The notes under the pieces: generated by a model
The model's input: only the letters and a program-made list of their open reading frames with translations
What the model was told of the DNA's origin: nothing
Database searches by the model: none
Translations under genes and position numbers: made by a program
Shown: in pieces, positions 1 through 64,000 of the stretch
Layout of the letters: each line of letters opens with the position of its first letter
Numbering within the stretch: position 1 is the first letter of the stretch
DNA from: Eukaryota sp. TZLM1-RC
Taxonomy: Eukaryota; Protista; Metamonada: BaSk clade
DNA: 64,000 nt
Direction of reading: 5' to 3'
Assembly (NCBI GenBank): GCA_040285825.1
Contig: JAUPSS010000004.1
Coordinates: forward strand, 3,204,550 to 3,268,549

Positions 1-504
1 GAAGTGGAAAGACGTGATCCTAAATAAGAGCAGAAACCTTTATGGAGATCAACAACTTCACGTGCACAGGTAAAAACTACTTCCAGAACAGGCTAAGTAA
101 AAGAAAAAGCCTCCACTCTGATGTTAATGAATTCAAGAATAGCCGAAAACTTTCCAAGGGAGAAGAAAAAACCAGAAGGGAGAGAAGTAGATGTTGACGT
201 TGCAGTAAGTGGAGTTGGATTGAACTTGCAAGTGATTTCCCGGTTTTGTGGTTAGCAGAGCTTAGCCTAAAGTCACATCTAACAGAGTTGACTCTTAAAA
301 GTTTCCATGAACGGTTGGAGTGACTGCCATCCAATCATGCTCAAAACCTAATTCAGCAAAAGATGGCGAAGAAAAAAAGGACGCATCGTGAACATCAGGA
401 AGGACCGATGGAGTTCAGGCGCCAAGAATCGGGGTAAAATGAGACATTGAATATAATGAGAATATAAAATGCTTATGAAATGCGTTTAGGTTCTCGATTT
501 TGAA

Positions 505-988
505 AAAGCAAAGAATTTGTCCCAATTTCTTCTCTCCCATGGTTGATCATCCAGGTAGTTTCTTGTGTATGTTACACAGAGGGTTGCTCCTTGAGCCTCG
601 TGCTCTTCCGTGTGGTCATTACTTTTGCCGTTCGTGCCTTGATGAGTAGTTGAGTTTGAACAAACTTGTTCTTCCTGTCCTCTGACGTTCTTAGTGTTCG
701 TTTGAGACAAGAAAACTTCCCAAGATCGACCGAATGAATAACATAGGGCTTCAGCACATCCTTCATTAGGTCTTCCAACTGATAGTTCCGTGATACTTCA
801 TGCGGAGATACTGCAGGATGGACAAGTTTGATTTAAACCCAACCACTCATCAAAACACTAACGGCAAAAGGAATGACCACACGGAAGAGTACGGAGCTCA
901 AGGAGCAACCCTCTGTGTACCATAAACAAGAAACTATATGGATGATCACCCATGGGAGAAAAGAAATTTGGACCAATTTTCTGCTTGG
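505..988. repeat. Imperfect inverted repeat pair (~170-bp arms at ~505-672 and ~818-988)
   Basis: Reverse complement of 505-672 (acggcaaaagtaatgaccacacggaagagcacgaggctcaaggagcaaccctctgtgt...) aligns to 818-988 (acggcaaaaggaatgaccacacggaagagtacggagctcaaggagcaaccctctgtgt...), roughly 80% identity by eye. Confidence 0.8.
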
Positions 989-991
989 GTC

Positions 992-1090
992 AAAAGCAGA
1001 TCAAGATTGTGTAGATGAAATCTTGGTTCAATGATAGTCGTTTCATCAGTTATGAATTAATTTAATTAAGTGTGCATGTTCAATAAATAT
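992..1090 (+). mobile_element. 3' tip of RLE non-LTR retroelement, family E
   Basis: Encodes ...ADQDCVDEILVQ* followed by agttatgaattaatttaattaagtgtgcatgttcaataaata, matching ~50070-50170 and the reverse complement of ~24125-24220. Confidence 0.8.
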
Positions 1091-1387
1091 CAGTTTTTTG
1101 TTTCATTTTTAATTTGTTTGAAAAACTTTTGAGACCAATCTACAAATGCCTTAGTAGCATTTGGTAGATCCACTTAGATACATCAAGGCTTTGTTCTGTG
1201 AAAGCAGTAGGTGTATTCAAGTGAGGTAGCCCATTGATGAAGATCATGATCTTCTTTGTCAAATGACGATACATGTCTCTTACAGCCTGTGAGTAGACAT
1301 TGAGAAAGTGGAAAACTGGAGTGAATTTCACAGGGGAATGCATGGTATGTGAAATTCACAATATGCTCTCCAGGTGAATCCACAATT

Positions 1388-3273
1388 ATGTCCTCATCGG
1401 TACCCAAAACTCCCCGTTCTATTCCTGTTGATACATCAAGAAAGGTTCGCAAGACTACATCTGATGCTCCTAAAAAAATACGTCTAGAACCACCGTCGAT
1501 GTCCCAGAAGCGCTCTTGGGCACCAAGTGAACCCTCTGCTCGCTTAGCTGATCTTGGTGGTCTTGAATGTGTCAGTGACATAACAAAACTTGTACTTAAC
1601 CCGTTTAAACATAATGACCTCTACTCTTCTCTCCAAGTCACTCCTCCTAAAGGTATACTATTAACTGGACCTCCCGGTTGTGGGAAAACAGCTCTCGCTA
1701 ATGCTATTGGAGGAGAACTTGTAGATCTCAAAGTTAAATTCTACAAAGTTGCTGCTCCTGAAATTGTATCTGGGATGAGCGGGGAATCAGAGTCCAACAT
1801 TCGTTCTCTATTCGAGGAAGCCGTGTCCTCAGCCCCTTCTTTAATTTTCATTGATGAGGTAGATGCTATCGCCCCCAAGAGAGAATCCACTCCTCGAGAA
1901 ATGGAGAAGAGAATTGTTTCACAACTCTTGTCTTCTATTGATTCATTAGAGGACGTTCCTGTTGATAAGTCAGTAATAATTATCGCTGCTACGTCTAGAC
2001 CAGAGTCCATTGATCCTGCATTGAGGAGGACAGGAAGGTTTGATAGAGAAATATGTTTAAAAGTACCATCACAAAAACAACGATGTCACTTATTACATGT
2101 GTTATCCCAGAAAAAAGGAATTGATCTTTCAAGCACAGAAATTGAAGAATTATCGAGAAAAACACCTGGCTATGTCGGGGCTGATGTTGAGGTTCTCATA
2201 AGAGAAGCAGGGTGGGCTGCCGTTGATCGGTTGTTAGAAGCTGACGAGGATGCAATGTCTGCGAGTAATCCTATGGTCACGCTGGATGACTTCCAGGAGG
2301 CAGTGGGGAAAGTACAACCAACAGCTAAGCGAGAAGGTTTCGCCACTGTACCTGATGTCACGTGGGATGACGTGGGGGCTTTGGATGACGTTCACACACA
2401 GTTAAAAACTTCTATTTTAGAACCAATAAGGCAGCCTGAAAAGTTTGAGGCATTGGGACTTCCGATTTCTACTGGAGTTTTGTTATATGGACCACCAGGT
2501 ATGCTACAACCACTCGTTTTCCTTTAACCTTAGGCTGTGGCAAAACCTTGCTCGCAAAGGCTATTTCTAATGAATCTGGTGCCAATTTTATTTACATTAA
2601 GGGTCCAGAACTTTTAAACAAGTATGTGGGAGAATCTGAACGTGCTGTTCGCGTTGTCTTTGAACGTGCCCGTCTCTCTGCCCCTTGCATCATTTTCTTT
2701 GATGAACTTGATGCACTCTGTCCGAAACGTTCAGGAGAGGGTAATCAAGCCTCTGAACGTGTTGTCAACCAATTGCTTACCGAAATGGATGGTCTTGACA
2801 GTAACCGTCAAGTTTTTGTTATTGCAGCCACAAATAGGCCTGATATTATTGATTCCGCCATGCTAAGGCCAGGACGTTTGGACTTATTGATTTACGTTCC
2901 TTTACCAAACGAAAATGGAAGGAAACAAATCATCTGCAAGCTAACTTCAAAGCTCTCAAAGTCTTCTGACGTCAACTCCATGACATTGGATCTTCTCGCT
3001 CGCAAAACCGATGGCTTTTCTGGTGCAGATTTGTCCATGTTGGTAAGAGAATCGGCTATGTTTGCACTTAAAGAATCACTAGACAAGAATGTTTCTGCAA
3101 TGGTTTCGCGAAGGCACTTCCTGGAAACTCTCAATGGTGGTCGAATTCTTCCTTCTGTAAATGAATCTGCTAAAATGCGCTATGATTCGCTGACAAAAAA
3201 GCTGCGGCAACGGAGGGTGTCAGGACTTGATGAAAAGAATGGAGCTTGTGAAAATCTCGATTTAAATATGTGA
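1388..3273 (+). CDS. NVL: NVL/Rix7-like double AAA+ ATPase (CDC48 family, ribosome biogenesis); intron 2499-2533
   Basis: Two AAA modules (GPPGCGKT; FIDEVD/FFDELD), APEIVSGMSGESE and KREGFATVPDVTWDDVG motifs. Removing the 35-nt gtatgc...ttag intron restores the second Walker A (GPPG/CGKT). First ATG at 1388. Confidence 0.9.
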
Positions 3274-3987
3274 CTATGTAAGCTGAATATTTAAATAGAG
3301 TTTATTTATTTATTGGTGTAGTTTTAGGGTCACTAGTTAGTCTTGATAGTTTTTTATAAAATACTTTATTTTGGTTATGTCTAGATGATTGTAATTAAGA
3401 ACAATAATTAGATTCAACATTGAATATTCTTCATGTGTAAAGTCAAGGACCTTCTGTAAAGAAAAGTTCAATAAAAATGTCCTGAACAGCAGTCTTTAGG
3501 GTAATTGCTAAAGTGACAAGGAAAGTTAACAAATTTTGAATTTAATGAATCTGCATGTTGTATTCCATTATATAACATTTCAGGAAAAATTAATAAGTTC
3601 AGTTTTGGGAAGGCTGTGTTAATCATGAGATAATGAAATATGTATCTAAAAAATGGATGTGGACCATCCCAAATGGAAGTTCAAAGCTCCAGTTGTCGTG
3701 AAATTCAACAACTTTGATGTTCAACCACAAATTTTGTGGTTTCCAATCCTTGTTCAAGTAATATCAATTGCAGAATCTGAAATCAATTGTCCCAAAGTGT
3801 GGGTTTTTGTAAGTGATTTTCATTGTTCAGTGATTGTGGTTGGACAATTCAATAAATCAGTATGATCAGGATATCTCTGTTTTTTTAATTGAAAAAGTCT
3901 GACAGACCCTTCATAAACAATTATTTCAAAAGACTTAATCTGTGTTTATTTTATTGAATAGATCTACAATTGTGCAAACAAAAAACC

Positions 3988-5609
3988 TTATTCCTCACGT
4001 TGACGAGGAGCAGTTTTGACAATATCATCAACTCGCAAAATTAATTCAGCGGCTTCGGTGGCACTATTCACAACATGGCGTTTGACCCTAAGTGACTCAG
4101 TAACACCAAGTTCGGCCATATCAAAGGGAACACCATCATCAACATTGATACCAAAAGTAGATTTTCCTTGTGAATGGAGGGCTTTAAGCTGATGGACCAA
4201 ATCAGTACCATCCAGACCAGCATTATCAGCAATAATAGTTGGTAATCTGGAGAGAGCAGTAGCAAAGGCAGACAATGCTAAAGCTTTCTTGCCGGCGGTT
4301 TTACGGGCTTCGTCTTCTACTGCCCTAGCCATGAGCATCTCAGCAGAACCTCCACCGTAGACAATACGTGGATCTTTAACTGCTTGTGTAAGAACACAGA
4401 AAGCATCATGAAGGGCACGTTCAGCTTCGTCTAAGAGTTGTTCTGAAGCACCACGGAGTACCACTGTGCAAGCGGCACCCTTACCACAACCTGAGAATCT
4501 GATGAGACGATCTTCACCAACCATGATTTCAGAGACGTTGGCTGCTTCACCAAGAACTTCAGGGTTAGGCTCATCAAATGTGGAAACAATTTCGGCTCCC
4601 AAAACAGCAGCAAGTCGTTCAACACCTTCAAAATCGGCATGTTCAATAGACATTATACCCTTATCAGCCAAGAGCTGCTCAGGCAAGCTATAAATAAGTT
4701 GTCTATTGACAAAAACATTACACCCATGAGCAGCAATGTTTTCTACCTTTTGTGTCATTTTCTGACGTTCAGCAGTTTCAATCTGAGCAACTCCGTCGCT
4801 GGAAGAAGTACGAACACGTGCACCGAAGATCTTAATCTTATCGGTATCCATTGGAGTATTGGCAACCAAGATTTTTGCATTTTGAATAGATTTGGGCTGT
4901 CCTACACCAATCTTCTTGTCCAGCATGAACCCTTCTTCAAGGAAGGAATCGGAGAGAGAACCACCCAATTTCTTAATGTAGGCGATGTGATCGAGGTGAC
5001 TCATAGCATCCTTTCCAAGTCTCAAAATCGCATCAACGGCCAATTGAGCGAAATGATCTTTGGATTGATAGAGGATTTTGGATGATAACGTGGTTGAAGC
5101 TATTTTGAAGAGATCCCGTCTGAAAGCCTCAGAGTCTGATTCATGATTCTGAGAGGCAGCAGTGAGGGCCTCAACAGCGACTTTCTGGGCAGTGCGGAAA
5201 CCGTCAATGATGAGTTGGGGGTGGAGTTTTTTATCAATCAGCTTTTCTGCTTCACGCAGCAACTCTCCAGCAAAGACACAGACTGAAGTTGTACCATCAC
5301 CGACATCATCATCTTGTACGCGAGAAATATCAATGAGTACCTTAGCAGCAGGGTTTTCGATATAGAGAGATCGAAGGATTGTAGCTCCATCATTAGTGAC
5401 TTTAAGATCACGAGGATTTGTCATAGACTGTAAGATCTTATCCATTCCACGAGGTCCTAATGTAGTTTTCACAAGATCGCTGATGGCGATAGCGCCTACG
5501 AAGATTTCAAGTCTTGCATTCTCTCCTTTGCTCTCCTGAGCTCCCTCACCAAGCACTCTAACAGGTTCCAGGCTCTGAGATAAACGCCTAGGAGACTCTG
5601 GCACACCAT
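3988..5609 (-). CDS. CCT2: T-complex protein 1 subunit beta; 32-nt intron (5575-5606) directly after the ATG
   Basis: [43 protein letters not shown] motifs. ATG|gtgtgc...tctcag|AGC gives MSLEPVRVL in frame. Confidence 0.95.
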
Positions 5610-5935
5610 TGATGAAGTGTTTATTTATATGGAAGTAATTGAGTTAATTCTTGAACAGAGAAATTTATGATTCTTGATAAATTGTGTTTCCTTATCAAAA
5701 CAACTTACTGAGAAATCACACATCTTAAAAGTGAAACCATTGGTTTTTCTATTTGATAAATCAGTAACACAAATATTGTTTATTTTGAAGTATTATCGGT
5801 TTTCACAAATAGCTGTTAGAATCAATTTTACGGGAATTTGTCCCTGAAATGAAATGTTTGCTGCAAAAAATCCTTCAATTTATTGAAACAAAACAAGCCT
5901 CCATGGATCATCTTGAATTTATTTCCCATTAATTA

Positions 5936-6145
5936 TTAAGGATGAGGTTCACCGTAGATTGTTGAATCTCGTTCTCGTTGTCTTAATGCTTCTAGTCCTC
6001 GTCCCCTAAAGTACTGTTCTTTGTCCTTTTTTTCAACCATTCTAGTTGCTGGATGTCCCTCTGGTACATTGAGATCTTCTCTTCGAGTAGGGAGTTCCTC
6101 AAGCTCCTTCAGTCTATCAGCTGCTTTTTGTCCCTTTTGACTCAT
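5936..6145 (-). CDS. Small charged hypothetical protein (69 aa)
   Basis: ATG-initiated ORF MSQKGQKAADRLKELEEL... in a GC-richer patch between AT-rich spacers; no family recognised. Confidence 0.55.
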   Translation of the reverse strand: MSQKGQKAADRLKELEELPTRREDLNVPEGHPATRMVEKKDKEQYFRGRGLEALRQRERDSTIYGEPHP

Positions 6146-6320
6146 TGTTGAAGTAATAGTGAAGAAAAACTGAAACAATTGTAAGAAACCTTAGAAAAGA
6201 TACCATATTTTTATATTTCTTCACAGTTCTGAAACTTTATGATTCCAGTGTTCAACACATTATACCACAAGCATTATAAAATGATTCCAAAAAAACACAA
6301 ATTTATACAAAATTTACAAA

Positions 6321-7689
6321 CTAAAAACCATACACACAATTTGAAAACTCCTTAAAATCAATATACTCAATTCCACAAAGGAAAACTCTTCTAACACATC
6401 CATCAATTGACGGAGTTTTTACCTGCACATTAATATTTCTATAATACTGTTCAAATAAAGCCTCATCAGCTTTTAAATTCTGCACAGCCTTCCTCATTGA
6501 AGCTCCAGAGAGGTCATCAATGCTATAGAAACTACGAGCTCGATACTCTAGTTGCCAAAGTGGGAATCTTCTGGCATTTGAAATTTCGAGATCCAAATAA
6601 TATTGGTAATAATCTAAAAGCTGTCCAGTCTCAGTATCATATTCATAGAGCCGTATAGCCGGGTTATTACCAAAGTAAATGGGTGTGGCTTCAGGTAAGA
6701 CAGCAGGTGCCACGAGGACCGGCAGAGTTGAACCATCAACAGTAAATAGTCTAAAAGAGTCTGAATGTTCTGAGGTGAGAGTGAGGAGATAGCAAACCAT
6801 GGGAAGCGAGGTAGACAGTCAAGATGTCAAGATATTCCTCAAGAATATTCAACAGTTTGGAGTGATGAGAATTCATCATGTCTCTTTCTAGTGGTCTGTT
6901 CCCCTTACTTCCAGGAGGCACATGTGACGAGATCAAGACTTTCTTACCCTCAGTACGCAGTTTGGCAAGTTCATTCTCTAGCCATTTGAACTGGTCGGCA
7001 GGATCAGGTACACCTTCTGTGGTGAAATTAAATGAAGAGAAACTACATACCAGATGACTTATCGTACATTACCCAATAATTAGAGTTGAGTACTAAAAAG
7101 CTATACTTTTGGTTCATATCGATCCTGAAATATCCACCTTTTAGAAAGTTCTCTGTTTGAGAAGGAGGAATAAAATCACGCCAGAACGATAAAGTATTGT
7201 GGTAGACAAATGATCCACCCTTAGACCACTGATGTGCAGGGAAAACATCATCTGGGGTAAGTTTGAGGAGAGAAATATACGATTTCCAAATGTCGGAATA
7301 ATTTGTGTAGACGGAAAACTTGAGCGTAACAGTTGTGTCAAGTTTCTGTTAGCTTCTGTTACAGTATTTTCATCATTATCAATGAACTTTAGAACTAGTT
7401 TGTGTGGCATAATATCACCGGTGTATAGGAGGAAATCGGGATTGGGGTTTATGGATTTCATAAAGTTAAGTAGAGATTCAACAAGTAGGTCCGGAGTATC
7501 GCATTGAAAATCGCCAAACAAACCGGCACTTCCCTCGCCTAGATAACAACCGCCGTTTGATGGATCAGAGTTGACACGATAAAACCATTGGGAGTGGATA
7601 TCAGCAACTTGCCAAAAGTAACCTACACGAGCACAAGATAATGAAGTGATGAAGCTAAGAAGACAGACGACCTTTAAAAAAGTAGGCAT
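6321..7689 (-). CDS. Acid sphingomyelinase-like (SMPDL3-type) metallophosphodiesterase; introns 7252-7280, 7017-7050, 6770-6797
   Basis: Signal peptide, ADIH, GDFQCDTP, YTGD, spliced FGNHD, DPADQFKWL, SHVPPG, spliced SHEH, NNPAIRLYEYD, WQLEY. Three short GT-AG introns join the track ORFs into one frame. Confidence 0.9.
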
Positions 7690-8423
7690 AAGCAGTGTTT
7701 GATTTTTTACCACTTTGCAAACCTGTGTAATTCACCTGTGGTGTCAATAATAGGTGAATTTTAATTCTCACCTCACAAATTTCTCACATCTTCTTTTTAC
7801 TGTCCTTTATTCACTTCTATGGGGGCCACTATCGACTTATTGCTGTCTGGTAATGATCTTAGGCGCCTCAAAGTACACGCTAGCAAAGACACAAAGATTC
7901 GTGCGGTGTACACCTTAGTCTTCCTTGAGAAAACACAACAAGACGTTGCTGAATTCAACTGCAATGGAAATGTGTTTTTATTTGGGTAGTCATGAATTTT
8001 CATGATCACACTACTAAGATGTGCAGAATATTTTGGTTTAACCTATGTACATCTTGTTTTTATATAATCAACCAAAGGGTCTCAAAATCTCATCATTTCA
8101 ATACATAAGAGCAAATATTTTTTCTTTTGGATTACCTGCTGCATTGTAAATAGTCAAATCTGATGTCAAAACAGTTTTTGTTTTTTTCTGAGTGTAAATC
8201 ATTTATTTGCATTTGGAACTATTATTCATTACTCAAAATTTGTTTCTTGTAAACAAACACAAGATGGAACTATAAACATTTCATCATGGGTGACACTATT
8301 TCATGATCAACATTAGGTTCCTGTTAGTAAGATCTGCGACTTTTTATAAAGAAAACCATGAACTCAGACAAGTTCATGTTTATTATTCGTCAAATACTGT
8401 TCAAAAATAAAAAAAATAAAAAA

Positions 8424-9235
8424 ATATCTCAGTAACCAAGGCCATTTGGTCTTCACTTAACAAATGAAGCTTGGAAACAAAACATGCGTTTGAGATTAGG
8501 GCTGTATCCAAGTGGTCTTTTGGATAATTCTGTTTGTATTTGTAACGAAAAACCTACTGCCAATTTCCGTCATGTTGTTAGTTGTAAGAAATTTCTTCAA
8601 TATCGCTCAGTTCTTCATAATGCCGTTCGTGATGTGACATATGAGATGTTTAAGTGTTACAATTTTAGTTGCAAAGTAGAACCGTTGTTGAAGCATTATA
8701 GCGATAATAATCTGTTTAATTCATGTCGAGGTGATTGAATTGCTCCTTTTGTAGTTTTCCTCTCAAGCTGTTGTTGATTTTACTACAGTTGATCCCTTTG
8801 CTTTTATTTATCGTGATGATGTTTTACTTAGTTCTAATGGTCATTTAAACAAGGCTGAGGATCGTAAAAGAGACAAATATACTGAGATATTAAATGATTT
8901 AAATCAAAACCTTTACTCGAAGTTTTCGTTGGTTCCTTTTGTCTTCTCGATTTTTGGCAACATTGGACAGTCTGCCTTGAATTTTCTCAATGATTTTGGT
9001 AATTTATGTCGTTCAAGTAGTAAAAATTTTGCAGGGAATTTATGGAAGAATCGTATCATTTTTGCTTTGTATAGAAGTGTTCCCACATACTTAAATTTAA
9101 TGATGTCCAAGCTGTATAAGGATTCATCAAGAGTTGGCGTGGAGAATTTTGCTTCTTATGTGTTTTAGTTTGTTTTGTTTAGTTTTTTTTCTGCGTAGAA
9201 AATTAAGATAATGTCTGATAAATAAATAAATAAAA
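8424..9235 (+). mobile_element. 5'-truncated RLE non-LTR retroelement, family A (decayed)
   Basis: CxC...H...C zinc motif, HNAVRD, EPLL, RGD, DFTTVDP, AEDRKRDKY, PFVFSIFG; A-rich tail; homologous to 17349-18310 and 29670-30595. Confidence 0.85.
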
Positions 9236-9242
9236 ACAAAAA

Positions 9243-9651
9243 ATACCGCACAGGATATGTAAGTTTTCTACAATGTTTACTGCATCATAAATTATTATCA
9301 ATTGAAGGAGGAGCTAGATCAATAGTGGTTGTTGATGGATGCAATATTCATAAAAGTGCATACATTTTCAGGGCTGTAAAATTGGCTGGCTTAAAATATT
9401 TGATTTTACCACCGTATTCTCCTGATTGTAACCCAATAGAAGCGTATTTTGGTCTGCTTAGAAGAAAAGTCAGAGACGATTCGTTACACAGCCCACTGCA
9501 AGGTGTGAATCTTTTACAGCAGCTATTACGTACAATGAATTTTAATTGCAGCAATTTATTTGACCATAGTGGCTGGAAGGATTTTTGCCCATTCAGATCA
9601 CCATACTTGCATGGTATAAAGGCAAACTTTTTCAAAGATCATTTGGATTGA
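9243..9651 (+). mobile_element. Tc1/mariner-IS630 DDE transposase, C-terminal fragment
   Basis: VVVDGCNIHKS...LILPPYSPDCNPIEAYFG matches the second D and the PxSPDxNPIE motif; N-terminal part not seen. Confidence 0.8.
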
Positions 9652-9763
9652 ATAAAGTTTTGATTAAAAATGTATTAAAAATAAAACACTTTTAATTGAT
9701 TTTGTATTGAAAATAAAAAAAAAGAACTTTTATCTTCAAAAAACCAATACTATTGTACTACTA

Positions 9764-10249
9764 TTAATCAGTATGCTGAGTGTCTTCCGCAGCAGCCACT
9801 CTTTTGAAAGCTTCATTTGCGTCACTGGATAAGGCAGCTTCTGAACTAGTTCTTTTACCCAAGCTGATAACAAAACAATTTAACTTCTTGAGAAAAGTAG
9901 ACTCAAGTACATCAAGTAATTCAAGTACTTGTTCTCTAATCTTGAATAATTGAGCGGCTGAATATTGAGCTACCTGTTCAGCCAATTCAACCGAAAACAG
10001 ATTGTTTTTTGCATCACCCAGGAAGGGTATGATGGACTCAGGAATCCTGGTGATGCTTCCCTTTCCCTCGTTGATTATCTCCAACCAAGTGTTCCACAGG
10101 TGGTCAGCAAGTACCACCTTGTGACTGTTTCAACGTCTTGGTATAGAAGACCGATGGTAGTAGCACCAAAACGTCGAGCTCCAAATACTAGATAGTAATA
10201 AAGTTGGATTTGTACGGAATTGGGTGTACCAGATGCAACTAAAGACATA
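9764..10249 (-). pseudogene. Hypothetical gene, apparently frameshifted, convergent on the transposase fragment
   Basis: 117-aa open frame; an upstream ATG (~10249) is in another frame; no family recognised. Confidence 0.35.
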
Positions 10250-10512
10250 ATATTTATGAAAGTGAATGAAATGTGAGGTGAATGTGAAAGAGGGAGTGAT
10301 ATCTATTTGAGATGAAATTCACAGACGTTGCTTCCTGAGTTAATTTTAACAATTTTTCTAATTCAAAAACAAATTCTCAAAAGTAAAGTTTGGTAAATGA
10401 TCTTTCGGTGTGAAAGAGTACATTAACCGTGCATGACGTGTACTTTTACATGAAAGTCTTCTCATTAACCACAAACAACCGTTACCATTCATTAATTCAG
10501 AAAATCGCCAAA

Positions 10513-10653
10513 TGATGATCTGCGCAGTATACCTGCACAGTACACCTGAAAGCAATGTAATTTATTACGAAGGCAAAAGGGTTTCCTTCGACTTAAGCGC
10601 TAGAGCACAATTGTACATTATGCTAGAATAACCTAAAACTATATAAACTATTC
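10513..10653. mobile_element. Probable diverged solo LTR related to the Gypsy LTR, interrupted by a family B insertion
   Basis: Starts TGATG and shares tgtaatttattacgaag, cttaagc and a ...taaa(t)actattc block, in order, with the LTR at 34728-34881; may resume at ~11741-11750. Confidence 0.45.
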
Positions 10654-11731
10654 GATAGCTTAAGAGAAGAAATATCCAGTTTATCTCCAGTTTATCTCCC
10701 GACTTATGGCAATCATGTTTCCCCATATCCATTCAAGAAATTCCAGACAGAAGTTTATATTCATTAAAATTTGCGTTGAAAAAGCTCCAACGACATCTTT
10801 TGAAAAATTTTGAAAACAAGGATTTTATTGCCCGACTTAGCACGGCTAAGAAAGAAAATCCTGCTTTTGCCAATTTTTTGATTGATTTGAAGGACAGTTC
10901 ATCTGCAGTTTTGATAAATCAAATTCCCCAGATTTATGGTCTATTTTTGAATGACGACCAATGGACCACTGCTATGAGAATGCGTTGTTATTCATGGCCT
11001 TGTAATTTGCCCAATGATTTGTTTTGTAAATGTGGAGCTGGTTTGACATTATCACATTTATTTAATTGTAATTGATATATTTCCTATCGTTCTACGTTGC
11101 ATGATGCAGTCAGAGATCAAATCCATGCAATGTGTAATTCCTATCATATTGAATCTTTTGTAGAACCTTTGTTGAGGTCTCTTGATATAAATGAAAGCGT
11201 AAGAGATTCAGAATATGGAAAACGACGTGCTGATGTTGTTGTGCCCTCGTTTGATGATGTCATGAATGTTGTTGATGTCGTAACAGTGGATGTTTGCAAG
11301 AAAAATGCCTTGAAAAATGCTCAATCCGAAGTATCCCCCTTGATGACTCCGAATTGTACAAACGGAAAAAGTATGCAAATCCTTTAAAAGAATTGAAACA
11401 TGTTCGCCATGTAGATTACCAAATTTGCCCATTTGCTATATCGTTGTATGGTCGTCTTGGAAAAACTGCTTTGAATTTTATTGATGATTTTGAAAATCTT
11501 GTGAAAAAAAGAATGAATAAGCGTTTTGATCGTCGCTTGTGGCTAAATCGTATTGTTTTTACTATTTTCAAATCAATTTCTAAAATGATTTCGAAAGCTT
11601 TAATGTCTGTCAGTGCACATTATGAAAACATTGCTGCTGTAAGGTTTGATGGTGTGGAAGCTTGTTTTGAAGATATTGACTTTTAGACTGTGGTTTTGAA
11701 AATAAATTAAAATTAAATTAAAAAAAAATTA
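10654..11731 (+). mobile_element. 5'-truncated RLE non-LTR retroelement, family B, with poly(A) and probable TSD AAACTATTC
   Basis: CKC...HLFNC, HDAVRD, EPLL, RRADVV, VDVVTVD, KRKKY, PFAISLYG; AATAAA and A9 tail; AAACTATTC at 10645-10653 and 11732-11740. Confidence 0.85.
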
Positions 11732-12488
11732 AAACTATTCCAAACTAATAAACAATAAAGCTGGTCAAGGCTAACACAAAAGCTGATGAAAAGCACATAC
11801 TCGGTTTGAACATTAAAGATGGTCCTTACGTTGTTTTAAAAATCCCAAGCACGGTAGCGTCACTTGTAACAGGTTAAGCTCGCAGTATAGCTTTCATTAA
11901 ACAATAATCACATCTTTTGATAATGGGACCCAATTTTGCTATGTAGAATATTACTACAAAATCTGTTTATATCTTTTCATTATACAGAATTTAAGTGATA
12001 TTTTACCATGTCTCTGATGATTTATTTACCTTGAAACAGACATTATAACTGCGTCTTCTTCTTCTTCGGCGTCGCTGTCGTCGTTGAGTGGTGAAGATGA
12101 CATAAGTACTTCATAGTATTGGGACCAGTTGATGGGCATAAGGACAACAATGTTGTTAAAGAGTAAATGGTTTGGGAAAGTAAAGTGTTACGAAGACCAA
12201 TATCCACGTTTCCACAACGTCTCCAAGAAGACGTAGCGTCTTTTAGAAAGAGACATGGCAAAAGTATCGTCTTTGTCAACACTATTTATTTTCATCTCAC
12301 AATGCATTGTCTACATTTTCGAATTACATAATGAAACTAGAATGAAGCCAAAATGTTGCTAATTAAGTAGTCCCTGCTGATACTTGGTTACTTCTTCGAA
12401 TGAATGGTTCAGTTGATTAACCTTGCACTATGACAACATAAATTTTGTTAACTATCAACTTGGAGCGATATAACTATTTTGGTTGATC

Positions 12489-13256
12489 TTTTTTTTTTAA
12501 ATTTAATTTTATTCAAAACCTATAAATCAACATCTAAAAAATCCATCTCTCCCAAAACAAAAACACTAGATGCAACTCTCTCATAGTGAGATCCAAGAGA
12601 AAGCAAAGCATCAGAAACCATCTTCAACATCCCCTTAAAAATAGAAAACACAATTCTATTTTGCCAAAACAATCTGTTGAAATTTCTGCCAGTTCTTCTC
12701 TTTACAATCATTTCAAAATCATCCAAAAAACGTAAAGCAGTTGGTGCAAGTGAACCAAAAAGGGAAAATACAAATGGATACAAATTGTATTTTGCATGCT
12801 GTAGACTGGCCAATTTGGACAAAGGTTCATTGTATTTTTTGAATTTAAAATTTTCAGCATTTGAAAGGGGATTATGAATTTCAGAATTAACAAGCCTTTC
12901 ATTTGAGGCATTACAAGGATCAACAGACATTACATCCAATAAAATGAAGCTTCCATCTAATCCAGGTAATATGAGATCACCTCTATTATTCTTATGAAAA
13001 TCATTTTCAGCATCAAACAGATTTGACAACAAAGGTTCCAAGAAGGATTCAATTCTATGAGATTTACACATACAATATAACTGGTCTCTTACAGCATCAT
13101 GAACCTTGCTTCTAAAAGTAATAAAATGTTTACAATTTAACAAATGAGTAGTTGTAATTTCTCGAGAACATTTACAAATTAAATTATGAGGTAAATTATC
13201 AGGCCAGATAAAGGAACGAAATCTCATATTCAGAGTCCAAGCAGAATCGGATAGAA
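12489..13256 (-). mobile_element. 5'-truncated RLE non-LTR retroelement, family C, with poly(A) and 10-bp TSD
   Basis: Open 235-aa zinc motif plus RLE frame (HDAVRD, RGDL, DVMSVDP, AENFKFKKY); T10 at 12489-12498; TTGGTTGATC at 12479-12488 and 13257-13266. Confidence 0.92.
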
Positions 13257-13624
13257 TTGGTTGATCAGACCATATTTTGCAAAAATTTTTGTAAACGGAA
13301 ATAGTTTAGAGATTGATTACACAAGTACCTTGTGAATTGAACAAAGGCCCCTAATTTCATTTCCCTAGTTTTCATACAGGTTAATGAATTGTTAATGACC
13401 TAAGATCACTAAATAAATAAGCCATAAATAAATGTTACAACAGTTTTCTGAAAAGCGAATATCTAAGATACCGAGTGCGAGTGCATATTGCGTTCTTTCA
13501 GTCATTCAAACTCGGTAGAGCGCGATATATCTTATACAGTTTACCAGTGTTGTATCACGTAGGGTGATCTCAGCATTTCAGTCAATAGCCAATTGATAAG
13601 TGTTTCCCAAAATATGTATGTAAT

Positions 13625-13898
13625 GGTTTTTGGTTCACTTGCACCAACTGCTTTACGTTTTTTGGATGATTTTGAAATGATTGTAAAGAGAAGAACTGGC
13701 AGAAATTTCAACAGATTGTTTTGGCAAAATAGAATTGTGTTTTCTATTTTTAAGGGGATGTTGAAGATGGTTTCTGATGCTTTGCTTTCTCTTGGATCTC
13801 ACTATGAGAGAGTTGCATCTAGTGTTTTTGTTTTGGGAGAGATGGATTTTTTAGATGTTGATTTATAGGTTTAGAATAAAATTAAATTTTAAAAAAAA
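13625..13898 (+). mobile_element. Short family C insertion with poly(A) and ~16-bp TSD
   Basis: Same peptide as the 3' part of 12520-13227; AAAATATGTATGTAAT at 13609-13624 and 13895-13910. Confidence 0.92.
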
Positions 13899-13912
13899 TA
13901 TGTATGTAATTA

Positions 13913-14525
13913 TTTTTTTTATAAACTGAAATGTATTTTCAACGCTAACAAAACATTAAACAAAAAACTAGAACTCAATATCCTCAATACACGCATCAAC
14001 ATCATCAAATCTTTTCAGCGCGCGATTTTTATACTCTATTCCTAATTGTAACAGTGCTTTGGTCAACATTTCTGGAATTGCTTTAAGAATACTAAAAACA
14101 ATTCTATTGTGCCAGAAATTGAAGTTCAATTCTTTTCCTGTTCTTTCTTTTATTAAACTTCTGAAACCTTCAAGAAATTTAATGCCAGATATTCCAATGT
14201 TACCAAAAAGAGAAACAGCAAATGGAACCAACTGATACTTGACATGCTCAACACGTCCTAGCTGAGATAAGGGTTCATTGTACTTTTTGATTTTGCTCTT
14301 TTCAGCAAAGCAAAGTGGAGTTTCATCTCTTTTAGCAAAATCAATTGCTGAGTCTTTACAAACATCAACAGTAACAACATCAACAACTTTAATAACACCA
14401 TCAGACGCAGGGGTAATTAAATCAGCACGGCGTTTCCCAAAAGTATTTTCATCTTCATTTTCAGATGACAACCTTCGCACAAGTGGTTCAACAAAAGCTT
14501 CAATGTGATGACTTTTGCACATAGC
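13913..14525 (-). mobile_element. 5'-truncated RLE non-LTR retroelement, family D, with poly(A) and 13-bp TSD
   Basis: EPLV, RRADL, VDVVTVD, AEKSKIKKY, PFAVSLFG; T-run 13913-13920; GTATGTAATTATT at 13902-13914 and 14526-14538. Confidence 0.9.
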
Positions 14526-15049
14526 GTATGTAATTATTGAAGGGCAATCCAATCTTGAGGGTTGAACTCAGTACTTAATTCTATTTAACAGATTTTTGCC
14601 TCACCAACGGAGGTTCTGGTCACAGAGTTCTATATGTACGAAACCTCAAGTAAGTCGATCAGGAGAATCGGCGATGATAAAGACATTGATAAAGGGTACC
14701 GGGTACGGATTTTTACCAAAGCGCCCTTTGAACAAAAGGACAAATGGACTACAAATGTTGTCAATTGTAATGAAAAAAACACAATAACAAGATACTGTTT
14801 ATAAATGTGCTTATGGCGTAGGCCAACTATGAATAGATTTTGTTAGTCATTAAAAATGAACTAATTCCTAAGATCAACAGTCCTTCCGTCTTTGTTTTTT
14901 TGATTTTGAATTTTGCTACCGCTTCCCAAATGTTGTTGATTTACTTAATTCTTCAAATAATAATTATTTTACAGACCCTGAAAATGCTTCCAATTGTTTG
15001 CCCCAGATATTTGGAGTAAATGCTTTTCCGAAAATGTACAGGTAACACC

Positions 15050-15600
15050 TAGAACGCTAGAAAATTTGAGGTATTGTGTTAAAAATTGTAACAAAAATTA
15101 ACAATAATTTTTGTAGGCTTGTATTTTAATGCTCGTCTTGGCTCGGCCAAAAAAGATAATTTCGCTATCCGAAATTGTCGTTTAGATGTCCACAACAGTT
15201 CCTCTCCGTGTTGAAGCAAATTGTTTGGTTATACCAAAACAGCAAAAACGCATGTTTGATAACAATTCCTTGTTTTTTTAAAATAAGTCCATAGACAGAG
15301 GGAATTTGAGTAACTCAAGCAGCATCAGGAAATTAGGAATGTTTTTTGAAAAAATTGCGAAAGCGGGATTTTGAGTTCTGCTTAAGCCAAGTCTTACTTC
15401 ATAATCCAAGCTTTCATAAAATTTAACCAGATGGTGATGAAGCTTTTTCAAACAAAAACATAATATTGGGAGTGATCGGTTGGGAATTTTTTGAACATTC
15501 TGAGGAAAACACTGAATCCAGATATCACTGGCCACATTATCAAATTCCAATTGAAGTTGATTTAAGTAAAAATTAAATTAATTCTCTTTCCAAGATGACC
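15050..15600 (-). mobile_element. Old internal fragment of an RLE non-LTR element
   Basis: WIQCFPQNVQKIPNRSL...LKKLHHHL...NPAFA parallels WQSCFPISIQEIPDRSL...LKKLQRHL...NPAFA of family B. Confidence 0.65.
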
Positions 15601-16491
15601 AAAAATACAGTTTTATCGCTTCAATCTAAGGTTCGAACACACCGCCACACGTGTGACTTCGTTAGAACTTTACACTAAGCCGATGTTGAGAATAACATTA
15701 TCACTGATGAATCTTCGGATGTTATATTCAATAGTTTTTTGATCAAAAAAAGTGCTTTTTTCCGTTTGTGTAATTGATGTGGGAAACAAACTGATAACAC
15801 TGGTCGTTTCGAGATCAAGTGTGGACTAGGCATTAAAGGATCAGTAGTAATTGCAGAAATTCACACTGTGTGATTTTCCTAGCACACGCATGGCATTTTT
15901 CACCACACGTGTGACTTCGAACCTTACTTCAATCTTCGGAATCAATGTCATCAAAATAGGAGACTGATAAACCTTTGCAAGACGTGCATCAGGTTTAAAG
16001 GGTAATTTTGCAAGATTTTCTCTCACAAACTGAAAACAAATACTAATACCATAAGGTACTGCGTAATTATTGAATTTAAATCCGTTCTTTTGGAAAAAAT
16101 CATAGCTTTGGTGTTTGTACCTCAATGAGAGTTTTGTTGATTGTGCATCGGGTTGTCCATATCACATTTCACCACATAATTTTGTACTTTTTAAGTTGAG
16201 GTCTATTACGTAGATTTTTACATTGTTACATTTGATTGTAAGGCTTCACTAATATTTCCCTCTTCTGTTAAGTGAACATCAATATTGTTGGTTTCAATAA
16301 CAATTGAACAAATAAGAGGAGGATTATAGGTAGGTGCATTTTGATGAAGGACACGAGCAGCAATAAAGGGTGCCTTCTTAACCTTTTTCTTCTTTCCACA
16401 AATACCATCAATTCAATTCACCATTAATTCGAATTCTGCAATGCTTTGACATTTGAAACTGAATATTCAGGTGCAACTAAGTTTTCAAAAT

Positions 16492-18280
16492 CTCTGGGCT
16501 CCTGAGGCAGCTCGCTACTACCATTCCTCTCAACAAACCTTTTCTTTGTTGAACATTCGACAGAAATCGGAAATTGTCGAATGTTTCTCAAGGACTTCGA
16601 AAAACTTCTTTACTCTTTAATTTTGTTGTACTGGGCTCTAGGCTGTATTGAGGTCAAAAATGAATCTGTTCGAATTTGGGATAGTGTTGAAGGTTCCTGT
16701 TGCAGCCTTATTTGATAATCTATGCCGTCCATAGAACGATCCCTAGAGTTTTGAGAGGGAGGTAAGCGATAACGGTGAGATTGTGGGAAATGGTCAGGAC
16801 AGAAGGCACCTTGACCAGACCACCAAGATGGTGTAATCGATGAGGACCTAAACATTGTGCTGAAGTAAAACAAAGACAGTGGTTAAATTGAAAATATTGA
16901 GACGAATGTTGAGAATAAGGTAAGTGAGAAGGGTGAGAGCCAAAAGCGGGACGCGTTCTGGAAAAATGGGAGTATCCTGTGTAGGGACTTGAGTCACTGG
17001 GATAATTCGTTGAAGCTTTAGGGAGATTTTGGCAATATGATTTTAGAACAAAAGTTCGTAATTCAATTTAATTCAATTTAAATTGAAGTGTCCGTCAACA
17101 AGAAAACGGAAAACTCAATGATCATAATAAACAAAAGTTATTTCAGCATCTCTGAAAAATACGCTTCGTTATGTGCGTTGAATTCCTTTGAAATCAGTGG
17201 TGGGTTCACCGATGCCTGTGAATTGAATCACAATATTGATTTCTTATCTAAATTCCCATCAATGTTTGCTGCCAGGAATTAACAGTTTATCGAATTTCTT
17301 GGGCAAAGGGTTTGTTCAAATAAAAAACATAAAATAAAAAAAATAAAATCTTCATCTTGCTGTGGTGAAATTGCAGCAGTCTGTTCTTATTGGTTTTGAA
17401 GACATGGATTTTTCTAAACGACTTATTGTGACTAAGATTAATAATCCCGTCTTTGCTGCCTTTTTATCAGACATTCAGAACTGCACTAGTTTAATATCTC
17501 AGCAACCAAGGCCATTTGGTCTTCACTTAACAAATGAAGCTTGGAAACAAAACATGCGGTTGAGATTAGGGATGTATCCAAGTGGTCTTTTGGACAATTC
17601 TTATTGTATTTGTAACAAAAAACCTACTGCCAATTTTCGTCATATTGTGAGCTGTAAGAAATTTCTCCAATATAGGTCAGTTCTTCATAATGCCGTTCGT
17701 GATGTGACATATGAGATGTTCAAGTGTTACAATTTTAGTTGCAAAGTAGAACCTTTGTTGAAGCATTATAGTGATGATAATCTTTTTAATTCACGTCGAG
17801 GTGATTTAATTGCTCCTTTTGTGGATTCCTCTCAAGTTGTTGTTGATTTCACTACAGTTGATCCCTTTGCTTTTGTTTATCGCGATGATGTTTTACTTAG
17901 TACTAATGGTCATTTAAACAAGGCTGAAGATCGTAAGAGAGATAAATATACTGAGATATTAAATGATTTAAATAAGAACCTTTATTCGAAGTTCTCGTTT
18001 GTTCTTTTTGCCTTTTCGATTTTTGGCAATATTGGACAATCCGCCTTGAATTTCATTTATGATTTTGGTAATTTATGTCGTTCAAGTGGTAAGTATTTTG
18101 CAGGGAATTTATGGAAGAATCGTATCATTTTCGCTTTTTACAGAAGTGTTCCCAAGTACTTGAGTTTAATGATGTCCAATCTTTATAAGGATTCATCAAG
18201 AGTTGGCGTGGAAAAATTTAGTTTCTTATGTGTTTTAGTTTGTTTTGTTGTTATTTGATTCTTCGTAGAAAATAATATAA
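16492..18280 (+). repeat. ~1.8-kb direct duplication, copy 1 (copy 2 at 28813-30595)
   Basis: Constant offset of 12321 bp (ORFs 16610-16873 and 28931-29194); starts ctctgggctcctgaggcag. Confidence 0.95.
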
Positions 18281-18310
18281 TATTTTTATAAAAAATTAAA
18301 TAAAAAAATA
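17349..18310 (+). mobile_element. 5'-truncated RLE non-LTR retroelement, family A
   Basis: 298-aa frame with zinc motif and RLE (HNAVRD, RRGDL, DFTTVDP, AEDRKRDKY); A-rich tail. Confidence 0.9.
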
Positions 18311-18647
18311 GATTTATGTTTGTAATACAAACATAAATCTACAAACTTTGTATGGTCCTCTTAATTTGCGCCATTACCACTCATCATCATCTTGAAATGT
18401 TTTTGAAAAGCTGCCTGTACTGGCACATTGGTAGTTTGTTCTGATAATCTTCAGTTAGTACACATTTCACGACTGATGGTGTTCAGATTCAATTCACTCG
18501 TTTTTCTTTTGTAATAAATTAATCTCCACATACACACATGAAAGAAATCAACCAATGGAGCTAAAAAACATAAGTGCAGATTTTTATTTAAATAAGAAGA
18601 TTACATTTATCACCCAAAAAGTGTTCAAAAACACCATACAAAACAAC

Positions 18648-19031
18648 CTAGATTTCTTGAGAAGCTTGTTCTTCGGCTTCAACACGAGCCTTGGATCCCT
18701 TGGGAAGGAGATCGGAATGAATATGAGGAAGGACACCACCAGAGGGAATCATGATGTGGGACAAGAGCTTGCTGAGTTCTTCATCATTACGGATAGCCAA
18801 GAGAATGTGTCTGGGGACAATACGGGTCTTCTTGTTATCTCTAGCAGCGTTACCAGACAATTCAAGAACCTCAGCGGTGAGGTATTCGAGCACAGCAGCC
18901 ATATAGACGGGAGCGCCAGCTGCAATACGTTCAGCATAGCGACCTTCACGGAGGTAACGACGGATACGACCTACAGGGAATTGGAGTCCAGCTTTGAAGG
19001 AGAGAGTACGAGCACCAGTTTCTTCAGCCAT
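18648..19031 (-). CDS. H2A: Histone H2A with H2A.X-type SQEI C-terminus
   Basis: AGLQFPVGR...[14 protein letters not shown]...RNDEEL; ATG at 19031. Confidence 0.97.
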
Positions 19032-19180
19032 GAGAGATAAATTAATGAGAAAAAGGAAATAGAATTTCAATTCCAACACGACAATTTTGATTGTTGCAAG
19101 GTTGTCATTTGTGGCAAAACATTGAATCAGCTTGTTTTTGCTGCAAAAACTGAATCTCGATCACCATTTCTATCAATCTC

Positions 19181-19615
19181 ATGCCTGGAAAAAAGTCTGT
19201 CAAGTCTACCAAATCCATCAAGGGAGTTCCATCCAAAGCCCCATCAAAGGCCCCCGCCAAAGCTGTAAGCAAGGCTGTTGCTGAAGGAGGTGCTGTCGCT
19301 GCTGCCCCCAAGCGTAAGAAGGCCCGTAAGGAGACATGGGCTACTTATATTTACCGTGTCCTTCGTCAAGTCCATCCCGATACTGGTATCTCCACTAAGG
19401 CCATGGGAATCATGAACTCTTTTGTCAATGACATTTTTGAACGTATCGCCACTGAAGCTTCCCGTCTTGCTCGTGTTAACAAGAGAAATACTCTTTCTTC
19501 TCGTGAGATTCAGACTGCTGTTAGATTATTGCTACCTGGTGAACTCTCCAAGCATGCTGTTTCTGAAGGAACCAAGGCTGTTACCAAGTTTACCTCTGCT
19601 GGTGAAGGTGAATAG
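19181..19615 (+). CDS. H2B: Histone H2B
   Basis: [16 protein letters not shown]...[30 protein letters not shown]. Confidence 0.98.
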
Positions 19616-19998
19616 ATTTGTGGTATTTGATAGTGTTTTTCAACACTGGATAAATTTGTTTTTTATTGTGTTTTAATTTAAAATGTTTATTGATGTTTTC
19701 ATCAGGATTGAAGGTTTGGGGGAAACGCAAATGGCAATTGTTTAACCAAATTGGGATTTGCTAAACCTGTTGGTCCTAAACAGAACCCAAATTGAATATT
19801 TCAATAGTTCCATATAGGAGAACAGCTAGGTGCACATCTAATGAAGAACGACAACAAAGCCAATAGTCTAGACAACCAAACCACCAAAAACTAACCATCC
19901 AACAATAGCAAATGATAATTGATTCTCGCAAGACATTTTCCCTGCTCTGAATTTCTGCTCAATTACAATGCAGAATGACATAATCCTGATCTACACTA

Positions 19999-20406
19999 AT
20001 GGCCCGTACTAAGCAAACCTCTCGCAAGACTACCTCCACCAAGACTCCTAGAAAGCATTTGGCTACCAAGGCTGCTCGCAAAGCTGCCCCTGCTACTGGT
20101 GGTATCAAGAAACCCCATCGTTATCGCCCTGGTACGGTTGCTCTCCGTGAAATCAGAAAGTACCAAAAGTCTACTGAGCTCTTGATCCGCAAGCTTCCCT
20201 TCCAACGTTTGGTCAGAGAAATTGCTCAAGAATTTAAGGGTGAGTTGAGATTCCAAGCCTCTGGCATCTCTGCACTTCAAGAAGCTGCCGAAGCTTACCT
20301 TGTTGGTTTGTTTGAAGACACCAATCTCTGTGCTATCCACGCTAAACGTGTTACCATTATGCCCAAGGATATGGCCTTGGCTAAGAGAATTCGTTCTGAT
20401 TTTTAA
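19999..20406 (+). CDS. H3: Histone H3
   Basis: MARTKQT...[17 protein letters not shown]...[11 protein letters not shown]. Confidence 0.98.
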
Positions 20407-20779
20407 TTGTGCTTTATAGTTGTGGTGTTCTTCAATACTCAACTTTTGAATAAATTTAGATTTCAATTTTGTTTCGTTTAAAATATCATTACACAAAATA
20501 AATGGCAAAAAAAGACAGCTACTATGCTTGTTAATTTTGTCGGTTTATCAACTACAGCAGCATTGCATACACTGCTGAATCATCAATATGCGTTTCTGGC
20601 CTTTCAGCACCAACATTGTCCTAATTACACAGACCATGACATCAACCAAGTTGAAGAACCCTGAAACCCAACATTCACCATTGACAAACAAGAATTAATC
20701 CTGGCAAGACAATTTGTAAAATCAAACTCAAATTCCCAAACTCCTTTCAAATCTTGTATTCTTATCTTCATCGATCTCA

Positions 20780-21091
20780 ATGGCTGGCCGTGGAAAAGGT
20801 GGAAAAGGTTTAGGTAAAGGTGGTGCCAAGCGCCATAGAAAGGTTCTTCGTGAAAACATCCAAGGTATTACTAAGCCTGCTATTCGTCGTCTTGCTCGCC
20901 GTGGTGGTGTCAAGCGTATCTCTGCACTTATCTATGATGAAACCCGTACTGTTCTCCGTACTTTCCTCGAAAACGTGATCCGTGACTCTGTTACTTATTG
21001 TGAACATGCCAGAAGGAAGACTGTTACTGCCATGGATGTTGTCTATGCTTTGAAACGTCATGGACGTGTTTTGTATGGTTTTGGTGTTTAG
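20780..21091 (+). CDS. H4: Histone H4
   Basis: [22 protein letters not shown]...[13 protein letters not shown]. Confidence 0.98.
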
Positions 21092-21465
21092 GTTTTCTTT
21101 TTTAAGTGTTTGTTAACACAATAAACTTGCTTTTTTTCTCTAATGTTATATACAAATATCTATAGAGAAGAGTCAATGATCGTTCATTCATGATCGTAAA
21201 TTACCAAGCAGTGAAGGAGACCTCACAATGCGACTCAAAGAATGCCGAAGCTGTGGTAATGGGAATAGCAGTAGTTTTGAGCGGGTATTTACAAACTTAA
21301 TCACTATCAAAAATTCTGTTGCCTGCACAGTTCTTACTGCTACTGATCCATATCATTAATAATCTCTGGGCCCTGCTGATAGTAGCACATGCTTTCTGTT
21401 GATTATCCCACTACAAATGAATCTCATATGTCCGAATTTGAACAATCGGATGCACCATCATCTGT

Positions 21466-23825
21466 ATGACATCTCAAACCTCATCTCAGCGCTTTCTTTC
21501 TGTTTTCTTTCAACATGGCAAACTTGGAGTCGCAACTTTCGATCTAGGAAGCAACGAACTTCTTGTAGTAGAAACACCAGAGACCACAGACTTTCCCAAT
21601 CTTACCCTATGTACGTGTCCTAGACTACTCATCTCAGTGAAGTTTCAAATAAACCCTACCACCGTCCTGTGCTCTTCATCTGCCAACGAACAACTTGTCT
21701 CTGTGTGCTCTGCTCCACTTAACGATGATCAAGATCACAGTGTTGATGTGGTAAGGCTCAAATCACAGGAGTTTTCCGTTAGTGGTGCTCTAAAGTATCT
21801 CAAGGAAACTGAATTTCTTGAACTTCCTAGTAGGATATTACCTGATGAAAGGTTGATCTCTCTGGCACATGTCATTGACTTTAACTCAGTGTCTCTAATG
21901 AGTGCACTATCTGGGTTACTATTCCATATTCAGAATAATGTATTGTTTTCCGAAACTCTTCGTGTTGCAAAGATATCTAATTTGTTATTGGAAGGGTCAA
22001 TGTTTATTGATTTAAATACGATGAAATCATTACAAATACTACCAAATAGATCTTCCTTACATACTACCTCGTTATTAGAAATGTTCTCTAATACCAACAC
22101 TCCAATGGGTATGTTTTCTCAATTATTAGAGTTTGTCTCATCTTAGGTAAAAGATTAATGGAAATTTGGTTTAATCGGCCATTAAATGATTCAGAAATAC
22201 TACAAAACAGGCAAAACATCATTGAATTGTTAAAATCTCCACATTTTCATCCCCTTATTACTCAATTAACTCAATCATTGAAAATGATCAAAGATTTGCC
22301 CAAAATCACTATTAAAATACGATCAAACAATGTGTCTGTCAAAGAATATCTTGGGTTACTTTCATCGTGTGTGGGCTTGAGTAACACTTCGCAAATACTT
22401 AATTCTGTCCATTTTGCGGATTGTAAATTATTTAGTGAACTACACTCTTTACTGCCAATATTTTGTGATGTTCACACATTGATTGATAATATCTTTGATG
22501 GACCAGAATCGTCTAAATCAGGAAGATTTTGTGCTCAGGTTGGGATTTCTGAACAACTTGACCAGTTAAAGTATAGTTATGAAACATTGGAAGATATTTT
22601 GACTCAAGCAGCTCACAATGAACTCAATGAATTACCTATAAGCTGCCCTGTTTCAAAGTTAAATGTGGTATACTACCCCCAATTAGGATATCTGGTTGCT
22701 GTTGATAATAGTGAAGCTTCAGAGGTTCCTGCGCATTTTGAACTTCAGTTTAGTACCTCTGATTTTCATTATTTTAAAACTTCAAAATGTAGAACTTTAG
22801 ATGAAGAAATGGGTGATATTCACGGCTCTATTATTGATACAGAGGCTGAAATAGAACGTGAACTTTTAGAATCACTAGCAGAATATGTTCCATCTTTACT
22901 TCAAAGTAGCAGTATTATTGCAGAAATTGATTGTCTTTTGGTAATGGCCAGCATAGCAGTTGAGAATAGATATTGCAAGCCAGAATTGGTAACTGACAAT
23001 GTGATTGAAATAACAGAAGGAAGGCATCCTTTAGCGGAATCTTGCTTGGATGTTTTTGTTCCAAATTCAACTAGGTTATCACCACATACACATTCAATGC
23101 AAGTTATTACTGGACCAAACTATAGTGGTAAAAGTATTTATCTTAAACAAATAGGTTTGATAGTGTTCATGGCCCAAATTGGATCTTTTGTTCCTGCAAA
23201 AAGTGCCAAAATTGGTTTAGTTGACTTAATTGACTCTAGAATCAGGACAGATGATTCAATGAATGTTGTTGAAAGTTCTTTCATTTTAGATTGTCAGCAA
23301 GTGGCTGGAATGTTGAAAAACGCAACGAATCGATCTTTGTTATTACTAGACGAATTCGGAAAGGGAAGTGATACAGTAGATGGAGCAGCTTTAATGGGTG
23401 GGATTTTAAATAGTTTTATTAAAAAGCAAGAAAATCCTTTCTTAATTGCAACCACCCACTTCACTGAATTAATAATGGGGAATTATTTACAAAAATCGCC
23501 TCGATTACAATTTCTAAGAATGGATGTGCATTCAGAAAAAGAAGAAACTTCTCCATTAGGACGAAAGATTTCCTATTTGTACAAAGTGGTCCCTGGGCAT
23601 AGTTATGATTCTTTTGCTCTACATTGCGCTTTACGGTCGGGGTTACCAGAAGATATTGTCAATCGGGCTAGTGAACTATCTCACTCTTTCAGACACAATC
23701 ACACTATTCAACCCTTAACTTCTCAAAAACCGAAGTGTTTGAAAATTTGCTCTGCGTTATTGGATTTTGATCTCGAAAAGGGGAAAATCAATGATTTTAT
23801 ACGATCACTATCTACTTTAAAATGA
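21466..23825 (+). CDS. MSH5: Meiotic MutS homolog 5; intron 22109-22146 and probable in-frame intron 21611-21637
   Basis: ITGPNYSGKSIYLKQIGLIVFMAQIGSFVPA, LLDEFGKGSDTVDG, VVYYPQLGYL, THF; no N-terminal mismatch-binding domain seen; splicing gives TPMGKRLMEIW. Confidence 0.88.
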
Positions 23826-24082
23826 GATGTATTTTATTTAAAGAGAATAGTGTATTTATGGAATGTTCGGAAGGTCAACTGTTGGTATTGTTTCTCCTTT
23901 TTGCAAATACAATAATGATTACTCCCTGAGTATACATGAACCATTAACTAACTCTTCCCCAGATGTATTTCCTTTTTGTTGAGAAATTGCAAATAAAATA
24001 AAAGCTCGTTTCACCGGAAAAGTCAAAATTTATAGTGTTTTGATTTCAAAGAATTATCCAGGTTTTGCTTATGCTCATCACA

Positions 24083-24120
24083 GATATTTGATATTTGATA
24101 TTTGATATTTGATATTTGAT
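24083..24120. repeat. (GATATTT)5 heptamer tandem repeat
   Basis: Read directly; abuts the 3' end of a family E fragment. Confidence 0.9.
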
Positions 24121-24123
24121 CAG

Positions 24124-24370
24124 TATTTATTGAATTTGCACACTTAATTAAATTATCTCATAACTAATGGGACGACTATCATTGAACCAAGATTTCCTCT
24201 ACAACATCTTGATCTGCTTGCTGTCTAGCTAAAGCTTCTCTTATTTGATCAGTCCAATCACAGTAAATATCACCTCTATCATCAGCATCAAAATTATTCA
24301 ATGAGAGTGTTTCTCTTGGCAAAGGCTCCTTAATACAATAGATTCTTGCGTTTCTTGCCATGTTAGAAAT
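24124..24370 (-). mobile_element. Internally deleted 3' fragment of family E element
   Basis: IKEPL...DDRGDIYCDW fused to IREALARQQADQDVVEEILVQ* plus the conserved 3' UTR. Confidence 0.8.
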
Positions 24371-24492
24371 CAAAAAAATGAAAATGGAATTAATCCTCAG
24401 TTAACAATGAATGACACTCATGTTTGTCATTCAACTGACAGATTAAACCCTTATCTCCAATCTTGTTTCGTCCACACATCAATTGTTCAACA

Positions 24493-26232
24493 ATGTCACA
24501 CAGTGTATCGGATGTACCCACCACGCCTTTTGCAGACCAGTGCCCTGGCACTTCAGGCCTGAGAAAGAAGGTACCTATCTTTCAACAGAAAAACTACTCT
24601 GAAAACTTTATCCACTCGATATTTGCATGTCCCGCTCTTCGAGAGAGAGTAGCTGGATCTAGTATCGTTATCGGTTCTGATGGACGCTACTACAGTTCTG
24701 ATGTAATCAAGACTGCCATAAAGATCGCCGCAGCCCACGGTGTAGAACACATCTACGTTGCTCAACACGGCCTACTCTCCACGCCTGCATGTTCCATTTT
24801 CATCCGCAAGCATAAGCTGTTTGGAGGACTCTTGGTCACAGCTAGTCATAACCCAGGTGGTCCCGACGCTGATCTAGGAATAAAATGGAACGCAGAAGCT
24901 GGTCAGCCAGCTCCCCTCACAATAACTGAATCGATATTTGAAACATCAAAGTCGCTCTGTCATTACAAGATCGTCCAAGATCTAGACGTTGATCTTTCCA
25001 CAATTGCCCAAACCTCTTTCACCATCAAGGACACCAGCGAGGGAAGAGAAAATACCTGTGTTGTTGACGTTTTTGATGGCGTTGAGGGTTATATCTCAAC
25101 AATGAAGACCATCTTCAACTTTGAAGAAATGAAAGAGCTCATCACCCAGTTTGGCTTCAACCTCTGTTTAGACCCTATGCATGGGGTTGGTGCCCCTTAC
25201 GTCAAGAAGATTGCTGAATTACTTGGACTAGGGGACAAGAGCATCATTCATAGCACCTCTGATCCTTCATTCGGAGGTCTCCACCCCGATCCCAATCTGG
25301 TCTGGGCCACGGATTTAGTCAAGATTGCCATTGAGGAGCAAAAGGTGGATCTTGGGTTTGCGCTTGATGGAGACGCTGACAGTTTGTGAATATTTCTTCA
25401 ACTTATTTCAGGAAATCTCATTCTTTCTCGAGGACATTTCGTAAGCCCTTGTGATTCTGTGGCTGTTTTGGCCTTGTTTTCCCGCCATTTACCCCAATTT
25501 AGTGGTTCTAACCCTCTCACAGGTGTAGCTCGTTCTATGCCCACCTCTGCCATGCTGGACGATGTCGCTCAGCATCTTGGTATCTCCAGCTACACTGTTC
25601 CCACTGGATGGAAGTTCTTTTGCAACCTGATGGATGAAGGAAAGGTCCAGCTATGTGGCGAGGAGTCCTTTGGCTGTAGCTCCAATCTTCATAGAGAAAA
25701 AGATGGGTGTTGGAAGATCCTCTCCATGCTGCAGATCTGCTTGGCTAAATCCAAAGAGACTGGCCAAAAAGTGTTGCCTTTTGAACTTTGCAGGGAAATG
25801 TGGGGTGTGGTTGGACGTCGAGCTTTCCAGCGCCTCGACTATGAGGAATTAGAGACGGAGCTTGCTAATCAAGTGTTCTCGCAACTTTACTCTGTTTGTA
25901 ATTCTTTTCCTTCATCAGGTCTTTCCATTCCTGCTCCTCATGGGACGTTGAGGAAAGCAGAAGATTGGACATTTATAGATGAAGAAGGCAATGCTATTCC
26001 AAAACAGGGAATCTACTTCCTTTTTACTGATACTTCACGAGTAGTTTTTAGAAAGTCTGGTACAGGTTCCACGGGTGCCACAATCAGAATCTATTTGGAA
26101 CGTAAAGTCGAGGACTCTGATGACGTGGAGCGGCCTACAGCTGAATTGGTGGAAAAATTGAAACAATTTGCCGTAGAAATTAGTCAGATTGAGAAAATTA
26201 CTGGCAGAAGTGAACCTACTGTCATTACTTAG
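24493..26232 (+). CDS. PGM: Phosphoglucomutase; intron 25382-25411
   Basis: PGTSGLRKK, catalytic TASHNPGG, spliced metal loop DGDADR, TGWKFF, CGEESFG, RKSGTG, EPTVIT C-terminus. Confidence 0.95.
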
Positions 26233-28059
26233 ATTAGTTTGCGTATGTATTTATGTTGTTGTTTGTATAAATCCACTGGTACATGTCTCAAAACCATGGA
26301 CATTACATCACATTACATGTCTCGATCCATGCAATGAAACATTGTTTGAAGGTTATTTAGTTAACCATGTTTTGTTTTGCTTGAAACCAAAGCTCATCTT
26401 TCTGAAAACACAACAACTCGGCACGTGTTTATGGCGGAGCAGCAGTTTTATACTGTTTTATGCTGCTTTTGAGTAACTTTTGATTCCTGAACAACATCAA
26501 ATTGGCGTAGTTTATTCCTCTCTGTCCTTCACATAAATCATTGACTAGTACATCATGTCAAACTAACATTTATTACAAAACAAAATTGTAAATTGTAAAC
26601 AAGATTTCCGTGATGATAGGGATCTGAAAGAAGCTGTTCAAGATCTATCTGTCAAAGATGGGTTGTCTTGTTGGGGCCAATGGATTGTGTGAAGTAAGAG
26701 AATTGAGATTCAGTATGAGGTGTTCAACAGCGGTGTTCCAACACACACACACAAAACACGTGCTTTTGTACAAAAAATCTACTTGGGTTGATACAACTAA
26801 TTGATATCTTCTTCAAGTTCAACAACAACAACTACTACAACAATTTAGAACAACAACTTTTTTTCAAAAATACCCGACAGTTGGCTGATTAAAAAAATAT
26901 AATCGCTGTAACATATTGATTTGATATGGTAAATTCTGCATAACAGTAGTATTAAATATTTGATTTTAGCAATGGCTCTTAACAGCACGAATTTCTTGCT
27001 ATAGTTGAAACAATAGCCCTAACAACATCATGTAATGATAAACGACAAGTATTGAATTTGGGACAATTTGGGACGCAAAATGAGCTGTGGTGAAATGGTA
27101 CAAATGCAGCTTTCATTGTGGACACATAGCCTAAATTTTCGTGGCACAATGATTACAAAAAGTGATGAATCTGATGACTGATTCCCACATACACCTTTTT
27201 CTCATAATAATGAATGATAGTCTTGATCTAAGATAGCCGAGGTGCATATATTTTCAAAAAGCTCACCTTGATTTATATTGACGATTCTCCTAAAAACCAA
27301 CTAATAATACGAATCGCATCGGTAGTTTTAAATAACCCAAATTGTTTAATCAAATTTATTATTTCACGTCCCATATTGAAATTTAATACACAATATTTGA
27401 ACGTCTTACATCGTTTTACATCAAAAAATCGTGAACGATTTTTGACCTTATTTTTGACCTGTAAATATATTAACTCGCAACTAATTATCATTTATTGTTT
27501 CCTAGTAATAATCAGCTGGATTTGCTTCAATTGTTAAAACAATTGAACAAGAATACAAACGTTCAGGCAGACAAAAGGTCCAAAAAATCAGCAGACTAAA
27601 AAAAGACTAAAAAAAAGGAGTCAATTGTGACAAGCTTGGCACGTAAAAAACAATGTGATTTATTGTTTCCTAATAATGATAGAAAAGCATCGTTGAAGCC
27701 CGTAAACTATAATTTAGTAGTTGGGTTAGAGTTGTTACCCACCCAATGAGAAGCTTATGTAAGTGGATATTGAGGTGTATACTTCAGTTTACATTGTACA
27801 TCCTTCCAAAGCAGAGAATCTATAGAAATCTCAAACATTGAAGATGCATGAGATGTCTATTCGTTTGGAGATAAAGAACCAGAAGCAGAATGCGTTGATG
27901 AATGAGAGTCATCACTATTGGTTTCTTCAGAGTCAGAAAAAGGAGCAAAAAGCTTGGACGTAAGGTCTCTGAGAAGGTTTGCTGACTAGGGTTCTGGGGA
28001 AGAGTGTCAAAGGCTGTTCAGGGTGAAGAAGCTATCAGCATGTCAAACATCTCTTGGCG

Positions 28060-28515
28060 AGATTCTCTTGACACCCTACATTCTTCTAACGTCATGCAGC
28101 AAAGCGAGAAAAAGGATAACGAGGTACCGGACCCACCTGTTCTTCACAGAACCGCAGAGCTCTTCCTTCGTGCTCCTCAGTCCGGAACAGTCGTTTTCTA
28201 TTACAGGAATAAACGAAAGGTCAAAGCCTCGGTTTCCGAACAAAATCGTCGTTCTGATCCTTCCGTGGGAGGGGAAGGGGCAGGTAAGGATTGCACTTTT
28301 TTGAGTCATCATGTAAGTCATGACATGGGTGCTGTTGAATCAGCCATGGTTATAATCACTTTACATATGGGATGTTTTTCTTGTTTCTGTTTTGTTTTAA
28401 ATTTTTATTTTGATGTTTTTGAGTTTGTTGATTTTTATGGTTTAGGTACTTGCACTTTACATATTGGATGCTTTTCTTGTTTCTGTTTTCTTCTATCTTG
28501 TTGTTATTTTGATGA
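28060..28515 (+). repeat. Dispersed repeat homologous (inverted) to ~58660-59110, with an internal ~96-bp tandem duplication
   Basis: Shared agtcatcatgtaagtcatga-tgggtgctgttgaatcagccatgg and KKDNEV/PQSGTV/NRRSD peptides; cactttacatat at 28357 and 28453. Confidence 0.75.
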
Positions 28516-28519
28516 TTAT

Positions 28520-28812
28520 TACAGTGAACCTTTTTCCAAAATGTCCACCCAACAGCTTGTAAAATACAATAAATATCCATTTGTATTTTCTTTAATTGGG
28601 TCACTTGCTCCCACGGCTATACGTTTTTCAGCAAATTTTGAAACGATTGTAAAGAGAAGAACCAACAGAAAATTCAACAGATTGTTTTGTCAGAATAGAA
28701 TTGTGTTTTCAATTTTGAAGGGGATGTTGAAGATGATTTCTGATGCTTTGCTTTCTCTTGGATTTCACTATGAGAGAGTTGCATCTAGTTGTTTTGTTTT
28801 GAGAGAGATGGA
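28520..28812 (+). mobile_element. Diverged family C RLE fragment, cut at the duplication boundary
   Basis: YPFVFSLIGSLAPTA...QNRIVFSILKGMLKM...YERVASS. Confidence 0.8.
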
Positions 28813-30595
28813 CTCTGGGCTCCTGAGGCAGCTCGCTACTACCATTCCTCTCAACAAACCTTTTCTTTGTTGAACATTCGACAGAAATCGGAAATTGTCG
28901 AATGTTTCTCAAGGACTTCGAAAAACTTCTTTACTCTTTAATTTTGTTGTACTGGGCTCTAGGCTGTATTGAGGTCAAAAATGAATCTGTTCGAATTTGG
29001 GATAGTGTTGAAGGTTCCTGTTGCAGCCTTTTTTGATAATCTATGCCGTCCATAGAACGATCCCTAGAGTTTTGAGAGGGAGGTAAGCGATAACGGTGAG
29101 ATTGTGGGAAATGGTCAGGACAGAAGGCACCTTGACCAGACCACCAAGATGGTGTAATCGATGAGGACCTAAACATTGTGCTGAAGTAAAACAAAGACAG
29201 TGGTTAAATTGAAAATATTGAGACGAATGTTGAGAATAAGGTAAGTGAGAAGGGTGAGAGCCAAAAGCGGGACGCGTTCTGGAAAAATGGGAGTATCCTG
29301 TGTAGGGACTTGAGTCACTGGGATAATTCGTTGAAGCTTTAGGGAGATTTTGGCAATATGATTTTAGAACAAAAGTTCGTAATTCAATTTAATTCAATTT
29401 AAATTGAAGTGTCCGTCAACAAGAAAACGGAAAACTCAATGATCATAATAAACAAAGGTTATTTCAGCATCTCTGAAAAATACGCTTCGTTATGTGGGTT
29501 GAATTCCTTTGAAATCAGTGGTGGGTTCACCGATGCCTGTGAATTGAATCACAATATTGATTTCTTATCTAAATTCCCATCAATGTTTGCTGCCAGGAGT
29601 TAACAGTTTATCGAATTTCTTGGGTAAAGGGTTTGTTCAAATAAAAAACATAAAATAAAAAAAATAAAATCTTCATCTTGCTGTTGTGAAATTACAGAAG
29701 TCTGTTCTTATTGGTTTTGAAGACCTGGATTTTTCTAAACGACTTAGTGTGACTAAGATTAATAATCCCATCTTTGCTGCCTTTTTATCAGACATCCAGA
29801 ACTGTACTAGTTTAATATCTCAGCAAACAAGGCCATTTGGTCTTCACTTAACAAATGAAGCATGTAAACAAAACATGCGGTTGAGATTGGGGCTGTATCC
29901 AAGTGGTCTTTTGGATAATTCTGGTTGTATTTGTAACGAACAACCTACTGCCAATTTCCGTCATATTGTTAGTTGTAAGAAATTTCTTCAATATTGGTCT
30001 GTTCTTCATAATGCCGTTCGTGATGTGACATATGAGATGTTCAAGTGTTACAATTTTAGTTGCAAAGTAGAACCTTTGTTGAAGCATTATAGTGATAATA
30101 ATGTGTTTAATTCACGTCGAGGTGATTTAATTGCTCCTTTTGTGGATTCCTCTCAAGTTGTTGTTGATTTCACTACAGTTGATCCCTTTGCTTTTGTTTA
30201 TCGTGATGATGTTTTACTTAGTACTAATGATCATTTAAACAAGGCAGAAGATCGTAAGAGAGATAAATATACTGAGATATTAAATGATTTAAATAAGAAT
30301 CTTTACTCGAAGTTTTCGTTTGTTCCTTTTGCCTTTTCGATTTTTGGCAACATTGGACAATCCGCCTTGAATTTCATCAATGATTTTGGTAAGTTATGTC
30401 GTTCAAGTGGTAAGAATTTTGCAGGGAATTTATGGAAGAATCGTATCATTTTCGCTTTGTACAGAAGTGTTCCCAAGTACTTGAGTTTAATGATGTCCAA
30501 ACTTTATAAGGATTCATCAAGAGTTGGCGTGGAGAATTTAGTTTCTTATGTGTTTTAGTTTGTTTTGTTTTTATTTGATTCTTCGTAGAAAATAG
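28813..30595 (+). repeat. ~1.8-kb direct duplication, copy 2
   Basis: Matches 16492-18280 at an offset of 12321 bp. Confidence 0.95.
29670..30595 (+). mobile_element. 5'-truncated RLE non-LTR retroelement, family A
   Basis: 290-aa frame with zinc motif and RLE; same 5' junction as the 17349 copy. Confidence 0.9.
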
Positions 30596-30892
30596 TTGTT
30601 AAAATATATTATTTCTTTAAAAATAACTATATAATAACTGCTGATCCAATAAGTGTGTTTTCCCATCCTTTTATCCGACATAAGTCGGATTTAAGTAGGC
30701 CGACCGCATATAAATCGGCGACCTGCCGGCTGTTAGGTCAAAGATTTTCTGACAGGTCGTTTTTCTGACACTGATTCGTGTAACTTATCGTTGTTTTTGA
30801 GGAACGAGTAATGGAAATTTCCCATCCTCCTCATCCAATCTCAGCCTACATCCATTTATTGGATTGCATTGTTTTAGACTTTATCTGTAAGA

Positions 30893-31829
30893 ATGCGTGT
30901 ATTTTTATTATTTGTACTACCGTTGTTCTGTATAATATTAACAGTCTCTGCTGAACATGTTCCTGTTATCGGTGTTCTTAGCCATCCTTCTTTGCCTCAA
31001 CTAGAACACTTTGGCTCTTACTACATTGCTAGCTCCTACATTAAATGGATTGAACTAGGTGGTAGCAGGGCAGTTCCCATACAGTACTCTTGGAGCGACA
31101 ATGATATCATTTCATCAATGCAAAAATTAGATGGTATTTTTCTTCCTGGAGGTGAAGACTCTCATGACCTTCAACATAAGGCTTGTGTTATATACAACGA
31201 AGCAACCCGTTTAAATAGGAAAAGACCGTTTGTACTGTTTGGTACTTGTCTAGGTTTTGAGCAAATGGCTGTTTGTGAGGGAGCCAAGTTGGATGTATTC
31301 AACGCTAACGACATATCCCTGAACTTGCAATTTACAACCATAGGATACAATTCTAGATTGTTTGAAGGTATTAGCCAACAATTGTTATCTTCAGTACAAA
31401 AAAACAACATAACGTTCAATAATCATAGATTAGGAGTGTCTATGACAGAGTTTATGAGAAGTGGAATGGATAGCAAATATATCCTTGTCACATTCAACAG
31501 TGATCGGAATGGTTTGAAGTTTGTTTCTGCATTCGAACACAAGAAGTTCCCCTTCTTTGCTGGTTTGTCTTCATGCCCTAACACTTATGCTAGTACAGTT
31601 TCATCCAGAAAAACCCATTTACGAGTTTGACAACAGTCAAAGTGTTCCCCATGATCAGGATTCTGTTCTACTTGGCCAGCATTTCTCCAATATACTTACT
31701 AAGCATGCGAGGAATGCCCAGGGAAGTATGACATCAAGGGAGGCCGAAATTTACTCATTCAATAGACTACAGGCATCTTATACATTTAATATTTTTTCTT
31801 ACTTTGGCCAGTGTTATTTTTTCAACTAG
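30893..31829 (+). CDS. GGH: Gamma-glutamyl hydrolase (peptidase C26) with signal peptide; intron 31563-31593
   Basis: PVIGVL, YIASSYIKWIELGGSR, LPGG, GTCLGFE nucleophile, spliced VQFHPEK. Confidence 0.92.
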
Positions 31830-32088
31830 ATTCTAAAAAATTTCACATATTTGTGTTTTAAATCAGAACAGTCTGTATATATTATATGTTTATATTTATC
31901 AATTTTAGTGTTTTCAGCCACAGACATGATCATGAATTTATCTCGACCGATCTGGCAAGTTTGGCGAACGGTATGCAAAACGTTCGGCTCTCTGATAACT
32001 TAGATAAAGCCACATTGTGTAGAATCAAACAATGTCAGGGAAACCACTTTTCAGTCAAAATTCACCTTGATTGTTGCTATTTTTACAC

Positions 32089-33462
32089 ATGCAAGGTCTC
32101 TCAAATTCGATGGATCACGACCTAGTCAATACAGTAGCTGCAGACCTGCGGATTGTCTTCAACTCGCTCACCAAATGTAGAACCTCCATCATCACTGTCC
32201 TTGGTGATTGTGAGTTTCAGGATCAGTTGACCAGAATTCTCCGAAGTCCGCCTCCTCCCTTCATGTTTAATGAAATCCATCCTCAAATAGGCAGCGTACA
32301 TGTCATTGGAGTTTTACACTCTCCTGCCCACCTTACGACTGCTCTGTTTCTCTTTATAAACCTAGCGGATGAGATTTATGACCACACTATTGCATTAATC
32401 TCATCTCTAATCATTCTCTCCTCAATGTGTCTAGTGCTTTCAAAATTTACAAACGAGCTCAACACCATCTACCAGCAGTCCTCAACTAGCTTCTACTTGT
32501 CTAATCTAATGGTGAATTTACCGTCGGCTTTAATTCTACCTGAATTCAATCCTGTCGAACCTCCTCCGTTCACCTCCTTTTTTGCTGAAATCTTTGTTTA
32601 CTATTCATTTAATTTTGATCAGAAATTCATCATGAACCTCTTAGAGCACGCCACCACTAACATTAAAAGAGATTGCTTTCAAGAATTCCTCGCAGCTGAT
32701 CACATTGGTGATCTCGTACTTCGTCTTTCCTTTCGTTTCCCCCTAAACTATCCCCTTTTCACTCCTGCAGTCGCTCCTTGGTTGTTGGCGAGCTGGTTTG
32801 TCCCTTTGGTCTGTGACGACAATAGCTTAGCCTCTAGACCTCATGCTCTGACTGCATCCGAATGCTGGTTATTTGGTGCTATAGTTAGCTCTACACTAAC
32901 TCATTTCATGCAAGCTTACACAAAACTTGATAATTTTCATAGTAGTTATAGAAGCACAGAATATTCGTTGTACAGCTGTCCTTTTCCTAATCAAAGTATT
33001 ACCCTTCAAGACTATGTGAATAGGCTAATTACGTATTCACAAGCTTCTCCTGCCGTTTTTGTAATAATGTTAATTTTAATTGATAGAGTATGTTTTTATT
33101 CAATTTATAATTAATTTTAGGTTCGTCGAGCCAATCTTGGACATCCCCAAAATCCAAATCCTTTTGTCCTGACCAGTGATCGTTGTTTTAAATTAATTAT
33201 AGCTGCTTTCACGGTAGCTTACAAAATATCTGAAGAAAATGACACCACTACTTGCCAAAATAACGCCTTCTTTGCGAAATTGGGAGGCATTACAACCGCA
33301 GAATTGGCTCTATTAGAAATGGATTTCTTATTTGGAATTCGTTTTGCTTTGAAGATATCCCAAAGTACATTTGAGCAGTTTGTCAATGTCATGTTTCTGC
33401 ACTTTTTCGTTGGCCAATGTCCCCAATGTCTCAGGTTTGGAGGGTTTTTCAGTGATTCCTGA
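32089..33462 (+). CDS. PHO80/U-type cyclin with long N-terminal extension; intron 33088-33120
   Basis: ITLQDYVNRL...LILIDR|...LIIAAFTVAYK...NAFFAKLGGITTAELALLEMDFL cyclin box; start could instead be 32110. Confidence 0.75.
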
Positions 33463-34727
33463 TGTATGAATTTGTTTAGTTTTATTTAGTTTTATTTAGT
33501 CTTTTTTGTATATTGAATTGGAAGAAGTGTTGTGTCTTCCAAATTTTTGTAAAAAATAATTTTAATTTTAATTTTAATTTTTATTATTGATTTTTAAATT
33601 ATGAATTAACTGCTATTCATGGTCTCTGTAATGATTTCCAGTTTTCCACCAATTATAATCTATAGAACCCGTTTGAATTATTTGTTTCAATTATTCCTAT
33701 TGCATTGGTCCACTGTTAGTCATATTTCAATAAAATACCATTATCTATAGAACATATTACTATTGATATGCGAGAAGAAGAGGTTGTTCAATATGAAAGA
33801 ACCTTGGAGCTTCATGAAGGTGATTAGTTAGTTTTTTGTTTTTGTTTATTATAAATTTATTTTCTGCGTGGTTTTTATTAATATTATTAATTTCGATGAT
33901 AGATCCAAGTGAGATGGCTTGGGTTGTAATAATTAGTGTTAATAAGCTAGGTACCAGTGATAATTGGTCCACTACTAACCTTCTTGTAATTGTGATTGTA
34001 TATCCTCCTAACATCAACACTTTCAATAAATTTGAACCTTTCTCAAAATCAGGCACACCACCCGTAATCTTTATAGTATCTGACTCAAACTCCATGTGTT
34101 CCTTGACTCGACTTGAGTTTTCTTTCATTGCATTGTGAACATTCACTACATTCTTTCTGCAAAAATGTAGTTCCTTCACCATTTTTCCTAATGGAAGGAA
34201 TTTAACCTGTACAATAAATATACAAATTTTAATTACGAATGAAAAATGTCAGAATATGGAAATTGTCATAAAGTTTATAATATGAACCAATGTGACATTA
34301 TACTAAAGAATATATTCCAATGGTGCGGAATCTACCAACAACTCCGTCTATAATATACCGATAACTTGGAAAAAGATGAAGAAAATTTCGCTTCATTGAT
34401 ACACATTCGTTGATGTGCAACAGAAATGTCCACAATGTGGTTGTTTAGGTTGGACTAAAGCCTCTATTCTTACTTCTTGTGCTTTTGTTGGTCGACGTAA
34501 TTATGTTATAGTGAAGTATTCAGGGAGATTTATAAACGACAACCCAAAGTTCAACTACTTTAGCATTAAATGAAAAAAATGTCAAAAGACTGATACAGAA
34601 ATATAGAAATGATGCTTTCACAATCATTCAATGGTAATCTTCCTGAAAAAAAATATTTGAAATATTAAAAAGATATTTGAATTTAACATACACACTTCAA
34701 ACATTAAAAAAACGAAATAAACTAAAG

Positions 34728-34881
34728 TGATGGTCTTGGCTGTTGTGAGTTAGAATTCATACAGTGTAGAGTAACAGAAGTGTAATTTATTACGAAGAGG
34801 AATTGTATTCTCTCTTCTTAAGCTAACAGGCGGAATACTAATAACTAAACTATTAACTATAAATACTATTCAAGACTAACA
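34728..34881 (-). repeat. 3' LTR (154 bp)
   Basis: Identical to 41971-42124 by eye; preceded on the element strand by polypurine tract AAAGAGAGGAAAAGG (~34885-34899). Confidence 0.95.
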
Positions 34882-37800
34882 CTGCCTTTTCCTCTCTTTC
34901 GAGCGACGAGCCCTGGAAGCTCTAGTCACAGGAGGTGAACTAATGGAAATATGACGCTTCTTGGGAGGAGCGGATTTAGTACGGCGACGTGCTTTTGAAG
35001 TCTTGATAAAGTCTTTATACGCGGCAGTATTTTGGACTGTAGACACATGCTCAGTGGTGATCTCTTTTCCTGGCCATTGCACTTGGCAAAAGTCACCTTC
35101 CTGACTGAGCACTTTTTCAATGATGTGTTCTTCGACATCACCTGCAGCGACCCAGGAGTGGAACTCATCGTTGGTGGGCAAGCTGGAGTGCCAGGGAGCT
35201 AAGTGTTTGACGCTAGCTTGGACAATCGTACCTGTGCAGAGATTCTTAATATTCACAGACGAATTGGATACGATTTCAGTAATTAGGAAGGGTCCTAAAT
35301 AGTCTCCATGAAGCTTAGCGGAAGAGCCAGATGCTCTCAATACCAATTGACCAACTTCAAAAGGGTTTGGAGTTGACGATCTAGCTAGCTTGGAAGCTTT
35401 GGAAGCTTGATGGTGTGCTGCCTTTTCCTGTTTCTCTTTCAATCTTCGAAATTTAGATTGAATTTCTTGAATAAAAGATGACTCAGACGTCGAGCTTTCA
35501 ATGATTTCAAGAATTTTGCCAGGGTCTGATCTGGGAGACACATCTGAGCCAAAGATCACTTGGTATGGGGTGTGGTTGGTTATTGAGCTCTTGGAAGAGT
35601 TGATCAATAATTGCACATAAGGCAAGTATTCAGACCACACATCGTAGGCATTGAAGTCTACGAGCAATTTCCGTAGGTTTTGCAGGATGTCTCTGTGTCG
35701 GCGCTCTACCAGGCCGTTGGACGGAGAAAACCTAGGTATTGACTTTGACACCTCTATGCCCAAAAATTTGCTTAATTCGTCAAAGACAGCCTTGGAAAAT
35801 TCGGGTCCATTATCGCTGTGGATTTGAAATGGAATACCAAAGATGGCACAGACTTTCCAAATTAATGCATCTGCAGTAAGATTGGCATTTATCTCTTTTT
35901 AAAGGCACGATGATCGTGAACCTAGAGAAGCTGTCAATAAATACGAGGATGTATTTGTAGCCTTCTTGATCTTCTGGAAGAGGACCAATGACGTCGGCAT
36001 TGACGCGAGCAAAAGGTCTGTCAGCCCACAATGAACCGGTTGGGGGAACATGCAGTTTGGGAACTGGCTTTGTTTTCTGACAGGAGGGGCATTCTTGGAC
36101 GTGCTTATTCATGTCGGTGAGCATGTTTGGCCACCAATAATCGCTGTTCCTGAGCTTGTTCAGGCTTTCAGCTTTGCTTGGATGACCTCCTTGCAGAAGT
36201 CCATGCAACAAGTTAAGGGTGTCCTTAATGAGTGATTTGGGAATCACTATCTTGTTGTCGTGAGTCATATATAAATCAAGATGATTGTTATGAACACAGT
36301 TGTTGAAAGAGGGGTCTTTGGAAGCTATGGCAAGCTTCTGTTCGGACCTAATCCTACAGAGCCATGGCTCGAAAATAGGCAGGTCGTTGGAACATCGTTC
36401 TCTGATGACCATGATACGTTCGAAGTTGTTTAAGTCTTCGATGTAGTATCTTTCATTTTCTGTTCCATCAATTTTATCAATGTAAAATATGGGATGAAAA
36501 TTTGGAGGCATTTGATGGGACAAATGATTGATCTCTTGATGGTCTATAGGCGGAACTATTCGAGACAACATATCAGCCCAGAAGTTATCTTCCCCTTTGG
36601 TATGTACCAAATCAAAGCAGAATTCAGAGAATATGGGTAACCATCTTGTTACAATTCTGTTCTTCTCAGGAGCCGTGAACATGTAGGTAAGGTTTTGATG
36701 GTCTGTGAATATAACCAGTTTCCTTCCTTTCAAGTAGTTTTCAAAACCACTTTGAGTTAACATGAGTAGGATAGCATAGAGTTCCTTTTGGTTTGTCGGC
36801 CAGTTCTTTTGCGAGTTGGTTAACAACCGGCTGAAGAAGCTGATAGGCCTACATTTCCTGTTGATCAGGGGGGTACCGGGGTCGTCGACTTGTTCGATTT
36901 GTTCCCATATGACGCCGCCTACAGCTATGTCGGACGCATCGCAACTAATTAAAATTTGGTTTTCCAGCGGAGGTAAGCTGAGCGGCATGTGCTTCGCTAT
37001 CAGTTGTTTGATCTTTTGAAGGAGTCCGTCGTGCATGTCGGTCCATTGAAGGCGTTGCGCGCGGGGTTTGGGTTTAACTTTGGAGTTATTTCCATCCTTC
37101 TTAGTCAATCTGATGATAGGAGCGATGAGCTCAGATACCTGAGGAAGCCATTCTCTAATGAAGTTGACTGATCCTACGAGGCTGCGGACGTCTTTGATTG
37201 TCTTTGGTCTAGGTAGATTCAACAAAGATTCAACGCGAGTGGGATCGATAGTCCGTTGTTTGTTTTGGGAAACACTGCCCAGTATCTTGATTGGGTGTCT
37301 GGAAGACACGAAATGGCACTTTGGAAGTCCCAAGGAAACTCTTTTGCATCTGGCTTGATCAAGGACGCGACGGAGGCGTTCAATGAATTCGTCAAAGGTT
37401 GAACCTATGATTATGATGTCATCTATGTAAATGAAGACACCGTCTCCCGAGAAGATGTCAGCCATGACGTTTTGGAAAACGGCTGGGACATTCTTTAGGC
37501 CAAAAGCTGCACGTTTGAACATGATGCTTTTGCCAGGAATGCTCAGGGCTGTTTTCTGCCAATCCTTTTCGGCAATCTTGAGTTGCCAAAAGGCTTTGGG
37601 GAGGTCAAGGGTGCCTATGTAGTTCGCTTGGGAGAGAAATACCAGCACATCGGAGATCCTTGGAAGGTTGGGCTCAACAGGAATGGTGTTGGCGTTGACT
37701 CCGTCCTTGCCACTATAGTCACCGGTAAGGCGGGGCTTACGGTGATCTGGGTAGACCACTAGACAGACAGGGGAGCTGAACTCATGGTTCGATGGGACAG

Positions 37801-40800
37801 CAAATCCTGAGTCTACGAGTTCGTCGAAAATTTGGTTAGCGACCTCTAGCCTGGCTGGATTCAGGGTCCTGGGGGTCTTCTAACTCTGACGTCTTCATTG
37901 TAGAAGTTGATTTCCATGGGAGGGCAATCAATACCTTCAGCGTGAGGCTTGAGGGTAAATACGTCTTCGAACTCTTTCAAAGTTTGAAGTAGGGACTTCT
38001 TGAAATGGTCGTTGTCGAGGTTGATGGTACAACCAGATGAGTTGATGTGTTCCAACCAACGTGTGGAAACGTTGACGACTTCTGAAGCTTGCGATATTCG
38101 ATGGTCGAATTCGGCTTCAGGTAATAGTAATGTGCGACAGGCGTCGTCCATTCTAATATAAATGCCCTTGTTGTTCATCAGTCCAAGGTGACTCAGCAAG
38201 TCAGCACCAATGAGAATGGTCTCATGTCCAGGAACGATGCTGAACTTGTGTTTCACATGTACAATCTGGGTAACACAGCCTAGTCTAATACTAAGGGTTC
38301 CAGAAGCGGTACCAAGGGACTGTGAGGTAGTTCCATCAGCAATCTTGTAGGATATGGTTTCGTTGGAACGTGCCATGTTACAATTACTGATGACGTCTAC
38401 CGTGACTACTGAGCATGTTGCGCCAGAGTCGATTATGCCTTTAACCTCGACATTGTTGATCGAGAAGTTTAATTGAAGGCAGTTGGTTGTGGACTTTATG
38501 GATTGTACCATGAATATTGTATCCGAATCATATTCAGCTTGTTCTGAGAAGAAATTAGCTTGAATGTTGTGTGTCTTGGTATGTTCCAAGTTGGCCAAAG
38601 GATTGATTAGGGAATCTTTCCATGTTGTGTTTTCTGTGTGGGAATGTGTTGTAGTTGTAGGGGGTATGGTTTCAAAACTGCGTAAATAGTGACGGAAACG
38701 TTTATTATATGATGAAGAGCCTCTGCCTCTGCCGCGAGTGCCTCTTCGACTACGGAAACCAGAACCTCTAGAACTTCTGCCTTGAGCTTTGTGTTGAGCT
38801 TGTTGCTCTCTCCACTTTTTGCTTCTTTGGCAGTCCTCACTAGGGCACCTTTCAGTCGGATGACCCATTTGTTTACAGAAATTGCATTGGACGTTGGCAT
38901 CAGACTGAGTGGAAGACGGTTGAGTAGAGCTTCCTTCTCGTCGTTGTTGTTTTGGGCGCCTGCCAGAGCTGGAACCTCTTGGTTTGGGGATAGCAGGGGG
39001 AGAAGGTACCGTCTGTCTGCGACGGTTCTCAGTCTGAAACGAGATTCTATTTTGATACAAGAAGTCTACGTGGTTGATCTGCTCCTTAAAAGATCTAGCA
39101 TTACAGAAATTTTCGTATTCTATTTGGAGAACACTGAAAAATTCTCCTAGGGTGTGGCCATCTGAGTAATAATGGGAGGGATTGGACCAGATCCTGAGGA
39201 GTCTGTCCCTGATGATGGTAATACCGATGCTTTCAATAACGTGAGAAGCAATTTCCCATTCGGGGAGTCGGTCGACGGGGTTTCCGTGGATGGTGATGTT
39301 TCTCATTTGATGAGTCAGACCACGAACGTCTTGGATAGCGGTGGAACGCGTTAAGACTCTGCCTATGTTAAGCATGAAGTCTATCCATCTGTTACCATAA
39401 TCTCTCTCAGACCAATCCATGTGTACAGCATGAAGTGCGTCCAGGGCTTGATCCAGTCTACTGAATTGGGTTCTCCTTAGGATCTGTTCCCAAATTTTGC
39501 GTTCGTCTCTGCTGGTTGGGACCATGGCGGAGGAAATTGAAAGGCCAGTGCCTTGATACCTTAAAGCGTTGAGAGCTTCAGGTGTAACGCATTCAGCTAA
39601 GCCTCTAGGACTAATGCGCATGGCAGATCTGAAGAGATCCCATTCATGAATTGGTTCACTGTCGAACCGTTGATCAGATGCCAGTTCTGCTGATCTAGCT
39701 AGTTCAAGTTCTTCGCGAAGTCTAGCAACTTCGCTGGCTAAAGCAACTTGGGCAGGATCCTCGATGTTGCCTCTAGCCTCGTCTACAATTCTGTCCGTAC
39801 GACTCCAGAGGATAAACTTGTTAACAAACTTGAGGAGTTTATCAACGTCTCTCAGATCAGTCGCGTCGAGAGTTGGACGTTTAGGGCGGTCTCTGCGTCT
39901 GTTGTCTCTATCTCTTGATCCCACCATGGAAGATAGGAGGAGGTTACTATCGTAAGTACCTGAGAAAGTAGAACGTGAAGAACTAACCGTAGAAGGTGTT
40001 GGTTGAGCCGTGTGTTGTGAACTTGTTGAACCAGTGGAAGGAGGTGTGGGTGGAACCACTGATTGTTCCATAGGCTGTGCAGGTGCTGGAGTTTGTTCCA
40101 TTGGTGCTGGCACAGTTGGAATTGAGTCTGGAGTTGGGGACTCATCACTGACTTCTACTACAACATCCTCTTCAGTTTGTTCCATGGGAGGATTATGCGA
40201 GGGTTCTGTAGAAGTTTCCATAGGTTGATCTGTGGAAGGTGGAACTTCGCGTTGGTGAGGTTCAGGAGAAGGTTCTATCTCTTCAATCTGGGCTGGAACC
40301 TGGTAAGAAGAGATCGCTGGTTGAACCAAGCGTGTTTTCCCTATACGACCTTCTACCATTACCCACTTTAACATCCTGGATTCTATGCATCCAGGGAAAA
40401 CGGTGACGAGCTGGAGGGCTCTTTGAAGATTGCCAGATCTTCTGTGGTCGGGACCACAATATGACGCTATATGATCAGGACGTCTATCATATAGAAAGAG
40501 TCTTTCACCATATGTGGTCTCGGTAAACCACCACCCTGTTCTATAATCTCTGTCGATAAGGATATCGAGAGATGCGTTGTACCCAGGGCTGAACCTAGGG
40601 TATGGGCAAGGGTTGTAAACATTTAAGAAGAGGTTGTCTTCATCTCCAGCGAAGCGTCTGAATACTCCTTCTCGAGTAGTTCTCATGAACTTAACTCCGG
40701 GTCTTGGTTCGTGAGTTGGTTCTGGGTCATTCCTGGAGGTTTCTGGGGTGATCCTTTCATCGGTAAGAAATGGACCTATTCTGGGAGAGATCCATAATCC

Positions 40801-42003
40801 TAAGTCGTTCTCGACTTTGGGACCGTAGAAAGGAGGCCGTTTGTTGCTCATCTCCTTGGGAGGGATGGCTTCTGGATCCTCTGGAATGACTCGTGTGTCC
40901 CTATATCTAGCGTAAGGGTTGTGCTGACGGGAAGCACCATGATGAACACTTGAGCTAAGGTGGGAGCTAGTTTGAGAAGGGGTAAGTCGAGCAGGTGTAG
41001 AGGATGTTCCTCTTCTAGCTTCAATCTCTCTGTCCAATCTTTTTCTGTGTTCCCAGTTTCGTTCTTCTTGGAGAAAACGCTCTATATATTCTTTAGAGAC
41101 CTCACCAGGAATTTTGTCAATTTCAAAAGAAGGTGCCGTGGGAGGGACCTGATGTTGAGGTAGAGGGGAGAATTCCTTGGGAGGTTCCTCGTACTCAACC
41201 AAATCTGAAAAGATTTGTTCGTACCTTTTCCTTTGCTCTTCGGAAAGAAACGAAGGAAGGTTCGAAAGGCTAGGAATGGAATCACTAGCCTGGTGAGGGG
41301 AAACAGACAGATTATTAACTCCACTAACTGTTGAAGTTAGAGGAGATCCTGAAGTTGAGACAGCAGGATTTTGGATAGTTCTCCTAACAGTTGGAACTGC
41401 AGGGAGAAGCTGTTGAGAGTGAGAGGGTGGAACCTCAGAACTGGATGGAAGGGATGAAGATGGTACTTCAATGGCCTTCTTAGAGGAGGAAGAGGGTTGG
41501 TCTTCCAATCCTTCTTTTGCAGTGAGAGAAGGTTGAACAGTCTCTCTGCTCTGAGCAGAAGGTGAAGATGGTACTTCAGAACTTCTTCCAGGGAGGGGAG
41601 AAGGTGGGACTTCAGATGCTCCCAATTGCGAAGGGGGAAGAGGAGCAACGGAATCCTCTACGTCCTCGTCGTCGTAGGAGACCAACGAAGGACTTATTCC
41701 TTCCGAAGGAACGGAATCCTTGTGAGGGTTGTCTCCTTCCACAGGAACAGAATCCTGAGGAGGGGAGCTTCCTTCCATGGGAACGGAATCCTCTGGAAGG
41801 GAATTGTCTTCCATTGGGGTGGAACCCTCAGAAAGAGTTGCTTCAGGAAGCGCAGAAGCTTCAACCGAAGGAGGAGGCACGGAAGCAGGGTCTGTGGTTA
41901 GTGGTGAGGAAGAGGGACCAGTCTCTTCCTCAAGGATCCTACGTTGAGCCGGGGACGACCCAATACGTATTGATGGTCTTGGCTGTTGTGAGTTAGAATT
42001 CAT
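34876..42003 (-). CDS. Gag-Pol polyprotein, split by two 1-bp homopolymer frameshifts (G5 37871-37875; T5 35896-35900)
   Basis: CNFCKQMGHPTERC knuckle; IIDSGAT protease; LDLPKAFWQ/YIDD RT; CDASD/ELYA/TDH/ADMLSR RNase H; H...GH...CPSCQ zinc finger, DSFSRF/SDNGPEF/NGLVER integrase; GDYLGPF; IEKVL...VQWPG chromo-like tail. Confidence 0.93.
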
Positions 42004-42124
42004 ACAGTGTAGAGTAACAGAAGTGTAATTTATTACGAAGAGGAATTGTATTCTCTCTTCTTAAGCTAACAGGCGGAATACTAATAACTAAACTATTAAC
42101 TATAAATACTATTCAAGACTAACA
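41971..42124 (-). repeat. 5' LTR (154 bp)
   Basis: Identical to 34728-34881; contains AATAAA and the first ATG of the gag frame (42003). Confidence 0.95.
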
Positions 42125-42961
42125 AAAGTGCATGAAGATGAATAATTTCAAAATATATGTAGCTCGTTTAATGGTGTTTATAAAAATATCAGAAAGAAGT
42201 CTACGGAATACACTTTCAAAAACACCTTTGAATAACAATATTGTATCCAATCAATACACTTTTTAATAAAATAAATAAATAAAATAATTACTTGTTCTAT
42301 TAATCACTTTGGCTCATTGTGTACAAAATTTGATTGTTCTGTAAATCACAAATCATACTTCCGGTGATTGAATTTTAGTATATGGTTAAGATTTACAGAA
42401 TTGAAAATTCTGAATAATATAATCAGCTATAATCTTTAATCAATATCTTCTTGATCTTGATAGATCACTTTCAAAGCTGAAAGTTGTTTACTTATATTGA
42501 AAGTTACTTTTGTAAAAATCTCCATAAACATTTCCCCACCAAACTTTTTAATATATAAAAATTAGGAGAAGAAGTTGATACTTTTAGATTTTAGATTTAA
42601 ATATCAAATATTAAATCATCTTATCAACAATTAATATACATATAAAAAGATAACAATAAATTTAAAATTGATATTTTTTAATTCTTAAAAAGATAAGTTA
42701 CCTTTAAGTTTACTACCAATTTCATTTAAAATTGACATGGATTCTCTAATAAATATATTGTGTAATGAAAAGAACATCAAAAGCAATCAGTATAAGGATT
42801 AGACGTTCATAGGTCTCTTTCATTATAAGTTCATTCATATTCTGCTGAGTACTTTCCATAAACATTGTTCAATTTCACTTATTTTTGTTAATTTTATTTT
42901 ATTATTTTTGTCCAATAAAGCTATAGTGGAAAATTTATTAGTAGTGTAAACTTTAAATAAC

Positions 42962-43547
42962 AAAATTTGTTCGAATTCACGTCAGTTCACTTTCCGCCAT
43001 GCTCTGAATTGTTTTAAATTGGAAACTTATCGTTCATTATTACATAATGCTGTTTGAAACACTGTTTTTAATATGGCACAAACTGGAAGAATCTCATGTA
43101 TCAAAGAGCCTCTGCTGAAGGAAACACTGTCATTGAATAATTTTGGTTCTAATGATAGAGCTGATGAATACTGTGATTGGATTGAGTACTTTTAAGCAGT
43201 TGTTGACTGTTTCTCCTGCAACGTTGCAAATGACACTTTGGTTAAAAGAAGAAAACTTAATCCTGTAGATGTTCTCGAATTTAAAGCCAAAGAAAAACAT
43301 AGAAAATATGACAAAGAAATTGAAGAATGTAATGCTGATAGAAATAGACCACTTGATTTTATTTCTTTCGGATTTTCTATAAACGGAAGACTATCAGTAC
43401 AAGCAGGAACTTTTTTGAATGATTTCCAAAAAATGGTTCAAGAACAACAATGAAAAGATTTGATATCTTTTTGTGGCGCTTGCAGATTCAATTTGCCATG
43501 TTTAATAAATTGCTTCGGATTTTCAATCGAATTAGAAAAGCTTTTTC
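42962..43547 (+). mobile_element. Decayed family E RLE fragment
   Basis: Homologous to ~49475-50055 (HNAV, IKEPLLKE, KAKEKHRKYD, FSINGRL) with in-frame stops. Confidence 0.85.
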
Positions 43548-43790
43548 AACAACGGTTCTACTTTGCAACTAAAATTGTAACCCTTAAACATCTCATATGT
43601 CACATCACGAACGGCATTATGAAGAACTGACCGATATTGAAGAAATTTCTTACAACTTACAATATGACGGAAATTGGCAGTAGTTTTTTGTTACAAATAC
43701 AAACAAAATTATCCAAAAGACCACCTGGATACAGCCCCAATCTCAACCGCATGTTTTGTTTCCAAGCTTCATTTGTTAAGTGAAGACCAA
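43543..43790 (-). mobile_element. Internal family A fragment fused in opposite orientation to the family E fragment
   Basis: Reverse complement matches ~8446-8692 (ttggtcttcacttaacaaatgaagcttgg...gtagaaccgttgttgaa). Confidence 0.85.
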
Positions 43791-43791
43791 A

Positions 43792-44037
<246 letters not shown>

Positions 44038-44456
44038 GTTATTTGTTTATCTTATTTGAAAAATTATTGTTGTCTATTGGGATACTTATAACTTCCCTCA
44101 ATTAGTTCAATCTGTCTTTTGAACTCAGTTACCACATTTAGATTTCAACGACAACACTTTTAGCCTCCACCGTCGACAGTTGAGGCATAATAAATGACAT
44201 GTGTCGGCAATATGTCGGCAGGAATAATGGCACACTGACCTAGATTCCTTTCCGTCAAAGAAAAAGAAGTTTGATTATCAAAACCAATTTGTTTGCTGAA
44301 AGCAGCACCGCATCAGCTTATTTTAATAATTTAGGAACAAACAATAATTGACCTGATTTTTGATTTACATTTGGTTATTTTAGACAACAATGAGTGAGAC
44401 CAATTTGAAAGTAAGTTTATAAACCAAAAGTGTTGAAAAACACCATGCAAAACAAC

Positions 44457-44840
44457 CTAGATTTCTTGAGAAGCTTGTTCTTCGGCTTCAACACGAGCCT
44501 TGGATCCCTTGGGAAGGAGATCGGAATGAATATGAGGAAGAACACCACCAGAGGGAATCATGATGTGGGACAAGAGCTTGCTGAGTTCTTCATCATTACG
44601 GATAGCCAAGAGAATGTGTCTGGGGACAATACGGGTCTTCTTGTTATCTCTAGCAGCGTTACCAGACAATTCAAGGACCTCGGCGGTGAGGTATTCGAGT
44701 ACAGCAGCCATATAAACAGGAGCGCCAGCTGCAATACGTTCAGCATAGCGACCTTCACGGAGGTAACGACGGATACGACCTACAGGGAATTGGAGTCCTG
44801 CTTTGAAGGAGAGAGTACGAGCACCAGTTTCTTCAGCCAT
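44457..44840 (-). CDS. H2A: Histone H2A (SQEI), cluster 2
   Basis: Protein identical to 18648-19031. Confidence 0.97.
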
Positions 44841-44989
44841 GAGAGATGAATTAATGAGGATGAGGAAATAGAATTTCAATTTCAACACGACAATTTTGAT
44901 TGTTGCAAGATTGTCATTTGTGGCAAAACATTGAATCAGCTTGTTTGTCTTGCAAACACTGAATCTCAATCACCATTTCTCTCAATCTC

Positions 44990-45424
44990 ATGCCTGGAAA
45001 AAAGTCTGTAAAGTCTACCAAATCCATCAAGGGAGTTCCCTCCAAAGCCCCATCAAAGGCCCCTGCCAAAGCTGTAAGCAAAGCTGTTGCTGAAGGAGGT
45101 GTGGTCGCTGCTGCCCCCAAGCGTAAGAAGGCCCGTAAGGAGACATGGGCTACTTACATCTACCGTGTTCTTCGTCAAGTCCATCCCGATACTGGTATCT
45201 CCACCAAGGCCATGGGAATCATGAACTCTTTTGTCAATGACATTTTTGAACGTATCGCCACTGAAGCTTCCCGTCTTGCTCGTGTTAACAAGAGAAATAC
45301 TCTTTCTTCTCGTGAGATTCAGACTGCTGTTAGATTATTGCTACCTGGTGAACTCTCCAAGCATGCTGTTTCTGAAGGTACCAAGGCTGTGACCAAGTTT
45401 ACCTCTGCTGGTGAAGCTGAATAG
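44990..45424 (+). CDS. H2B: Histone H2B, cluster 2
   Basis: Two substitutions versus cluster 1 (GGAV/GGVV, GEGE/GEAE). Confidence 0.98.
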
Positions 45425-45808
45425 ATTTGTGGTATTTGGTGGTGTTTTTCAACACTGGATAAATTTGTTTTTTATTGTGTTCTAATTTAAAATGTTTTAT
45501 TGATGATTTCATCAGGATTGAAGTCTTTTGGGGATATGCAAATGACAATTGTTCAACCAAATTGGGATTTGCTAAACCTGTTGTTCCTAAACAGAACCCA
45601 CATTGAATATTTCAATAGTTCCATATAGAAGAACAGCTAGGTGCACATCTAATGAAGAACGACAACAAAGCCAATAGTCTACACAACCAAACCCCTAAAA
45701 ACTAACCATCCAACAAAAGCAAATGACAATTGATTCTCGTAATACATTTTCCCTGCTCTGAATTTCTGCTTAATACAATGCAGAATGACATAATCCTGAT
45801 CTACACTA

Positions 45809-46216
45809 ATGGCCCGCACTAAGCAAACCTCTCGCAAGACTACCTCCACCAAGACTCCAAGAAAGCATTTGGCTACCAAGGCTGCTCGAAAAGCTGCCCC
45901 TGCTACTGGTGGTATCAAGAAACCCCATCGTTATCGCCCTGGTACCGTTGCTCTCCGTGAAATTAGAAAATACCAAAAGTCTACTGAGCTCTTGATCCGC
46001 AAGCTTCCCTTCCAACGTTTGGTCAGAGAAATTGCTCAAGAATTTAAGGGTGAGTTGAGATTCCAAGCCTCTGGCATCTCTGCACTTCAAGAAGCTGCCG
46101 AAGCTTACCTTGTTGGTTTGTTTGAAGACACCAATCTCTGTGCTATCCATGCTAAACGTGTTACCATTATGCCTAAGGATATGGCCTTGGCTAAGAGAAT
46201 TCGTTCTGATTTTTAA
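45809..46216 (+). CDS. H3: Histone H3, cluster 2
   Basis: Protein identical to 19999-20406. Confidence 0.98.
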
Positions 46217-46589
46217 TTGTGCTTTGTAGTTGTGGTGTTCTTCAATACTCAACTTTTGAATAAATTTAGATTTTAATTTTGTTTCGTTTAAAATATCATT
46301 ACACAAAATAAATGGCAAAAAAAGACAGCTACTATGCTTGTTAATTTTGTCGGTTTATCAACTACAGCAGCGTTACATATACTGCTGAATCAGCAATATG
46401 CGTTTCTGGCCTTTCAGCACCAACATTGTCCTAATTACCCAGACCATTACATCAACCAAGTTGAATAACCCTGAAACCCAACAATCACCATTAACAAACA
46501 ACAATTAATCTTGGCAAGACAATTTCCAAAATCAAACGCAAATTCCCAAACTCCTTTCAAATCTTGCATTCTTATCTTCATCGATCTCA

Positions 46590-46901
46590 ATGGCTGGCCG
46601 TGGAAAAGGTGGAAAAGGTTTAGGTAAAGGTGGTGCCAAGCGCCATAGAAAGGTTCTTCGTGAAAACATCCAAGGTATTACTAAGCCTGCTATTCGTCGT
46701 CTTGCTCGCCGTGGTGGTGTCAAGCGTATCTCTGCACTTATCTATGATGAAACCCGTACTGTTCTCCGTACTTTCCTCGAAAACGTGATCCGGGACTCTG
46801 TTACTTATTGTGAACATGCCAGAAGGAAGACTGTTACTGCCATGGATGTTGTCTATGCTTTGAAACGTCATGGACGTGTTTTGTATGGTTTTGGTGTTTA
46901 G
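46590..46901 (+). CDS. H4: Histone H4, cluster 2
   Basis: Protein identical to 20780-21091. Confidence 0.98.
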
Positions 46902-47303
46902 GTTTTTGTTTTAGGGGTGTTTTTCAACACTTATAAATCCTTTTTTTTTCTCTTTTTTTTATATTTTTTCCTTGTTTCATAAAGAATTTGTTCTGTTAGG
47001 CTTCATCACTGAACACTGGTTGGAAGGAATTTGTTCCTCTAGTTGAGTTTGAAGATAGAAAGAAACTGCCAAAGTAAACACTACTTGTATTTACTTACAT
47101 ATTAATACAAAAGCGCACAAGCTAAACAAAATGACTAGATTGGATGAACATCACTGTCGTCCAATAAAAACGAATTTACCAAATCAAAACAATACTAAAA
47201 TTAAAAGAATAGTGATTTAAAAGATGGTAAATCCTTAATCAAATGATGGTAATGACCAATAAACCGACTTAAATTGAGACAGGGGAAAGGAACAACCCAA
47301 ATA

Positions 47304-48344
47304 TCAACCAGAAAGACCATCAACCAAAGCAACTGCAGCAGGTCCTACCATGTCCATCTTGTATCCACCCTCTTGCAGAACCAAGACATTTAAATCTTTA
47401 ACTAGTTTTCTAATGGTGGTGCCAATAGTGAAATAATCTGGTAGTAATAGTTTAAAACCTGAAAAATCTGTCTTGTCAGGGTCACCTTGACACGTGTCCG
47501 ATCCAAAAGAAAGTATCAAAATATCAGAATTAAAGGGTAATATAGCTTCCTCGAAAACTTGTTCCACCACTTTGACATACTCATCACCCTTCACTCCAGG
47601 TAATAAGGGATAATAGCGACAATTATCAAACGATTCATGACCATAGAGGAAAGGATATTCAAAACGTGGATCACAATGGATGGAAACAAAAAGAATATCA
47701 TCTCTACCATTTACAATTTCACCAATTCCGTCCCCACAATGCACATCAACGTCAAGAATGCAAACCTTATAACCAGCTTCTACAGCCTTTGTAGCTGCAA
47801 GTACTGCATTGTTAAAGAAACAGTAGCCAGCGTATTTAGAGTTTCTAGCATGATGACCAGGTAGAACACATGCTGCGAATCCTGTAGAGGCAGGAGGAAG
47901 GGAGAGGACTTGCTGAACTGCATAGAGTGCCAAGGAAGCGGAGTGTAAGGCTAGAGAGTAAGTGTAGTCATAAATGGGGGTAATTGTGTCAAGGGAAAAA
48001 AGGCCAATTTGAAATATATATGGCACTTTTCTGGTAATAGCCCCGGATGTTGGAGAAGCAAAACAATAAGGAACAATACCATTGAGGTCTTTGTATTGGA
48101 AATCATCAATACGACCATTTTCTGTCCAGGAAGAATAAACATTTTGTAAAAAATCAATATAGTCTTTGCTGTGAATACGGGAAATAAAATCAAGCTCTAG
48201 AGGTGGTTCTACATATATAGATGTAGCAATGGAGGAGCCCGCAAAGGACTCGACTATGAGGCGTTTCCTACGGACTGGGTCGTTGGTATTGCCAGACGGA
48301 GCTAGTCCGTGGTCAGCATTGTCATAGAAAAAGAGTGTAGTCAT
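47304..48344 (-). CDS. Zn-dependent HDAC-superfamily enzyme, acetylpolyamine amidohydrolase-like
   Basis: PGHHA, GYCFFNN, ILDVDVHCGDG, VSIHCDPRFEYPF, SFGSDT, QEGGY; intronless. Confidence 0.88.
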   Translation of the reverse strand: MTTLFFYDNADHGLAPSGNTNDPVRRKRLIVESFAGSSIATSIYVEPPLELDFISRIHSKDYIDFLQNVYSSWTENGRIDDFQYKDLNGIVPYCFASPTSGAITRKVPYIFQIGLFSLDTITPIYDYTYSLALHSASLALYAVQQVLSLPPASTGFAACVLPGHHARNSKYAGYCFFNNAVLAATKAVEAGYKVCILDVDVHCGDGIGEIVNGRDDILFVSIHCDPRFEYPFLYGHESFDNCRYYPLLPGVKGDEYVKVVEQVFEEAILPFNSDILILSFGSDTCQGDPDKTDFSGFKLLLPDYFTIGTTIRKLVKDLNVLVLQEGGYKMDMVGPAAVALVDGLSG

Positions 48345-48426
48345 TGGAAGAGAAAAAGAAGGAAGAACAAAGTTGCTTTTTGGAAAAGATTAGTAATTTA
48401 TTACTCATTTTATTGGTTATTCCATT

Positions 48427-50170
48427 TTGAGTTCATCAAGTGATGTAAAGCAAGGAGATCCGTTAGGACCTCTTTTGTTTTGTTTGGCCATTCATTTTAT
48501 TTTATTACAAATTCAAGAGATGTTTCCTTCGCTGAAAATGATTGCATATATGGATGATGTTGTTCTAATAGGTGATTTAAATATTGTGAAAAAAGCAACT
48601 GTATGTTTTAAAGAATTATTTACCAAAAATGGCCTCCGACTGAATTTACCTAAATTAGTTTTGTTATCGAATTCTGCAATTTCTACAATAGTTGATGGTA
48701 TTGAAATTCAAGCCAAATTATATTCAATTGATACTATTCGTCATATGGGTTCGTTCTTAGGAAATAATGATGAAATCACCAAAAAATTGTTTGAAAAGTT
48801 GAACTCAATTTCCCATAAAATCGACCGAATGATGACTTTAGATATACAAAAACATATCAAATTTACCATTATAAGACTGTGTTTTAGTTCCAACTTCAAT
48901 CATATATTTCGATCTACAAATTCTCTTATCACTAGGCCTTTGGCTCAGAAGTTTAATGAGTTACGTGCAAAAGTTTTGTCACAATTTTGGGATGTAAAAT
49001 GTTCCAAATTCCAGACCATGCTTATCTTAGTCCACTTAGGATTATGGTGGTTTATGTTGGACAAAGGCTTCTGTTCTTACTTCATGTGCATTTATTGGTG
49101 GATGCATTAAATGAAGAAATTTCAAAGATTGATGTAGAAAAATGGAGTCGATGCTTTCTCCAATCATTCAATGGCAATATTCCAGAAAAGAATCTTTTAA
49201 ATTTAAAATACACTCTCCGAACATTACAGAAACGATTGACTGGAATGGCGGAAAATGATCTTTATAATAATATATGCAGCTCGTCTGTTTAAAATCAAGA
49301 TCTTCACTCATTGTTATTGTAAAAGGGTGTTTGTGAAAATAGGTCATCAGATTTTTCACTTTTTGTAACCATTGTACCACGAAAATTTGGATTGTGTGCC
49401 ACTAATGAAGGATTTGTAACAAAAATGAAATTATATTTGAATATCCCCATTAATCAATTATTATCCAAAGAAAAATATATTTGTTCGAATTCACCTCAAC
49501 TCACTTTGCGCCATTCTCTGCATTATTCTAAATTGATAACTTATCGTTCTTCATTAAATGATGCTGTTAGAGACACTGTTTTCAATATGGCACAAACTGC
49601 AAGAATATCGTCTATCAAAGAGCCTCTGCTGAAGGAAACACTTTCTCTGAATAATTTTGGCTCTGATGATAGAGATGATGTTTACTGTGATTGGATTGAA
49701 AACTCTGAAGCTATTGTTGACTTTGTCTCATGTAATGTTGCAAATGATACTTTGGTTCGCAGAAGAAAACTTAATCCTGTGACTGCTCTTGATTTTAAAG
49801 CAAAAGTAAAACATAGAAAATATGATAAAGATATTGAAGAAGGTAATGCTGGTAGAAATACACAGCTAGTTTTTATTGCTTTCCCATTTTCGATAAACGG
49901 AAGATTATCAGATGAAGCAGAAACTTTTTTGAATGACTTCCAAAAATGGTGCAAGAAAATACAATGAAAAGATTTGATATTTTTTTATGGCGTTCACGTT
50001 TTCAATTTGCCATTATTAATAGATTACCTCGGTTTTTCAATCGAATAAGAGAAGCTTCAGCTAGACAGCAAGCAGATCAAGATTTTGTAGAGGAAATCTT
50101 GGTTCAATGATATTCGTCCCATTAGTTATGAATTAATTTAATTAAGTGTGCATGTTCAATCAATAAATAT
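48427..50170 (+). mobile_element. Longest RLE non-LTR copy (family E): C-terminal RT, zinc motif, RLE and 3' UTR; decayed
   Basis: VKQGDPLGPLLFCLAIH and AYMDD RT motifs (CRE-like), then NDAVRD, KEPLL, DDVYCDW, KVKHRKY, FPFSINGRL; several frameshifts. Confidence 0.9.
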
Positions 50171-50904
50171 TTTAGTTGTTGTATTTTCATTTTATAAGCA
50201 TTTTTCAAATATTGTTTATCCTTATTTACCTTTATGTAAAAGCAAATTGTTTTGAGTTTATTAGCAAATTTACACATTATGATAAGAGTGTGCACCACCA
50301 TTTTGCATGGCTCTATGTGTACATTGCCCTTGATGATAATTATTGTTTATTTATTTTGAAATTTAAATAAATAATTGCAAGTTTAAGCATCAAAAGTCAC
50401 TTGTTGCATATTGATAAAACACTGATGAAGTATTACTTGACAGCTTCCCAGGATTGTCGAGTCCTTTGAATTGTCATTAGAACTTTGTATTACACTTTAA
50501 CAATAATCAAAATTGGGGTAAATCTGATAAAAATTGTACCTAAACAATAGAATCTAATAGATTAAATTGAACACTGTCAAAGTGCCGATTCAGCTTGCTT
50601 TTTCTCGCATCTGGCACCACTTTTAATAAATGTTTTAATATAAAATGGCATGTTGTGTTTGTTCACCATAGGCGGAGGATCTCGACTGATGATTTTTTTG
50701 GGAATAAGTGGAATTATTGGAATAAATATATGAGTATAAAAAAAGAAAACTATTGAAGATGGGGAAAATAAAACCCCAAAACAAATCCCCACAAATGCCA
50801 CGTCATCTATTGATTGAAGCTAAAATTAGTATTAAGTAATAAACAGTTGTTAAATTAAAACTTACATGTTTTGTAATCAACATCGAAACAAAATATGGTC
50901 AATC

Positions 50905-51030
50905 TCGCACACATTCTCAATCAGCTCTGCACTTCAATTCTTTCAGCTCAACAACTTTATCCATAGAGATTTGAAAAGTGTGATGGTTGATGGTCGTCCC
51001 AGAATCTCTGATTTTGAAATCTCCAAATAA
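50905..51030 (+). pseudogene. Protein kinase fragment
   Basis: SALQFFQLNNFIHRDLKS...RPRISDFEISK* (HRDLK and DFx motifs), not in a long ORF. Confidence 0.6.
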
Positions 51031-52229
51031 TTGCTGATAGCCCATCTTTCAAATGTTGTTGTCATCATTCCCTTTAATTGTCAACTAGGGGACGTCAGTA
51101 GGGGACGTCAAGGGGGGTAGTGTCATTAAAAACTTCCTTGAGTAATTGCATGAGCATGAAGAACCAGAAGAATTTAGGCTTATGTTTACTCAACACCATT
51201 AATGTCATGATTCCTAAATCCAGCCTTGGAAGTAATGTTGGTAATATTAAAGCGAAGATTATTCGCAGTTATACTTACAAATAAAGTCGCTTTTGAGGAA
51301 ATTAGCTCTCAAATAGCTTTATTAGGAGCCAAATATAATGGTACTAAATTACCATTTGATGAAACAACTCCTCTTTTATTACAAATAATGGCGTGCATAA
51401 CGATCCATCAAAAAGGCCTGGTATTAACCAAATTTTCTAAACATTCTTGACATTGGTAGAGAAATCGTCCCTACCAGAATAAATGTTAAAAATTATATTT
51501 GGCTTCATTAATGAAGTGTTGAGAGAGCAACGGGGATACTTGAAGAATCGAAACTAAGCAAACACTAAGGAGAGAAAAAGGTTGGTGGGGAGAGGGGGCA
51601 GTTAGAGACATTTTATTGTAGTAATTCAAGCATAAGGTAAGCATAGCATGTTGTTTATCATTAGTTCACTGTATCACGTGATGCCACGTCATCACCTGTT
51701 TAGACGGTATTTTGCTGTGAGACAGATCTTCTACTGAGCAACAATGGAAACGACGTTATAACGTTCGCTGAACAACAAAAGTGAATGCTGTGAAGGGACT
51801 TGTAACGAATCTGGTGAAACGAATAACAAGAGATCTCGGCATAGAGGTTGAGTAAAGAATATCGCGCGATAGAGCACAATGATTGGGTAATGGACTAACA
51901 GACAAGTTGCCTACACGACAGACATGGTAACAAATGCAAAGAGGTAAGGAGATTCACATTATAGTCATTGACAAGACGTTGATCACAGAACATGTAAGTT
52001 TTGACATAAAACTCAATCTACTGGTTCTAAATGAAACAAGATGAGAGTCTGGAGCCAAGGTTGGTGGCCATGGCAGGGATGGAAGACAGCTTATATACCT
52101 GCAGTGGGTTAAGATTGATTTGTTCAAGATTGATGAGGGATCAAAAAACAGACACATTTTAAAACTCAACCAAAAACCAAAAACTTTAACTTATACTTTT
52201 ACCTACTCAAACCCCATCAATTGAATGAC

Positions 52230-52950
52230 GGGAGATTTTCGCTATTCACTTGCATAGCAACTTGCTTGTTATAAGACTCCATAGTGTTATTCAAAACGGA
52301 GTTAAAATAACGAGGGAGAGTTTTTAATAACAAAGATACAATTCTGTTCTTCCAAATCAAAAAATCAAATGTGCGACCACGTTCTTTGAGAAGATTTCCT
52401 AAATCATCTAAAAAATTGAGACCTTCACTTCTAATGGTACCAAAAATTGAAATAGCAATGTGACAAATTTGATTTTTATGCCTCTTGTTCCATTGAGACG
52501 TTGTAGAAAAGTTTTGTATTTTGATTTCTGGAAAAGCTCTGCAATTTTGACTAATTGTTGAATGTCAGAATTGGAAATTCTTTTCCATGGAGATATGGTG
52601 GTGAAATCGGTTCAGTTCCATCTTACCATACACATTGAATATGACCTCGTTTTTGGCCGAAACTGAAGTTTAATTCATAAAAGAGTGGTTCTAAACGGAC
52701 TGGATGATGAGCACATTTTAACAGATCATAAATGCAATCACGAACAGCATTGTGGATCGTTTTTTGAGTGAATTTTCAGCAGGAAATAATGTGATCAAAA
52801 GAACCATAAGCACCACATTTACATTTAATTTATAATAAGCATTGTGGAGGAGGTAGATTAAGTCTGATTCACACGACTTTTAGAAATTGAATTTCTGAAG
52901 GCAATAATCCAAAACAACAAAGAACTTGTATCATCCGACAAGATGAACTA
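52230..52950 (-). mobile_element. Old decayed RLE non-LTR fragment (another family)
   Basis: CKCGAYGSFDHIISC*...IHNAVRDCIYDLLKCAHHPVRLEPL; later DFTTISP and IAISIFGT. Confidence 0.7.
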
Positions 52951-53128
52951 TTTTGACAAAAAGTTGAACTAAACAAGGAAGACAAAAATAATTTCAAAGA
53001 AAAATCACCGGAGTTGTTTGCTAATTTGGTTGTTCAGAGATTCTGCTTTTAAATAATTAATAATCTTCTCTAATTGGTGTCCTCTTTTAAGGACACTTAT
53101 TCCATTGTTATAGACAACATCTGTAAGT

Positions 53129-54169
53129 ATGACTCCCCCAGTGCGTCTCCATATAGACCTCAACAAAACAGTTCTTCTCTCCGACATTGCTTCTGGTAAG
53201 TCGGTTCCAGATGTAATAAACGCTCTTATTGCTGATTCGGCCTATGGTTATTCGACTTCATCATCATGGACGCCCTACTCCACTACTCTCTATGCCCGAA
53301 ACCCTTCTCCAAACGACCCCTGTGTCTGTTCTTATTCATTTTATCTGGCCAACATTCTCCTTCCTTTTCCTCCTGCTACAGGCAACCTAGAAGAAGACAG
53401 GGTTCGTAACCAAGCCATTAGAGATAAAAGAACTGTTAGAAGTTGTCATTTTACCGAAATTGAAGAGGGAAAATCTTTTCGCCACATTTTTGACCAAGTT
53501 TTTAAAAAATCTAATACATGCCAAGACGAAATTATTCCATCTTTTTATTCTTTTATCAAATTTGTTCATAATTCCAATTTAAATATTAAAATTTGTTTTA
53601 GAACTTTTGGTCAAGATTCTGAAATTTTCGTCCCAAAATATAATTCTTTTTGTGAATCTATTGGGGCTCATAATTTAACTATTACTAAATCTGCAGTTTT
53701 CTTTAGAGGTCAAAATGATGACGTAATACTTGCCGAGAAGTCGTTGGAAGTCTTGCCAATTACGTTTAGCATGGAGCAAGCAACAGAATTTTATAAATCC
53801 CGAGGTTGTATTATCCATCGCGGATTTGCCGAAATTTCTGCATTTTTTAACAATTCTGGCAATATTTCGATAAGAGATCATTATAGCCATTGGTCAGCTC
53901 ATGGTGAGTCAAATAATAGTGGTAAATTAATGATTAAATCTACTAATATTTCAGATGAAATTCCAATTTTTATGGATGATAATATTAGAATTAGGGTGCA
54001 GGATAAAAATATTGTTGATGTAAGAGACCAATTTGGAAACTGTTTGTGTAAAAAAGAAGCTTTTGAAAATGGTAATCTTATAATAATTCATGCTATTTTT
54101 GGTTTTTTGAAGGATGATTATTTTATAGATATTTTATTAGATTCTTTGGACAAATTGGGTATTAAATGA
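53129..54169 (+). CDS. Hypothetical protein with HAD-like motifs
   Basis: 346-aa ATG ORF; LHIDLNKTV (motif I-like), FRTFG, IFMDDN (motif IV-like). Confidence 0.7.
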   Translation: MTPPVRLHIDLNKTVLLSDIASGKSVPDVINALIADSAYGYSTSSSWTPYSTTLYARNPSPNDPCVCSYSFYLANILLPFPPATGNLEEDRVRNQAIRDKRTVRSCHFTEIEEGKSFRHIFDQVFKKSNTCQDEIIPSFYSFIKFVHNSNLNIKICFRTFGQDSEIFVPKYNSFCESIGAHNLTITKSAVFFRGQNDDVILAEKSLEVLPITFSMEQATEFYKSRGCIIHRGFAEISAFFNNSGNISIRDHYSHWSAHGESNNSGKLMIKSTNISDEIPIFMDDNIRIRVQDKNIVDVRDQFGNCLCKKEAFENGNLIIIHAIFGFLKDDYFIDILLDSLDKLGIK

Positions 54170-54493
54170 ACTATTCAGTAAATGAACAACGTAGTCTTTG
54201 CAAGATCGACCATTTTGGCTTTGGAGAAGTTTTTTTTTGAAATTTATTAAAGAGTTTTCAGGTTGGTCTGTAGGACCTAATCAATCAAAATAAATAATTT
54301 GACTTTAAATATAATTAATCATAATTGAAATGACAACATACATTAAACAAAATAGTAGCGAAAAATGAAAAAAATAAGAAATAAATAAATAACAATCAAG
54401 ACAAAATAAACAATTATTAAATTATAGAACGTAAAGTTGATTTTTTGTTATGATTATAACTACTAAGAAGCACACCCTCTGCATTGATCATGC

Positions 54494-56422
54494 TCATTTG
54501 TTGAAATTCTTCTTTGGTTTAACAATGTTGAATAGAGATAATTCAACAGCACTGGATACCATTAAGATAATAGAATAAATAAAGATAAAAGGAATAATTA
54601 TAGAATAAAAGACGCTATTGTTTCTTTCAATTAATAGAAACACTGAGCAACAACTAAGAACCACGATATTAAATAATATTGAGCTGGAAAATCCAGTGGG
54701 TTTTATTACTGTTGATAAAATACTTGGAATTAAAGCCTCAATTATTATAGAAAGAGGTGTAAGAACAGCCGAATACCCAAATTTCAGTGTTAATCTGTTT
54801 GATACTTTGATATCAGATATTTTAATTGAATGATTAGTCAAATAATAAGTGAGCAGAGGATCAACATTAGAATTAGAATTAATTGAACTAGCAATAATGA
54901 AAAACAAAATCAAAACTGATTGAAAATCAGCTAAGAAACTGTAAATCACGAATAATAATAATGAAATTTTGTCCAAATAAAAAACTTTAACCAATATTGA
55001 AAATAATATTGGAATTGTAACAAAACTAAAGGAGAAATCGGCATCTTGAAATAATTGATTTGTGTAAATGAAATAGCATAAAATCAAAGGAAATTTGACT
55101 ACAAACCAATTTCTGAAAGAATTAGCAGATTTAAATGAAGAAATTAAGTGAAATTGATACAAAATAACATCATGATTTTCAATTAAACCAATACTAAAAC
55201 AAGAAATTAAAAATAAAAAATCAAGAAAGTTAAATGCAAATTCTGAATAAGAAATTGCAAAACAAACTGACAATATAACTAACCCAATAAGAACCTTAGA
55301 ATGAGAAAAATTGGCTGTTGCTTCATCTTCAATTAAATGCAAAATTGACCGTAATTCATCTAATAATTTTTGAAAAATGGCAGTGTCATTAGTTTTAAGA
55401 ATTTTCAAATAGACAGAACTAAAGTAGCTAAAATAAAGAGAGTTGGTTTCCGAATTTAAATAATTATGTATCTGGGCCAATGTTGATTTTATCAACTTAG
55501 AATTGTTTTTCAATAAAATTGGTAAACCTTGGTTGCAAAAAGGGCAGTTGACCCCAATCGCTATTGAGAGGAAAGAGGTCAATTCAGATTGTCGAATGAA
55601 AGAAGGAACGTGAAGATCTTTGAAAGTCAAAATATCGCGTGATGGTAAGGTCAAAAATACCCCTTTTCTTTCTAATTCTGACCCTCCGCCATGATTACCA
55701 TTTACATCCATTCCATGATCAGAAAGTATTAGAAGAAGAGACTTTTTTGGTAATTTATCATAAAAGTCAACTATAAATTGATCAATTTCCATCAATTTAT
55801 CAATCATTTCCTGTGAATTTTGACCTTTTGTGTGACCAATATGATCTACACCAAGAAGATGGCCAATAATTAAATCAAATTCTTGAAGTTGTAGTTGCGA
55901 AAATTCTGAATATACCAAATTATCAATAGAATTGAAATCATTTATATCAAATGATGGTAAAAGACTAGAATTATTCAAAACTTGAGGAAATAAGTCACCC
56001 CAAACATCATCACCTACTACGTGGAGGTTTTTGTTACTTCTGAAAGCAGCATCGATCAAGTTATCATCTGTTATTCTGGTTGAGGTAAACATCTTAGATA
56101 CGTCAAAGAGAGCAGCAGGTCGACCAGTCATCATGGTGGTTATCGCTGTGACTGTGATTGTAGGAAAGTTGGCGTAGAGAGGAATGAACGAAGTGTTGAT
56201 GGAGTGAGAGAGCTGAGACGTAGAACGTAAGTGTTTGATAGCGGTATCAAAAGAGAGGGCATCAACGATTAACAGAAATGTATGGTCATACAGTGGCCCA
56301 GGAGGTGGTTCGTGACGGTGATCGGGAAAGCAACGATTTGAAGATGAGAGAAAAGAGGATAGTATGAGAACGGTGGAGAGAACATAGAGAAAATAAACCA
56401 CAACAGATTTGATACTCTGCAT
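54494..56422 (-). CDS. GPI ethanolamine phosphate transferase (PIG-O/PIG-G family)
   Basis: N-terminal TM, LLIVDAL, PTIT...TG, GDDVWGDLFP, HLLGVDHIGH, SDHGMD.NGNHGG, multi-TM C-terminus; start taken at MQSIK. Confidence 0.9.
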   Translation of the reverse strand: MQSIKSVVVYFLYVLSTVLILSSFLSSSNRCFPDHRHEPPPGPLYDHTFLLIVDALSFDTAIKHLRSTSQLSHSINTSFIPLYANFPTITVTAITTMMTGRPAALFDVSKMFTSTRITDDNLIDAAFRSNKNLHVVGDDVWGDLFPQVLNNSSLLPSFDINDFNSIDNLVYSEFSQLQLQEFDLIIGHLLGVDHIGHTKGQNSQEMIDKLMEIDQFIVDFYDKLPKKSLLLILSDHGMDVNGNHGGGSELERKGVFLTLPSRDILTFKDLHVPSFIRQSELTSFLSIAIGVNCPFCNQGLPILLKNNSKLIKSTLAQIHNYLNSETNSLYFSYFSSVYLKILKTNDTAIFQKLLDELRSILHLIEDEATANFSHSKVLIGLVILSVCFAISYSEFAFNFLDFLFLISCFSIGLIENHDVILYQFHLISSFKSANSFRNWFVVKFPLILCYFIYTNQLFQDADFSFSFVTIPILFSILVKVFYLDKISLLLFVIYSFLADFQSVLILFFIIASSINSNSNVDPLLTYYLTNHSIKISDIKVSNRLTLKFGYSAVLTPLSIIIEALIPSILSTVIKPTGFSSSILFNIVVLSCCSVFLLIERNNSVFYSIIIPFIFIYSIILMVSSAVELSLFNIVKPKKNFNK

Positions 56423-56536
56423 TGAAATCACATTGAAGGATGGGAAATTTTCCATAAGCACGCGATCAATTTTCGTGCGGAATGAAAAGCTTTGTTGAGC
56501 CTTTGTTACTGAGTTTGCAACTCTCACTGTTAAAAA

Positions 56537-58600
56537 CTAATAAACCATGACATGTAGTAACTGGAGTCTTTTCTCTTCTGGTTTTAGGAATATTTGAGGA
56601 TCCTTTTCAACAGCGTCTGCAAGAAAATGTATATCCACTGGAAATATGTTATCAACTAAATTCTCGTCAGTGACCAAATTCTCAATTTGACAAGTAAATG
56701 GCTCAATAAGACCTTCAAATATGTCTCTAAGTTCATTATTTCTTATATCATGCTGTTCACATAAATCGAAAAATTCATCATTCAGAAGGTCTGAAATTTG
56801 TTCCGGATGATGAAACAAAGAACAATCTCTATCTTCAACTAAACACAAGTTTTTGAACTGACGAAGGCTAAATCTATATAGTGAAATTATAGTAGACAAT
56901 GGCGTTGAGTATCCACCCAGCTTGTGCATTTCTGCTAACACATTTTCCACATCTGCTTTGTCAAAAAAGACATTAATAAATCGATTAATATGTTTTTCAT
57001 AATTTAATTTCAAATTATTCACAAAATTGGCAAACATAACTGGGGCCATATACTCAGGTGGTCTACTAAATCCATCGGTTGAAAAACGTGGAAAAAACTC
57101 AGGCCTATATCTCAAATGATCTGCATAACTTATAGTTTTGTTCAGCTTTTGTTGTTCAAAGGTAGTCGATAATCTATAATCTCTTTCGAGATAAACAAAG
57201 TTTTCAAAATCCTGTAAAAATGCACCTTTTGGTTTCACCATTTTTTGTCCGTAATACTCAGCTAAAAATAACGAATTCTGGCCATTAATGATTCATATAA
57301 TTGGGCAGATATTTGTGGTGGTAAAAAATTACGTTCAAAACAAGACTGTAAATACAGCTTTAGCAACGAGTGGTGTATATACTCAACTGTTGAAATTTTG
57401 AAGCAGTTTCTCTCAATTTGAGTATCACATTTGAATGTTTAACCATTGAGTTGACGGTTGCTCGAATGGTTTTATAAGATGATAAAATAAAATTGTCTTT
57501 CTGAAACAGCACGAAAAGTTTCAGACAAAGAAAGCAATCATGAAGCCTTCATTGAATCGAATTTTGTCTCAGAGGAGAAGTAGCTAAACAACCAATTGGC
57601 AAAATATGGGAAAATTGCTGATGAAGTTTCATTTTCTTTTCATTTATCATTTTATATGCTAGATTGCCTATTCCATGTCCGTAGGGTATTTTGATAAATT
57701 TTTTGGCAAATACCAAAGTATCTAAAAGAAAAAAGCCATTTTCCCTGATGACAACTTCTCTCCATCTCGGTGAAAGTTGATTGAGTACATCAAGTGTTGA
57801 ATCATTTCGAACAGTGGGAAATGGTAAATCAAGATAACTTAATCTATTTTTAAAACCTGTAAATCACACTGCATTAAATTGTAATTAAGAAAACAATGGG
57901 GTTGATGATTATCAACAAGGTTTAGGAACCTACGAAGCAAGGTTTTTTCGTCAAAGAATATTCCCGCCTGAACATCCATATCAATGTCTGGTAATCTAAT
58001 TTGAGAACTCTTTCTCAATATAAGTGAATATTTACTCTCCAAAAAGAAATTATGGCGATCAAACTTACCAATAACAATCGAAATTCAGAACACTTTTTGA
58101 TCTGAAATCCACTCACCCATTTGCTCATCAGTTTTCTTTTTCAAAAAATTTGCACCCTCTTTTCTCTTTTTGTTGATAATCTCATCAGGTGTGAGAAATT
58201 GGCCATCATGATTTTGGTAAAGATAACCATCCTGATAGGTTTCAAGAACAAAGCACACAACAGTGGGAAGATTTTGATTTGGGGTCATTGATTTGAATTG
58301 AATAAATGGATCAGACTTGAAGCCACTAATACATGGCTCATTTTTTTTGACCAAACTCGGTTTCAAATGTTTCTTTGTCAAAATCTTCCTGTTCTCGATA
58401 TTCAACATTACATTCTAAATACAAATTTCTCGGTTCAGTGCTTTTTGTTGTTTTTTTCGCTTACGCTTTGATGTTTGTTGGTCAAAAATCGCCTTTCTAA
58501 TAATTATTGATGAAGGAGTTGATTTAAAATTGGATCTTCTCTTTCTGGGACCAGAATTTGCTTCAACATCTTCATCCATTGTTAAATCATCAGTAAATGG
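56537..58600 (-). pseudogene. Decayed gene: family-B polymerase-type 3'-5' exonuclease domain plus unknown C-terminal region
   Basis: Across frameshifts: VVCFVLET (ExoI-like), FDEKTLLRRF...NYNLMQCDLQVL (ExoII-like), LDTLVFAKK, HDCFLCLKLF (ExoIII-like); no SLYPS or YGDTDS downstream. Confidence 0.6.
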
Positions 58601-58659
58601 GTTTGTTGATAGACGATGTTGGCAGCTACTGGATTGAAAAGATAAATTCAAACCATAAT

Positions 58660-59110
58660 CATCAAACTCAACATTATCAAAATAACAATTTAAGACACAA
58701 CGTTTCATTTTTAAAGTGCAAGAATCTGAACCACAAAAAACAAACTCAAAAACATCAAAATAACAATTCAAAACAAAACATCGACAAGAAAAACATTCCG
58801 TATCTAAGGTGATTAGCACCATGGCTGATTCAACAGCACCCACATCATGACTTACATGATGACTGAAAAAAAGTGTAATACTCTACCCCTCCACGCAAGA
58901 ATCAGAACGACGATTCCGATAGGAAATCCAGGCTCTGACCTTCCGTTGATTCCTGTAAAACAGGATTACTGTTCCTGACTGAGGAGTTCGGGAGGAAATA
59001 CTCTGCTGTTCTGTGAGAGACAGGTTGAAGGAGGAGGTGGGACCCGGGTCCGTAACCTCGTTGTCCTTTTTCTTGTTTCGCTGCATGATGTTAGAAGAAT
59101 GGGAAGAGTC
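58660..59110 (-). repeat. Dispersed repeat homologous to 28060-28515
   Basis: MGAVESAMV and KKDNEV...PQSGTV...NRRSD are shared between track ORFs at both loci. Confidence 0.75.
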
Positions 59111-59229
59111 GAAATAATTTCGCTGTCTGACACGATGTCTGACATGCTGATTGCAATTTCAAATTGATTGTTAATTCCCACAATGGTATCAACTGCCTAT
59201 CCATTGTAACTCTATTAGTGGTCATCAAC

Positions 59230-59420
59230 ATCAGCTCGATTTACCCTCTAGCTGTTCTGCTCGAAAAATGAATGCCGAATCCTCACACTCCATTTTCTTC
59301 ACTCTTATTGACAATATGATAACCATCTCTTCTTTCCTTCAAACTCTGCTGCTCACAAGTACTGGTGACGTTTATTAATGGGGTGATGCTTCCCTTATCC
59401 GATATAATCTCGGTCTCCAC
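59230..59420 (+). pseudogene. Possible RCC1-repeat remnant
   Basis: QTLLLTSTGDVY*WG resembles the RCC1 repeat HxLxLTxxGxVYxWG; contains a stop. Confidence 0.35.
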
Positions 59421-59572
59421 AGGTTCCACTCACAGCCTTGCACTATCTGCTGACAACCGAATCTATCAATGGGACGGTTCTTCATTTCCACACCGTGATA
59501 CCTCAACCAAACTTAAACAAGTGTTTGCTGCTTCCGAATAGAATGGGATTAAAAACAAAGGTTGTTAGTGAT

Positions 59573-60715
59573 AATTTTTTTGGTACCCTTCAACTGCGTT
59601 TCTCTGGTTTTGTTGGCATCAGGGTCACTTTTCATTTCTTCTTTTAATCTTCTTTCCTTTTTCGGTGGTTATCCAGCTCATCTGTGTTTTTTGAGTCATT
59701 ATTTTTACTTTGAAATGTTAAAAGCAGTTCATAATTATTGGTTTTTAATAAAAATTGAAATCTATTTTTCAAACTTTTTCTGTTGGTATTAAGTTTTTGA
59801 TAAGAACATTGTTTGACTATTCGTTTTAAGTTCATTTTTGATGAACTTTGTTTTGGAAGATGATCCTTCAATAAGTGGAAATTTTTTAAAGAGTGGAAAA
59901 CTTGTGAAGGTACCTCAAGAAATTTAGAACTTTTATGAGAAGCTAAAGGTATTTATCTAAATTTATTCCAGCAATGCATCTGAAAAAAAGAGTGAGTAAG
60001 TATTCAGAAATTTTAAGATTAAAGAGAAAAAGCTCACCAATTGTCTTTGATGAAAAGGTGATTCTATCATTTAAAGCTAGGAAAACAGCAGTGGCAGGGA
60101 ATCTTTGAAACAGATTCAAGATAAATTTACAAGCATTTAATAAAAAGAATCTTTCTCTTGAATTATTTAGATGGTAATTGATGTAGTGTTCGAGAATAGA
60201 ATGAATAACTACTTCTTTGGGTTGCTCACCATCTGTTATTGCATTAGCTTCTAGATGTGCTAAGGGTTCAGCTGCTATAAGAGAGAGAAGATAATTGGCA
60301 AAGACATTCGTTTTATTCAGAGCTCTACAATGAGCACGAATGGAATTTTTTGTTCAGGATTTACAGTTTTTAGGTAAGCTCGATGCCAATTGACGAGTTC
60401 GACCAGCAAATAAAGGAGAAGGTCCTTTTCTATTAATCAACTTGCATCTCTGTAACTGCAGCCAATCATTGAAGAAAATATTGAATGAATTTCTATAGGG
60501 AATTAGAAAATTTTCCCATGTAGAAACAAGAGATCCGTCTTGTGGGTATTTAGGAAGAGATCCAAAAAATATGTAGCAATTTGCGTTGTTCTTTGGAGGT
60601 AGAAGGCTTTGGGAAAAAACCCATTTTCGACTTCTGCTTGTATGTTCGGAAAGGTTTTTAACCCTCAACTTGGTTTTGTGAGGTCTTTATTATTCCCTCA
60701 CTTTTCCCTCACTTG
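59573..60715 (-). pseudogene. Decayed, truncated inverted paralog of the Fanzor-like gene plus its upstream sequence
   Basis: Colinear similarity to 62024-62120 and ~62390-63430 (e.g. LLKTNNYELLLTFQSKNNDSKNTDELD vs LLKTNGNELL/LTFEGKNNDSENTDELD); stops and indels; ends before RuvC-I. Confidence 0.85.
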
Positions 60716-61598
60716 ATAAAACAGGTTCTGGTTATGTCGCAACGGAACCTTGAATATATGTCTTTGCGCAACGCAACAAAAGTTTCTCTCTCAATACTTT
60801 CTCTTACTTTGCTCTCTTGTGTGGTTTATATGGATTGTCTTTTTCTCATTCAATCTTATTTCCCTCACTTACCTTCTTTTCCAAGCCTTAAGACCTTCCA
60901 AGAATGGCATTGTTATTGGGTTAGTTGTATTATTATTTTAGAAGAATTAACTGTATATTAAATAAATTCCTTAATAATAATTTAAATAAATTAATTAGAT
61001 TAATGGATTATTTCCTATTGTTTAAATGGATTCAATGAATGAGCAAAGACAACTTTGTTAGCTTTCACAATGATTGTTAGCTTTGACAATGATAAAATCA
61101 AATTGTTATGATCCAGTTCATCTTTAATTGTTGTTATAATTGCACAATGCTACCACTGTCGATGACGACAACTGAAGGTAGCAAGAGTTTAAATATCAAT
61201 AAATAAATTATTTAAAATCAATATCTCAAATGTCTGTAAAGACCGTAATCAACAATGTTTTCTCCTAAAACAAGAGCCAACCCTACATGCAAAATAGTTT
61301 CAACCGTAAACAAAAATTAGGTTCTAAATGGGATCTCCAGACAGTTGCAAAAATGACATTTCTTTTATCTTTGCTTTGTAGGTACAATCAAGCGAGACAA
61401 AGGGATAAGTTTTCCCAAAAGGTAGGTTGCTTTTAAGAATCAATACAAACTAAAAAATTCGCTTGTTTTCATCGCAAATTATTTCTGAGCAAATCGACTA
61501 AATAATGAAATTGGATCATGAAGGAACATAAAAAACATTATGCAAAAGTGTAATTGTAAAAGAAGTGTTACTGGCTTTTTTCCTTGTTTTTTCCATAT

Positions 61599-61907
61599 TT
61601 ATTTATTTATCAAATATGGTTGTGATATGTGCGCATCATGAGAGTGTAGAGACGACAGAGCAAGGGAAAGAGAGGACTGTAGTTGAGATTCAATTGAGGT
61701 AAGTTCTGCATTGATATCATGGCGAAGGTCATTGAGATCAGAACGAAGCGAGAACGCATTTGAAACCTTCTGGAGTGTGTCTGGAGCGAAAAATACATCA
61801 CTTACTTGTGGAAGAGGAAGATTATGTGATTTGCAGTAGTTTTGATAAGTAGTGATTGTGTGTTTAAGCTGAATCACCTTGGTTTGTAAAGAATTGAGTT
61901 TAGACAT
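61599..61907 (-). CDS. Hypothetical coiled-coil protein or gene fragment
   Basis: 102-aa ATG ORF with heptad-like pattern, divergent from the Fanzor-like gene. Confidence 0.35.
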   Translation of the reverse strand: MSKLNSLQTKVIQLKHTITTYQNYCKSHNLPLPQVSDVFFAPDTLQKVSNAFSLRSDLNDLRHDINAELTSIESQLQSSLSLALSSLHSHDAHISQPYLINK

Positions 61908-62162
61908 CGGCTAATAACACAAAACGTCAAACAGTGGTAACCTGTTGAGATTAATGGAGGACGTGGATAAAATGAACTGAGATGCTGAACTACTCAGTTG
62001 GAGAATTCTTACAAAGTAAATGGAAAGTGTGGGAAAGTGTGGGAATAGTGAAAACCTCCCAAAACCAAGTTGAGGGTTAAAAACCTCCCAGAACAGGCAA
62101 CCAGAAGTCGAAAATGGGTGACAAGTGTAAAATTTGATAGATGAGCTCTTTATTCTCACTAC

Positions 62163-64000
62163 ATGTCAGACACCCCCTCTGTATCACGTGTATTCACTCG
62201 GTCTTGTGCACTCAACTCGCTGCTGACCCCTGCAGCGGTGCAACAAATTCGGACTGACCTTCCTGTGGTCACCGAGATTTGTCATGAAGCGTCTTTATTA
62301 CTTCAATCTTTTCTTCTAAATTTTCCGTTGGCATCAAGAGGTTTAGTGGAACAGGATGTATGGTATCTGTTTATGACCGTCATCACCACTGGTTCTTTTC
62401 CAAAGCCTTCCACATCTAAAGGCCAACGCCAATTACTCCATATCTTTTACAATGGATTTCTTCCTGAATGCCCACAAGACAGGTCTCTTGTTTCTGTGTG
62501 GGAAAATTCTTTAGTGCCTTACAGAAATTCATTCCATCTTTTCCTCAATGATTGGCTGCAGTCCCAGAACTGTAATTTTATCAATAGAAAAGGGCTTTCT
62601 TCTTATCTTGCCTGTCGTGCTCGTCAATTGGCCTCCAACGTTAAGACATGTTTACCCAAAATTTGTCAATCCTGGACAAAAAACTTTATTCGTGCTCATT
62701 GTAGAGCCCTGAATAAAACAAATGTCTTTGCAAATAATATTCTTTCACTTTTGCCAGATGAACTACTAGCCCAACCCGAGGAAGTAGTAGTTGATTCTGT
62801 TCTTGAATACCTCATCAATTTCAATTTGAATAATTCAAGAGAAAGATTTTTTTTATTGAATGCATGTAGGTTTATCTTGAATCTCTTTCAAAAATTTCCT
62901 ACCACTGCCTCCCTACTGTCCTCACATGATAAAATCACTTTTTCATCAAAGGAAATTAGTGAGCTTTTTCTCTTTAATCTTAAAATTTCACAATACTTAC
63001 TCACTTTCTTTTCTCATATGCATTGCTGGAAGAAATTTAGAATAATACCTTTAGCTTCTCATAAAGGTTCTAAATTTATTGAGGTACCTTCACAAATTTT
63101 CCACTCTGTGAAAAAATTTCCAATTATTGAAGGATCATCTTCCAAAACAAAGTTTATCAAAAATACATGTCTGAAACGAGTATTCAAACAATGTCCTTAC
63201 CAAAAATTCAATATCAACAGAAAAAGTTTGAAAAATAGATTTAACAAAATTTTATTGAAAACTAATGGTAATGAACTGCTTTTTGACCTTTGAAGGTAAA
63301 AATAATGACTCAGAAAACACAGATGAGCTGGATGAACCACCGAAAAGAAAAAGAAGATCAAAAAGTGAAATGAAAAGTGACCCTAATGCCAACAAAACCA
63401 GAGAAACACAGTTGAAGGGTACTAAAAAAATGCCCCGTCGAAGACGTAGACATCCAGTCGAAATTTTACCTGAAAGGCCCCTTATCGGCGTTGATCTTGG
63501 CCAATCAAGATTATGTGGTTACTTCTTAAATGATAATCAATGTGGAGTTATCCCTTGTCCAACTGGCAGAAGATACATGACAAAAAAATTCACCCAGTAA
63601 ACACTCTCCCAACCAATATTCCGTTCAAAATTTCAACCAATATTTGAACCATTGGAATTTGGTCAGGAGGAAAGTGTATTTGGAAAGTAATCGCCAGAAA
63701 TGGAAAATAATTAAATTTGATAACCGCAGACGAAAAGAGAGACGGTTCAGAGAGAGTCTCAACAAATTTCAAAGTCTGGCTGGACATCCTGAAAAACTCT
63801 ATCTTGCTGTGGGTTCTGCTAATTTCCCTTCTCATTGCCGAAAAGTCAATCGATATGGATCAGCAAGGGCTTTCAGAAAATGGTTGTGTTATCAAAAGGA
63901 CGTGAAGCACTTGTCAACCAGTGAATTTAATACAAGCAAAATGTCAAGTTGTTGCATGGCCGAGAATATTCAAGCAGGCTCATGGCAGATGCGTATTTGT
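62163..64000 (+). CDS. Fanzor1-like (TnpB-family RuvC) nuclease; two 1-bp homopolymer frameshifts; runs off the window end
   Basis: LIGVDLG (RuvC-I Asp codon 63493), KWKIIKFDNRRRKER bridge helix, LAVGSANF, STSEFNTSKMSSCC (Glu codon 63923 next to zinc finger), ...WQMRIC; basic NLS-like insert. Confidence 0.8.

Follow-up and report, generated by a model that had tools for sequence, protein, structure and literature searches.

A left-truncated, probably protein-dead copy of a many-copy Fanzor1-type transposon with a predicted omegaRNA in the free-living metamonad Skoliomonas

Overview

By sequence and structural modelling, the gene at 62163-64000 in a 64,000-nt stretch of DNA (the window) from Skoliomonas strain TZLM1-RC, a flagellate protist and free-living metamonad, encodes a Fanzor1-type nuclease with a rearranged RuvC domain, of a divergent family. 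The window copy itself is an ordinary broken transposon gene, and it is probably a protein-dead, left-truncated member of a young, many-copy, non-autonomous DNA transposon that encodes Fanzor1 together with a predicted omegaRNA. A preliminary description made from the letters of the window had proposed a divergent Fanzor1 family in a protist, and the identity of the host and the analyses below agree with this. We found no paper linking Fanzor with Skoliomonas, or with any metamonad, in a literature search.

The window lies on a 6.9-Mb contig of assembly GCA_040285825.1 with host genes around it, a eukaryotic location as expected for a Fanzor. Its own contig, recovered by lookup via a neighbouring gene (locus L005), equals the window at 17,464 of 17,464 bases and runs 3.2 kb further; numbering past 64000 extends the window numbering along it. 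The gene had been called unannotated, which holds only in part, as the assembly has a 365-aa spliced gene call over the span that looks like a gene-finder's detour round the breaks.

Reading frames and parts of the window copy

The three consecutive +1-shifted frames are present as previously described, with all of the quoted motifs in the sequence (Table 1). A tblastn search with the unbroken sister protein P0034 (651 aa, locus L003, 97.7% DNA identity over 62031-64000) gave matches at 95-97% identity in three frames, one after the other, to residues 1-374, 373-474 and 474-612. The second CxxC and the RuvC-III Asp, predicted to lie past 64000, are found on the same contig as CTEC and in DRDISAAKN; their absence was named in the preliminary description as a refuting outcome. 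The right end, also predicted just past 64000, is present there, folded and conserved. Two stretches of the linker, PPKRKRR (63337) and RRRRRHP (63436), may be nuclear localisation signals. The window copy keeps 2,363 bp of the element, its right-hand part, and lacks the left end and the approximately 1.4-kb left arm that full copies have; an Illumina contig spans the left junction without difference, though with only 30 nt on the inner side.

Table 1. Coordinates of the Fanzor1-type copy and of related features in the window and its extension.
Feature	Position	Strand	Content
Frame 1	62163-63290	+	376 aa
Frame 2	63265-63597	+	contains PLIGVDLGQ; Asp codon 63493-63495
Frame 3	63593-64000, open to edge	+	AVGSAN Gly codon 63812-63814; SEFNTSK Glu codon 63923-63925; SSCC from 63944
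5' leader remnant	62031-62162	+	sister homology begins at 62031; left junction about 62022-62031
Coding segment 1	62163-63284	+	residues 1-374: first WED strand, helical REC region, WED strands
Frameshift 1	63280-63284	+	T5, against T4 in all sisters
Coding segment 2	63285-63581	+	about residues 375-473: acidic/basic linker, then RuvC-I VDLGQ
Frameshift 2	63582-63588	+	A7, against A4-CC or A3-T-CC in sisters
Coding segment 3	63589-64000	+	about residues 476-612: bridge/REC2 helix, Gly at the usual RuvC-II position, relocated Glu, S-x-C-C half of the zinc site (63944-63955), Cys612 at the edge
Beyond the window (L005)	past 64000	+	end of CxxC; RuvC-III Asp 64028-64030; stop 64118-64120
Predicted omegaRNA scaffold	about 64145-64393	+	ends CACAG, then TA and predicted guide
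Host glycogen debranching enzyme gene	starts 64441	+	same strand as Fanzor; 47 nt after the right end
Solo right end	1121-1361	+	predicted omegaRNA scaffold only; 92% identical
Older decayed copy of the same family	59574-60728	-	80% identity; 274-nt deletion over the start codon

Assignment of the family to Fanzor1

Taken separately, the three pieces gave no Pfam match at E 10, so the earlier call had motifs as its sole basis, and segment 1 alone against Atlas features returned weak helical look-alikes, none of them clear. The pieces were searched one by one, and P0034 was used in place of the joined protein. Pfam PF07282 (Cas12f1-like_TNB), the zinc-ribbon/TNB domain between RuvC-II and RuvC-III, matched P0034 at 27.6 bits against a cut-off of 26.3, and also scored above the cut-off in P0047 and P0054. 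A family profile searched against the PDB found SpuFz1 as its best match (E 1.3e-9, positions 245-595) with D/E/D in register: D444, E587 and D622 of P0034 align with the SpuFz1 triad as a split RuvC, and the corresponding codons of the window copy start at 63493, 63923 and, past the edge, 64028.

We aligned 11 rows spanning three Skoliomonas species and two classical DPG Fanzor1s, leaving P0100 out as a chimeric gene call. D444, G550, T590, S591, C597, C612, C615, R621 and D622 are invariant, and E587 nearly so. The RuvC-II Glu is replaced by the invariant G550, and E587 is followed by six residues and then S594-x-C-C597; the spacing from Gly to Glu is 37, against about 45 reported. In the published Fanzor signature, Gly or Pro stands in place of the RuvC-II Glu, and the Glu is relocated to a point six residues ahead of the zinc motif (PMC10530073; 10.1101/2023.08.09.552727), a pattern that the Gly and relocated Glu fit. 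The first zinc Cys is Ser, while C596, C597, C612 and C615 are present. RuvC-I reads DLG and not the typical Fanzor DPG, a form found only here and in the sister from Skoliomonas GEM-RC1 (58% identity). This is a deviation and not an exclusion from Fanzor, since SpuFz1 itself departs from DPG, which is the dominant yet not universal signature. In a tree of 13 rows, with no Fanzor2 or TnpB row among them, the families nearest to the DLG pair are two RCL families, both DPG.

An AlphaFold model of P0034 (pLDDT 56, low confidence) retrieved Fanzor1 chains (GtFz1, PpFz1 and SpuFz1) at ranks 1-7 in Foldseek (E 1e-6 to 4e-5), with Fanzor2 at rank 16. The best VIA match was GtFz1 (Z 11.8, rmsd 13.9 over 410 aligned), and TM was about 0.25-0.3 with models of pLDDT 56 and 54; a model of the C-terminal half alone did not separate Fanzor1 from Cas12f, Fanzor2 or TnpB. 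Two of the checks put forward in the preliminary description, a profile search and AlphaFold with Foldseek, ranked Fanzor1 first with the P0034 family as the query, and together with the Pfam match they uphold its Fanzor1-like call. Size (651 aa), profile and structure ranking place the family nearer to Fanzor1 than to Fanzor2 or TnpB, as far as sequences and models can tell.

The family is large within Skoliomonas, its copies numbering scores, with 82 annotated members in one cluster. The first piece retrieved 28 proteins, all named ones coming from three Skoliomonas assemblies, mostly TZLM1-RC, a strain that by elimination is taken to be the S. litria of PMC11316075. Against 1.84 billion representatives, P0034 found 32 proteins, comprising Skoliomonas families and two DPG Fanzor1-like proteins (E ~6e-4), and a profile search for remoter relatives returned Skoliomonas proteins only. 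A second natural 651-aa ORF lies at L009:7838-9793 (-), and a full-length ORF is found in GEM-RC1 too. Identity to the GEM-RC1 homolog is 65, 78 and 43% at the first, second and third codon positions, indicating that the lineage has been under long purifying selection. In the L009 ORF, a -1/+1 pair within the basic linker, its members separated by 17 nt, preserves the open frame; the right end of this copy is whole, 50 nt before the start of RRN3.

The whole element and its left arm

The full element measures 3,753 bp, and includes a divergent promoter as well as 1.4 kb of sequence ahead of the ORF. One left end, CWGTGGTTGAATTT, is common to L003, L006 and L011, which lie at three unrelated sites, and is an imperfect inverse of the right end, giving 12-nt inverted ends with a 4-nt insert. 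The 2-bp duplication at the three full-length sites is TA, TA and TT; in L003 a retroelement splits the right end. We found no transposase in any element copy examined, the left arm included. An earlier placing of the left end about 180 nt before the ATG was dropped, since copies share longer arms.

Within the left arm lie the opening 455 nt of a gene for a 756-aa MJ1316-RCC1-BTB protein and a piece from the C-terminal part of a chaperonin, which we read as captured host DNA. The full MJ1316-RCC1-BTB form in L010 stands head-to-head with an older Fanzor relic, at the same spacing. It lies at L010:10001-12271 (+), encodes a 756-aa protein of unusual domain combination, and is known in two 99%-identical copies; because two near-identical full copies exist, we keep the reading that the full gene may be cargo of a larger element. 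An MJ1316 ORF considered as a dedicated partner of the nuclease is probably not one, as it equals the first 455 nt of the 756-aa gene with a shared 1-nt loss.

Two further observations concern element ends. At 60854-60894 (-), 41 nt match the left arm of the L008 copy, and are also found as a loose end in the contigs of another sample; the match implies that a second type of left arm exists. At L011:542-580 (-), the last bases of an 85%-identical subfamily copy and the first bases of its flank are repeated 25 nt downstream.

Right end and predicted omegaRNA

Over the approximately 240-250 nt after the stop codon, TZLM1-RC and GEM-RC1 share 80% identity, a level that third codon positions come nowhere near. 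This region folds well beyond shuffled sequences in both species (z -4.0 and -5.2), with 52 pairs common to the same alignment columns; 12 of the 15 changed pairs remain paired, three of them by double change. With two species and few independent events, the pair conservation lends moderate support to an omegaRNA scaffold. Alignment of the genomic copies, as the preliminary description had suggested, defined the right end: conservation stops sharply at CACAG then TA (64393 in the window copy), and the flanks thereafter all differ. Among nine right ends examined in TZLM1, seven read CACAG-TA, one CACAA-TA and one CACAG-TT, and the GEM-RC1 end also reads CACAG-TA. A conserved block followed by a variable flank is the layout predicted for an omegaRNA scaffold and its guide. 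No Rfam family matched the right end, and the stretch was sought in sequencing runs recorded as RNA and found in none.

In six of the seven tabulated copies, the right end lies 26-123 nt before the start of a same-strand gene. The solo right end at 1121-1361 starts at the point where conservation between species sets in, and 26 nt separate its end from the ATG of an AAA ATPase; it is a candidate protein-less guide locus, whose guide would cover the leader of the AAA ATPase gene. The predicted guide of the window copy, with TA, matches the minus strand of sister Fanzor ORFs at 13 of 14 nt (L005:2835-2848 (-), just outside the window, against L003:6737 (-)), and the window copy has a private change at the matching site. 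The match is probably due to chance, and the preceding motif is not ATTA.

Origin of the two frame breaks

Both breaks are positioned as previously described, and the first is the plain T4-to-T5 gain that had been noted. The second, described as a single extra A, is instead a replacement of A4-CC by A7, with one base inserted and two changed. Comparison with all sister copies showed that both are private to the window copy, the sisters breaking elsewhere at a similar rate. In seven young copies, about 10 small indels stand against 96 private codon changes, and three plainly dead older copies have a similar indel to codon-change ratio of 1:6 to 1:8. Eight histone ORFs in two 96%-identical clusters of the window have no coding indels, a weak control with 36 runs of four or more against 51 in the Fanzor ORF.

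We consider it likely that the breaks reflect real decay. The principal rival, that the gene is intact in the cell and the frameshifts are uncorrected long-read consensus errors in a repeat, would make this an active locus on a left-truncated, immobile element. The assembly was built from Nanopore R9.4 reads at 41x and Illumina-corrected (PMC11316075), and both breaks are +1 and lie in runs of T or A; L009 likewise carries its compensating pair in A runs. The window copy has no in-frame stop, all of its catalytic and zinc residues are kept, and its private changes, 9 silent to 11 replacement, fall below the neutral 1:3.7. Illumina-derived contigs also lack both breaks, yet they differ from the window at up to 14 other places, and so show the family majority and not this locus. 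Also against consensus error are the second break, which takes three base changes rather than a slip in run length, the small-indel rate, close to that of the dead older copies, and the indel-free histone ORFs, weak control as they are. We judge assembly error unlikely, though it deserves some weight. The three frames might alternatively be joined in the cell by programmed frameshifting or tiny introns, much as the gene call of the assembly joins them by splicing; each gap, however, is a single base, and no sister shares either break, all being continuous through both sites or broken elsewhere, which argues so strongly against such joining that we regard it as scarcely credible. With both breaks absent from every sister and from the majority Illumina contigs, and with the left arm and left end gone, the earlier suggestion that the gene is possibly intact finds little support. 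The window copy is most likely dead as a protein gene with a usable predicted RNA.

Left junctions and mode of spread

The left ends are ragged, falling at seven or more different points, and the right ends are sharp. Four of nine copies repeat TA and the opening bases of their right flank no more than 45 nt from the left junction, over 11 bp in L002 and in L009, 8 bp in L006 and 7 bp in L003. Among 72 cross-pairings only one reaches 7 (permutation p about 3e-4, the idea of scars having been formed on three of the same copies later counted). Two held-out L011 copies gave 4 and 5 nt, which is not significant, and one of these is full-length, where none would be expected. A junction duplication was sought at the window copy and not found, the longest match being 2 nt. 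The repeat begins inside TATTA in L002, L003 and L009, and the same motif precedes the left end in L006. The opening letters of the L002 and L003 flanks (CTGTG, CAGTG) resemble those of the left end.

Going by what is known of Fanzor1, the product of an unbroken copy would be a 651-aa nuclease, which would bind an RNA that starts in the 3' non-coding region, crosses CACAG-TA and takes in about 15 nt of flank. The nuclease would target a motif (predicted TATTA or ATTA) whose last two letters are the duplicated dinucleotide, followed by flank sequence, a combination that would exist at the empty site only; cutting there, and repair off the occupied chromatid or allele, would restore the element. 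New sites would be reached via a DDE transposase encoded elsewhere, in keeping with the Tc1/mariner-like ends. The window copy would make no nuclease, but its whole scaffold could load a sister protein in trans. For Fanzors, restorative homing of this kind is a proposal, TnpB and IscB being the systems in which it has been demonstrated (PMC13565253). Tentatively, the left junctions of the truncated sisters may be scars of Fanzor homing, in which the empty site was cut, copying-in from the right end was aborted, and the product was end-joined; such a scar would consist of TATTA and the first 5-9 nt of the guide target in duplicate, as in the 11 bp of L002 and L009, and more weakly in L003 and L006.

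The same junctions could arise if the family spreads by one-ended or retro-copying, with a fixed right end and variable left stops, and Fanzor is a passenger; the 7-11-bp duplications would then be ordinary target duplications, excision footprints or chance. The raggedness of the left ends against the sharp right ends fits this, as do the likeness of the duplications, with a templated insert at L009, to LINE-type junctions, and a genome full of non-LTR elements; cut-and-paste excision footprints could explain the CTGTG and CAGTG starts of the L002 and L003 flanks. Right ends, however, carry no poly(A) tail or shared donor flank, full copies have the divergent promoter, 1.4 kb of upstream sequence and a precise left end with its 2-bp duplication at three sites, and both nuclease and scaffold are under cross-species purifying selection, so that we think this account improbable. 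Still less probable, in our view, is that the family acts as a nuclease-poor RNA-guided DNA binder, or as a promoter donor kept by the host, rather than as a homing cutter. The change of DPG/DPN to DLG, the Ser at the position of the first zinc Cys, and the placing of right ends shortly before same-strand genes would suit such a role, but all full-length members retain the three catalytic acids, the majority of copies decay, the zinc site still has four Cys nearby (596, 597, 612 and 615), and short intergenic spaces may account for much of the right-end placement.

Neighbouring features in the window

The older minus-strand copy of the same family, with two stops and many indels, ends before RuvC-I. 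A head-to-head pairing of the two copies as a two-gene cassette was rejected, as the minus-strand copy is older and is absent from sisters. Between them, at 61599-61907 (-), lies a 102-aa ORF facing away from Fanzor; in one sample, the Illumina contigs part from the window sequence at 61619 and carry different sequence from there on, and the ORF may represent the truncated beginning of a longer gene, an arm that was captured, or a difference in assembly. A decayed piece of a second, distant family, an exonuclease-Fanzor fusion, lies at 56537-58242 (-), and is 86% identical to part of a 1008-aa ORF (L006:2219-5245) with PolB-type exonuclease and weak TNB matches.

Further along the window, we identified the two four-gene core histone clusters at 18606-21141 and 44416-46953, with all eight ORFs open, and a Gypsy-like LTR element at 34876-42003 (-), in which Gag-protease, RT-RNase H and integrase were read from motifs, with identical 154-nt repeats at 34728-34881 and 41971-42124. 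Many repeated fragments resembling 3' parts of non-LTR retroelements occur at 8423-9236, 12490-14552, 16492-18306, 28813-30623 and 48427-50165.

Significance and comparison with known systems

The family extends Fanzor1 to free-living metamonads, and makes natural full-length proteins available (P0034, P0047 and P0051), along with a long predicted omegaRNA that the comparison of species supports and a motif predicted to be AT-rich. It may hold sequence traces of Fanzor-driven homing, a process listed in a review as shown only for the bacterial TnpB and IscB (PMC13565253). If the scar reading is true, the genome itself reveals the motif, the raggedness of the left ends arises as a side effect of homing, and Skoliomonas, being in culture, offers a host in which to test the natural function of Fanzor1.

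Among the closest described systems is SpuFz1 with its element Spu-1 of Spizellomyces punctatus (PDB 8GKH; PMC10432273), which shares a similar protein size, the D, relocated E and D in register, the lack of an internal transposase, inverted ends, a motif ending in TA before the left end, and many partial copies as well as protein-less right-end copies. The predicted scaffold is, however, about 250 nt here against about 75-90 nt in SpuFz1, RuvC-I is DLG against DPN, the predicted motif is TATTA/ATTA against CATA, and the inverted ends are 12 nt and imperfect, with the 4-nt insert, against 30 nt in Spu-1; the Skoliomonas element additionally carries its 1.4-kb left arm of putatively captured host DNA, and is too distant for detection with a single sequence. 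GtFz1 (Guillardia theta, 9CER) and PpFz1 (Parasitella parasitica, 9CF0/9CF1) are the top structural matches and share a large helical REC region, but are only 10-15% identical over the alignments, with the low TM noted above from a low-confidence model. The same order of motifs is found in the metagenomic DPG Fanzor1-like proteins P0095 and P0096 and in the Skoliomonas proteins P0073, P0078, P0089, P0091 and P0093, nearly the only relatives among the 1.84 billion representatives, which differ in keeping DPG or DPN.

Non-autonomous IS630/Tc1/mariner and Pack-type elements have a TA duplication, C(A/T)GTG ends and captured 5' or 3' pieces of host genes. The Skoliomonas element departs from these in one TT duplication and in its short, unequal inverted ends. 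Finally, TnpB of IS200/IS605 and IS607 offers a working model of homing, with a guide from the right flank and a motif from the left flank (PMC13565253), but is bacterial and smaller, mostly has the usual RuvC-II Glu, and is accompanied by a TnpA transposase, with no target duplication.
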